DNA of 63,912 nucleotides, filler included, from Parasitella parasitica NRRL 2501 (GCA_025201805.1; 14 parts of 14 records of this genome joined end to end with filler, not necessarily neighbours in it), one strand, 5' to 3'; numbered from the whole stretch's first letter, positions 1 through 63,912 are shown. The notes: generated from the letters alone by a model not told the origin. Translations and numbers: made by a program.

Positions 1-1352
1 ATTTGTAATCACAGAGAAATTTTTTTTTGACAAACTGAACGATTTAGAACAAAAAATGCGCTTGCATTTTTAAATTCAGCTGCGTCTTCAGTCAAAGGCT
101 TTGGGGGTATAGATGATAACTCTATACCATGCCATATCAGCATGCAATCATCTCTCTTTTCAGAAATTAGCACTACTAGACGATAGATCAGAACTTCTAT
201 AATTTGAAAACATTACCAATGAAAAGCACAACGTACCTTAAAACCCTAGTATTTTAAATTGATATTGCTGTATGTCGCAGATTTCTCAATTTCCCTTGTT
301 TGTATTAAGCAGTATAGAGACAAGAGAAACAATCCACATGTCAACTAAAATACACCATTTGAATGCTACAATGCATTCAAACTTGGCTGTCATAACTAAA
401 AGTCTACAAAAGAACTATGAGATCTGAAATAACTATTTTTCCCATTTTCTCCTCCTTTCACTAAGGCTTTAGATTGAAATAACTTTTCATCCAAGCAACC
501 AATTTTCAAAACGTAAAAAGTAATGTATTCAACAACATTAAGTCTATCTTGTCATTTAGCTTTGGTGCACCAGATTATAGTTTTACCCTTAGTTTTATAT
601 GACTATATTGTTTACTGTAATGCATGCATTTACTGTCTACGCAAAAATACGGTCACTATTAGGCTTATCAAAAAATTGGCCACCCCCACCTCTTTTTTTT
701 GCTGCTTCTCTACTTCTACTACTACGCTATTATGTTACTACTATATACCCCTATCTTTGATTATCTACGATGCAAACGCATGCACTTTGTGTTCATTATT
801 GCTGGTATTATACGTTAAACCTCTTTGATTGTGGGTAAAGTCGAATATTCCCCACGCTTTCTAAAGGACACTAACTTACACTCTCATACGCGTTTTTTAT
901 AGAACCTATCACGAGAAAACAATATACAGGATGTCGTCTTTCTAGTGCAGTAGTTCATTCAGGTATTACCATTTATTATGTTTCTGTAAGAGCTTTTTTA
1001 CTAACTGAAAAATCATTTTTGTTCTACATTATTAGGTTTGGTTCTATCTTCATGTCAAGTGGATGGCCTATCATTGAAACTTGACATTAGTTCTTTATCC
1101 GGGTCATACAGGAGCATGTAGGCTGTTTCTACTCTTCGGCTGTGCTTACCCTAGCAGTTCTTGAGATGGGCCATTTTATCCGAAGCTGTGAAGTGTGGTA
1201 AGGCATTTTCCGGCTATTTAGGGTGGGGTATTCATTGAAAATCTACCAATTTCTATTTTTGGTCGAATTTCAAGCCCCGCTAACAACAAAACAGGGGGAA
1301 ACCCTGTTTTTTTGTTTTTAGGATTTTGGTGTTGACTTAGCCAAATTAATCG
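1..1352. repeat. Dispersed non-coding repeat family A (~1.3 kb), probable non-autonomous transposon or transposon end
   Basis: About 695-1352 recurs at 34451-35128 and about 69-1325 recurs inverted at 60139-61433. Contains the hairpin AAAACAGGG-GGAAA-CCCTGTTTT near 1287-1309. No credible ORF. Confidence 0.8.
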
Positions 1353-1425
1353 CGATTTTTTAAAAAAATAATAAACAAAACTAGAAAATACTGCACATAA
1401 TCTTCCCACTTTATGCCATTGCTTG

Positions 1426-2058
1426 TGTAATGAAATGGCACCTATCATATGGCACCACAATTACATTAAAATAAAATTCAGATGGATCATGGCTTATCCA
1501 TCCAAGAAATAAATACATGAAAAGCACAAGTAAACATTAACAAGTGTTGGTAGAAGCTTGCACTCCTGATCAAAGTACAATCTCCTACAACCCTGGCACA
1601 TGCTAATGTTGAACAACGCTGCACATAATCACAAATAAACAAATTCCAAACATGTATAAACAATGCAATAATTCTAGATGCCAGAAATGGCTTGTTTATT
1701 ACACAATAAGGAATGCTCAGTCGCAATAGAAATAATCAGGATCCTCAAATATTACAATCCTGCCCAAAACCATAGTATCAATTTCAATACCAACATATCG
1801 AAATCTCAACTACAATACAAGTGAGAGAATGTCAACAAAAGTCATTCTTCAAATAATATGTAAAATAAGCATTCTCACTGTAGTGAGGCAATTTTACAAG
1901 TAGTATAAATAGAAGCTCTCTCAAAGAGCATGTATCTTTTCTTCAGTTTTTCTTTTAATCGAAAATAAAGGTGGAAAGACCATAATTGTAATTCTCTGGC
2001 TTTATTTTTTTACTTTTTTTTATTTTTTTTACATAAAATTGATCCCAATTTTATTGCA
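1426..2058 (+). mobile_element. LTR (family L1, 633 bp)
   Basis: TGTAATGAAAT...ATTTTATTGCA termini (imperfect IR, TG..CA), with TATAAATAG near 1904 and AATAAA downstream. Near-identical inverted copy at 12732-13300 and a related 5' piece inverted near 19505-19573. No TSD. Confidence 0.7.
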
Positions 2059-2311
2059 GTATCAAAGAGGTTTTGCAAGTTTTCAAGACCAAAAAGGTGT
2101 GAGTGATTTCTACCTCGGCAGATGATGTCAAATTCATCTTGACCAATCCCATGTGTAAAATACATTCACTATGATGATCTGCATTCCACTTCCATATTCA
2201 TCCAGTTACCTTGAATTGACATAGACTACATATGCGCACAGATAATAAGATGTGCAATACAGATTTATACTATATAAGATATAAGCTAGAGACGGTACCA
2301 TTAGGAAGGAT

Positions 2312-2619
2312 TGATTTATCAGAATGAGAAATTATTCAAATAAAACGGTTGTGAATTAATCAGGTAAAGATCTCGTTTATTACATGGAAAAAATAATGGT
2401 TTATATACTAGTGAATCTAAGTGGACTGATGGGAGGATAAGATACAAGTGTGAGACATGGTGTGATTTAGAGAATGGAACGATAGATCGTATCTATTGTC
2501 CATGAACATGTCATGTTGAGTTATAAATAAGGAACATGATCCATTGGGATATGTTCCTGAATTGTGTTCACGATTGAGTTTACTTGAGTTTGACTTCCGG
2601 TTGGGAAATTGACACATCA
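2312..2619. mobile_element. Solo LTR (family L2, 308 bp) with 5-bp TSD AGGAT
   Basis: TGATTTATCA...TGACACATCA termini; AGGAT at 2307-2311 and 2620-2624. Copies at 30365-30675 and 48849-49160. Confidence 0.9.
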
Positions 2620-3779
2620 AGGATGACGCTATAGACTGATACTTATATCTGCTCGACACGAGCCTTAGACATTTACTAGATTTAGTCTATGCTACGAGCT
2701 TATGCTATATAAGATCTATGCTTCAGATGCGTATTCCCTGTTTTTAGATACGCACTACAAGACATATACTTATATCCATAATACTAGCTACAGATACATC
2801 ATGTACTACAGACTTGTAAAATATGTGCAATGCTATAGATATGCCTATGACATGTTATATAGACATGCTACATATACCGATATATGCTAAGATGAATACC
2901 AAGTGATATACACTCAGACATGTACTATTAATATAGACTGGATAAGACTATACAAGAGATGATATACGCTTATGGATCGATATTAATAATCTTCGCATAG
3001 AAGATTGATCAGGGTACTACCTCGGGTATGTTTAGGATACAGATCAAATCTTAGCGGTAATGTATTATACAGAGTATAATACATCATAAAGCGAGCATGA
3101 GTAGAAATGCGTAGTAGAATGGAATGACTTTATTTAGACATGGCAAAGAGACATAAGTGGTACCATTGAATGGCGGATCTTTATCCCAGTACAAAGTGGT
3201 GATATCCTATGACATTTGGTTCCTGAGGTCGGTGTTAAATCCTGATGAATGTTCTTCCATCAAAGCTACTAGGAACAACATCCTATCCTTTATACGTATC
3301 TATACTCTTGTCTTACTGGTAACTCGGAAACTCTTATCCACCAAGCTCCTAGGGATTGGTTCAAGATGTACCCAATTATCCCTCATCCTAGATCATGGTC
3401 TTATTGCTGCGGCACTGTCAAATAACTATAAATACCTTCAAAAAACATACACTAGTTTAAAGATTCATTTCAATCTTGGAATAGCAAAATAAATATATTC
3501 AGTTCTAATTGTATTTTCTGGCTATATTTTGTTATTCTAAACAGGGTAAAGTCTATCTCCTCATTCAAATACTGTAGATCTAAGTTATCTTGAGCCTGCT
3601 GATATGTTGGTTAGCACAAAGTTAAGATGCTAGTTATGCAGTATTGTCGTACATGTTAAATTGCGAGAATAGAAAATTTATCCACAGTTTAAGTACATAA
3701 AGGCTTATTTACCTGGCTAGTAGATGAACGGGAGCTTTACACACCGGTTGATTTGATAATAAAAACCTACACCTTTATC

Positions 3780-4648
3780 AAGTTGACATTATTGTTTTTT
3801 TATTATATTTTTTTCCGTAAATCCATATAACAATTATACCGATTCCACACCATGGTTAATCATAGAGCACCATCACCAAAATTCACCACTCGTTCAGAAG
3901 GTTTCATATGAGAGACAAGATTCAACTTCTGCACAATGTAATAGGGAACCAACGATGTCATTGCTCCACCATTAATGAGGAGCTGTAAGATTTCATCACC
4001 TACAGTTGCATAAACCACTTGTAGGGCAACCCGACAGCCTCAGTGGTGGACGTGTCTACCTTGAGAAAGTGTACTTGGTCTAGATCCATGTTCTCTGGAT
4101 TCCACTTGGACTTCTGTATGCTCGTAGAACCGCGATAATCATGCCTGTTCTTATGGCGCATGAGGCTGTGTTTATTTGGCTCTTTATCATCTAAGCCTAC
4201 TATCATAGATTATATGCAATGCTGATATGAAAATATGTGATATCATCTGATAACTTTATAGATATTGATGAAAACATGGATACCACCAACGTTGTTGTCA
4301 GATAGCGCCAAGTCGATACCAAGTTTTCCAACTTAGGTCATGGTTTTATGGTCATTTTAACAAAAGTTATTAGCAAATATCTGTTATTTATTATAAATAT
4401 TGAAAAATAAAACTGGTTTTGCACATAACTTTTGATAGAGACATCGCCCAATAGAACCGAATTATGCTCATATATATAGCGATATTTAGACTTAAGCTGA
4501 AACACCAATATTTTGACACATTGTTTGTGTACGTCTGGAGCATACTGCAACAACTGTTTCAGAGGTATTGTTACTGTTATCTCCTCGAACATGTTGTTTA
4601 CATTAAATGGCGGCGTGAAATTTGTAAACTAGGTTCTGCCTTGGTGGA
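3780..4648 (-). pseudogene. Decayed retrotransposon gag-protease (3' part of the element disrupted by the Ty3 insertion)
   Basis: Minus strand gives FEEITVTIPLKQLLQYAPDVHKQC and LLINGGAMTSLVPYYIVQKLNL...VNFGDG, a degenerate retropepsin motif with the catalytic D read as N. Many stops. Confidence 0.6.
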
Positions 4649-5250
4649 TGTGGATATAATATCCATATTTCATACATCAATCATCAGTTCATGCTATATT
4701 TGAATCATGAGTGTACTACTCAATAGATATTATCAAATGTGTACATAGTCGGAAGAATAGAATAACCAACATATAANNNNNNNNNNNNNNNNNNNNNNNN
4801 NNNNNNNNNNNNNNNNNNNNNNNNNNNNNNNNNNNNNNNNNNNNNNNNNNNNNNNNNNNNNNNNNNNNNNNNNNNNNNNNNNNNNNNNNNNNNNNNNNNN
4901 NNNNNNNNNNNNNNNNNNNNNNNNNNNNNNNNNNNNNNNNNNNNNNNNNNNNNNNNNNNNNNNNNNNNNNNNNNNNNNNNNNNNNNNNNNNNNNNNNNNN
5001 NNNNNNNNNNNNNNNNNNNNNNNNNNNNNNNNNNNNNNNNNNNNNNNNNNNNNNNNNNNNNNNNNNNNNNNNNNNNNNNNNNNNNNNNNNNNNNNNNNNN
5101 NNNNNNNNNNNNNNNNNNNNNNNNNNNNNNNNNNNNNNNNNNNNNNNNNNNNNNNNNNNNNNNNNNNNNNNNNNNNNNNNNNNNNNNNNNNNNNNNNNNN
5201 NNNNNNNNNNNNNNNNTCAAGAACCAAATCAGGTCAACGCTCTCGAGGTT

Positions 5251-6856
5251 ATGAATTCAAGATTATCCAATGCAAAGCTACAATTGAGCAAGATCCATCT
5301 CGAGGCTGGTGAACAATACTCAGCTGAAGACGTCAAAGCTGCAAACGAAGCTCAAGAACTAGTCAATTGGCTCACTACCCAAATTAACGCAATGACAAGG
5401 AAGGCTGAAACCTCAGGAACTAGAGCAATAAATACAAATGAATTGCCCTTGTTCCAGCTCACCAACCAACCTGTCTATTGGTCTAACCATCCTCGTTACA
5501 CTTCCACCGATCATTTCTTCAGCACCTTTGAAAATGTTGTACATGCTTCGGGAAACAAGGTTGATAACGTCTGGAGGCAGTATATTCCAATCTCAATGCC
5601 ATTCGAATATGAAAATTGGACAAAAAATGATTTGATGGCATGTTCAACTTGGGAAGAGGCAAAAGCACTCTTTCGAAAAGCACTATGGTACTCCTGTTAA
5701 TAAGGAAGAATCAATGGCAAAACTATTCAATTTACGCATGAAAGTATCCGACACCTTGCAAAACTACACGAACCTGTTCGTTAAGTATGTTCAAGATTCT
5801 GGTTTTTCAGTCAAAAGCAATTTGCTGGCCAACTTTTATCGTTTCACACTGCTCCGCAAGAACAAGCAGATGATGATCAACCAAATGAAGATACAGCACT
5901 CAGATCCAGATTATAAATGGACTATCAACGAGATTTATGAATGCGTGTTGCCTTTATTTCTGGTTGACGAACAAGAGCTGGATGATAGACCAGAAGAATA
6001 TCGGAGCAAGCGAAAAGCTGAAGGCAGTATTGGTACTGTTGGTACGAGCAAGTCTCCCAAGGTCGAGGCATCAGCTGGGTTCTTCTGTCCCAGACACGGA
6101 GGTAGTCGAGCAAACCATGATTCTAAGGATTGCCACTCCAAGGTTAAACAGTTTGGTTCTGAGAACAAACCTAACCGGGCTACTATTGCATCGACATCCT
6201 CTAATACTGGAAGTTCCACATCCTCTGGAAGACCAAAAGATTGTTCGTACTGCACCAAACCTCATTTCTTTGGTCATAGATGTCGCGAATACTATGTTGC
6301 TAAAGCTGCTGAATACCGCAATAGGGATATTGGGGTTGCTACTGTTGGCACCACCGCCAAAACAAAAATGACGCCTACTATTAATGACAGTGGTAACACT
6401 GCTACTAGTAACGCTACCAAACACGAAGATACTATTATGGGAGAGCTAGATGCTGAGCTGGATGCTCAAGACGCAGCTATTGCCTGTAAGTTCCATGTTA
6501 AAAAAGAAAAATTTAATCCTTTTCAGTTATTGACTCCTATCATTCTAGAGAGCAAAGAAAACAAACCAGTCAGATGTATTGCAAAAATTGATACTGGCGC
6601 AGATGTTTCTTTTTTAAATAAACACGTATTTCATAATAAATTGCTGTTCACATCTAATGATATCATTAAAGTTGAAGGCAATTTAAACTTTCTGAATTCC
6701 TCCAATAGACGTTTGGGTTATACACCAGCAATCAAAATTAAATATTTAAATGACATCGCATTCAATCATTCATTTGAACTGGCAGATTTCAATCAGAATT
6801 TGGGCAACTTCGATATACTCCTGGGAGTAGACACTTTAAGCCAACTTCGAATATAG
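5251..6856 (+). pseudogene. Gag with Cys/His knuckles plus aspartic protease (frameshift near 5680)
   Basis: ORFs 5251-5700 and 5714-6856. Cys/His clusters CPRH...HDSKDC and CSYC...GHRC; protease motifs KIDTGA and DILLGVD. Confidence 0.85.
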
Positions 6857-9800
6857 GGCTAACAGGTGTTGCACACAAATTCCCTGATGTAACAAGCTTG
6901 AGTGATAAAGAAAGAGCAGAATTACTCAATACTATCGACTTTGAAAATGTAAATTTTGACTCCAAGCACTCAATAAACCCTGAAACCGCATCCATTTTTC
7001 AATCTAAACTAGAAGAAAAGGAGTTTATGAGCCAAATTCAGGACGCTATCGCTGAAAATCAGCAAATAAAACCCGGCACCTTTTGCAACGTGCCTGAATC
7101 CGAGATTGTAATACCCATTAAAGAAAATGTTGACTATTATGTCAAACAATATCCCATAGCATATCATTCTCTACCAGAAATACAGAAACAATTAGATGAA
7201 TGGTTAGAAGCAGGGATTGTTGAGCCGTGCCGGCCTAATGGTCTGTTCAACAGTCCATTGATTGCTGTCGCCAAGAAAGATAATGATGGTAAACCCACCA
7301 AAACTAGAGTGTGTATGGATGTTCGTAGAATTAACCAGCATATGCCTAACAACACCAATCAATTTGAGATTCCAAACATCCAAGATATATTTACTAGAAT
7401 TAAGTAAAACGGAACTGTTTTTTCAAAAATCGACTTAAAAAACGCATATTTTTCGTTTAAAATAGCAGATCAGAGTAAGGACGTTTTGTTGTTTAATTTT
7501 AAAGGAATTACATACAGATGGGTTGGATGCTGCTTTGGATTGCGGCCAATCACATCGGTGTTTTCCTCTGTTATGAACATCTTATTCTCTGATTTAGAAG
7601 GGATTGAAATATATGTTGATGACCTGTGTTTATACAGTACAGACCCTGTGTCGCATTGTAAACTAATTAATGAAGTTCTTAGGAGACTCACAAATGCTAA
7701 CTTAAAGATTGGTCTCGAGAAATGTACCTGGTTCCGATCTAGTATTTATCTACTAGGCTTTGTTATAGGACCACAGGTTTCCAAAGTTGACATGAGACGC
7801 TTATCTGATATTGGCCATTGGGGTCCTTGTAGATCCGCAAAACAAGTAAAGCAATTAGCAGGTGTTATCTCGTATCTAAGACCTCATATACCTATGTTGG
7901 CTAAAATCATGGCACTAATTGATGCACTTCGAAATGATCCTAATGCTGGTAGCAAATGGACGGATGACCATACAGAGAGACTTGAGATTATAAAAAAAAT
8001 CCTTCTATCTGAAGCGCTATTAACTGCACCCAACATGAACAAAAAATTTTATCTTGAATGTGATGCCAGTTTATATGCGATTGCAGTAATTTAAACCCAA
8101 AGAGATGATCTTGGGCGTACAGTCTACATAGCCATGCTCAGTAAAAGCCTGACAAAAACACAGCAAAACTGGCCTGTGCTAAGACGCGAACTATATGCCA
8201 TCTTGTTTGGCTTGGTCCGTCTACGTTCTGTGTTGTATGGACATCCTGAGATCGAGGTAATGACCGATCATCGTGCTCTGGTATATCTTTATACATGTAA
8301 ATGTCCTACCAGAGTTATTCAAAATTATATGGAAATATTAAACGAGTACCCACAATTGCAATTCACGCACATCAGAGGACTCGATAATATTCTACCTGAC
8401 AGAATCAGTCGCTTGTATGAACCTTTAGAGGATCCTACAGAGCTGGCGGAGGACAATGACAAGAAAAATGCTAAATTAGAAAAAAATATTATGAGAAGCA
8501 AAGGCTCCAAAAAACGGTTTCTTCCTGATAATAACAACCAAGAGAAACATTTTGCAACAAAGCAAAAACTCATTTATAATAAAGATAAGAACCTGAATGT
8601 TCTTGCTATAAAAATTAAGAACCGAACATATGAAGGCATAACATACATTGCACCACCCGAAAATGAAAGGGACAAGTTACTACGAGAGATCCATCAATTT
8701 GGACATTTTGGTAGTACCAGTATTGTAAAGAAATTGCATGAAGATGGAATTCATTGGACAGGCCTATACGATGATGCAAAAGCAGTTTGTCAATCATGTA
8801 TGGAATGTGCAAGACATAATGTTGTTCAAAGAGGATATCATGAACTAAAAAACATAGTAGCTTATGCACCATTTGATCACATAGGAATTGACTTCCTAGG
8901 GCCTTTACCGCGAACTAACAGTGGAAATATCTATATCCTCGTTGTATATGACCTTTGCACAAGATTCATTATAACTCGTGCATTACCAAATAAACAATCA
9001 GATACTGTTGCAAAAGCATTGGTCGCTATATTTTGTGATTTTGGTGTACCTGAGATCGTGATGTCCGATAACGGCCGCGAATTCAAGAGCCAATTTATGA
9101 GTCAAATTACAAAAGCATTAGGCATCAACCATCGTTACGCAACTGCCTTCCATAGTAGAGGAAACGGTGCAACTGAATCTGGTGTGAAAGCAGTAATAAA
9201 TACGCTTCGGAAAATGATAAACGATCATATCTATGACTGGGACTCAGTACTGCCGGGTTGTCAACTAGCCATCAATACGAGGATTAGGTATCGCACGGAA
9301 AGTGCACCTTTCCAGTTGATGTTCGCAAGACCATTGAATAGGTTCCGTGACTATAACGATCCCAAAATCAGAGATAACTTACCAAAAAATCCAATGACCC
9401 TCAAAGAGCTCCAAAAAAAAGCCGAAGTAATGAACAGCATTGTTTTTCCTGCTATAAACCAAAGAACTCAACGAATAGTAGAAGAGCAAGCGAAACGCTT
9501 TAATAAGAATCACACGATCAGACACTTTGAGGTTGGTGATTGGGTTATGGTGCGCCTTCCACATCGAGAAAGCAAACTTGAGGCCGCGTATGCTGGTCCA
9601 TTTCAAATAGTTCAGCGTAAAAGATCTACATACGTACTAAAAGATGACATGAATGAACTACTGCATCGCGACTATGTACCATCTGAATTGAAGTTGGTTG
9701 CTATTGATGAAACAATCATTGAACAAGAAGTTTTTGAAGTAGATGAAATTCGAGCGCATCGTGGACCAGAGCATAGCAGAGAATACCTAGTTAAATGGAA

Positions 9801-9975
9801 AACATTTGGTGAAAGTTCCAACACATGGGAAACTGCTGCATCATTTAATAACCCTCGAACCATCCGAGATTATTGGACAAAAGTGACAAAACGTGATGAA
9901 CTTGAGAAGAAAAGACAAACGAAAGAAATAAGAAACGCGAGCACTACAAACAAAAGGGCAAAAATGAATAAATAA
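6857..9975 (+). pseudogene. Pol: reverse transcriptase, RNase H, integrase, chromodomain (in-frame stops at 7405 and 8092)
   Basis: RT motifs RVCMDVRRIN and YVDD; RNase H ECDAS, RRELYA, TDH; integrase HHCC plus IDFLGP / SDNG / NGATE; chromodomain YLVKWKTFGESSNTWE. Confidence 0.93.
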
Positions 9976-10688
9976 ATAACTAGTATGTGGCTGATGGTGT
10001 AGCCATGTTGTCACATGAGGATACATGTAACACTAAGCATTATATCGAGTCATATAAGCCATGGTTTAGATATCACCCTCATTATGAATAGATCAAATAT
10101 GTTCATATATAATCTCGCTGGTAATGATCAACATCTTAAAAAAAAAAAAAAAAAAAAAAAACTCACTATTCACAGTTAATGCATCTTACATAAGAGCATA
10201 ATATATCATAAAATTCAGATCGATTCGTCGTTTACAACTGCGTTGAAACTGGTGGCGGATAATGTGGATATAATATCCATATTTCATACATCAATCATCA
10301 GTTCATGCTATATTTGAATCATGAGTGTACTACTCAATAGATATTATCAAATGTGTACATAGTCGGAAGAATAGAATAACCAACATATAAGATAAGAAAT
10401 GAATCTTAACAAATCACAATACATGCAAGTCAATGTATAATATAGCCTGATATTTTGATCAAAGATCTTAATCCAATAGTGAGGCTACATGAATAGATAG
10501 AATATTCTTTGAAGATTGATAATGATTGAGATGTGATAGTGGAAACTATATAAAGAGGGCATCAATCTGTAATGATTAGAGTTCTCCAGTCTGAACTAAA
10601 TAATAAATCTATACGTTATCTAGTTGACTTATCTTGTTTTTTTATACTTTTTTTTCTGTGAATATCCTTACATCAAGCATATTCCACA

Positions 10689-11500
10689 GTGGAAGAGGGT
10701 GCTTTGGAAGTAAATCGACCTGTGGATGAAATGAGCGATTTTTTTTCACTTTGTGCCTTCTACAGCGCATTCATAGCTCTTGCTTTGTCTAGATTCCGCA
10801 AGCTAGAAACCAGGGCTTCTTCATCGAAATTCTTTTCCTTGACGGCACTCACATCTACGACCACAGTATTCACGGAGCCAGGTTTAGGATTTTCCGTTGG
10901 GAAAAATCTTGTTTAAAATTCATGATGATGTGTTCAGTGATACCGCATCGACAACGTTCTTCGCAATTGGCAGCAACATGCCCAAACTTATGGCAATTAC
11001 AGTATAATACTTTACTTTGGACGTATTGTTGGGATTCGAATAATCTTTGTTTCAGACTGGAACCGGTTTACGAACGTTTGTTGTTAACAATTCCAAGGTA
11101 CGATCTATTGGGTCATTTTGTCTTTGGTGATAGCCAAATCAATTTCCATTTGTTCCAGCTTTTCCAGGATAGCTTTCTCATATTTGGTAGGTTGTTTTTG
11201 TAAAGTGTTGATGACAGCGACCGATTTTGTGGGTATGACCTGAAGGGACTTTGGAGTGGAGACTGGATGATACCTTGGGAGGATTCGGCCCACTCAAGCA
11301 ACGTTTAAAGTTTTTCGAAGTTGTCCAACACCTGATGATCCTTGGAAGTGTACGTGCTAAATTCCAGTTTATAGCATTTCTTTTGCAACTTCAGAAGCAA
11401 CCCTTTCCTGACATCCCGGACCATATTTCCTTTTTCGATTTGGTGAATGTTTCTTTAGCATTGGACTTGTACAGCGCCCTCTTGCATACAATATAGTGGG
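10689..11500 (-). pseudogene. Decayed gag of an older retroelement (5' part, interrupted by the Ty3 element)
   Basis: Minus strand near 10930-11010 reads YCNCHKFGHVAANCEERCRCG (CCHC knuckle). Same orientation as the protease remnant left of 4649. Confidence 0.6.
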
Positions 11501-12731
11501 CTGACCCCTCGGATTATTTTTGTTTGCGACCATCGTACAGGTATTCCATACCTAACGTACCAAACTGGTGTGACAAATCGTTTCGTGAACAGGCTGACAA
11601 CCGACTCACTTTTTCTTTGTTAGTGGAATCAAACGGTAATTTCCTTGCTTGGTAGGAGTCGGACTCTATTACTTCTGCCACGAACCAGTCCTTTGTGCTA
11701 TAAAAATTAAAAAAGCATAGAAAAATACAATTATAACTCTTCTTGGTTTATTAAAGTTAAAATGTAAGTAAAGTTCTGGTTAGCTCCTTGACCTTCATCT
11801 TATTTATAGTAAAGTAAAATATAGTGAATTCAAGTTACTAATCTAATAACTTGATCTTGATTAAATTAAGCTTCATGGGAAAGCAGTAAGCAGTGCTTGA
11901 TTAATGTGGAATACAAGTTGTACAATCGTCTTTAAATGTATAATATTAATAAGAGTATAATTCTTATCATTAATGCTTTATACTCAGGATCTTAGTCAAG
12001 AACTAAGATCTGCTTTACTAATTCAATATGATGTGTGAAAGACTGCCAGTAATTCACATCACTTTGCAAATCCTTGTAGGAACCTGTAGAAGAACTCCTT
12101 CAAGCGAGCGTCTTGGATCCAATTATTCCATGAGGCCGCTTCATTAAAATCTTTGTTGAGATATGCAAGATCGAAATTAGAAAAGTAAAATATAAAACGT
12201 TGAATTAACGAGATACGAAAACTTGAGATGACTTTATTAAAGATTCAACTTTGCATTTGCTATTTATGCTTTTTACAACAACATAAATTTTTGGTGACTT
12301 ATTTAAAATACTAGTCGATACTGATCGATAAGAATAATTTGCAAGCAATATCATATCCTTAACAGGGTACGATGTATTATTATACTACAAGGTTATTGAT
12401 CTTTGATCTGACAGTACCTTGTTGTTTGTCAATCATACAGATCTGTGTTACTACAGATAACCTTCCTGATTTGAAACAAAAACTTTGTTCTCCTGTTTTG
12501 AAAAGTATAACAACACATCATTGGACAATCTTCAATTTTTAATTGAAGTTCACTATCATGATCTCCTAAACTACATTATGGCGAGAGATCAATTTTCTGA
12601 GAATTGTAATGGATTCTCATTCAGCGCAAGAGCTGAACAAGAAAACTTGGGGGGCTTCTTGATGGTGTTCTCACCAGCACCGACAAAACGACAGGTTGAG
12701 TTGACATCTCTGACGAGGACGCAGAAGAGGA

Positions 12732-13300
12732 TGCAACAAAATTGGGATCAATTTTATGTAAAAAAAATAAAAAAAAGTGAAAAAATAAAGCCAGAGAATT
12801 ACAATTATGGTCTTTCCACCTTTATTTTCGATTAAAAGAAAAACTGAAGAAAAGATACATGCTCTTTGAGAGAGCTTCTATTTATACTACTTGTAAAATT
12901 GCCTCACTACAGTGAGAATGCTTATTTTACATATTATTTGAAGAATGACTTTTGTTGACATTCTCTCACTTGTATTGTAGTTGAGATTTCGATATGTTGG
13001 TATTGAAATTGATACTATGGTTTTGGGCAGGATTGTAATATTTGAGGATCCTGATTATTTCTATTGCGACTGAGCATTCCTTATTGTGTAATAAACAAGC
13101 CATTTCTGGCATCTAGAATTATTGCATTGTTTATACATGTTTGGAATTTGTTTATTTGTGATTATGTGCAGCGTTGTTCAACATTAGCATGTGCCAGGGT
13201 TGTAGGAGATTGTACTTTGATCAGGAGTGCAAGCTTCTACCAACACTTGTTAATGTTTACTTGTGCTTTTCATGTATTTATTTCTTGGATGGATAAGCCA
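12732..13300 (-). mobile_element. LTR family L1 copy, inverted, truncated by a gap
   Basis: Reverse complement of 1490-2058, nearly identical; both copies give the same spurious 79-aa translation. Confidence 0.85.
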
Positions 13301-13310
13301 NNNNNNNNNN

Positions 13311-13405
13311 AACTAAATAATAAATCTATACGTTATCTAGTTGACTTATCTTGTTTTTTTATACTTTTTTTTCTGTGAATATCCTTACATCAAGCATATT
13401 CCACA
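13311..13405 (+). mobile_element. 3' end of another copy of the Ty3 LTR
   Basis: Identical to 10594-10688, ends TCCACA, follows a 10-N gap and has a different flank (GTATT). Confidence 0.85.
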
Positions 13406-14363
13406 GTATTCAATAGAATGTCTTGTATAAGAAACCATCTATTTGGGTTCTACTTATTCTAAACTGCGAAGCTCAACTTATCGATGAATGATCCACATTC
13501 ATAACGATTAGCTGATTAAATATAGAAATAGGTCTTGCTCTGACTACTACTGTGTTATAATCTTGTTTGACAATTAAATGTCAAACATGACCTGATTGTA
13601 TTTTATAGATTGATTTAGATAGATTTATTCTAATATAAATAGACAGCTTCTTGTCAATCAATAAATCAATAGTTTTGTATCTGGTAAATTAAGTCTTTAT
13701 TACTTTCTTATATTCTTTATATCACATACAATCACCTGCTGTGCTCAATTTCAAGACCTGGCACAACAAGTTTGACTTGCGGTTGGGAAATTGACACATC
13801 ATCAATAACGACATAATTGTCTGCTAGTAAAACAGCCCCCGAAATAATATAAATAGAGATGTGAAATAACAGCTTATTGCACACTCAATCTACTTTTAAA
13901 ATAATAAAGAAGGATATTAATCATATCTCGCTTTTTTCATACTTTTTTACTATGTTTCGCTGCAGAAGTGCTGTTTCAAGCTTTCTGCAATCTTGCAAAA
14001 AATGTTTTTACAAAAAAAATCGTTTAATTCCTTTGAACATGCAGAAACAAACTTCTGTCAGTAGTTGGCTTGATGCCAGAAAGCAGCGAATCTGTAAGCC
14101 TAAGCACACCAGTAATTTTTACATCTATCAGTATGCACCAACGCAATCGCATGCTTTGTACCTTGCATATACGAAAAGTAATAGCGCTGCATGATCTCAA
14201 AAATTGAAGGATCCTAGTAAGGTTTTAAGACTGGTTAGCCAAGCTTGCACCTCATAAAGTTTACGGCTTGTTGAATCCATCAAGAAAAGTGGCCTTTGTA
14301 AGTAATACCATACCTGATTTTTGATCCAACCTGCAGTACAAGATGTATTAGAGAGTAATAGAT

Positions 14364-14760
14364 TCAAAACCACAGCTTATCAATGCATACTTGAATGTTG
14401 TACCTAAGCTGGTAATTAGCAAGAGCACAGTCAGTCAATGCTGGACCTGGCATTAAAAGACGTAAACTTTCGAACAATGTTCTGGTGAACGCCACCTTCA
14501 ATCGAATTGTTACCCCTGGTATATCTAAAAACAGGGAAGCAAGCCCGTCTATATACATATGGTACTACCATAAGGCACACCAGGTGGATCAAATACATAA
14601 CCTTTTCGGATCGTCTCAAGTACACTTTTTGCGATCTTCTTGCAACTCTTGTCCAATAATATGGTAAATCGGAAATAGCACATTTGGTATCTCCGTATGA
14701 CTTAAACAACGCTTCTACTGTTGGGATTAACTCCTCAGTGTTATATCAATAACATGGCAA
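14364..14760 (-). pseudogene. Fragment of a probable DNA-transposon protein
   Basis: RYTRGNNSIEGGVHQNIVRKFTSFNA...DCALANYQLRYN across frameshifted ORFs resembles the C-terminal catalytic-E region of fungal transposases. Family not assigned. Confidence 0.4.
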
Positions 14761-14784
14761 GGTCTCACATCAGGGTCTCAAATC

Positions 14785-15205
14785 TGTTGGATCAAAAAAG
14801 ATAATAAAAACCAAATCAACGAGATAATACGAAAACTTAAAGATACTTTATTAAAGATCGAAATTGCATCTGCTATTTATACCTTTTACAGCTACATAAA
14901 TTTATGGTAACTTACAGCAGTATTTAGATTACTAATTGACAAGACTAATTCACAGTGACAATATACTTGACAGGGTACGATATGAGGTTATACAACAAGG
15001 GCTACACGTCTTTGATCTGACAGTGCTTTAGTAACCTTTTCCTGGTGCTCAGATATGTGTTACTTACAGAAATAACCTTCTAGATTTGAAACAGAGACTT
15101 TATTCTCCAATTTACAAAAGCGTATCACATCACATCATTGGACAATCTTCAATCTTCAATTGAAGTACATTGCGATGATTTCCTGTCTATAATTATGGCA
15201 GATCA
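14785..15205. repeat. LTR-like repeat family L3 (TGTTGG start)
   Basis: TGTTGGATCAAAAAAGATAATAAAAACCAAA... recurs at about 55890-56090 and 58035-58156, inverted at about 19590-19825, and diverged at about 12150-12600, 29992-30055 and 56790-56853. Confidence 0.7.
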
Positions 15206-16470
15206 GAGTATGTTCTTCCTGTATTTGGATGAATACGAAAATGTCGTCCAAGTAAACCACTATAAATTGATCTAAATAGTCGCGTAATACATCATTGAGA
15301 AAGGCTTGAAACGTGGCAGGGGCAGAGCATAAACCAAAGCTCATGACGGTGTACTCAAAATAGCCATATCAACAAACCCAGGCAGCTTCCCATTCGTCTC
15401 ATGGTTCGATTCGGATGAGATTGTATACTCCAATCATATCTACTGTAAGTTGATAAAATATCTGGCTTGGTTCCACCGGTCGACCGAAATTAATGATAAA
15501 ACAGATGGGGCATCAAGGGTTTAATTCGTTTAAACCACGATAGTCGACTACCATACGTAAATTTCCATCTTTTTTCTTGGCAAAAAGCACAGGAGCACCT
15601 GCTAGAGACCCAGAACGTCGAATAAAACCATTAGCGAGGTTCTCTTCTTGAATGTATAATCATAACGGGTTTGAAGTTCTGTTTGTGACATACTGTAAGT
15701 GGGGCCATACGGTACGACAGCACCTTCAACTAACGGAATCTTGAAATCATAGGGACGATGAGGAGGCAGAGGCAGTTTATTAGCTTCTTCCGTCTAAGAG
15801 AAAACCTTTTCAAGTTCTTGATACTTGGCTGGCAGTCATCTAGATTTGAAAATTCGATCATAGTGCTTAAAGAATGTTTACCATTAGCGAACGCAGGCGG
15901 AAGGTAATATGTACTAAAAGATTCACGCAGTAAACCAGGAGAATGAGCTGAAGGAGTAGTGTCTTTATTCAATCCAAGGATAACTTGTCTAAACAGCTCG
16001 TAAGTGGTTCTATTCATAGGGGGGTGACAACAGGGGAACACATGGAGCTACTACAACTATGGTAACTAAAACTATCTGTTTCCGGGGTAGAAGCAACAAC
16101 AGAGTACATGGGACTACGGACGAACGAATTGATCTGCTTGACTGGTGGACGAATAGGGAAACAAAAAGGTCAACGTTATCACAGTTGATGGTGGTGATTT
16201 TCTTGGCAATGTAATTGTTAATTCCATGCTTCGAGACCTAGTTCATTCCCAGAATGACATCAAATTTGCTACGAGGGACTACGTGGAGATCATGGAATTC
16301 AGAGTGGAAAATGGTGTTGCTCAAACGAATCTTGCTAATGACAATTGTAGTAGAGATGATAGTTTCTCCGTTACCCAAAGTAAACGAGATAGGGTATTTT
16401 CAGGCTTTGCAAGTAGGCCCAGAGACGTAACCAACTGTTCACTAACAATAGAGTGAGAAGCACCAATTTC
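15206..16470 (-). pseudogene. Decayed Ty3/Gypsy protease-RT fragment
   Basis: [34 protein letters not shown], and [21 protein letters not shown] on the minus strand. Multiple frameshifts. Confidence 0.85.
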
Positions 16471-16987
16471 TAGGAGGGCTTGCACGTGCACTGAAACTTT
16501 TGAGGCTGAGGGAGACCAAATGCGATTGGGACAAGGAGCATTCCATCTTTTTCGTGGGGGATTTCTACATGTACATGGTTTTCAGTATCACGAGTTGCCT
16601 TTACCGATGGATATTTGCCAAAATTCTTATAATAACAGTCTCGGCGGAAGACATTCAAGTGGCCAGACCTGACCTTCACTACGGCCGAAGTAGTATTCCC
16701 ATGGGTATAATAATATGCACAAATGGGCATAATAAAAAAAAATGGGCACATTAAGCTGTTCAAATGTGCATAGCAAGATGATCAAGGTTTTTAACGTAAT
16801 TTATCAAAGTAACTAGATTGCAATATAAGCACTGGTTGTGATAGCTTAGGTGATTTAAAGAATATACGAGTTGATTTGGAGTCATGGCGACCTCTCATTG
16901 CCGAGATATATCAATTGTAATTTTATTAAATGGAAGTATTATGCACATGTGCATCTTAATATGGTCTAATGGTGACAGTGATAATTA

Positions 16988-17087
16988 NNNNNNNNNNNNN
17001 NNNNNNNNNNNNNNNNNNNNNNNNNNNNNNNTTAATTAATTAANNNNNNNNNNNNNNNNNNNNNNNNNNNNNNNNNNNNNNNNNNNN
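16988..17087. other. Artificial contig linker (first of 13)
   Basis: N44-TTAATTAATTAA-N44, which gives stops in all six frames. Repeated at 19121, 29892, 31477, 33044, 34351, 48418, 50813, 52920, 58746, 60039, 61434 and 62770. Confidence 0.97.
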
Positions 17088-17089
17088 TT

Positions 17090-19081
17090 GAAGGTGGCGA
17101 TGCCAAGTCTCATAACATTGACGTTTTCTCTATCAAGGAAGAATTCAAGAAGACTGTAACCACTGAACTCTCTGTAGCCAAGATCGAAGTTTATGAAGTT
17201 TCCAAGTCCAATGTTATCACAAAGGTTGAGGTTGGCCAAATTACTGGCAGTTCTGATTCTAAGGTTAATATCATTAACGAAGAGTCTGGATCTATCACTG
17301 TTGTGGCTGGTAAGAACGAAACTAAAGCCGTAAGTGAAAGCGGTTCAACTACTACTGTTGATATCGCCGCAAGTGAGCAAGACACCATTGTCAAGGCTGG
17401 AGGCTCTGCTGTTGGTGTAGTTGTGGGTAGCTCTGATACTAAGGTTGATATTGTCACCAAAGAGGCTGAATCTATCACTGTCATTACTGGTGAAAAGGAA
17501 AATACTACCGTAGCTGATATTGTTGAATCCGGTTCATCTATTGTTGACACTGTCAGTGACAAGATGCATACCGCTAGTAAAACTGAAGGTGTCGTCGTTG
17601 TTGGTTCTGATTCTAAGGTTGATGTCGTTACCAGAGCACCTGGCTCTGTTACTGTTGTAGGCGGTAAAAATACTACCATTGTAACTGATGTTATTGAAAC
17701 TGGCAAGAATGGTGATCTCTCAACTGGTGTTGCTTCAGGTGTAGCTGTAGGTATTACTGCCGGCGTCGTTGCCGGAGCCATCTCCCAACAGAAGCAATCA
17801 TCGTTAGATATTGTCTCCAAGGATTCGAAACCTATTGTTGACACTGTGGAAGATAACAAGACTGCAGTAGTGGTGGAGGGCTCTAGTACCAATATTGACG
17901 TGGTTAGCAAAGAATCAGCTACCATTGTAACTAAAGAAAAGAAAGCTATCACTGTAGCAGATATCATTGAAACGGACTCAACTGTCACTGGGAAAAAGGA
18001 TACCGTTACCAAGGCCAAAAATGCTGTTGTTGATGTTGTAATTGGTGGTTCTGGTTCTCAGATTGATGTTGTTACCAAAGAGGCTGGCTTTGTTACGATT
18101 GTTGGTGAAAGAGAGATTACCACTGTATCAGATGTTGCCACTGGTAAGAAAGATACCTTTACCAAGACTGAAGGTACCGCTATTGATGGTTCCAGTTCCA
18201 AGGTTGATTCTATAACTAAGGGGTCTGCATCTCTGACTGTTATTGCTGGTGAGAAGGAAACTACAGTTGCTGCTGATATCAATGGATCTGGCTCATCTTC
18301 TGCTGACATTGTTGCTGACAAAGTTGCTGATGCCAAGGGGGAGAGTGTAGCTGTGGGCGCCTCTGATTGCAAAGTTGATATCATCACGAAGGATTCCGGA
18401 TCTGCCACTGTTGTTACTGGCGAAAAGGATACCACTATTGTAACCGATGCCGCTGAAAATGGCTCATCTACTATTGATATTGTTGCTGATAAGAAAGATA
18501 AGATTAACAAGACTGAAGATTTCGCTGTTGGTGTAGTTGTAGATAGCTCTGAATCGAAAGTAAATGTTATTACCAAGGAATCTGGATCCGTCAATGTCAT
18601 AGCTGGTAACCAAGAATCCACCATTAAGTCTGGTCCATCTACTGTTGACCATGTCGCTAGTAAAAAGAATACCGAAATTTCTGCTGGTCATATCGTTGTT
18701 ACTGGTTCGGATTCTCACAAGGTCAATGTCATTGCCCAAGAGACAACTAGTGAGAAATCCGCTTCAAATTCCGTGATTTCTCATGATTCCAAGGTAGAGA
18801 CTGTGGTAAAGGATACGGAATCTCTTGAGGTTAGAGATGCTATAGAAGATAAGAAGACTATCAGCAAGACTACTGCCATTGCTGGTGTGGTTGCCGGCAC
18901 TAGTTCCACTGAAGGGTCGTCTTGCAGTAGTGACGAGGCTTCTGTAACTATCATTGAATCCAATACTTCTGGAGGGGTCGTCAATGAACTTGATATTGGC
19001 GTAATCGCTGTTGAACAAGGAAACAGGGCAACTGATGTCAACACTGTTGTAGTCACCAAGGATAGCCATTTGTGTAAGTAG
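17090..19081 (+). CDS. Partial large Val/Thr/Ser/Asp/Gly-rich tandem-repeat protein (internal exon)
   Basis: Frame open from the contig start. Recurring ~60-aa unit GSSDSKVDIVTKESGSITVVAGEKETT...SGSSTIDIVADK. Probable GTAAGT donor near 19074. Confidence 0.8.
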   Translation, partial: EGGDAKSHNIDVFSIKEEFKKTVTTELSVAKIEVYEVSKSNVITKVEVGQITGSSDSKVNIINEESGSITVVAGKNETKAVSESGSTTTVDIAASEQDTIVKAGGSAVGVVVGSSDTKVDIVTKEAESITVITGEKENTTVADIVESGSSIVDTVSDKMHTASKTEGVVVVGSDSKVDVVTRAPGSVTVVGGKNTTIVTDVIETGKNGDLSTGVASGVAVGITAGVVAGAISQQKQSSLDIVSKDSKPIVDTVEDNKTAVVVEGSSTNIDVVSKESATIVTKEKKAITVADIIETDSTVTGKKDTVTKAKNAVVDVVIGGSGSQIDVVTKEAGFVTIVGEREITTVSDVATGKKDTFTKTEGTAIDGSSSKVDSITKGSASLTVIAGEKETTVAADINGSGSSSADIVADKVADAKGESVAVGASDCKVDIITKDSGSATVVTGEKDTTIVTDAAENGSSTIDIVADKKDKINKTEDFAVGVVVDSSESKVNVITKESGSVNVIAGNQESTIKSGPSTVDHVASKKNTEISAGHIVVTGSDSHKVNVIAQETTSEKSASNSVISHDSKVETVVKDTESLEVRDAIEDKKTISKTTAIAGVVAGTSSTEGSSCSSDEASVTIIESNTSGGVVNELDIGVIAVEQGNRATDVNTVVVTKDSHLCK

Positions 19082-19220
19082 ATTAATTTGTGTATTTGTT
19101 GAAATAACCTAATGCTGTCTNNNNNNNNNNNNNNNNNNNNNNNNNNNNNNNNNNNNNNNNNNNNTTAATTAATTAANNNNNNNNNNNNNNNNNNNNNNNN
19201 NNNNNNNNNNNNNNNNNNNN

Positions 19221-19492
19221 GCATATATCGGTATATGTAGCATGTCTATAACATATCATAAGCATATCTATAGCATTGCACATATTGTACAAGTCTGTAG
19301 TACATGATGTATCTGTAGCTAGTATCATGGATATAAGTATATGTCTTGTAGTGCGTATCTAGAAACTGGGAATACGCATCTGAAGCATAGATCTTATATA
19401 GCATAAGCTCGTAGCATATACTAAATCTAGTAAATGTCTAAGGCTTGTGTCGAGATATAAGTATCAGTCTATAGCGTCATCCATCCTAATGG
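19221..19492 (-). repeat. Copy of the repeat at about 2297-2887 lacking the L2 solo LTR (empty site)
   Basis: Reverse complement reads ACCATTAGGATGGATGACGCTATAG versus ACCATTAGGAAGGAT[LTR]AGGATGACGCTATAG. Confidence 0.8.
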
Positions 19493-20344
19493 TTTGAACT
19501 TTTCTGATAAATCAATCTGGATTATATTTCAATGTAATTTTGGTACCATATAATAGGTGCCATTTCATTACAACCAGGATAAAGGTTAAGGGGCTGTCAG
19601 ATCAAAGACGTGAAGCCTTGTTGTATAACCTTACATCGTACCCTGTCAGGTAGATTGTCACTATGAATTAGTCTTGTTGCCAATTAGTAATTTAAATAAG
19701 TCACCCTAAATTTATGCAGTTGTAAAAGGTATAAATAACAGATGCAATTGCGGCCTTAAATAAATTATCAAAAAGTTTTCGCACCTTGTTAATCTCTGGT
19801 CTTTATCTTTTTTGTTTCCAACAGTACTGTTGCCTTTGTAGAGAGGATAACCATAAGCAATGTGATCCCCTCATCAGTAGAATCGTTTGTATAATTGACA
19901 AAATATCCAAGAAGTTTAATCTCTGGTACAACATTATACCAACACTGCTACATTGGCAAACTATATTTTAGTATGGCATTCTCATAACTGATCACTCCAA
20001 TATGTGGTAACTTTGACGCATGTGTAAAATATAACATTCTCATACAAATCGTAAACACCTTTATCCACAAGACATATACTTCTTTTTTTCTTCTTCTTCT
20101 TTACAACAGCAAAATCCTTATTTTCTAGATATAAACGATTCATCACTAATTATCCGTATTAACAGACTTCTTCATATCTGGATAGACGAGATTTTACAAT
20201 ATTAGCATGAACAATATAATCACCAAGTAGGCACGTGATTTTCTGTTTGAACAACTATTACCACCCGATTTTCTTTTCAAAATGCAGGTCAGCCATTAAT
20301 ATCGTGAAGCAAGTTTTCCTTATACATGACACATTACAAGAATA

Positions 20345-21400
20345 ATGGAAGATATTATTGAAATTGACGACGATGTCGACATGTATGACATGCCTCCTTT
20401 GCTGACGAACCAATATAGATCAAGAAAAATCGTAAGAGAGAGAAACCCATGGTTGAAAATGAGAATAACAAATTTCTTCACGTTTTAAACAAGGTCTTTT
20501 GTATAGATATTTCTGATGAAATGAACACGACCTTGAGAGCAACTGGGAATTGTGGCATCAAAGACCCAAACCTATATAATAGGTATGGAATATTTATAAA
20601 TAGCTTATAACAAAACTATATATTTACATTATCTCATAAAAGTTCACGTTTGGAGACAATTCAAAGATTTCTGAAACGCTACGTGGCTATGAACAAACTA
20701 ATTGGGAATGAAGCCGATGAATATGCAATGATACTTTTAACAGACATAGCGATATGGGTAAAATACAGTAATGTATTCAAAGGAAATTTTTTTGTTCTGA
20801 ATTTTTTTTTGGCATTGCTAGTGTGCCGACTTTACTTCAAACATGAGTATATTTCATAACTATATCGATAACATTTCCATTGCCCCACTGAACCACTACT
20901 ATGACTTTGGTTTGTTAATATTTTAGTTTAATGATCTACATTTGCCTGACATCGGTATGCTTTTTAGATGCTCAATCATTAGCAGATACTTTGAATGACA
21001 ATTTAAATGTTCAAAATACCGATTTTTACTATCACACGATAGTCATTTATAGTAGACCAACAGTTGTACCTACAAACATGACGAACAATATATTTCAAGA
21101 TATGAGAAAAAGAAGAAACTTCATGCTAGATGTCTTGTTTTTGCATGACGTATCGGCAGAGTCAGAGGTAATACAGGTTTGTAAAGGCACCTTTGTTCTC
21201 AACCCAAGATAGTATCATTGATATCAAAATCATAGAATGTGTATAATTTCTGGAGTAACTTAGAAGATGAAAGCAGACCTGGGTGGTATTACGAAAGTAA
21301 TTTATTCTCTGGAAAAGATAACATAGCTAAAGCTTTAGCACAGCTAATTGGCCATCCCGCATGTCGAGGGCAGCAAGACCAAATCAGACATTTATTGTAA
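20345..21400 (+). CDS. BABAM1: BRISC/BRCA1-A complex member 1 (MERIT40/BABAM1)-like VWA protein, multi-exon
   Basis: Exon translations VFCIDISDEM, SRLETIQRFLKRYV, EYAMILLTDIAIW, HTIVIYSRP, LDVLFLHD and ALAQLIGHPACRGQQ follow the motif order of the MERIT40 family. GT-AG introns. Confidence 0.7.
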
Positions 21401-22881
21401 ACTATGCATTATGCGATGCTCCTTCAACAGCCTAATTTTGTCTCTATAACTCAACATCTTTTCATATCTTTTTGCTGATTCTTCTGTCGCTTCGTTCAAA
21501 TTCACTCTCAAAAGATTGCAATGCTCGTTCACGCGTTCCATTGCACTTTCTAGTTCTTGATTCTGTGATTTTTTTTCTAGTAATTGGGCCTGACATGACA
21601 TCAATTCCTGCTCTAAACGTGATATTATGTTGCTAGTATCATCTTCCTGCTGATGCTGCTCCTCGAGTTGGTTTCTTTTCACGTCCTCGAGCCCTTGGCT
21701 CAGATCCTTATTGACCTTTTGTAATAAAGCAATTTTTTCTTGCATTTGACTCATTTCCTCAGACGCTTTTGAGACATGTGTCTTTAAAAACTGATCCTTT
21801 TCATCCAGTTGTTGCTGTGCACGATCCAAGTTCTGTTGCAAATTCACAATTTTTCCTTCACGCTCCAACGCAGCTTCTGTTGCAAGTTTTTGTTTCTGAG
21901 CATTATCTCGAAGAAGCAAATCCAGCTGTTCTCTGTTCTGTACCTCAGATTCATGAAGCTCTTGTAAACGATGTATCGTATCACACAGGTCTTTATTATT
22001 TTCTTGTAGATTGTTGTTTTTAACTTGCAAATGGTGCAAGTCATTTTGTGCTTTTTCAAGTTGAATTTTGAATCGTTCTTCTAGTTGTGTATATTTGGTT
22101 TGTTCAGTTTCCATGTCTTTTTGACATTGCGAAATTGATTGATCTTTTTTAAATAACTCTGATTTTAGACCGAGGCAGTCTTGCTCCAACTGGGAAATGC
22201 GATCTTGATTCAATACAGCTACTGTTTGTCCGTTATTAAGGATATTCTGAATATGAGTCAAGCCATCCAGGCTTTTCTTCATTTTAGTGTCGAGTATACA
22301 AAGTTTATCATGTTCATTCTGGTTGTTGTTCTCTAGTTGTAAATAGTTTCTGAGCATAAGTTTGATTTACAAATTGCAAAAGCATGACAAAGATTTAAAT
22401 TGTACAATCGAGAATGTTGCTCTGTACATACTATGTGACTCTCAACGCTAACAACTCCCTGTACCGTTTACAAATAACATTGTACAGTTCACTAACTTTA
22501 AAATGAGACGATGCAAGATTTGAATTGAGAGAGATTAAGGCAAATCAGGGTTAAAAACTTACAGGCGCTTGTTATAATTTATTAAAAATATTGAGCCTTG
22601 AAGGCATTAGCTATGCTTTGTTGTGGTTTAAAATTTTGAGGCCGCCTTTCTTCTAATCACGTTCACTGGGGGGGGGGGAAGGCGGATTGTTGCCATAAAT
22701 AATGACAGTTTGTAAAACTTGAGGAGTTTTTATTGATAAAGGCTAGGAAAGATAAAATGTTGTGTGATTGATTTGGATAAAGAAAAAGCCAACAATGCAA
22801 ATTCCTGTTTTCAGTAACCTTAATATAGATATGGAAGCATCTTGACGTGAATTGGTAATATGCTGTAGAATATTGCCTCAT
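21392..22881 (-). CDS. Coiled-coil protein (last exon 21392-~22357; 5' exons uncertain)
   Basis: 321-codon E/Q/L/K-rich heptad ORF with intron-like sequence upstream. Confidence 0.65.
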
Positions 22882-24169
22882 GCAGCTTCATTTTTTGGTC
22901 ACCAAGTCTGCGCTATCTCTTTTCATTTCAGAAATTAAGGCATAATCTGTAATTTCTAATATTTCCGTGAATATTAAGCGCTGGAAGCCATTGTATATTA
23001 TAGAACAAAGTTTCACATATTTCTGACTATTTTTTTCTAAATTCATCCTGGATCTCATGTTTTATTGTGTTTTCAACTTTTGATGTCAATAGTGGCTGCC
23101 CGTCAAATCGTCTCTCGTATCGGATGGAAAACGCATGCAGTGAGCCCCTGGGATAAACGTTCAAACAGAGCGATGTCATTAAACAAAAAAAAAAACAAAA
23201 AAATTGCAACTCGAATGCTTACTCGGTGTTATTTATTGACAAATAAAATCAAGCAATCAAGATACGATACAGATGTCTTTTGGAAAGTTTTGATATGATC
23301 GAGGTTGAAGAGGCAGGGAAATGTCCATTTTCACGTATATACTGTAGTTTCCTTTCGAAATGGAAGAAGGTTAATCAACGACCTGCGTTGCCTTCTTGTC
23401 CCACCTCCTTAGAAATGACCACGTTTCTACCAAAGTTGACAGCTGATATAATCGGCGGATGAAGAGTGGCAACGCGCTGTGTACGATAAATTTATCAAGC
23501 TACCCTACTACTACCGTCAAGTAGTGCTTTTTTTTTTTTTTTTTTTTTTCGGGAGTTTTTACCGTTTGAAATCGAGTTATTACAAAGAACTTTATCCAAC
23601 AACGAAATGCCATGATGTATTAAGATTATATTTAAGGTTTATAATAAAGAAATTTCGTCTTGATATAAAAGAAGAACGATTGAAAAATAGAGTTTTGAAT
23701 GCTGTTGAATGATTCTATTACATAATATTGAACTGATTCAGCAAGGAATATTCATGGAAAGATGAGATGGCTAGTAATGTACATTTTGCTGACGTGAGTT
23801 GGAAGGATCAACGGGATACGAATTGGATGGATGACAACTTTGGTAGCTTGGCAACATGGCAAGATGAAGCAAAGCTGATTGGCATGGATTGTTGCCATTG
23901 TATAGCGAGCCAAATTACATGCTGATCTGTTTGATTGAATCTTTCTCGACACAACAAATCAACATGAACACTTGTAGCTGTTTAATACAACAACACAATC
24001 TCATGTTGTTTAAAACCCAGTGTTAGTTTTGAAGAGGAGGGTCTCTTTTTTTTTTTTTTTTTTTTTAGTCTTTTTCCTTTTTATTCATAAAAAATACCCT
24101 CATTTAACATCAACAAGACTTGAAAAAGAAAGAAAAAAAATTACATTTTATCTATTATTTGTGACGAAA

Positions 24170-27100
24170 ATGCCACAAAAAGCAACCAATGTTAATCCCA
24201 AAACGAAACAGAACGGTGGATTGCCTGTTTCGATTCATCCAGATGATGCCAAAGACAAAGTATTTACCGCCATACTGAAAGCCTTGATAAAAACGGGCAA
24301 CAAGCCAAGCTCTCCTAAAGAACTTGCCAGCACAATTGTCAAGCACAAATATGCGACTCTCGGGTATGTTGGATAATCGGTGCATGTTGTACGTTAAATT
24401 GACACACATTTTCATTTCTGTAGTGGTGCAACGCCTTTTGCAACTGTATCTTCTCGTATATCCCAGCATTTCAAACGAGCTGCAGAACACAACCCGCCTA
24501 GGGCACCACTGCTGGCCAAACATGTCGACCAAAATTACTCTAGAAAGATAAATTATTCGCTAGTTACTGATGATGTATCCAATGAAGGCGCTGCGACAGA
24601 AACACCTGATGACAATAAAACTGCAGCAAGCACTGCGGAAAAGCACGATGGAGCATCGGATAATGGCGAGGGCTCTTCTACTGTGACCCCAAACAGAATG
24701 ACAGCTGCCAAAAAACTTCGGTCGCGAACCATCATGGAGGAAGATCATAACGAAGCAGCGGAGGGCGAACATGTGCTGAAGAAATTGAAGCATAGCCCAT
24801 CAACACATACTAGCCAACCATCTACAATCAAAGACTATTCGTTTCCTCACTCAGCAGCTGAAATGGAGGAAACTAGCGAAGGAGAGCTTTCGGACTACCA
24901 CGAAGAAATGTTGAAAGGAGATGACACCGAATTAGATACGCCAGTTCATCCTGGACGAAGATCTTCACAAAGGCAATCTACTCGTGGCAAATCAACAGCG
25001 AAGGCTAATAACCCCACCTCAACTACAAATACAAAGACAAACGATACCGACATGACTAATTCAACGATAACCCATTCTACCCCTCCATCACCGCCCACTA
25101 CACAAGAATCTGTACCAATAGATGTGTCTTCGCCAACAGCGTCTGCCACCACTACTACTGCTACTATTGCTACTACTACGACTACGAATACTACGACTAC
25201 TACGACTACTACTAATGCTGCTGCTGCTACGACTGCAGCATCAAAATCACTAGGACCACAACCGCCATCCACTGCAAATCCAGATAATAGCAACAACAAT
25301 AGAAAGCCGTCATTTTCTTTCAGTAGCGGCTTCCCTGGAGACCAAGAATTATGGGCACCATTTAGTTTTGAACATGATTTTGATAATGTATTTTTACAAG
25401 ATGCATCCACCGCCCATCATATTCCTTTCCATATTGCAACGCCCGAGTCTGTCTCAGTGTCTGAGCTGGATGATTATTTTGCTAATACGTCAAACAACTC
25501 GACAACCAAAAATCAACGCAAGAGCTTTTCTTCGGCTATGCTTGGCCCAAATGACAAGTCCTTGCTGCAAAAAGTGCTTTTAGCTAGTGCAGCTAGAGGA
25601 GTGGCGGATAAAATTGACGAGGTGGATGAAGCTAATTCGGAAGAATCTATCGCTGCTGCCAGTGCCGATACGACTGCTGCGTACGCTCAAACTGGAGTCT
25701 CTGATAAAGCCAGTGCTGCAGAATTAACGCCTGAACCACCAACCAAACCCACACAACCTGTCAGTAGCTCGAGTCTAATGGATGTAGATAATGGCGAGGA
25801 TTTTGTCCGTTTTGAAGACGATGAAAAGAAGGATGTGCCAGCAACGACAGCAACGCCGCTGCCTCCTCCCATCAATACCACTCCACCAGCACCGGCCAAG
25901 AAGATGGCAGACATTTTACCCGCTACGCCTACCAACTTATCTGCCGCTGAGATACTAAAGTCGATGAATATCCAGAACCTCAATTTATCAGCGCTGCATC
26001 AAATGACATCGAATATTCCTAGTTTACAGCATCTGTCTCCAACGTTTGATCTAGCGAAAACCATGGCTGCCTACATGCAGTCTCTAGCGAAATCAGCAAA
26101 CGCAAACGCATCCTCTTCTAATTCGCCACATGCTGCGGACCTCAGGACAATTTTAGCCCGATTTCCTGCGTTGGAAGCATTCATAAAAAAGGAGCCGTCA
26201 TCTACACCGCCATTATTATCACCCACTACGTCCAATGCAGCAGCAGCAGCAGCAGCAGCAATCGCCACCAACTCATCCTCGTCTTCGTCATCACCAGCAT
26301 CAGCAACGCCTGCAGATCTTGTCCCGAATCTGGTTAGCGGCACCACCAATCCTTCTACAACACCATCTTTTACTGCTGGCAGTACGGAACCCATTGTGCA
26401 TACATTAACTACCATGAATCCACCCATGTATATGACCCTGATAGATCACATTGCAGTATGTATCGTCGTATTACCAAAGACGGAGAGCACTCCTGAATAT
26501 CGAATCATGCGTCGTGTGGATACTAGCTTTATCAATGGCACCGTTCTTTTGACTGCAGGTGGGATTGAAACAGAAAGTGAACGCAGCATGATTCTCAGTT
26601 TCGAGATGGAGCGAGTGCGGATGCCCAAAAAAAAGAGCCAGCTGTTTGGGACGTGGATTCCGCTTCGTCGTGCACAAGAGCTGGCTGTTACTTGCTCGAT
26701 CCAGCACAAACTAGGCCATTTCCTCGAAGACTCGATCGAATCCTATTTTCCGTCTCCTTTGCCTATCCAGGTAAACACTCGCAAACCTGCCCGCGATAGT
26801 CGCTTGACTGCATTAGCTCTTGCTGCATTGAGATCAGAAACCAAAAATAACAGGTTCATCGTGCCTCCAATTTCCCGCCAATCGTCATCTTCGGGTAGCA
26901 TGGCAGCTGCGCAATTGCAGGAATTGCTACTGACACATCCTCATAAAGCGCTCAAATCCAACGGTATGCTGGGCAACAAACCGCCTTTGCTAGGCCGCTA
27001 TGATGACAATGACGAGCCAATTATACCTGCCAAGATTGCCAATCAACAGCGCAACAACTCTTCTGCCAGCGCCAGTAGCAGAAACAGCAGCGGCATCAGC

Positions 27101-27904
27101 GACAAGGAAGAGAGCGATGTAGACGTCGTGAACTCGAGTGACTCGTCAGCTGTGTCGTCCAACGAGGAGGAGAGCGACTCGGAGGCAGACGACAAGCCAG
27201 CAAAACCGGCTGCTTCATCCTCGCAACAGCCTACAATCAATTTCGAGGAGATTTTGAATAGAGTGACACCGAAACAGCCAATGCACATACACCCTCGTGA
27301 TTTGCAAAAGAAGCGCAGAAGAAGTTTGGTGGTCGAAAAGGATAAAGAAGAGCCGTTGCCCAAATCAACAAAGTCGTCCTATTCTAGAAAAAAGAACAAC
27401 AACAGCAGCAATAATGGAAATAGCAGTGGTGCAGGTGGAAAGTGGTCTAACAATAAACCATCCACAAGTTTGGCAATCAAAAAATCGAGCACAACCATAA
27501 CAATCAAACGGCCTGTCACCTCAAACGCAGCTTCAGCAGCAACAGCCCATGGCAAAAAATCAAACAGTAAAAAGGTAGCCGAGGTCAGCAATGTAGTAGT
27601 AGAGCATACTGCCGCAAAATCTGACAAACTGCAGCCGTCTACTACTGCTGCTACTACTGCTACTATTACCAATTCCACTACCACTACCAATGCCACTACC
27701 ACAGCTGCTACCACTGCTACTGCTACTGCTACTACTGCTGGTGACACAAATGAGGATAATGCCGATGAAAGGGATGTCAAAACAGCATCATCAACAGCAG
27801 TGAAATCGCCTACTGAAAACAAGGAAGAGGACGAGGACGAGGATGAGGACGACGATGAAGATATTGACATTGGAGGAAGTGATTTCGACGATGATCTTCG
27901 ATAG
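24170..27904 (+). CDS. Gds1-type winged-helix + APSES/KilA-N domain transcriptional regulator
   Basis: Exon 1 24170-24363, intron to 24423. DKVFTAILKAL...SPKELA...LGGATPFATVSSRISQHFKR (winged helix); MRRVDTSFINGTVLL...GTWIPLRRAQELA (APSES). Long low-complexity linkers and an acidic tail. Confidence 0.85.
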
Positions 27905-28155
27905 TTTCATTCATATTTATTTTTAACAACAAATCATGGACATTTCATTTCATTTCATTTTTCATTTCATTGTGATTTCATGACTTCAAATCAGAAATTC
28001 GCTTCTACAACTAAAAAAAGCCCAATTTCCCCTGCATTTACTCTGATAATTAGTATCAATGGCCTTGTTAAAGGAGAGAAAATCAGTTATATAAATATTA
28101 AACTAAATCGATCGTTAATTGACACACTTTTTTATTTTATTTATTTATTATTATC

Positions 28156-29780
28156 ATGTATATTTTACTACTAGTTTTACTGTCACTGATTGCACATAGC
28201 CTCCCCACAGCTGCGCTGGTTGTCAATAACAAGACCGTTGTATCTTATGGTGGACCGAAAACAAATGTGCTGGCAGATCAATACAATAGTGATGGCGACT
28301 GGAACCGTACATACCATCCTGCAGAGCCTCAGCAAATTCATACCTCTTGGATCTCTGAAGGAAAGGCTATCAGAATCCAGTTCTCCACAATGGCATCTGT
28401 CAAAGAATCAAGGCTGCAATACTGGTCGGATTCAGGCAATCAAGACGACATAAATGAAGGCTTGGACTGGGAGTTTGTTGATGGCGGGAAGGCAAAACAT
28501 AGCCAATTCATGCACACGTTTATCACAAAAGAACTAGCTCCATCCACTGTTTACAAATACAAGGTTGAAACCACCCAAGATTGCCAAGTATACACATCCA
28601 AAACATACGAATTCCATACGCCACAGGAGGATTCCACATCATTCAAGTTTCTGGCAACCGGTGATATTGTAGGCCTACGATATACAGAACGATCGCAGAT
28701 AGCATACTAACTATATACTAATCAAATAGGGTGCCGCAAATTCTGTATCGATGCCTTTATTCAAAGAGCTAGCAGACAGCCATGAATTTGATTTTGTTGC
28801 CATTATGGGGGACCAAGCCTACAACATGGACGACTTTAACGGCACAAAGGGAGACGAATATATGAATTTTGCGCAGGACTTTTATGCTAAAGTCCCTATC
28901 CTTACTACCACTGGAAACCATGAGGCGGCCTATAACTTTTCGCACTATAAAAATCGGTAAATGAGAGTTGTGGTTAGAAATCAAAGGAAAAAAAAAAAAA
29001 CTAATATCTATTGGTTTCCCCCCGCTCCCTCCCCCCACAGTTTCGACTTGATGCCTTATCATGAATCGGATTTTGATGATGCTATGCAATATTCCATCGA
29101 TTATAAATCACTACATTTGATTTCATTTGCAACAGAAGTCTTTTTTGAAGGCTCTGACGAGCAAGTTCAAACATCTCTCCAATGGCTGGAACAAGATTTG
29201 ATCAAGGCAAACCAGCAGAGATCCAAGACGCCTTGGATTATTGTCATCGGGCACAGACCTCTGTATTGCTCTATTTTTTCAAACTCTGACTGCACAGAAA
29301 ATGCAGAGATTCTTAGATTTGGGCACACACAGGAGCAAGGATTGGAGTCATTACTGACAAAATACAATGTCGATATGTATTTATGGTATGCGATAGATCT
29401 TCAGGGCCGTATGCATGTACTGATCTGATACATATCAATCTTATAGTGGACACAAGCACAACTACGAAAGAACATATCCTGTTCGAAACAACGAAACAAT
29501 CACGACATCATATCACAATGCACCTTCTTTCTTTCAAGTCATCACTGGTAATGCTGGTAATTACGAAGGTAGCGATGAATTTGATAATACCACCGAGTTG
29601 CCTAGTTGGTTGGGTTTACGATATCAAGGTTATGGCTTCACTACAATCGAAATATCTCCCCAACAACTTGCTCTTCAGCACTATGAAACTCTTGTCGATG
29701 GTACTCGTGGTGGTTTGAAAGATCATGTTCGAGTATCCAAGACAGAGAGTCATATAAACAAACAAAGAATTATAAACTAG
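28156..29780 (+). CDS. Secreted purple acid phosphatase (calcineurin-like metallophosphoesterase), 4 exons
   Basis: Hydrophobic signal peptide, N-terminal PQQIH domain, metal motifs GDIG, GDQAY, GNHE, GHRP and GHKH. Confidence 0.9.
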
Positions 29781-30364
29781 ACATATTAACACAAATATGC
29801 ACATATACACCCATTAACCAGTACATAAAGTCTTTTTTTATTCTATTTTACAATGCAAATTTGATTCACTTAACAATGAGTACCAATACCTNNNNNNNNN
29901 NNNNNNNNNNNNNNNNNNNNNNNNNNNNNNNNNNNTTAATTAATTAANNNNNNNNNNNNNNNNNNNNNNNNNNNNNNNNNNNNNNNNNNNNTCTTCAATC
30001 TTCAATTGAAGTACATTGTCATGATCTTCTGTCTATAATTATGGCAGATCATAGTTTATATCAATTTAAGGTAACTGGATGAATCTAGAAGTGGAATGCA
30101 GATCATCATAGTGAATGTATTTTACATAACTTGCTATAAAATCAGCAAAATTTTGTTTTGGCGTTATATCTACAACTAAGATAGACATTGGAATTCGGAA
30201 AGCGTGGTTGAGATACAGCTATTGTACTAGAACTGGAATGTATACTTTTTTTGGTGGACCCCAAGTCCATACCTCAAAATGATTCTGAAGGTTACCCCAA
30301 ATTTGAGAATTGAAAATCGAATATGAGATGTGGTGTCCAAACAAAAAAGCAAATTTGAATAATA

Positions 30365-30675
30365 TGATTTATCAGAATGAGAAATTATTTAAATAAAACA
30401 GTTGTGAATTAATCAGGTAAAGATCTCGTTTATTACATGGAAAAAATGATGGCTTATATACTAGTGAATCTAAGTGGACTGATGGGAGGATAAGATACAA
30501 GTGTGAGACATGGTGTGATTTAGAGAATGGAACGATAATAGATTGTATCTATTGTCCATGAACATGTCATGTTGAGTTATAAATAAGGAACATGATCCAT
30601 TGGGACATGTTCCTGAATTGTGTTCAGGATTGAGTTTACTTGAGTTTGACTTCCGGTTGGGAAATTGACACATCA
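30365..30675. mobile_element. Solo LTR family L2 with TSD TAATA
   Basis: Same sequence as 2312-2619; TAATA on both sides. Confidence 0.9.
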
Positions 30676-31576
30676 TAATAGTCAGAAATATGTGCGAATT
30701 GAAAATGTTGTAGAATAGTTCAAACGAGAAATATTTTGGCTGAAAGTTGCGTTTTAATCGCTTAATAGTTTGTAAAGATAGCAGTAATTGAAAATTATAT
30801 TTTTAAGCCTGGAAAAGGGTAATATCTTTGATCTGGCGGTATTTATTTCTTCTAAAAATGAAGGTGTATAAAATTGGTTTTTGACTTCCTATCATGCAGT
30901 ATCATGGCTATCAATTCGTATTGATGAGACATGCGCAAGGTACCAATTATTAGAATCATGCTCTGCTCTTCAATCGAAAATAGGTATTGCACTCATTTAC
31001 AACAAGAAATTAAAAAGGCTGCAGATTGAATCTCAGCAATATGTTTTCATTTGACCCAAACCAATTTCGAGCTTTTTTTCGCATAGTTCATTGCTAGATA
31101 TCTCATAAACGCAATAAGTATCCCGGATATGCGTACTAAGTGTTTTATAACAAAAATTAAATTCTGCATCTAACCATATACATCACAAGGCTATAGCAAC
31201 ATCTTTTGTTATTACCGATTTTCAAATATTCAAAAAACGCCCTTTTTGATAGTTTTTGAGTAAAATCAAGCATATTTTGAGCACATTCAGCTCTATAAAG
31301 TTGACCAAACAAACCATTATGTCAATACCTACACATCAGTACTTTGTTCACAACTGTAGCTCTATTATATCTGCCAAAAATCACAATCTTGTCTCGACCA
31401 AATTAAATCTACGATTTTCCGGCCCTATACTTGGAGGGCCAAAATGAAGCCATTCAAAAGGGTAAAAATCAATTCCNNNNNNNNNNNNNNNNNNNNNNNN
31501 NNNNNNNNNNNNNNNNNNNNTTAATTAATTAANNNNNNNNNNNNNNNNNNNNNNNNNNNNNNNNNNNNNNNNNNNN

Positions 31577-32375
31577 CATGCCCAAACTCCTCCTCTTGTT
31601 GTTGATAACCGCCAAGCGACGAGATTCCACTTTCCCGTCTCCCAAATGATTGGCGTCGACAGTTGCTTCATTTTTAGGAGCATCGGAAACCAGAACTGGC
31701 TTGGCCAGAGGGGTGTGATAAGGGTCGTCTCTGGACAACGGTCTGCAGTCAGCTTCCTGAGGACCCGGGGAATCAGACGCCACGGAAGGTACATGAACAA
31801 GTTCTTTCTGGTTCACGACTGGATAAAGGCATCCGTCTGGTGAGAGAGAGGATCGTTGGCGAGGCTCCAGTACTGTTGTAGTTTGTGGTTGTGTGCTGCT
31901 GCAAATGCATCTACCTTCCACTTGTGACCCCATAGGGATTTCAGAAGCTTGAAGAATTTCAATGAGATTGGTGCTTCGTATAGGGGTTGGCGACGTCGAC
32001 TTAGTTGGTCTGCTTGTACGTTCTTGATTCCAGCGACATGATGGAAACGTACTTGGAGTGAGTGGAGGTTGCAGAGATCTTGGATTTTTACGGGGAGATC
32101 TTGCAGTATTGAGGACACGGTGCCTCCGGCCTTTGTGACGTATTTGAGAGCGGTGATGTTGTCCGTGTGGATGTTCATCTCCTTGATATCGGCCGCTTCT
32201 TTTGAATGGAGAAGTAGAGCATAGTATATCGCTGTCAATTCCTGTACATTGATTGAAGTTTCTTTTTCGGCTGGGGTCCAAAACCCGACTTTGCTGATCT
32301 TCTCGGAGTGAACTCCCCACCCCGAATCCGATGCGTCCACATGTACTGTCAGAGCTGCTGGTGACAAGGGCTGTA
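31577..32375 (-). pseudogene. DIRS-type retrotransposon fragment: RNase H + methyltransferase-like domain
   Basis: VDASDSGWG, SINVQEL, TDNITALKYVTKAGGT, AGIKNVQADQLSR; then VDAFA...TDAF, YLPWRLIPRVLRKL and ITPLWPSQFWFP. A long overlapping second frame, as is typical of DIRS. Confidence 0.85.
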
Positions 32376-33043
32376 CAGTGAACGCAGCATCAAATCGCGG
32401 GTTTAGAAAAATCAGTGCGCTAAATAAATATCGTATTTTTATATCAAACTCACAAAATATTTGGGGGTACCTACAAAATCTGAAAATGAATCTCACAAAA
32501 ATGACCTAGTCAATCTCACAAAAAAAAAACTAAGGATTATAATAAACAAGCATCATGCTTTATGCATGTTGGCGTAGCATATCTATATATAAATATACTT
32601 CGTTCTTCACTTAGCATCTTTACCACTTAGTTTTTTGGAATTATAAAATCATCTCTTTATATTTAATCTATCATGTCTAATAAAAACCTTCAACGCAACA
32701 TCACACATACAACTGTGGAAACCCGAGAGAAAGTTTGCTTTGACCATTTTATGGGTTTTATGACAGTAAAAGAAATTTGTCAAAAATATCGATTAGCTGA
32801 CAAAACAGTCAGAGATATCCTTGATCGATTTCGTAGAACTGACTCTGTTGAATACCGTCCTCGGGGAGGCCCACGAAATATTAAGATTCAGCAAACACAC
32901 TCTGAATTTTTAAGAAATATAATCGATAAAGAAGATGAGGGAAACATTTTGACATTAGAGCAACTGCAGCAAAGACTTATTGACGAGTTCCCAGTAGAGT
33001 TTCCTTCAAAAAATGCAATTGGGATTTCTACAATCCAAAAACA
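32376..33043 (+). mobile_element. Left end of a Tc1/mariner-IS630-like transposon with transposase N-terminus (CDS from 32673)
   Basis: TA|CAGTG terminus at 32374-32380, exactly where the DIRS frame breaks. HTH-like TVKEICQKYRLADKTVRDILDRF, RGGPRNIKI and LTLEQLQQRL. Confidence 0.75.
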
Positions 33044-33143
33044 NNNNNNNNNNNNNNNNNNNNNNNNNNNNNNNNNNNNNNNNNNNNTTAATTAATTAAN
33101 NNNNNNNNNNNNNNNNNNNNNNNNNNNNNNNNNNNNNNNNNNN

Positions 33144-33240
33144 CCTTAACCTAGCTCGATAAGCACTTTTTTTGGCTCTAAAGAATGTTCCCGTTCATGC
33201 ACATCAATATTCTCATAAGAACATCGGCGAGGCCATAGTG
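33144..33240 (-). mobile_element. CACTA/EnSpm element terminus
   Basis: Reverse complement starts CACTATGGCCTCGCCGATGTTCT; near-identical to 58157-58253. Confidence 0.8.
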
Positions 33241-33476
33241 ATCCCATCTCTGCTCACGACACACATTTGATTTTTTAGCCGTTCACAAAAATGAAACAAA
33301 ACCAGGTGTCGGGCACACACTAACCTTGTGTGTAACACTTTTACTTATTATAGATATCAATTGAATACAAAAGAATAAACGTCGTCTTTCTTTATACTTT
33401 ATATACACTTATCAAAACAACATATCTCTGCACACGACACGGGTTGGGACTACACACACTATATCTAGAATCAAAA

Positions 33477-33548
33477 AGGTCTCACCGAGGATCGAACTCG
33501 GATCACAGGATTCAAAGTCCTGTGTACTAACCATTATACTATGAAACC
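33477..33548 (-). tRNA. tRNA-Gln: tRNA-Gln (anticodon TTG), intronless
   Basis: GGTTTCATAGTATAATGGTTAGTACACAGGACTTTGAATCCTGTGATCCGAGTTCGATCCTCGGTGAGACCT folds as a cloverleaf with a GTTCGA T-loop; followed by an oligo-T Pol III terminator. Confidence 0.95.
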
Positions 33549-34450
33549 CTGTAACAATTTGATACGCTGCGGTGCTTGTTGGTGAAATATTTAGATAGAT
33601 TTTGGGTACTTTCTAACAAATATACAAGGTGTACGAGGAATGACCTAATATGTTTGGTGTTGCAATAATGTTCTTGATAAATTATAGATTTGCGAAGAAT
33701 CTCAGCGATATAGACCAAATGGATAAAGTATGCTATAAATTATTTAGACGAAAGAAAGCCCCCTTTTTTATTTAAGCCATGTGTCGTTTTGACATGTAAC
33801 CGCTAGAACAATATTTATCATTTAAAACCTTGATTCTTTTTTTGTAAAGTCCGTTCAGGAACATCTTCTTATTAGGTAATTTTCGATTCAAATCCCGAAA
33901 ATATGGCAGCATCACAAAATTCACTTATACCCGTAACAAATTGATACATGCGTATTTTTTCTGCTGTCAACTTACGATATACTATTTCTCAAAAAGGCAA
34001 CTCATTTTCACGTGATGTTTATGAAGAGTCAAGTAATACGTATTTTTTAAATGGTGTTTGAATGCATGTTTATTCTGGAGTCTCAAGTGTTCTGAGGTGA
34101 AGGTCAATCTAAATTTAGCCTCTTATTTTGGATTATGTAATTGTTGCCGATGGCTAAATGTTGAAGTTCATGGTTACATTTTGATCTGGGGCATTTATTT
34201 TTACTTTGAAATGGAGATTTGACAGTTCGATTTGACAGTTTATGATGGTCTGAAATTTTAGAAAGTAGACATATAGATGTAGATAGACATTATGAAATCG
34301 TATAAAAATGATCATTTTATTTTTAATAAACCATATCGAATTTTTCTTTCNNNNNNNNNNNNNNNNNNNNNNNNNNNNNNNNNNNNNNNNNNNNTTAATT
34401 AATTAANNNNNNNNNNNNNNNNNNNNNNNNNNNNNNNNNNNNNNNNNNNN

Positions 34451-35128
34451 TTTTTTGCTGCTTCTCTACTTCTATTACGCTATTATGTTACTTTTATATA
34501 CTCTTATACCTGATCATCTACAATCCAAACGCATGCAATTTGTGTTCATTATTGCTGGTATTCTACGTTGTACCTCTTTGATTCTGGGTAAAGTCGATTT
34601 TTTTTCTTAAAAACAGTAAATAATACCCACGTTTTCTAAAAGACCATGACTAACACTTTCATACGCGTTTTTATAGTATCTATCACACGAAAGCAATATC
34701 CAGAATGGCATCTTTCTAGTGCAGTAGTTCATTCAGGTATTATCATTTTTTACTATGTTTTTGTAAGAGCTTTTTTACTAATTGAAAACCCTTTTGTTTT
34801 ACATTTGTAGTTTCGGTTCTCTTTTGATGTCAAGTGGATGGCCTATCACTGAAACTTGACATTATGTTTTTATCCGGGTCATACAGGAGCATGTAGGCTG
34901 TTTCTACTCATTGACTGTGCTTACCCTAGCAGTTCTTGAGATGGGCCATTTTATCCTAAGCTGTGAAGTGTGGTAAGGCGTTTTCCGGCTATTTAGGGTG
35001 GGGTATTCATTGAAAATCTACCAATTTCTATTTTTGGTCGAATTTCAAGCCCCGCTAACAACAAAACAGGGGGAAACCCTGTTTTTTTGTTTTTAGGATT
35101 TAGGGGTTGACTTAGCCAAATTAATCGT
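34451..35128. repeat. Repeat family A copy
   Basis: High identity to about 695-1352. Confidence 0.85.
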
Positions 35129-35267
35129 AATTTTATAATAAAAATCTATATAATTAAAAAAATGGAGTCTGCAAACTTTTTTACAATCTTCGTAAAAAAC
35201 AGTCGCATTCCAGCTCAGGTTATTCAATTAATAAAACAATGGCACTTTTTATTACTACGAAAACAAA

Positions 35268-35492
35268 ATGCCTGCTACTATTAGAATTTGTTTAAGCTGT
35301 GATCAAGAAGGCCATTCACGTTCTACAAGCAGGCTTCGCCTCAATAATACCCGTTCTAACAGTAGCACTTGCGCAAGCTGTGGTGGTATAGACCATCGTC
35401 AATTTTCTCATCGTGATGGCGCTTACAACATTGCTAATCGTATGTCTCAAATTTGTTTTCATTCTACAATCATAATCAAACTTTTCGTATAG
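35268..35492 (+). pseudogene. Cys/His knuckle fragment, probably a transposon (Helitron-like) protein N-terminus
   Basis: Two CxxC-x4-H motifs (CLSCDQEGH, CASCGGIDH). Confidence 0.4.
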
Positions 35493-35817
35493 ACTAGGGC
35501 CTCAACCTAAAACTATGGAAATAGTGTTATGCGCAGAGGATATATAAATATGATCTGCTCAAAAAAATGTATAACTTTATAGAAATAAAATCAGACACAA
35601 AAACTAATGACTTTATTGATAAGAAAATGCCATCTCTTTATACTAGATTATATCTATTGTAACACTATTTGTCATCATGGTTAAACATTGAACTTGGTAT
35701 GTAATACCAAGTTTATTACATGTTCTACTGTACATTAATAGCTTATTCCTTGTCATTGTATACAAAGAATTACCAATCTAATAATTGCTTAATCTCATGC
35801 CTTTCTGGCACAACATA

Positions 35818-36357
35818 CATTCGGTCATCACAATATGCAATGTTTGCGCTAAGCATGCATTAAGAAGCCAATAGAAAACACCGCTACAAGGTCATCTCAA
35901 CATTTGATAGCAATGCATGTATAAACAAAAATATACTTTATTCAAGTATATTGCTACTGGTGCTAGCATTATCATAACCAGCGGCTTTTTTTTCATCATC
36001 TTCAGCAATACTTTGGTTAATAGTAGGTACTTTTTCGACACTTTTTGCTCTCAAATGAACATTTGTATGATTGTGCGTGCATAAATAAACTTTTACTCAA
36101 AACAGATGAGATCTTTGGAATGCAACATCTCAACAAATATTTGGTAGCAACTGTGACTACAAGCACAGAAAAACCGAAATGTCTCAGAAATAATATTATA
36201 TAATTGAAAATGAGCTATCTCAACTTTTTTTTATAAACGCACATTCTGGGGCAAAATCATTTATGTTCTCACAAGCACATAAATGCTCCCATGACCCTAA
36301 TAATATTCTCATTTGAGCACATTTATGTTCACCGAGAACATCCAGGAGGCCATAGTG
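35818..36357 (-). mobile_element. CACTA element end truncating the host Helitron
   Basis: Reverse complement starts CACTATGGCCTCCTGGATGTTCTC at 36357; homologous to 48610-49473; GAGCACAT subterminal repeats. Confidence 0.8.
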
Positions 36358-37429
36358 GCATTCCGTTGTCTTTCCAGATGAATTTGAAGTCTTGGATGTG
36401 ATGGATATTCTTTATGCAAGGAAAAGAGTGAAAAATGCGCCAGCATGCCTCAGAAGCAGAGACATGCCGGCGGGCATCTAAAAACTGCTTAATTTCATCG
36501 TTTCCTTCTATGGTTTGGCCAAATGTTACCACATAGTCCATGCATCATGCTTTTTATTACTGTTTGGTAAGCTAAAGGTTGAAGCTGTGGATCAGGAATC
36601 TTTGCTGAAACAATCTTGTCAATATCTTCTACAGTCCGAGGTTTATCGGCATCAGATACAATCAAAAGAATGTGTGCGAGAAGGCCTCGTTTCTGAAACT
36701 CAATGACATGTATGTGAGCAACAACTTTTCCTAAAATCTGCTTTAAGATCAAGTCTTCCATAAAAACACTGAGTTTCTTTTGGAAGACACCGGCACAAAG
36801 ATCAGGACGATCAGGGGTTGTCTGATTGGCATGTAAGAGCTCGCGTTGAATCTCGGGCCACTTTGGATTGCATGTGAAGGTGATGAAAAAGTCGGGCTTT
36901 CCAAACCTTGTTACGATGCTGATGGCGTCCTGGTATAGCTGCTGCATGTAACGTGCTGATCCAATAAATAAGCTTGGTAAAATCACGCTACGGCCAACTA
37001 TACTCAAATCGGTGGATCCATCTTCCAATCTTACTGCATCTTCTAAACCACTCAGTAAATGCGATCTTAGTAACTTTTGATTGTGTCTAAGAAACTGAAG
37101 ACGTTGTTGCTCAATCTTGGCGTACATATCCACAATGAACTGCTGAAACAAATTGCCACCTCTAATCTTTAATTTAAAAGCATAGTAGTTCATAGCAGTT
37201 ACTTTTTTGCCACTCAAAGAGACGATCTCAATATTTTAACTTGGGGTGCCATAAGGAAACATCAAGACATAGGCCATCGTGTCATACCATTGATTCAATT
37301 CACTTATTCTCTAAGAGGACCTCCATTTGTAGGTCGTATTACAATGTCTCTTGTTGTTTCTGGGTTATCGTTTCCAACAATGAGTACACCAATAATCTCG
37401 GTGGTGCGTTGTATCTCTTTCAATCTAGT
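36358..37429 (-). pseudogene. Canonical Helitron Rep (3' part of the host disrupted by the TIR element)
   Basis: LFQQFIVDMYAKIEQQRL, GKPDFFITFTCNPKWPEI, EFQKRGLLAHILL, RHVSASEACWRIF. Frameshifts and deletions. Confidence 0.92.
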
Positions 37430-37731
37430 GGATGACTTCCAAAACTAAAAAATGAATAAATTTTATTCATTTGTCAACTCCGTTAGATTGAGATTCGTCC
37501 CGATATAAACCACGATTTATTTGCGTTTATTCACGTCAATAAAGGTTGTTAATATCAGTATAAAACTTCGATTTTATTGAGACATTGTGGTTCGATGGCT
37601 TTTTACATTTGATGTACAAGAAATCAAGATTACTATTTTATAATATTCATACAAGAACAGAGCAAATATAAATTAAAAATGAAGAATATTTCTTTATTAT
37701 TAAGCCTCTGTTTGAGTTTTGCAATTCCATT

Positions 37732-40700
37732 CTAGTTGCTTTGAGCTTTCGAGAAGTCGGGATTGTATAAATCTTGTTGGCTATCGTTTGAATTTTTTTT
37801 TCTTGAAATGTTTATAGCGTCAACATCAACGCCATATTTTCTTTTTATGCTCAAAGGCAAAGAAGCGCCAAAAAAAAATAGGTTAGAGGCCTTTTTGACC
37901 CTCGACATTGCAACATAGAGCTGACCGTGGGTTAACATGTTGTCAAGGAATATCCCAACACAATCGATAGTTGCACTTTGTGCTTTGTGTATTGTGGATG
38001 CAAATGCAGGGATAATTGGGAATTGTGATCTGACATAACTTGTTCCTGGTACTTGTCTTGTAATTCTTTGTATCCAATATAATTGTTCTTCGCCATGCTC
38101 TTCATCATTGTCAGAAAACTTTCTCAAACATATATTATCTTCATCCACTTCTACAACGCATGCAATGGTTCCATTCACCCAGCCCAGCCTGATACTCATA
38201 TTTTGTAACAGCATCACAGGCATACCGACTTTCAAACATAGATCTTCCAGTAGACGTGTCTCTTTTAACGCTTTTCTTGCAGTGCCAACAGTACCTACAA
38301 AAGCATCAATGGCCTTGAATTTTACTTCTTCGCTTGGAAAGTCTTTGAAATCTCTTTCATTGGCATTTTTGACCCTTTCTCGTGTTGTGTATAACCGCAA
38401 GCAGTTTAACGGCAGGCTTTTTTTGTAAACTGTCCTTTGATTTATGAATTTAATGACATTTTCGTCAAAATACCCCAAACGAACTTTGTTTAGTATTTCT
38501 ATAAACTCTGCCTCGTTTTGTCTAACAGGATAAAGCAAATCATAGCGGTTAACAGCGTTGTAGATGTGTGTGGCCCATATGCAAGATTCATTCTTCTTAA
38601 CTGGCAAGAGCTGGGCAATGTCTCCGAAGAAAATTGTCTTGACCCCACCCATGATTGCTGGTCTATTCGTGGTTTTTACCAATGCATCATTCATTGACTT
38701 CAAGAGAGTTGCGCTAATCATAGAGTATTCGTCTATGAGTAAAACAAGCTTTGGGTAGAGCTTAATGTATTCATCTAGAATTTGAAAGTTGGGTACTATT
38801 GATTGGTTGGCCATGCCAAAAAAACGGTGCAATGTTTGTCCACCTATGTTGTGGGCTGCTACGCCTGTTGGAGCTAACTTGAACACCTTTACGGCCATGG
38901 TTAGTTTTTTCCAACAATTAATTAATTTAAACAATGTGAAGTACCCATACTTTATATCCTTTCAATCGGTAGTATCTTTCAAGCATCCTAAGCACATAAG
39001 ACTTACCAGTTCCAGCTGCCCCGCTGGCAAATACTGCTGAATTTACTTCCATCTCATGTCTGATCTGGTTAAATATACACTTCTGATCATCATTGGCACT
39101 GTCCAGCATAATTTTCAACTCTCGTTTCGTCACCTTTTCTCCCCTATCAAGGTCTACGATGTCGCCTAAAGTGCGAACATTTGATTTTCCGGTAGAAGGT
39201 TCGATTCCCCCTTCCTCTATTGGTATGCTAATCAGGTGCTCGTAGTAGTCTTTCCAGGAATGGTACATTCCTCTTTCCTTTTCAAATGTAGTATCAAAAA
39301 TAGATTTCTTTGTAACGACTTGTTGATAGTAGAATGTTTCTCCATTCATTTCATTTTCATTAAAGGTTCTCCAGAAAGCTACTCTATCTTTTGTTCTCAA
39401 TACAAATGTTACTTTCCCACTATTTACGAATTTGGGCAAGTCAGAGGCAGCATAAAACCTTCTATTCACTATTTCTTGAGCTTGTGTCTTCAAAGAATTA
39501 TCTGGAGATTGCGATTTACGAATGTAAAAGCAAAAGAACTCTGGCAACTTCAATTGATTTGCACCATCTCTGTTTTCATATATTTCTACGTGAGATTTGG
39601 CATATATATCTTCAGATTCTTGCGGAATAGTTTTAACATCGTCTCTTATTCTTAAAGAACTGTGGCCATACAAAGCTGTTTTGATAAATATAACATTTCT
39701 TGAATTGTTATGCTTGTGCCAACCTAGCAAGTCGTAAGCAGCTTCAACTGCGCCAACAATTCTTGTCTTTAGATGTTCAGACTCTTTGATATATGCGGAT
39801 TTTTGATAATGACCTTGATTAGTTTTTCCAACATTTTTAAACGTAACGGTAGCGCTGTAATCGTCTTTTGCCATGTACTTGGCAAGATATCTGACTGCCT
39901 GCGGACCATCGTTATACTGAATATCCATATTAGATCTAAACACAGCCAACAAATACGGGTTATAATTGTTAACCATGCAATCAGTGACATCCCTCCGATA
40001 AATAACTTGATGGTTTTCGTCCATGTATGTCACCGGTGATTCAGGCTTTGGAAATCCAAAACGACATGGCCGATCTGGTTGTCCTCTTTTACAATAGCTA
40101 CGTAAAAAGCAAAATACAATTAGTTTTGATATTGTGTATACACATATAAACAGATAAAAATTTTTCCCCCACGTACTTATCATTGCAAGTATGTAGCTGA
40201 TGAGTGTTGACTAAGTGATGCATTAACGGATCGTTTTGAAAAACCCCTGGTGGAAAACTTGTGCATACCACGTTCATATCAATAAGCTGTTGGACAGTCT
40301 TTTCAGTCCAGAGCACAAGATGAATGTGTGGGCTCCCCCTATCTTGCAGTTCCATAACCCAGCTGTGTTCTTTTATGCCTCCAATCTGATCAGCGAAATT
40401 GCCCAATATGTACTTGCTAAAAAAATGTAACCATTTCCTTTTCCAATGAGCAACAAAAGCAACTGGATCCTCCCACGGATACTCAGTATCAGGAATTAAA
40501 TTTTTAAAGTCAAGGCTGTTGTCATGACAAGTAAAAGTAAGAAACAACTGTGGAGATCCTAGATTGTCAAAAATGCATTGTAGATCCAAAAAGTTTTTGC
40601 GCTTGTAAGCATATGATGATCGAATTTGGGGTGGAACAGTTGAAACCAGATTTTTGTTTAGTTTTTTAGTTGCATTGTTGACAATATCGCTTTGTTTTGA

Positions 40701-41899
40701 TTTCTCGGTTCTTCCTTTTGTCGATACTACAAACCTGTTTGCAGTTGCAATATTCATCTTTTCCAGCAGATCCAGCATAAAAAAGAGAAAGGAAGGGTCT
40801 TTAGCAAATCTCCTGTCCCTCATCAACAGCCGGGATTTTGCAAAACTAGCAAGTGATTCACCACGCAATGTTGCAAGCGTTACTCCGCCCCTATTCTCTG
40901 GTATATCATAGGCAAGCTGTTCCAATGGTGTTGAGAACTCTGGCAATGGTTTGGTTTTGGACATCATTGAAAAATGGCCTGAGCTTGTTGTAAATAAATG
41001 AGGAAATGAAAGCGCTATTAAACTTGGGTGCGAATATTTGATACGTTTTCCTTCGTTATCTTCTCCAATGATGAGATCCCTGAATTCTTCATTACTAGCT
41101 TCTGGATTAGTATCCTCCATTGCAAATAGAGCATTGCTCTTCCAATTGGTAGCAGATCCAATATGCTTTCTATTTTCACTGACATGATAGTTAACCAATG
41201 AATATGTAAGCTTTGGCAATTTATATCTTGCAAGAAGAGGGTTCACATTTTGTAAACATTGATATATTGTTTGAAATTTTTCTTTGTCGATTGCTTCAGG
41301 TTGTCCGCGCTGAAAATACAAACTCAATGTTCCACCGTAAGCCATTTCAGTGAATTCGTAATTATGCATGGTATTTACGGACCCTGTCATTACATAATGA
41401 CCTATTCTTCCATGTTTCATAGTTGATTTACGTGTAATTTGAGAATACAGCTTGATTGGAGATAAGACTGATCTTTCTCGATAATTTAAATCATTCATTC
41501 CAGGTACCAAATCACCTTTGTATGCAAAATATTGATAAGCAGCAGTTAGATGTAAATGCTCTCGAGTTACAAATAAAGCAATAATATACCTGAATAAGCA
41601 AACCTGACGACTTTCTCCTCTTCAGTCTTTCTATGCTTTGCGCATACCATAATAAAGTTTTTATTTCTGCCTGTTTCTTTGATGAGTGGCTGCATTTTCC
41701 AGTCAATGCAAGGTAGATCCTGAGGATTTGCAATTTTTCGATATTTCTGATCTTCTGGATAGAGCATCTTCATGCAAATGCAACAATATCCATTTGGCTT
41801 TCTACTGATAAATTTTTGGAAACTTTCTATTTGTTCCGTTTGATCATCAGTAAAAGTAGATAGGTCACTATTTTCACGTCGAAATCTGAATATAGACAT
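37732..41899 (-). CDS. Rep-helicase: HUH Y2 endonuclease + Pif1 (SF1B) helicase, 1316 aa, 4 exons
   Basis: Exons 41899-41590, 41515-40177, 40097-38951 and 38886-37732 total 3951 nt in frame with GT-AG introns. Motifs LFLTFTC, ELQDRGSPHIHLVLW, CRFGFP, YLAKYMAK, GAAGTGKS, APTGVAA, IDEYSM, GDIAQLLPV, TIHKAQ, GQLYVAMSRV. Confidence 0.93.
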
Positions 41900-41980
41900 T
41901 GAATCAATTGATGAAAAAGAAAAAAAAAGTAAGTAAAAGAAAACAAAAAAAAAAAAAAAAAAAAAATTTATTTTAAATGG

Positions 41981-42017
<37 letters not shown>

Positions 42018-42019
<2 letters not shown>

Positions 42020-42925
42020 AGCCCTCAACAATATTATCAGTATCATCAGTGTTATCAGCACCATCGGCTTCCTCATCAACAAAAATAGGCGGTGGAGCAG
42101 TAAGCTCCACAGGAAAAGGTTCATTATTATTTAAAAGCTTAGTAAGAGTCATCTCTGCATGCTCCCAGTCGACCTTTGGAACAGCAGGATTGTAGGTATA
42201 CTCAATGTCTCGTCTTCTTTCTGCAAGATTAAATCTTAATCTTGAGCGCATTATTCTCTCTGTTACGAGGACAGGATTCAGGTTTTCACCATCAATAATG
42301 ATGCCATTCTCGCCTATGAATATAATTAAAAATAAGTAAAAGTATAAAAAGCAGAATCAGGTTTTTTTCACCCACACAAATCCTCATGAAGATCGCTCAA
42401 GTAATGAGCCAAAGGCTCTTTATTCAACTTGTCCTGGCGGACATGGTGTTCATCATCAACGTTTTGCCAGACAAACTTGTACATCATGTATCTTAATTTT
42501 AACATGGAATCATTGTCATAATTATCCGCTAGCATTCTGATTGCTTCGGATGGTATAATTTCGTTGTTGTCGTCCACATTGGCGTAGGGGCGCACACCGA
42601 ATACATTCAAGCGCAAATTAATGAACGCTCTCGTGTCGTCTTCATTGGTGTAGGCGTACGCGTTTAAAGCACCTTAATTTTAGAAATTAGTCAGCTATGA
42701 TGTGCTGAATAAAGCTTTAATATCATACATACCAATGAAATGATGGCGAGTTTTTTTTTTAAAAAAACGAATAAAATAGTACATTAATGCATAGTTCTGA
42801 ATGAATAAATTTGGACGAAGTCCACTATCCATACACTTGGCCTGCAGGCTCAAGCTTCTCCCAATAACCCGAAAGAGTATCCTGTCATTCAGTGGCTGTG
42901 AATCTGTTAACTCTCCCAGAAGCAT
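42018..42925 (-). CDS. Unknown element-borne protein, 261 aa, 3 exons
   Basis: Exons 42925-42733, 42672-42376 and 42313-42018 total 786 nt and splice in frame through GT-AG introns. Acidic C-terminus. Confidence 0.75.
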
Positions 42926-44173
42926 TTAAATTTTTTTATACAAAGCAAAATAAGAAAGAAAATTTGTTATTGAAAACTTGCATGCAAACATTTATTATAT
43001 CGAGAAGAGGATCTAGCGACGAGCGTCAAGCGTTGGTAACTTGGGATCGCGAAAGAGAATGAGAACGTGAACGTACATGAAATGGCGCAATATACTATAA
43101 TCAAGGGCAAAACGTTTTATATATCCACCTCAATGCATTTGAATATAACTGCTATTATGCATATATCGTAATATATCATGCAAAATTATCACTGTAGCAC
43201 TTTTTGCACAAAGAATTAGTTGCTGTATGCGCTCCTATTATTATCAATAGCTTTAGACTTGATAGCAGCGTTACAAGTAGGATTGTGAATGATATTGTAC
43301 ATGTGCATTTGTAGGAGTATCTATCACTACTACTTGGAAAAAGTGGGCTTGAACAAGAAGTACCTCGAAAGTAGTGTAGTCAACATGTTGTATATATCCA
43401 CTGCTACAAACACAAATATCTTTTATGCAAAAGCATGCATTTTTATACAACAGCTTATTTGCATCATGTACCAGAAACTCAATACGTTGTTTTGGCAAAT
43501 AAGCACGTTGTTATATTGATCTAAATCATTATATATACAAAGATAAATGATGGTTACGTAGTATAAAATACTCGTTAATGTGTTGTACATCAATGGATAT
43601 GTTGTTGTCTGCGTCGCAATAATCTGAATGTCCTTTTATTGCCCCAAAAAACATGTAGCCTGATCACTTTACAAAACATGGACTAGTAGATATAAAATAG
43701 TATACAGTATTCAAGAACGAGTTAATGCATATGAATACATATAGTATATTCGAAAAAAAAAAACGAGTCAGTGCATATGTATGATTTCTTTATGCCGCAC
43801 ACAGACCAGTAGTTACAAACAAGCACACTGCATTGTTTATTGCTCCTAATCGCAGCTGTCAACTTTTTCAGCAGATCCTGATTGGTGAGAGCTCCGGTTA
43901 AGGCGTTCAAAATAGGGGCAAGAGTTTTGAAATGTCTGTAGGCACCTTTTCTTCTGTTCTAAAAATATAATTAATCCAAGCACTATGAATTCAATCATAT
44001 CAACATTTTTTGGATTAGTTTTTCCTCATACAGTTCAAGTGGACGACCCAACAAATCAAGTATATATTCTGCTATATGAACTGTATTCTGCGTAAGTCCA
44101 GTATATTGAAAAAAAAAAACCATCTAGATAATTATATTATATATAAGCACTTATACAAGCACAACACGTGTAG

Positions 44174-44997
44174 GCGTTACAGTGTAAAGACAGTTGTGGA
44201 TAAACAAACTTTTCTGGATGCGATAAGCAGCTATAATAACACCTGGACAGTCGAGTCATTGGTAGAGTTAAAGGAACCTCTGATTATGGTTGTTTCTGGA
44301 TCAATGAGACAGCAATCGGCGGATAGGACTTATTTAGGAGATTCTGTGGAGGAAAAGTTTCATCTGAGGGCAGTTTCCATGGCAGTTATTCCTTGCATTC
44401 CTTTTACTGCAAACAAACTAAAAAAAATGATACACCCAAACATTGCACCTATACAGCTAGAGGAAGGCCTGAAAGAAGGTTATTTTCTAGTGAATCTTTC
44501 TGCACAACAAGATTTTCAACAAGACCCAGAGTTTCATTTTTTCAATGGCTATCAACCACAGGGGGAAGCAGATGATCTTGGTATTACTACAATTTTCTCG
44601 TTAAATACATACTCAAGTTGAGTGTATAAACTAACGAACCAATATTGTTTTAGACGTCATGCTTGCTGACAGTGATGAAGAGAGCCGGCATGAAGATAGC
44701 GAAGAATTAAGGGCATCATCCACGATCCGATCTAGAAAGCAGAATACCATGAATCAAGGTGAGGTTGATGAAGAAGAAGAGTTTTTGAATACGTTTGCAG
44801 ATATATCGGGGCTTGAGCGATTTAATGATGAACCATCATCTATATCTGGGCAGATTCAGAGAGGCGGTAAGAATTATATCCTTGATACCGTTTGTCAATA
44901 CATTTTGCTCATTTTTAACGCTAAAAAGAGCCATCAACCCAGCCTTTTGAAAGACAAACAACAGAAGAAATTCTTGAAGAAAATCGAAGGTTACTAA
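44174..44997 (+). CDS. Putative OB-fold ssDNA-binding protein (core exon 44174-44580 plus acidic exon; 5' exons unresolved)
   Basis: About 55% ungapped identity to the ORF at 63403-63882 with matching intron positions. LIMVVSGSMRQQ...G..EEKFHLRAVSM resembles the SSB beta4-beta5 pattern (inference). Confidence 0.6.
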
Positions 44998-45697
44998 GTA
45001 GCATGAGTCCTGAAGCAGTGGAAGATAAAGAAAAAAATGTTGGTTTAGTAGAAAACGAAGATACAGAATGTAAGTACTATCACAAAGAAACACTTTTTTT
45101 TTTGGGGATTTTCTTTCGATGCTATTCAAATTGGCTGCATTTTACATTTTATATGGTACTGTATATATTACTTTTCATTATTGCAGTTCCTATTATGTTC
45201 AACAAAAGGTGCTCTTCATATGGTAAAGAAAGCTACTTGTGTGCATACATATAAATGTCGTGCCTCTTTTTGAACGTATTGATATAAGCTTAATAAAACT
45301 TAAATACGTGATTATAGGATGCATTAAAATCCATATATTTTGCAAATTATTAAATAGCCAATGCGCTGCTTTTATAATATGATATGCTAACAAGAAAGTT
45401 TGCTGTAGCGGAAGATTTATACCTTAAAAGTACCCCTACTGTTTTCACTAATAGAAAAGGCAAGCAGAAAGAAACTGGTGTGGAGCCTATAGCTGACGTT
45501 TAGAAAACAATCAAAGGGAAGGGACCTACAGATGTTAAGAAAAAAGACAAAGGAAAAGAGCGTGCTGATCCTATTCTGGGTCTTCAAGGAAGAGAAATTG
45601 ATAAGGAGCGTTTCCACTCTTTACTCAATGTTGGTGAGTACTAAATTGGCGTATTATACCTCACTTAATAATCAAGTCTTCTCATATGTTTTGATAG

Positions 45698-46389
45698 ACA
45701 ACAGCAGTGGTGTATTCCATAAGAAGGTATCGAAACGTATTATCGTAGACGATAGCGATGATTCTGAATATGACGATGTAAATTTTTATGATGACAATGT
45801 TTTCACTGAATTAACATATATTTGTATTGCAACACAGGAGACTCATAGAAAAAGAGCAAAGAGTAGCAGTGCATCATTGGCATCTGCAACACCATCACGG
45901 TCTCTATCGATATCTTCAGATTTGTCAAAAACAACGCTGAAATCTTCAACATACACAGTATCAGAAAATTCAATGTCGGTAGCATCAGATTCAGCAGGAT
46001 ACTTAACAGCAGAATCTCCAATATCTATAGCATCTTCTGTCACTGGAGATAGTGAAAGTATTACTTCATCAATACAATCATCATCTGAAATAGATGATGC
46101 CGTATCTTCCATGAATTTGAATTCTACCACAAAAAGACCAAGAGGAAGACCAAGAAAATCTCGTCCTCCCGTGCCTGCGGATGTCTCTCAACTTACTAGA
46201 CGGAAGCCAGGAAGACCAGGGCGTCCAAGAAAACAATCAGTTTTACGAAGTTCAACTGATCATATGGGGCCATTAGACGGTTTTTTTAAGAAGTTAACAT
46301 TTTCTCATCCTAGACCTTCTTCATCATCTTCTAGACCTTCTTCATCGTCTCCTAGACCTTCTTCGTCGTCTTCGAAAACTAATACATAA
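45698..46389 (+). CDS. Ser-rich AT-hook region, likely the terminal exon(s) of the SSB-like gene
   Basis: KRPRGRPRK and RRKPGRPGRPRK within a Ser-rich ORF ending at 46389. Confidence 0.55.
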
Positions 46390-47834
46390 AACTCCTCATT
46401 TAATCAACTGTGGAATCTGGTTTTCAACTGCGTTTGCTACACACTGCAGCTCAACAGTAAAACTACCGCAGTATCTTACGACGCTTTTAATACGTACATG
46501 AAGTTGTTTTTACTGATTTTATTCAAAGTCTGAAATGCATAAAATCATTTCAGTGTTTTTTTGTGTATAAATTAATACTCTCAACGAATTTATATATGAT
46601 ATTACTATATTTGCGTTTGACTTAAAAAACCAGGCGTCCAGTATATCTGAAGCAATTTTACCAAATGCTCTACTGCATGTAGTAACCAGCTAACAAAAAA
46701 TTTACTCGCTAGGCACACACGCTTACAATTTTGAAGGCATCATGAACGTGGTCAAACCTTATGACATTTTATACCTACTAACACACGTTAGATTAATATA
46801 CTACTTCATAAAACAATTTTATTGTAACTTCCAAGGTCTTATTCACCGAATAATGTTTTATTTGAGCATCCTAAACATTCAACATATATATAATAAAAAT
46901 TTTATGCGAACGCTCTATATAGAACCTTGAAGATAATCAAGCAGGAGGTAAAAAAGGGGCAAATAAAATCCATAATATGATCTTGCTGTATATTGTTTAT
47001 TTTCAAAAACTATTTAAAAATATACAAAAACCCATTAAAAATACAAAAGTTGTATTTATTTATTGTAAAGATTCTAAAAAGTAGATATACTCGATTGATG
47101 TTTTCTGAAAAATGTATTTTTGCTGATTTAAAGGGAAGACAAAACACCGTATCTGGACTATTTTTGCTGTCTTTATTTCGGATAATACACTCACTTTTCA
47201 AAAACTATTTAAAAATAACTAAACATTTTAGAAAAAAATTATAAAAAAAATATGTACGTATGCACCAAAGCATAAATTAAACTATTGTGCAATAAAGCTT
47301 TAAATCGAAGACAATTAAGCAGTGTAAATCATGTTCAAAGTCGAGCGAAAAAGCTTGAATTTCTCGAAACTGAACACGGTCTAACTAAAAAAGGCGATTT
47401 TTTATGCTGTAAATTTGGTTCTAATTAATAATATGTTAATATTAAGTTAAAGGTGCTTTTGTTTACAAATAATACAAATGAACGAAAACACACGAAGTAA
47501 AGGTGCATCGTAAAGATAAAATAAGGACGAAGACGGAGACAACAAAGATTAGGGGGAAGAAAAAGATGTGAATAAGAAAATGTTAAGGACGTCAGAGGCA
47601 AAAGCCCTAAGCGTGATTAAATGCTATGGAGTGGTTTTTTTTTTTGCATAATTCTTTATTCATCGTTTAATTTGGCCTCTACCCCCTCGTCAGATTTGGC
47701 TGTAAATCACAAAAAGTGAATTTATTTTATTCACTCGTTATTCACGTCTTTTGAACATCCGAATATTTTCAATCCCAATTGAATAACAGATTTATTCACG
47801 ATTTTATTTATTCATTGAGTTTTGGAAGTCGTCC

Positions 47835-48417
47835 AGTATACCTTCAGCTCTAAATACCATTGAGACATCAGGAACAGAGCTAGGGTTCTCTGCAATCAAC
47901 TGAGCTATTGACTTGAAATCATGGACAAAACAATTTATGTCATGCATAAGTGCTTGAAGGTTGATCAAGGTGGCGATGTTAAGATGCTGGTTGTGAGCAT
48001 GGCGGTTTCGAATCTCATTTCCAGAGTCGTGGATATAAATTTGAGCAAATTTAGGTGCCTCACCTTACTCCTGGATGCAAGATTCCAATTCTATTATGAT
48101 AAAGGCTGCCATGAATTTTAAATGAATAGGCGCCTACACGTGTATTGGCTACTGTCGAGTCAAGGTTACAACCTAGTGAGGTGAACCCCATAGCACTGTT
48201 GTAAGCTCTTAGGTTTGACCTAAACTCCTTGCTTTGTTTGTCTGATCCTCTCAATAAATTGGCAATCAACTCAGGCATCTCGGGCAAACATATTTACACT
48301 TGCCACAGCACAAAGAGAAATCAGGGTTTGCAATCGTGCCTCCATTCTTTTCTGATGCCCACATGCGTGCTTGACAATGGCGACAAATGCTGTTGTTCAT
48401 TCCACCAAGGTCATGGC
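47835..48417 (-). pseudogene. Canonical Helitron (5' part of the disrupted host)
   Basis: SKEFRSNLRAYNSAMGFTSLG...YSFKIHGSLYH, and LQALMHDINCFVHDFKS...MVFRAEGI adjacent to the right TIR. Confidence 0.9.
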
Positions 48418-48609
48418 NNNNNNNNNNNNNNNNNNNNNNNNNNNNNNNNNNNNNNNNNNNNTTAATTAATTAANNNNNNNNNNNNNNNNNNNNNNNNNNN
48501 NNNNNNNNNNNNNNNNNTTAAGTTAAAATACCAGTTCATAAAGTTGTAAGAAGATAGATAAAACAAAAGAAAAAGGCCAAGGAGAGCTAACAAAGAAGCT
48601 GAAATATGC

Positions 48610-49473
48610 ATTCGGTCATCACAATATGCAATGTTTTGGGCTAAGCATGCAGAAAGAAGCTAATGGAAAAACATCGCTACAAGAGGTCATCCCAACATTT
48701 GAAAGCAAACATGTACAAACAAAATATATAATTTATTCAAGTATATTGCTACTGGTGCTAGCATTATTACCACCAGCGTCTTCTTCAACATCTTGAACAA
48801 CACTTTGGTTAGAAACAGGTATTTCTTCGTCACTTTTTGCTTTCAGATTGATGTGTCAATTTCCCAACCGGAAGTCAAACTCAAGTAAACTCAATCCTGA
48901 ACACAATTCAGGAACATATCCCAATGGATCATGTTCCTTATTTATAACTCAACATGACATGTTCATGGATAATAGATACGATCTATCGTTCCATTCTCTA
49001 AATCACACCATGTCTCACACTTGTATATATCTTATCCTCCCATCAGTCCACTTAGATTCACTAGTATATAAACCATCAATTTTTCCATGTAATAAACGAG
49101 ATTTTTACCTGATTAATTCACAACCGTTTTATTTGAATAATTTCTCATTCTGATAAATCACAGATGAACATTTGTATGATCGTGCGAGCATAAATAAACT
49201 TTTACTCAAAACAGATGTGATCTTTGGAATGCGATACTTCAACGAATATTTGGTAGCAAATGTTACTACTACCAGCACAAAAAAAAACCGAAATGTCTCA
49301 GAAATAATATTATATCATTAAAAATGAGCAATCTCAACTTTTTTTTTTATAAACGCACATTCTGTGGCAAAATTATTTAAGTTCTCACAAGCACATGAAT
49401 ACTCCCATGACCCTAATAATGTTCCCATTTGAGCACATTTATGTTCACCGAGAACATCCAGGAGGCCATAGTG
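48610..49473 (-). mobile_element. CACTA element end carrying an L2 solo LTR
   Basis: CACTATGGCC terminus at 49473; homologous to 35818-36357. Confidence 0.8.
48849..49160. mobile_element. Solo LTR family L2 (inverted) with TSD CAGAT
   Basis: CAGAT at 48844-48848 and 49161-49165. Empty site CTCTCAAATGAAC at about 36048-36060. Confidence 0.92.
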
Positions 49474-50479
49474 GGGCATATTTACTTTGGTAAGAGAGAG
49501 TTTTGACATATGCTTTCTTTAAGTCATTGAGGGCAAGATTTTCAATTTTTTTCAGCATTCTTTGTACGACGTCGTCTAATTGATCCCAGTTCTTCTGCTT
49601 GTTCCACTTGCTATTGAGCTTCAACCACTCCTCTTTCGTAAAAAGATTGCGCTGACCATTTCTTTCAGGCCTATTGTTGGTTAGGTCGAGAATACTATTG
49701 AATCCTTTTGAACATTATCCAACTTGTGATATTGTTTTCCAAAGTAGAGATCTTGAGCGTGATGTTCTATTTTTGTTCCTGTTGATTGACCTGACTTCAG
49801 AATGGCATCCTTCTCAGCAGGCAGCTTCTTCTCCTTCAATACTTTCTGGCGCTTGCTTTGCCTTTCTTTTGGCTCTTCTTCAGATCTTTCATGAGTAGGG
49901 GTAGAAATTCTAAGTGAGTTGCTGCTTTCAATGTTGATGGTTATGTTGTTTCTTGGCATTTGTTAATTGTTTTTTTTGAGACGTCTGTGTTGTATCCATA
50001 TAAAGGCTACATATGTCATATTTAACTTAGTCATAATGCACGGATCATGATATTAATTGTTGGTAATTCTTTTACAAATAAGGAATAAGCTACAAGTTGT
50101 AATTGCACCTCTTGCAAGGTTCCAGGCTTATTCAAAGAATACATCTAGATCAGATCGCGGGATGTCGGGAAGACATCCTACCCAATCTTCTTTTAATGTA
50201 AAATAGAAAGATAGGTCTGTCCTGGAAATGCTGTGATTTAATAAGGTTTGACACTTCTTGTCAAACATCAGATGTTATGTGGATAAACATTGATTGGGAT
50301 ATATTTTAGTGTAAATAGAGATCATATCTTATATCAATAAAACTCTTCAGTTTTGTATCTGGTTCTATTCAGAAAGTCTTTAACATATTATTAAATGTAA
50401 GGGAAGTCCCTGCTAAATTTATCTCCTTTTTTGGACTATTTGGTCCAAACTTCAATGAAAAATGTGAGAATCCCGATAC

Positions 50480-50812
50480 TTTGATGGTTTTTTTACATGT
50501 AATAAACTGCTTGGATTTGTCAGTAGATAATTTATTTGAGTAGCATGTACCTTTCGCAATAAAACAAAATTAGCCTTGTATTTTTTACATGTTTTTACAT
50601 ATTTTTAATTGAATTTTGAAATTTGGCTGTATTCAAGCAAGTCTCGCGAAATAAATCGAACAACTTTTTGATGGTTTTTTACATTAAATATATTGCTTAG
50701 ATTTACTAGTGGATAATTTATTTGAATAGTATGCACCTTTTTAAATAAAACAAAATTAACCTTGTATTTTTTGCACGTTTTTACATATTTTTAATTAAAT
50801 TTTGAAATTTGG
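50480..50812. repeat. Tandem ~186-bp AT-rich repeat (at least 2 units, contig ends in it)
   Basis: TTTGATGGTTTTTT...TTTTGAAATTTGG at 50480-50626 and 50667-50812. Confidence 0.8.
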
Positions 50813-51544
50813 NNNNNNNNNNNNNNNNNNNNNNNNNNNNNNNNNNNNNNNNNNNNTTAATTAATTAANNNNNNNNNNNNNNNNNNNNNNNNNNNNNNNN
50901 NNNNNNNNNNNNAAAAGTGAAAATAGTGGTTGATATGTATTTTTTTTTAATAAAATAAATCGAAAATGTGAAGGTTTATATATGATCTCAAACTTCAGGG
51001 CCTAATAATAAACGAGACTTCCGGTTTGAGTCGGATTTTACTTAAGACAAGGTATCGGCAAGTCAGGACTTAATTTTACTGTCTCAAATGCAGGGAAATA
51101 TTTAGTATCTTTCACTCGATTATTAGTATCATTCACTCATTTACCTTCTAAATTTGGAAGGTTTTTGAATTTTTTGAATTTTTTCATTGGTTGAAAAAAA
51201 AATATAATTTCCAAATTTTATTTTAACGATGCACGATACTGTAAAACTATGTTTTTAAAAAATAGACAGGCCAATCATATCGTTTAAAAAATATAAAAAC
51301 AATTGAATGCCGGACCACCGGCGCAGCCGGCAATGGGGAGGGGGTTTGGGGGAGGGGTTATAAGTCATGAAGTTTTTGACATTTACTTTCTTCTATCAAT
51401 ATGCCTCCTGTTCAGACTAAACATTGCACAAGCTGCAAAATTGCTCTTTCTGAAATCTCTTTCTTCCGAAAATGTGATTCATGTCGTGTAAATAAAAATT
51501 GTTTGCCGAGTAAAACTGTAAATTGAGCAAACTTTTTTTTTCAG

Positions 51545-52919
51545 GAACGTGCCCGAAACTACGCCAGACATAGAGCTGCGTCAAGGCCGACAGCACCGGC
51601 AGCACCCAGAGCACTCAGAGCACCCAGAGCACCCAGAGCACCCGCAGCTTTTGTTTCTGAATTGGCAAGAATGCGAATCTCTGATCTAGGGACGATGAAT
51701 GTTGAATGTGATGGTTGTGGTGCCTTGCATTGGGAAGCAGAAAGAGCTACCAATCAAACGAGAAACGACAATCGCTTCTATGCTTGCTGTAAAAAAGGAA
51801 AAAGGCTTTATTGCCCTTATTACAAGAACCGCCTGAGCCTTTGAATGGATTGATCAACGGAAGTCATCCACGCTCAGCGCATTTCTTGCAGCATATGAGA
51901 CGGTACAACACTTTGTTTGCGTTTACCTCATTTGGTACTGACGCCAACCCTGAGCAACTTCAGCGAGAGAGACAAGAAGAAATCAGAGGTGGAATCATTC
52001 CAGTTCGTGTTCATGGAGAACTGTATCATTTGCTAGCTCCTTTGAATTATTTGAACAACAGCCCAAAATACAACCAGCTGTATATTTATGATCCGGATTA
52101 TTCTGCTGCAATTCGATCTGCAGATCAACGGAATGAAGGGTTAGACGAGACAATCATTGAGCAGTTGAGCGAGATGATTGCTAATCCAGAAATTTGTGGC
52201 AACCCTTTTGTCCAAATATACAAGCACGCTCACGAAATTTTGAGAGAGGAAGAGGAGCGACAAGCCCTAAATGGTATCAACGAAGATGCTCACATCAGGC
52301 TCAACCCTCAGATGCGAATGGAGCTAATTGTTGGTGAAGACAGACGCACCCAAAATCTGCCAACTGTCAACGAGATTGCGGCTATTATACCCAACGAATA
52401 TGCTGACAGGAGTTTCAGAGATATTTTGATTACATATCGAAATAGCTCCTCCACCAGTGCTCAGGGCCTTTTCAAAAGAATTAATGAAACGCATGCTGCC
52501 TACATGCCTCTTCATTATGTCTTGCTTTTCCCTAGAGGCGAATATGGGTGGCATTGGGGCCTTCGCTTGCAATCACTTGATCAAGCCGTTAATGCCATGG
52601 CTGTTGATGATGAAGAAGGACAAGAAGTAGCCGCAGAAGAAGCAGACGAAGAAGAAGTAGCTGAAGGGGAACGTCAACCACAACAAAACAGACTCACCCA
52701 ACGAGTGTTTTACAGATTTAGATTGCATGTGAGAAATAATGAGTCGAAAATCATCTTCCTTTCAAAACGTCTATTCCAGCAATACGTGATTGATGCCTGG
52801 GCAGTTTGTGAGCAAACAAAACTGGATTGGATCAAAGCGAATCAATCAAACCTTAGAGCAGATGTCTACAAAGGCCTTGCTGATGCTATTAGTGCTGCTG
52901 ACGCAGACCTGGAAATGGT
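51545..52919 (+). mobile_element. Canonical Helitron RepHel N-terminal region (partial, frameshift near 51800)
   Basis: CDGCGALHWEAE, ACCKKG, RRYNTLFAFTSFG, QLYIYD, YMPLHYVLLFPRGEYGW, RLFQQYVIDAW, QSNLRADVYKGL. Confidence 0.9.
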
Positions 52920-53019
52920 NNNNNNNNNNNNNNNNNNNNNNNNNNNNNNNNNNNNNNNNNNNNTTAATTAATTAANNNNNNNNNNNNNNNNNNNNNNNNN
53001 NNNNNNNNNNNNNNNNNNN

Positions 53020-53241
53020 TTTTTTTATGGGATCTATCTTCCATTGAATACATGGCAAATCAAGAGGCGAATGGATCTGACGATACTTTTTCTCCTCGGG
53101 GTAAAGTAACTTCATACAAAAGCAGCAATGGCCGTCTGGTTTTTGCATGATAAAGTTTTGAAAAGATTTGATTTGTGCCTTTTCTCCATTTGTAAAGGAT
53201 GACAAGTTTCTGTCTTCGACTCGAAATACAAAAAGAGACAT
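53020..53241 (-). pseudogene. N-terminus of a second, divergent HLE2-like RepHel (cut by the contig end)
   Basis: 43 of 74 residues identical to the protein starting at 41899, including KPxGxCCxCMKxLYPE and DLPCIxWK. Confidence 0.85.
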
Positions 53242-53397
53242 AGTATTAATTATTTGATTTAGATAGTAAAACCTTTCAAGTTGAATTGAAAGAGACAAAA
53301 AAGATACTTAAAACAAAGCTATTTATAAAGCAAAAGAAGAAAGCTTGATTTTTCAATGTTTTGAAATGCACGATAAATTTAACATTAACCTTGCATA

Positions 53398-55680
53398 TAC
53401 TGTATATTCTTCCAATCGTGCCTCCAAACCCACGTCTTCTGGGCGCCCACTCTTTGGCCTTTTTTGTTCATGCCACACGTATTGCTCCGGAAAGTTTGGG
53501 TATAGTATGCCTCTTGCGTTTACATCGGTTTGGTTGATCTTGAACCAAGCGGTAAGAGTTGTCTCTTGAATCATTGATCTTTGTATGACAATGCTAATGT
53601 CATCGTCTTCATTAAAATAAACAGGATTTTCACCCTCCAAATAAATAGCCAGTCGTTGATGAGCAGGAAATTCTCTGTGCATACTAAATGAAAATAGTCT
53701 CCAACACGCTTCTGGTGCGGAAACATATTTAGCATCGATAAAAGCTTTGATTTCATCTTGTTGTTCGACTGACATGGAAGCTCGATCATGCCCTTTGTAA
53801 ACATACTTATAAAAGTATTTGATGCTATTAATTGATGAACATAGCTCCACATTAATATGAGCATCGTATTTGGTGCAGAGGTAAAGATTATGGGATACCA
53901 CCCATCTGTTATCTATGTTAATGTTCTGTCTGTTCACAACTTTTGTTACAAATCTGCCGTTGTTTCGTCTTCTATAAATTGGATAACCACCCCCTTCATT
54001 GGTAGATGTTTCTTCAGTAAAATCTCGTGAATATTTTTTTGTACAGCAACCAAGAACAGGGTCCATGCATGCAGCGTCTGTATTAAGCAATTCATGTCCA
54101 GGAACCATATTTTTAACAACAGTTTCATAAGCTAAAGGATATCTGGTATCTCGGCAGAAATGATCTTGTCGTAATCATCAGCCGTTTGCGGCTTATCAGC
54201 AGGGTCGACTATGAGAAGAATATGTGCGTGTGGGAGGCCTCTTTTCTGATATTCGATAGTATAAATATATGCAATTGCTTTTCCCAAAACATTCTTTTTT
54301 GTCAAATCATTCATAACCTCACGAAGCTTTAAATAAAAGACTCTCGTACATAAATCCGGACGATCAGAAGCCTTTTGATTGAACAGAAGACTACTTTGGA
54401 TCTCTGGCCATGATGGATTTCAGGTAAAGTTGATGAAGAAGTCGGGCTTTCCAAAGCGTCTAACAATACTTAGGGCACCCTGATAAAGTTGAACCATGTG
54501 TCTAGGACCCCTAATGGAAGATGATGGCAAGATTACTTTGATGCTAGTGCGAGATAATATCTCTGCTGTATTGTTGCCATCACTAAAATCATTGGCTTCT
54601 ACAGCATCTACTAAACCTTGATAGTGTTCACATTTTAGACGACTTTGGTTAAGGCGAATGTAAGAAAAAGCCTATTCTGTTCCATCTTTGCATACATGCC
54701 CACAATAAACTGATGAAACAAATGAAGATGATGCTCTCTTTGTGGTCGATACATAAGCTTAAATGAATAATATTCCATTACAGAAACCTTTCCATTGCCC
54801 AAAGTGTTGTACGTATTGATGTTCCATCCTGTTTCACCCTCTGGAAATAAAAGAACATAATGCAATGGGTCGTAGAACTGATTCATTTCGCTGATCCTGC
54901 TCAAACTGTTATCTCTCAACTTAATAACAATATCGCGGGCTGATGGGTTTGGATTGCTCTCATCTGCGTTGCCTCCTATGATTACGAGTCCAATTTCAGA
55001 TTCTCCCGTCGGTCTATTGTATCATCTACGATCTGGTAATCCTTCAGCTCTAAATACCATCTTAATCTCCTCAAGGTCATCAATGCTGGCTCCCGCTTGA
55101 TTACCTGCTCTTCCCCTTTTTGTTCATTGGCAATTTTTATCAGGGATCTACGGCCTTATTAGATAATCAGGGACAGAGTACTAAGAGAAGATATGCAGAA
55201 GTTTATTTCAAATAAGGAGGAGGCTATGATTTAATAAGGGAAAGGTGGAGAAAGATAAGAAGATTGCTAGGGATATTTAATAAGGGAATTCGATGAGGAG
55301 ATCTGACGAAGGAAACTTTTCTTTGCTGGTCAAAATGGCCTCTATTTATACTTTTTTGCGAGCTGTCTAGTTCACTGAAATGTGAACTAGATTATTTACT
55401 ATAGCGTGAATCAATTAGGTAAATAGGATATCGTGGATCAATAAGTCAATAGTATAATGTGGATGAGTAAGGCAAGAATGACAGTGTGAATCAGAGAGGC
55501 AAGAATGCAATGTGGATTGATTAGGGAAGAACGAGGTGATATATATTTTTAGATCAAGATGTATAATTGTTTGGGCTTGAAGGATCGACAGGTTCATGAC
55601 AATTTCAATCATACTCTTAAAATGTTGCACGTGAGGATTTAATCCGCGCATCATACGTTGTAAACAATCTAAAGCTGTGC
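53398..55680 (-). pseudogene. Decayed canonical Helitron Rep
   Basis: YDPLHYVLLFPEGETGW, EYQKRGLPHAHIL, HINVE, IKYFYKYVYKGHD, YVSAPEACWRLF. Stops and frameshifts; interrupted by a ~460-bp insertion flanked by GTTCAT (55122-55127 and 55592-55597). Confidence 0.92.
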
Positions 55681-57311
55681 TAGACAGATGTGGAGCTACG
55701 GCATGTCTGTTACTTAATTCCTCTGCAGCGTCATAAAAATATAAATCTGAGCGAATTTTGGTCTCTCTCCGTTTTGGGGCAATGCAGATCCAATCAAATG
55801 ATAAGCACTTTCTTGAATACGAAAAGTGTAAGGTCCATTTCTTTCGTCGGCCAATTTGAGATCAAGATTAACACCCAGAGAAGTAAAACTGTTGGGTTAA
55901 AAAGATAATAAAAACCAAATGTTAACGTGATACGAAAACTTAAAGATAATTTATTTAAGATCGAAATTGCATCTGCTATTTATACTTTTTACAACTATAT
56001 AAATTTATGGTGACTTATTTAGATTACTAATTGACAAGACTAATTCACAGTGACAATCTACTTGACAGGGTACGATATGAGGTTATCACAGCCAAAGATT
56101 CTTTTAAACCAAATAGGAAATGAAATGTTAAAAAAACATCTCCTTTTTTATTATAGCTTGAACCTTAAAAGATTAACACAAAATGCCATATACAATTCAC
56201 TACATATAATCCCCCCCCCCATTTTTATATTTAAAAAAATTTTCGTTGCAAAATATTTTGGCTTGGTAAAAAATGATTTTTATTATTATTGTAGCTAATA
56301 TACAGTGGTTGAACAGTAGCTGCAGTATACTGTATTATATACATAATACTAGCGTACGTATCATAGGAAGAATTATTGACAGTATGGTGGCCAGATTCAA
56401 GAAGCAATGCTAAACAAACCATTTCCTGGAACCGATCCTAAATAAAAAAAAAGACGCGTGTTAAGTTCTAGAGATGGTTCAAATTATAAGTTAAGCTTAC
56501 ATACCTCAAGTGAAGGGTTCAACTCCTGGTGTATAATATGCTATTCAGTATAGTTATCTAGGGCACAGTACAAAGACCACAACAAGGGGGTTACCTAGGT
56601 TTTGTAAAAAAATATTCGTTTGAGAAGTGGTTCTGATGTTTTTATGATAGCTTACTTTTATTCTAAACAACTTATTTTGTAGTAATAAGGCATTTAGATC
56701 TTGAAAAGTATGATTTAGTCGCAGCTATTTACAGTAATAAAAACTTATAAACCCTACCTTTTTGTGTTGTGATGAAACTGTGAAGAAAAAAAGGAGATGT
56801 TGAGATCTGCAAGATCGAAATAAGAAAAGTATAATATAAAACGTTGAATTAACNNNNNNNNNNNNNNNNNNNNNNNNNNNNNNNNNNNNNNNNNNNNNNN
56901 NNNNNNNNNNNNNNNNNNNNNNNNNNNNNNNNNNNNNNNNNNNNNNNNNNNNNNNNNNNNNNNNNNNNNNNNNNNNNNNNNNNNNNNNNNNNNNNNNNNN
57001 NNNNNNNNNNNNNNNNNNNNNNNNNNNNNNNNNNNNNNNNNNNNNNNNNNNNNNNNNNNNNNNNNNNNNNNNNNNNNNNNNNNNNNNNNNNNNNNNNNNN
57101 NNNNNNNNNNNNNNNNNNNNNNNNNNNNNNNNNNNNNNNNNNNNNNNNNNNNNNNNNNNNNNNNNNNNNNNNNNNNNNNNNNNNNNNNNNNNNNNNNNNN
57201 NNNNNNNNNNNNNNNNNNNNNNNNNNNNNNNNNNNNNNNNNNNNNNNNNNNNNNNNNNNNNNNNNNNNNNNNNNNNNNTTTACTCGAAAAAATGCAGAAG
57301 ACGTCAAAGTT

Positions 57312-58034
57312 ATGTTCATCAAAGGCTATGAGGTGATTCCTGTCAACAACGACAGGACTAATTTCGCTATTTCTTTGGAGCCATTTGATATGCCTGCTTT
57401 GTCTTTTATGGGCTCTCTCCAAAAAATACACCTTTCATATAATAATTCGACTCAGTATAGATTTTCAAAAGAAAACTATCAAGTTTATGAAATGGGAAAT
57501 TTTGAAGATAACCAGCGACAACTTTGGGAAGATCGCCATTATTGTGCTGCATTTATGTAAAAGACCAAGGACGAACGGCGACTTTATGAAAACTGTGGTG
57601 GTGCCAATTACGCTATTCTCGGACGATACTTCTGGAAACTTATCAAAACAGTTCAACCTGTTTGATAATTATACGGTGACTCCAGCCGCAATGTCTTTTG
57701 ACAGCAGAGGCTCCAGAAACAATACGTACTTTTTGTGCACAGCAAACAAAAAGCTGTCGGCAGTCGACATGCTTCCCGCTATTGTCGATGACTTGCAAAT
57801 GCTGGAAAATGGCATAGAGGTTTACTCAGAAATCTATTAAGATTACGTGATGATGATTGCTCCCTTGTTGTTCACACAAGGTGATAACTACCGTCAATCC
57901 CAGCTTTCGATGAATAAGGGTAGTGGAGCCACACATAACTGCAGGAAATGCCTATTGAAGTCGACAAAAAATCCCAATCCAAAGTTAAGAGCTAATGCCA
58001 CTGCTGCTAGCCGTGAAAAGTTCAACAACAGGAC
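57312..58034 (+). pseudogene. CMC/EnSpm-like DDE transposase fragment
   Basis: VVPITLFSDDTSGNLSKQFN, IVDDLQMLENGI, GDNYRQSQL...CRKC. One stop; truncated by an L3 repeat. Confidence 0.65.
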
Positions 58035-58156
58035 TGTTGGATCAAAAAAGATAGAATAAAAACCAAAGGTTAACGAGATACGAAAACTTAAAAATACTTT
58101 ATTTAAGATCGAAATTGCATCGGATATTTATACTTTTTACAACTACATAAATTTAT

Positions 58157-58450
58157 CACTATGGCCTCGCCGATGTTCTCATGAGAATATATATGTGCAT
58201 GAACGGGAACATTCTTTAGAGCCAAAAAAAGTGCTTATCGAGCTAGGTTAAGGCGATAAATGTGCTCATGCGAGAGCAAAAATTGAAACATCTTAAATGA
58301 TCACATTTTTATGCTTAAATGAGCACATAAATTACTAATTTCATAGGCTTAAAATTACGCTCAAAAGGCTTGAAAAAATGTGCTCATGAAGCGAAAATGT
58401 GCCCGTACACTCAAAATAATTACTCAAAAAAGTAAAATTTGCGTATAAAA
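58157..58450 (+). mobile_element. CACTA element terminus with subterminal repeats
   Basis: Starts CACTATGGCCTCGCCGATGTTCTC; repeated TGTGCTCA / TGAGCACA. Confidence 0.8.
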
Positions 58451-58845
58451 ATGTAGCTGTAAGTTTTGTCAATTTTTGTAGTATGGATCAGTAATTTATT
58501 ATTGCTTTCATTTCATATCGTTACATACAATATTGTCTTGATTATGTAGCCTTTGGTTCACACAGGCAATTATGGAAAACAGTACAAGGTTAGCTATTAC
58601 CCGATTTGAAATTGAAGCAACTGCTGAGGTATTTGCTATATACAAGAAAAATGCATCAGTAAAATAAATTTTGTTGGCGACAATAACAAATAACCACCTA
58701 CATTAATTGTGAAAAGAGATGATACACTACAACATCATATAAAATNNNNNNNNNNNNNNNNNNNNNNNNNNNNNNNNNNNNNNNNNNNNTTAATTAATTA
58801 ANNNNNNNNNNNNNNNNNNNNNNNNNNNNNNNNNNNNNNNNNNNN

Positions 58846-60038
58846 GCCTTTCGTAAATTGACAGATTGAGGAGCCTTTTTACGTTTACCAACAGCTTGAG
58901 CACCGTCTCTTCTACCCCAATATATTTCTATATGTTTAGTAGAATCGAAGTTCTCAACAGGTTCCCAAGTATCCTCTTCAGGATCAGGAAATCCTTTCCA
59001 CTGTACCCTATATAAATAGTTGCCAGACGAACCTTTATGATCTACAACAGCTTGGATTTCATAGTGATGTTTGGTAAATTCATCACTTGTTGTAGGTGTA
59101 AGGTTGGCAGCAGCCTTATATATAATGTGATGTGTAGGTACATCTCTACTCAACAGAGCGCCGGTTTTATCCATTAAAGTATAGGCACCATTATCGGTAA
59201 CCTTGTGAATCAAGTAAGGCCCTTCGTACCGTTCATCTAGCTTGTTCTGACGATGCACATTTTTGATCATCACTTGACTACCAATTGGATATGGAGTATC
59301 TATGATTTTATGCTTCTTTGCAAACTTAGCATGATCAGTACTTTGTGTTTCCAAGATACGTTTTGAGATAGCAGGAATAAGAATATCTTGAACGAATCTA
59401 TAGCGTTCATTTATGATCTTCTCATCAGCCATTTCAGAACTGGGAGTTGGATCAATCTTTGAATAGTCAGCAAGACCATTTGGTTGGCGATTGAATACTA
59501 TGCTATACGGACGAGATTTATGTAATCTTGTATATTTGACATTCATACAATAATTAACCCAGGGAATATAGTGTTCCCATTGATCTCTTTTGCCTTTGAG
59601 CATCTTAATGGTGATTGCTTTTGAGTTTTTAATAAAAGCTTCCGCTAATGCGTTCCCTAATGGGTTATAGCTAAGACTCAAGCGTTTATCAATACCACTA
59701 ATTTCCATCATAGCATTGACAATTTCATTAACCCACTCAGCTCCACGGTCTGAGGTAAGAGTTTTCGCCCAGCCAAAGAGGCTGAATATTTGCAACAGTT
59801 CTCTAGCAATAGTAGTTGCATGTTTATCAGGAATACATCTAATGATAGTAAACCTGGAAAAAAGGTCCGTTAATACAAATATAAAATTGCTTCCAAAAGA
59901 ACTAGTGACTCCCATATCACCCAGGTCCATACACCAGTGATCTAGAGGTTGATCAGCTTTAGGGCTACGAAAGGGATGATAACCTTCTTTTGCAATATTA
60001 TACTTATTGCATTCGATGCAATTAGCTAAAATACGCTC
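58846..60038 (-). mobile_element. Ty3/Gypsy integrase + chromodomain (partial, open frame)
   Basis: MDLG, SDRGAEW, NALAE, YEGPY, YRVQWKGFPDPEEDTWEP. Confidence 0.92.
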
Positions 60039-60138
60039 NNNNNNNNNNNNNNNNNNNNNNNNNNNNNNNNNNNNNNNNNNNNTTAATTAATTAANNNNNN
60101 NNNNNNNNNNNNNNNNNNNNNNNNNNNNNNNNNNNNNN

Positions 60139-61433
60139 AATCATAAAAACAAAAAAACAGGGTTTCCCCCTGTTCTGATGTAGGGCGGAGCTTAAAGTTT
60201 GACCAAAAATAGAAATTGGTAAAATTTCAATGAATACCCCCCCTAAATAGCCGAAAAATGCCTTACCACACTTCACAGCTTTGAATAAAATGGCCCATCT
60301 CAAGAACTGCTAGGGTAAGCACAGTTAATGAGTAGAAACACCCTACATGCTTCTGTAACACTCCAACTTACGGTTTTTTTCACATCCAATTAGCGGTTCT
60401 GCCATCTTCAATGCTATGCCATCCACTTGACATGGAGAACCAAACTACAAAAGTAGAACAAAAAAAATTTTCAGTTAGTAAAAAAGCTCTTACGAAAATA
60501 TGATAAATAATAATACCTGAATGAATTACTGCACTAGGAACAGGCCATCCTGTAGATTGTTTTCTTGTGATAGATTCTATAGAAAACGCGTATGAGAGTG
60601 TTAGTTAGCGTCTTTTAGAAAACGCGGATAATATTTACTGTTTTTAAAGAAAAAACTCGACTTTCCCACAATCAAAGAGGTAGTATAACGTATAATACCA
60701 GCAATAATGAATACAAAGTGCATGCGTTTGCATCGTAGATAATCAAAGATAAGAGTATATAATAGTAACATAATAGCGTAGTAGAAGTAGAGAAGCAGCA
60801 AAAAAAAAGGGGGAGGTGAGTTGCCAATTTTTTATTACGCCTAACAGTGACCGTATTTTTGCGTAAACAGCAAATGCATGCAACACAGCAAACAATATAA
60901 ATTGGCTAAACTAGGGGAAAAACTATAATCTGATGCACCAAAGCTATGTGATAAGTAAACTTAATGTTGTTGAATATAATATCTTTTATGTTTTGAAAAT
61001 TGGTTGTTTGGGAGAAAAGTTATTTCAATCTAAAGTCTTGATGAAAAAAGGAAAAAAGGGGAAAAACAGTTATATCAAGTCTCATAGTTCTGATCTAGAC
61101 TTTTACTTATGACAGCCGAGTTTGAATGCATTGTAGCATTCGAATGGTGTATTATAATTGACGTATGGGTTGTTTCTCGTATCTCTACACTGCTTAAAAC
61201 AAATAAGCGAAATTGAGAAATTTGCGACATACATCAGTATTATTTTGAAGATATTACACGGTTATAACGTATTTTGTGCTTTTTTTTGGCATTGTATTCA
61301 AAATATAGAGATTCTGATCTATCTTTTACTACTGATTTCTGGAAAAGAGATGATTTCATACTGATGATATATCATGTTATAGTTATCAGTTATACCTCCA
61401 AAGCCTTTGATTGAGCAATTAGCTGAATTTAAA
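60139..61433. repeat. Repeat family A copy (inverted, diverged)
   Basis: Reverse complement aligns to about 69-1325. Confidence 0.85.
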
Positions 61434-61533
61434 NNNNNNNNNNNNNNNNNNNNNNNNNNNNNNNNNNNNNNNNNNNNTTAATTAATTAANNNNNNNNNNN
61501 NNNNNNNNNNNNNNNNNNNNNNNNNNNNNNNNN

Positions 61534-61571
<38 letters not shown>

Positions 61572-61573
61572 AT

Positions 61574-62458
61574 ATGTATGCGTACAAAATGCTTTTTGTG
61601 TTTTCGCTTTCATTTTTTCTTTTCTTTTACCAAATGTTCCAAACAGCAAGCCAAGAGAAATTGGATTCTTTAATGGCAGTTCATCGCCCATATCAATGCG
61701 ATTTCTGTTTCAAATCATTTTATAGATTAGAGCATAAAGTACGACATGTTAGGACCCACACTGGAGAAAAACCCCATATTTGTACCTTTGATCAATGTGA
61801 CAAAAAATTTGCTCGTTCAGACGAATTAAGTAGACATATGCGTGTTCACAGTGCTCCTCCTACCATCTTACTACAAAGACGCAGAAAGATTCGTAGATTT
61901 CAAAAAACAAAATCTAGATCAAAAGACGACGAAGAAGCATATTTGAAGCAACAACAACATTGCTCAATCCTACGATTCATCCACCCTTCCGCTGCCGCTA
62001 TAAATATGTCTGTTTGTCCTATATCTGATACTAACAAGGCCACAACAATAACAAATAAATGTCGTACTAGTCCCTACAAACAAGCGTCGAGTACCAAATT
62101 GAATCATTGCCCGGTACCTACATGCTTCAAATCATTTTGGCGTAAAGGGCAATTATCCCGACATATACAAAAGCAACACAACGTAGCATCATTTTGCGAC
62201 AATGACAACGTTGACAGTATTCACAAGGCTGCTACTATTGCTGTTACCCCTCCTCCTACCGCTATAGCTTCTACGTACACTAGCAGCTCAGAAGAAGATG
62301 TGCCTAGTCCTGAAGCAGAGCAAGAATTTGTTGGGATAAAGCAAGAGATGTATCTGCCGCCGCTGGATGACAACAACAGCTCTGCTTGGGATTATCGTTT
62401 ACCTTCGATCAAATCTTTATTGCATTTCGCTACACAAACACCACAGGGCTACAGCTGA
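61574..62458 (+). CDS. C2H2 zinc-finger transcription factor, CreA/Mig1-like
   Basis: [30 protein letters not shown]....[18 protein letters not shown], a third C2H2 finger, and C-terminal LPSIKSLL. The true start may be a downstream Met. Confidence 0.85.
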
Positions 62459-62869
62459 TTATTCACAACAAGCTAGTCATTCCTACCCCTTTTTTTCTCT
62501 CCTGTTCTTTTCTTTTGCAGTTCATTTCATGTATACATACATTCATTTAAATTCTGTATCAGCTATAAATATACATTTAAGATTTGTACAGTCGTATAAA
62601 TATAATCAGTACATATGTATACATGCAAGCCATTTTTTTTTCTCAATAAAGTATATTGTAAATATTAGATAATGATTTTTGTTTTATCTACAGTCTTTGG
62701 AAAGGAGTAAATATAATAACTATCAAAGAGGGGAGAAGATATAAATTGATGATTGAAAAAGAAAAAAAANNNNNNNNNNNNNNNNNNNNNNNNNNNNNNN
62801 NNNNNNNNNNNNNTTAATTAATTAANNNNNNNNNNNNNNNNNNNNNNNNNNNNNNNNNNNNNNNNNNNN

Positions 62870-63865
62870 ACATCTCGCGAGTGGGAATTTTTCTCTTTGT
62901 CCGCTTCACTCTCCTTGCTAGTATCATTTCTTGGGTCATAATCATCTGAGGTAATTTTCTTGTGCTCAGCAATAATTTCTTCGCATTCTCTTTCGAGTGT
63001 TGCATTAGCTCTAGTACCCCATTCATCATCTTCTTCAATAAAAAAAAAAGATATGGTCAGGTAGAGTCGGCATGTAAATCATATGTTATACTACTAATAC
63101 CATTTTCATTATCATGCTGGTTTTTTACTGTATGCGTGTCATCATCGCTATCTATAAAATTATTGTTGCTGTGATTTTCCTTCCCGGCTCCATCGGCATT
63201 GGTTTCAGTATCATAGTCTTCGAAACGTTGAAGATTCTGCAATTCTGCAAAGACGGCATTATGTTCCTCTTCATCATCCATTTCGCCCTGTTTTCTTTGA
63301 TTTTTTCTTTGGTCCCTTGCATTTGAGGACTCTGGTAACTCTTCCTCATCGTCATGCTGACTCTCTTCATCTGTGTCTGAAAAATCTTGATCTATGAATA
63401 AACTAAATCAACATTTGCACCGTTCTGAATACAATAGAGAATGCATTGTTACCAACATCTTCTTCGTCTTGCTGTTGGGGTTTAAATCCATTGGAGAAAT
63501 AAAATTCAGGTTCCTCCGTAAATGTTTGATTCTTTGAGAGATTCACAACAAAATAGCCTTGTTTTTGCCCCTCTTCGATCTCCACTGGTGCGATGCTTGG
63601 GTGCACCAATTTTTTTAGCTTATTTGAAACCAATGGTATGCATGGCAAAATCGATATATAAACTGCTCTCAAATGAAATTTCTCTTCCACTGTGATTCCT
63701 ATAAAGTTTATTTGAATCGGTTGCTGTCGCATGGAACCAGAAACAGACACAAGAAGAGGTTCTTTGTTATTGGAAAGGTCATTAAAAGTCCAATCAGCAT
63801 TATATGCTCTTAAGGCTGCTAAACAAAGTGTTTTGTCTAAAATTACTTTCACGCTATAGCGTCTT
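62870..63865 (-). CDS. Divergent homologue of the element-borne SSB-like/acidic gene (partial)
   Basis: RYSVK...VSGSMRQQ...VEEKFHLRAV...PCIP..NKLKK; the next exon DEESQHDDEEEL...QGEMDDEEE matches DEESRHEDSEEL...QGEVDEEEE at about 44670-44780. Confidence 0.8.
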
Positions 63866-63912
63866 GAAGAAAATTGACCCAATTTTTCAATTTAACGGTC
63901 TTTGATACAGCA

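What the first reader, a model, noticed from the sequence alone, without database searches (positions are those of the whole stretch)
37430..47834. TIR-bounded 10.4-kb element with an HUH Rep-Pif1 protein, a 3-bp flanking repeat and no DDE transposase: candidate new rolling-circle element type
Seen: 17-bp inverted repeats at the exact termini (GGAYGACTTCCAAAACT) and AGT directly outside both ends. Excising the element restores the host Helitron frame MVFRAEGI|LD*KRYNAP, which matches the uninterrupted paralogue near 55010-55060 (MVFRAEGLPDRR*YNRP), so the boundaries are independently fixed. Cargo is an intact RepHel, an intact unknown gene and an SSB-like gene; no DDE, integrase or tyrosine-recombinase motif is visible. 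Established: canonical Helitrons have TC...CTRR ends with no TIR or TSD, and Helentron/Helitron2 elements have subterminal or asymmetric IRs in T-rich targets. Inference: an HUH element with symmetric ends is a different architecture, resembling IS91-like or linear ssDNA replicons. Novelty cannot be confirmed without a search.
Basis: partly seen in the sequence, partly recalled or inferred. Interest (0 to 1): 0.93.

Follow-up and report, generated by a model that had tools for sequence, protein, structure and literature searches.

The report
Helitron2-like transposon with flush inverted ends
A 10.4-kb jumping gene of the fungus Parasitella parasitica carries its own rolling-circle enzyme and inverted-repeat ends; this fits the known Helitron2 group, with a few odd end features seen so far in one copy only.

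Summary
The observation largely holds. A 10,405-bp insertion (37430-47834) splits a dead canonical Helitron of Parasitella parasitica. It ends in 17-nt inverted repeats (16/17), which extend to about 31 nt with one indel, and AGT lies outside both ends. It encodes an intact, intron-bearing RepHel (HUH, YxxxY, Walker A/B), a conserved divergent companion gene of unknown function and a conserved upstream ORF. Pfam finds no DDE, integrase or tyrosine-recombinase domain.

The claim of a new rolling-circle type is mostly not upheld. RepHel elements with 8-18-nt terminal inverted repeats and a 3' hairpin are the described Helitron2/Helentron (HLE2) group. This RepHel is far from canonical HLE1.

Real departures from HLE2:
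- Both repeats are flush with the ends.
- The hairpin lies inside the 3' repeat.
- The target is not T/T.
- DUF6570 is not detected.
- 3 nt are repeated at the flanks.

All of these rest on one copy. I found no second copy with ends, and the paralogue that fixes the empty site lies outside my piece. A 3-nt match arises by chance about 2% of the time.

Verdict: a Mucorales lineage of Helitron2-like elements with variant termini. The target-site duplication is unproven.

The parts
37427..37429 (.). AGT directly outside the left end (one copy of the putative 3-bp duplication)
37430..37446 (+). Left terminal inverted repeat GGATGACTTCCAAAACT, which is the 3' end in RepHel orientation
37450..37472 (.). 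Palindrome AAATGAATAAA-T-TTTATTCATTT (11-bp stem) just inside the left repeat. One arm (37451-37461) is also the inner part of the extended inverted repeat.
   Evidence: Sequence. In the DNA fold the terminal 121 nt give z = -3.3.
37527..37534 (-). Subterminal GTGAATAA motif at the RepHel 3' end, on the same strand as the copies at the other end
37732..41870 (-). RepHel gene. Exons are about 41402(41510)-40173, 40099-38939 and 38889-37735, with the stop at 37732-37734. Introns are about 73 and 49 nt, and there is at least one further upstream exon (...CCICMKML...MVCAKH). Motifs: HUH (SPHIHLV), YLAKY, Walker A GAAGTGKS, Walker B LLIDEYSM.
   Evidence: Pfam: Helitron_like_N 1e-28, PIF1 2e-10, Pif1_2B. 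Translations and splice sites. Colinear at 69-74% aa with the 1177-aa annotated paralogue P0171, with no stops. HUH aligned to Helraiser.
42018..42356 (-). Conserved coding segment between ORF-N and RepHel. Whether it belongs to either gene model is unresolved.
   Evidence: tblastn gives 49% aa identity to L001. No Pfam match.
42368..42925 (-). ORF-N: a conserved upstream gene on the RepHel strand, about 165 aa with one short intron, function unknown
   Evidence: 65-77% aa identity to L001, and also found in L002, L007 and L142. Annotated as a separate gene in L016. No Pfam or PDB match.
43985..46389 (+). Companion gene, divergent from RepHel. It has a conserved N-domain of about 140 aa (EEKFH, PCxPL, HP, EGYFxVNLS), then an acidic/Ser-rich tail with AT-hooks (RGRPRK, GRPGRPRK). 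Annotated in part as BD408DRAFT_350716.
   Evidence: The pairing with RepHel is conserved in L001, L002 and L142.
47727..47799 (-). Three subterminal GTGAATAA motifs (47727-34, 47738-45, 47792-99) at the RepHel 5' end
   Evidence: All 6 matches in the window lie inside the element, against 0.86 expected. TGAATAA occurs 8 times in the terminal 2x130 nt, against 0.1 expected.
47806..47816 (+). Inner part of the extended inverted repeat (ATTTATTCATT)
47818..47834 (-). Right terminal inverted repeat (GGACGACTTCCAAAACT on the minus strand), which is the 5' end in RepHel orientation
47835..47837 (.). AGT directly outside the right end
34451..37426 (-). Host: the downstream part of a degenerate canonical (HLE1) Helitron, with its Rep domain at 36495-37217
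   Evidence: Helitron_like_N 8e-56. Helraiser 1.3e-60. Stops and frameshifts visible.
47838..48417 (-). Host: the upstream part of the same Helitron (Zn-finger-like CxxC, KFAQIYIHD, MVFRAEG)

Best explanation
This is an autonomous Helitron2-type (HLE2-like) rolling-circle transposon of Parasitella parasitica. It belongs to a lineage found so far only in Mucorales and has inserted into a dead canonical Helitron.

Shown:
- An intact HUH-Y2 Rep/Pif1 helicase gene.
- A conserved three-part coding layout: divergent companion gene, ORF-N, RepHel.
- About 31-nt interrupted inverted repeats.
- A hairpin 21 nt from the RepHel-3' terminus.
- Clustered (C)GTGAATAA motifs lying on the same strand at both ends.

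Inferred mechanism:
- RepHel binds the repeated motifs or the hairpin on one strand, nicks at the 5' end and unwinds 5'-3'.
- It terminates where the 3' hairpin and the 5'/3' complementary repeats mark the end, as proposed for Helitron2.
- The single strand, or a circle made from it, is then pasted into a new site.
- The companion protein (AT-hooks, possibly an OB-like domain) probably helps to bind the AT-rich ends or the single-stranded intermediate.

The AGT on both sides is most likely one host copy plus three element or coincidental bases, or a target microhomology. It is probably not a staggered-cut duplication.
For: - RepHel domains and motifs, intact against a 1177-aa annotated paralogue.
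- No other transposase domain in any frame.
- Far from HLE1: E=4.5e-3 to Helraiser, against 1.3e-60 for the host, and 23% identity to the host Rep.
- The nearest named language-model clusters carry Helitron_like_N together with the HLE2 marker DUF6570.
- The literature defines HLE2 by 8-18-nt inverted repeats plus hairpins, with RepHel in either orientation.
- The hairpin and extended repeat are present.
- TGAATAA motifs are about 80-fold enriched at the ends and are mostly direct rather than mirrored between the two ends. That fits strand-specific recognition.
- Related families (51-62% aa identity) have 3' ends with a hairpin or T-rich terminus. Their flanks differ between samples, so these relatives move.
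- The companion and RepHel pairing is conserved in other Mucorales.
Against: - DUF6570 is not detected by hmmscan in this family.
- No tree with bona fide HLE2 references could be built.
- The 3' repeat is flush with the end and the hairpin lies inside it, not after it.
- The flanks are not T/T.
- A 3-nt direct repeat at the exact ends is what a cut-and-paste insertion leaves. By chance it would occur about 2% of the time.
- No second copy with ends was found, so the ends, the target and the duplication all rest on one insertion.
- No inverted repeats could be shown in relatives: contigs lacked one end, and the one complete relative, L142, showed none above background.
Confidence: 0.6

Rival explanations
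1. Composite or trans-mobilised element. A Helitron2-like unit, running from (T)CAATGAATAAAT to the hairpin plus T-run, sits between two 17-bp inverted repeats that a cut-and-paste (DDE) transposase encoded elsewhere recognises. That enzyme made the 3-bp duplication.
For: - There are inverted repeats flush with the ends and a 3-nt direct repeat.
- In relatives the RepHel-3' end lies only 0-7 nt beyond a hairpin or T-run. By analogy, this unit could end at ...ATTCATTTTTT, exactly where the 17-nt repeat begins.
- In L018 a hairpin is followed by a 5'-end-like stretch in direct orientation, with no 3' inverted copy.
Against: - The outer element would have no interior of its own: 34 bp in all.
- No DDE gene was found in the 20 kb available.
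- No other copy of the 17-mer is present in any fetched P. parasitica locus.
- The inverted repeat continues past the 17-mer into the supposed inner unit.
- AGT is not the usual TWA target of PIF/Harbinger, and the ends are not CACTA-like.
Confidence: 0.2
2. A genuinely new rolling-circle or HUH element type. Its RepHel, perhaps with the companion protein, integrates through staggered cuts and so leaves symmetric inverted ends and a 3-bp target-site duplication.
For: - The end anatomy.
- No other transposase.
- No DUF6570.
- Conserved partner genes of unknown function.
- Precedent for duplications at some Helitron2 insertions.
Against: - There is one copy only.
- A 3-nt match is about 2% likely by chance, and it was noticed after the fact.
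- The empty site could not be verified here.
- The subterminal motifs are direct, not mirrored, which fits single-strand chemistry and gives no reason for a duplication.
- Relatives show AT-rich, hairpin-type 3' ends like ordinary HLE2.
Confidence: 0.1
3. The terminal 17-nt symmetry is a one-off product of this insertion, not a family feature. It could come from fill-in of a panhandle formed by the inner repeats, or from an inverted partial end.
For: - The inner repeats (AATGAATAAAT) could pair and template a copy of the 5' terminal 17 nt onto the 3' end. The two arms differ by a 3-nt indel exactly at that joint.
- The closest paralogue, L018, shows no 3' inverted copy.
Against: - Summed contig depth of about 6x single copy over the terminal bin suggests the end region is repeated in the genome.
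- The element is otherwise intact and the arms are 16/17 identical.
Confidence: 0.07

Closest known systems
Helitron2 / HLE2 elements (for example Helitron-1_CRe, FoHeli1/2 of Fusarium oxysporum)
   Same: - A RepHel transposase.
- Short inverted repeats at or near both ends.
- A hairpin 8-60 nt from the 3' terminus, one arm of which is the partner of the 5' repeat.
- An extra gene upstream of RepHel.
- Size of 5-11 kb.
- No DDE enzyme.
   Different: - Here both repeats are flush with the ends and longer (17 nt, or about 31 nt interrupted).
- The hairpin is inside the 3' repeat, not after it.
- The flanks are not T/T or TNAT/T.
- DUF6570 is not detected.
- 3 nt are repeated at the flanks.
HLE2-reverse / Helitron-2_CRe, Helitron-1_DR, FoHeli4/5 (RepHel opposite to the end-defined orientation)
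   Same: Read on the window's plus strand, the left repeat pairs with downstream bases to form a 5' hairpin, as described for the Helitron2 5' end. RepHel then lies on the opposite strand. The size is about 10 kb.
   Different: On that reading there is no hairpin and no 20-30-nt tail after the right repeat. The HLE2-reverse stem-loop lies outside the left repeat.
CRe-1,2,3 (non-autonomous Helitron2 of Chlamydomonas) flanked by duplications
   Same: These are Helitron2 elements with flanking direct repeats.
   Different: Their duplications are 7-19 bp, variable, and tied to one-ended transposition. Here the repeat is 3 nt at a two-ended, autonomous copy.
Canonical Helitron (HLE1; Helraiser), such as the host element in this window
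   Same: An HUH-Y2 Rep fused to a Pif1 helicase, and a 3' hairpin.
   Different: - No 5'-TC or CTRR-3' ends, and no A/T target.
- The Rep is only distantly related (E=4.5e-3 to Helraiser).
- It lacks the HLE1 N-terminal motifs (FAQLYI.D, RRYN.P).
Cut-and-paste superfamilies with 3-bp duplications (CACTA/Chapaev, PIF/Harbinger, Zator, Academ); this comparison is from my own knowledge
   Same: Terminal inverted repeats, a 3-nt flanking repeat and subterminal repeated motifs.
   Different: - No DDE gene.
- The ends are not CACTA and the flank is not TWA.
- The subterminal motifs are direct between the two ends, not mirrored.

Membership tests
Helitron2/Helentron (HLE2) | Encodes RepHel: an HUH Rep with two catalytic Tyr, fused to a Pif1-like helicase | tested here: met
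   Helitron_like_N 1e-28, PIF1 and Pif1_2B. HIH, YLAKY and Walker A/B are seen in the translations. Intact against P0171.
Helitron2/Helentron (HLE2) | RepHel clusters with HLE2, not HLE1, in phylogeny | tested here: inconclusive
   It is clearly not HLE1. The nearest named Atlas clusters carry DUF6570. No labelled HLE2 references were available for a tree.
Helitron2/Helentron (HLE2) | DUF6570 domain N-terminal to Rep (the marker proposed in PMC11417382) | tested here: not met
   hmmscan at E up to 5-10 finds no hit in this protein's exons or in relatives.
Helitron2/Helentron (HLE2) | Short (8-18 nt) inverted repeats at or near both termini | tested here: met
   17 nt, 16/17 identical, flush with both ends, and extended to about 31 nt.
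Helitron2/Helentron (HLE2) | 3' repeat subterminal, with the hairpin after it, 20-60 nt from the 3' end | tested here: not met
   A hairpin at 37450-37472 lies 21 nt from the terminus, but inside the outer repeat. Only the inner repeat (AATGAATAAAT) has the classical arrangement.
Helitron2/Helentron (HLE2) | Insertion in T/T (or TNAT/T) without target duplication | tested here: not met
   The flanks are ...TATACT | element | ACTAGA... in RepHel orientation, with no TT, and AGT/ACT on both sides. This is one copy only.
Canonical Helitron (HLE1) | 5'-TC ... CTRR-3' ends, a hairpin 10-12 nt from the 3' end, an A/T target | tested here: not met
   The ends read GGAYGAC...GTCRTCC.
Cut-and-paste TIR transposon (DDE) | Encodes, or is mobilised by, a DDE transposase; inverted ends plus a fixed-length duplication | tested here: inconclusive
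   Inverted ends are present. There is one 3-nt repeat. No DDE domain is in the element. Other copies or a trans-acting partner were not testable with these tools.
Replitron / IS91-ISCR | HUH Rep without a fused helicase (Y1 in Replitrons); direct repeats or ori/ter ends | tested here: not met
   The helicase is fused to the Rep, and the Rep has the YxxxY pair. The family definitions are from my own knowledge.

The most novel reading that the evidence does not exclude
A Mucorales lineage of RepHel elements has changed its integration chemistry. With flush symmetric inverted repeats, and perhaps with help from the conserved companion or ORF-N proteins, it inserts through a 3-bp staggered double-strand cut. 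That would make it the first Helitron-like family with a regular target-site duplication.
Probability: 0.1. Interest if true: 0.85.

Novelty: new variant of a known kind. Interest (0 to 1): 0.45.

Why it matters
If the flush inverted ends and the 3-bp repeat recur in other copies, HUH/RepHel transposition would not always be free of a footprint. That bears on how Helitron-like elements are annotated and on how the 3' end is chosen during rolling-circle transfer.

Even on the ordinary reading, three things are useful:
- It documents an apparently intact Helitron2-like family, with two conserved partner genes of unknown function, in early-diverging fungi, where such elements are barely described.
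- Related families have different insertion sites in different samples, so they are probably still moving.
- The host, Parasitella parasitica, is a mycoparasite that fuses with its hosts, which makes mobile-element traffic of some interest.

Tried and rejected
- Second copies with ends. I made twelve contig look-ups through RepHel and companion homologues. These gave the source contig (L016) and relatives of 50-82% aa identity. None was of the same family with either terminus. The 17-mer, with up to 3-5 mismatches, is absent from all of them.
- Metagenome scan for the 17-mer: 120 hits, all chance, none with the subterminal sequence.
- Viral-contig scan with Rep: nothing.
- Reads. The contigs of the holder run are fragmented here. 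The exact copy has single-copy depth of about 26, and summed depth at 88% identity or more is about 4-6x. No joint or listed loose end falls at 37429/37430. Three runs with the same species label hold neither the element nor the host Helitron, so no empty site was seen.
- Host paralogue for the empty site: none in any fetched locus.
- Inverted repeats in relatives: nothing above background in L142, or in the partial L002 and P0033 families. A 12-mer shared by L018 and L140 is at chance level.
- Companion function. There is no Pfam, PDB-sequence or Atlas hit. The first AF2 model was poor (pLDDT 49) and the second was usable (pLDDT 73). Foldseek found nothing at E<=0.001. VIA-align gave only Z<=3.2, mostly OB/SSB folds, which is below any safe threshold.
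- ORF-N: no Pfam or PDB hit.
- Spliced gene models were searched exon by exon, by reference.
Full report
**Source and setting**

The piece (34451-48417) is identical to the first 13,967 nt of contig MU619333.1 of Parasitella parasitica assembly GCA_025201805.1 (L016, 100% over 13,967 nt). Six public runs from five studies hold about 90% of the element's sampled words. Others with the same species label hold none.

**The observation**

- GGATGACTTCCAAAACT lies at 37430-37446. Its reverse complement, with one T/C difference, lies at 47818-47834.
- With up to 3 mismatches these are the only two occurrences in the piece; 0.10 are expected.
- A local alignment of the two end regions extends the repeat, across a 3-nt indel, to AATGAATAAAT. 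The score is 42, against 25 or less for the next-best alignments.
- AGT abuts both ends.
- The flanks are one degenerate canonical Helitron on the minus strand. Its Rep ORF (36495-37217) matches Helitron_like_N at 8e-56 and Helraiser at 1.3e-60. The right flank carries KFAQIYIHD, aligned to Helraiser residues 231-290.

Two limits apply to the boundary argument:
- A 3-nt repeat keeps the frame whether 0, 1 or 2 copies are removed. Only a close paralogue can count the copies.
- That paralogue is outside my piece, and none exists in any locus I could fetch.

MVFRAEG followed some ten residues later by RYNAP is typical of canonical Helitron proteins (my own knowledge). I therefore accept that host sequence runs to within a few bases of both repeats.

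**Coding content**

RepHel lies on the minus strand.
- Three large exons are joined by GT-AG introns of about 73 and 49 nt.
- They are colinear, at 69-74% aa identity and without stops, with the 1177-aa annotated paralogue P0171.
- It has the HUH motif (SPHIHLV, aligned to Helraiser's HAH), a YLAKY pair, Walker A GAAGTGKS and Walker B LLIDEYSM.
- Pfam hits are Helitron_like_N, PIF1 and Pif1_2B.

Upstream on the same strand there is a conserved ORF of about 165 aa (ORF-N, 42368-42925) and a further conserved segment (42018-42356). Both are 49-77% identical to relatives and have no Pfam or PDB match.

A companion gene is transcribed divergently (43985-46389).
- It has a conserved N-domain of about 140 aa, an acidic/Ser-rich tail and AT-hooks.
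- Its family is small: 45 clusters at 50% identity, none with a Pfam domain.
- It sits next to this RepHel lineage in L001, L002 and L142.
- A usable AF2 model (pLDDT 73) has no Foldseek match. It has only sub-threshold VIA-align matches (Z 3.2 or less), mostly to OB-fold single-strand-binding proteins. That is a lead, not a finding.

No ORF of 60 aa or more in any frame matches a DDE, integrase or tyrosine-recombinase family. Spliced models were searched exon by exon.

**What kind of RepHel**

- It is only 23% identical to the host's Rep. It reaches E=4.5e-3 against Helraiser, where the host reaches 1.3e-60. It is therefore not HLE1.
- Its homologues are all from Mucorales: Rhizopus, Mucor, Choanephora, Pilaira, Radiomyces and Parasitella.
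- hmmscan does not detect DUF6570, the proposed HLE2 marker.
- However, the nearest named language-model clusters carry Helitron_like_N plus DUF6570.
- I could not build a tree with labelled HLE2 references.

**The ends compared with the literature**

[quoted passage not shown] The 5' one lies 0-2 bp from the end and pairs with downstream bases. The 3' one lies 20-30 bp from the end, just upstream of a hairpin. RepHel may lie in either orientation. A few Helitron2 families are flanked by variable duplications (PMC3627910).
- Fusarium FoHeli elements and Helentrons are similar and insert at TNAT/T or T/T without duplication (PMC5148889, PMC4067079).
- HELIANO treats 11-18-nt inverted repeats as the HLE2 boundaries (PMC11417382).

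Here, in RepHel orientation:
- The 5' end reads GGACGACTTCCAAAACT-C-AATGAATAAAT.
- The 3' end reads AAATGAATAAA-A-TTTATTCATTT-TTTAG-TTTTGGAAGTCATCC.
- The inner repeat and the hairpin, 21 nt from the terminus, match the Helitron2 pattern. The hairpin arm is the partner of the 5' repeat, as in FoHeli1/2.
- What is added is that the outermost 17 nt are also inverted and flush with both ends.
- The terminal 121 nt fold better than shuffles (z = -3.3).
- TGAATAA occurs 8 times in the terminal 2x130 nt, against 0.1 expected. The longer CGTGAATAA copies lie on the RepHel strand at both ends, so they are direct rather than mirrored. That asymmetry fits recognition of one strand, as in HUH chemistry. 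It fits the two-fold symmetry of a cut-and-paste synaptic complex less well.

**Relatives**

- In the family of L002 (62% aa), contigs from three samples share sequence up to ...GTTTTTATT and then diverge.
- In the family of P0033 (51% aa), contigs share sequence up to a hairpin (CGAAT...ATTCG) plus ATTTAT. They then diverge into three different flanks.
- These relatives therefore have Helitron-like hairpin or T-rich 3' ends and polymorphic insertion sites.
- Their 5' ends were not on the contigs, so I could not test for inverted repeats.
- The one complete relative on a long contig (L142, 66% nt) shows no repeat above background.
- P. parasitica holds at least four diverged families of this lineage: the window's, L018, L140 and L153.

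**Copy number**

In the holder run the exact copy has single-copy depth of about 26. Contigs of 88% identity or more sum to about 4-6x over 37172-38645, including the terminal bin. No empty site or alternative flank could be read from that output.

**Weighing**

- The simplest account is a Helitron2-like element with variant termini (confidence 0.6).
- The 3-nt repeat has about a 2% chance of arising by coincidence at this base composition (0.27 per base, cubed). It is also expected if one AGT belongs to the element.
- A composite or trans-mobilised element (0.2) explains the duplication. It needs a 34-bp outer element with no interior, and a DDE partner that was not seen.
- A truly new duplication-making RepHel type (0.1) is not excluded.
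- The symmetry could also be a one-off product of this insertion (0.07). L018 shows a 5'-end-like stretch in direct orientation just after a hairpin, which hints at head-to-tail junctions and no 3' inverted copy in the nearest family.

**Verdict**

The features are real and the element looks autonomous. 'HUH element with inverted ends' is a known kind. The variant details and the duplication need other copies before any claim of a new type.

Noticed in passing
L018:1240-1300: In the closest P. parasitica paralogue (about 80% nt identity in the helicase), a 6-bp hairpin (GCAAAG...CTTTGC) about 450 nt after the RepHel stop is followed at once by CTTTCAAAACTCAACGA. That resembles the window's 5' end, in direct orientation (score 27; 1 of 300 shuffles reach it). 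It may be a head-to-tail junction. An N gap follows.
   Followed up: partly
window 37420-37431 and 37480-37491: The host flank plus the first 2 nt of the element (TCAATCTAGTGG) is 10/12 complementary to an internal stretch 50 nt inside (CCGTTAGATTGA). They pair in the predicted single-strand fold. With one insertion this may be chance. It recalls guide-target pairing in IS608-type HUH transposons (my own knowledge).
   Followed up: no
window 41897-42028: There is a long A-rich/poly(A) tract (poly(T) on the RepHel strand) inside the upstream part of the RepHel gene. It is read as poly-Phe in the raw ORF and is probably intronic.
   Followed up: no
window 46308-46387: Three 21-nt tandem units encode the Ser/Pro/Arg-rich C-terminal tail of the companion protein.
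   Followed up: no
L002, L003, L006 (3' flanks); L143, L144, L147: Two related RepHel families have identical elements with different 3' flanks in different SRA samples. That suggests recent or ongoing transposition in other Mucorales.
   Followed up: partly
window 35540-36360: Short stretches of the left host flank reach contig depths of 1,000-9,000 in all four runs laid. Very high-copy short repeats are embedded in or next to the host Helitron.
   Followed up: no
runs X7-X13 versus X1-X6: Runs with the same species or sample label either hold about 90% of the element's words or next to none. The three non-holders laid also lack the host Helitron at 88% identity. The label may cover diverged strains or species.
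   Followed up: partly
L153:8909-12531: An LTR-retrotransposon (Asp_protease, rve) lies 2 kb downstream of the RepHel paralogue P0171. This lineage tends to sit in repeat-rich DNA.
   Followed up: no
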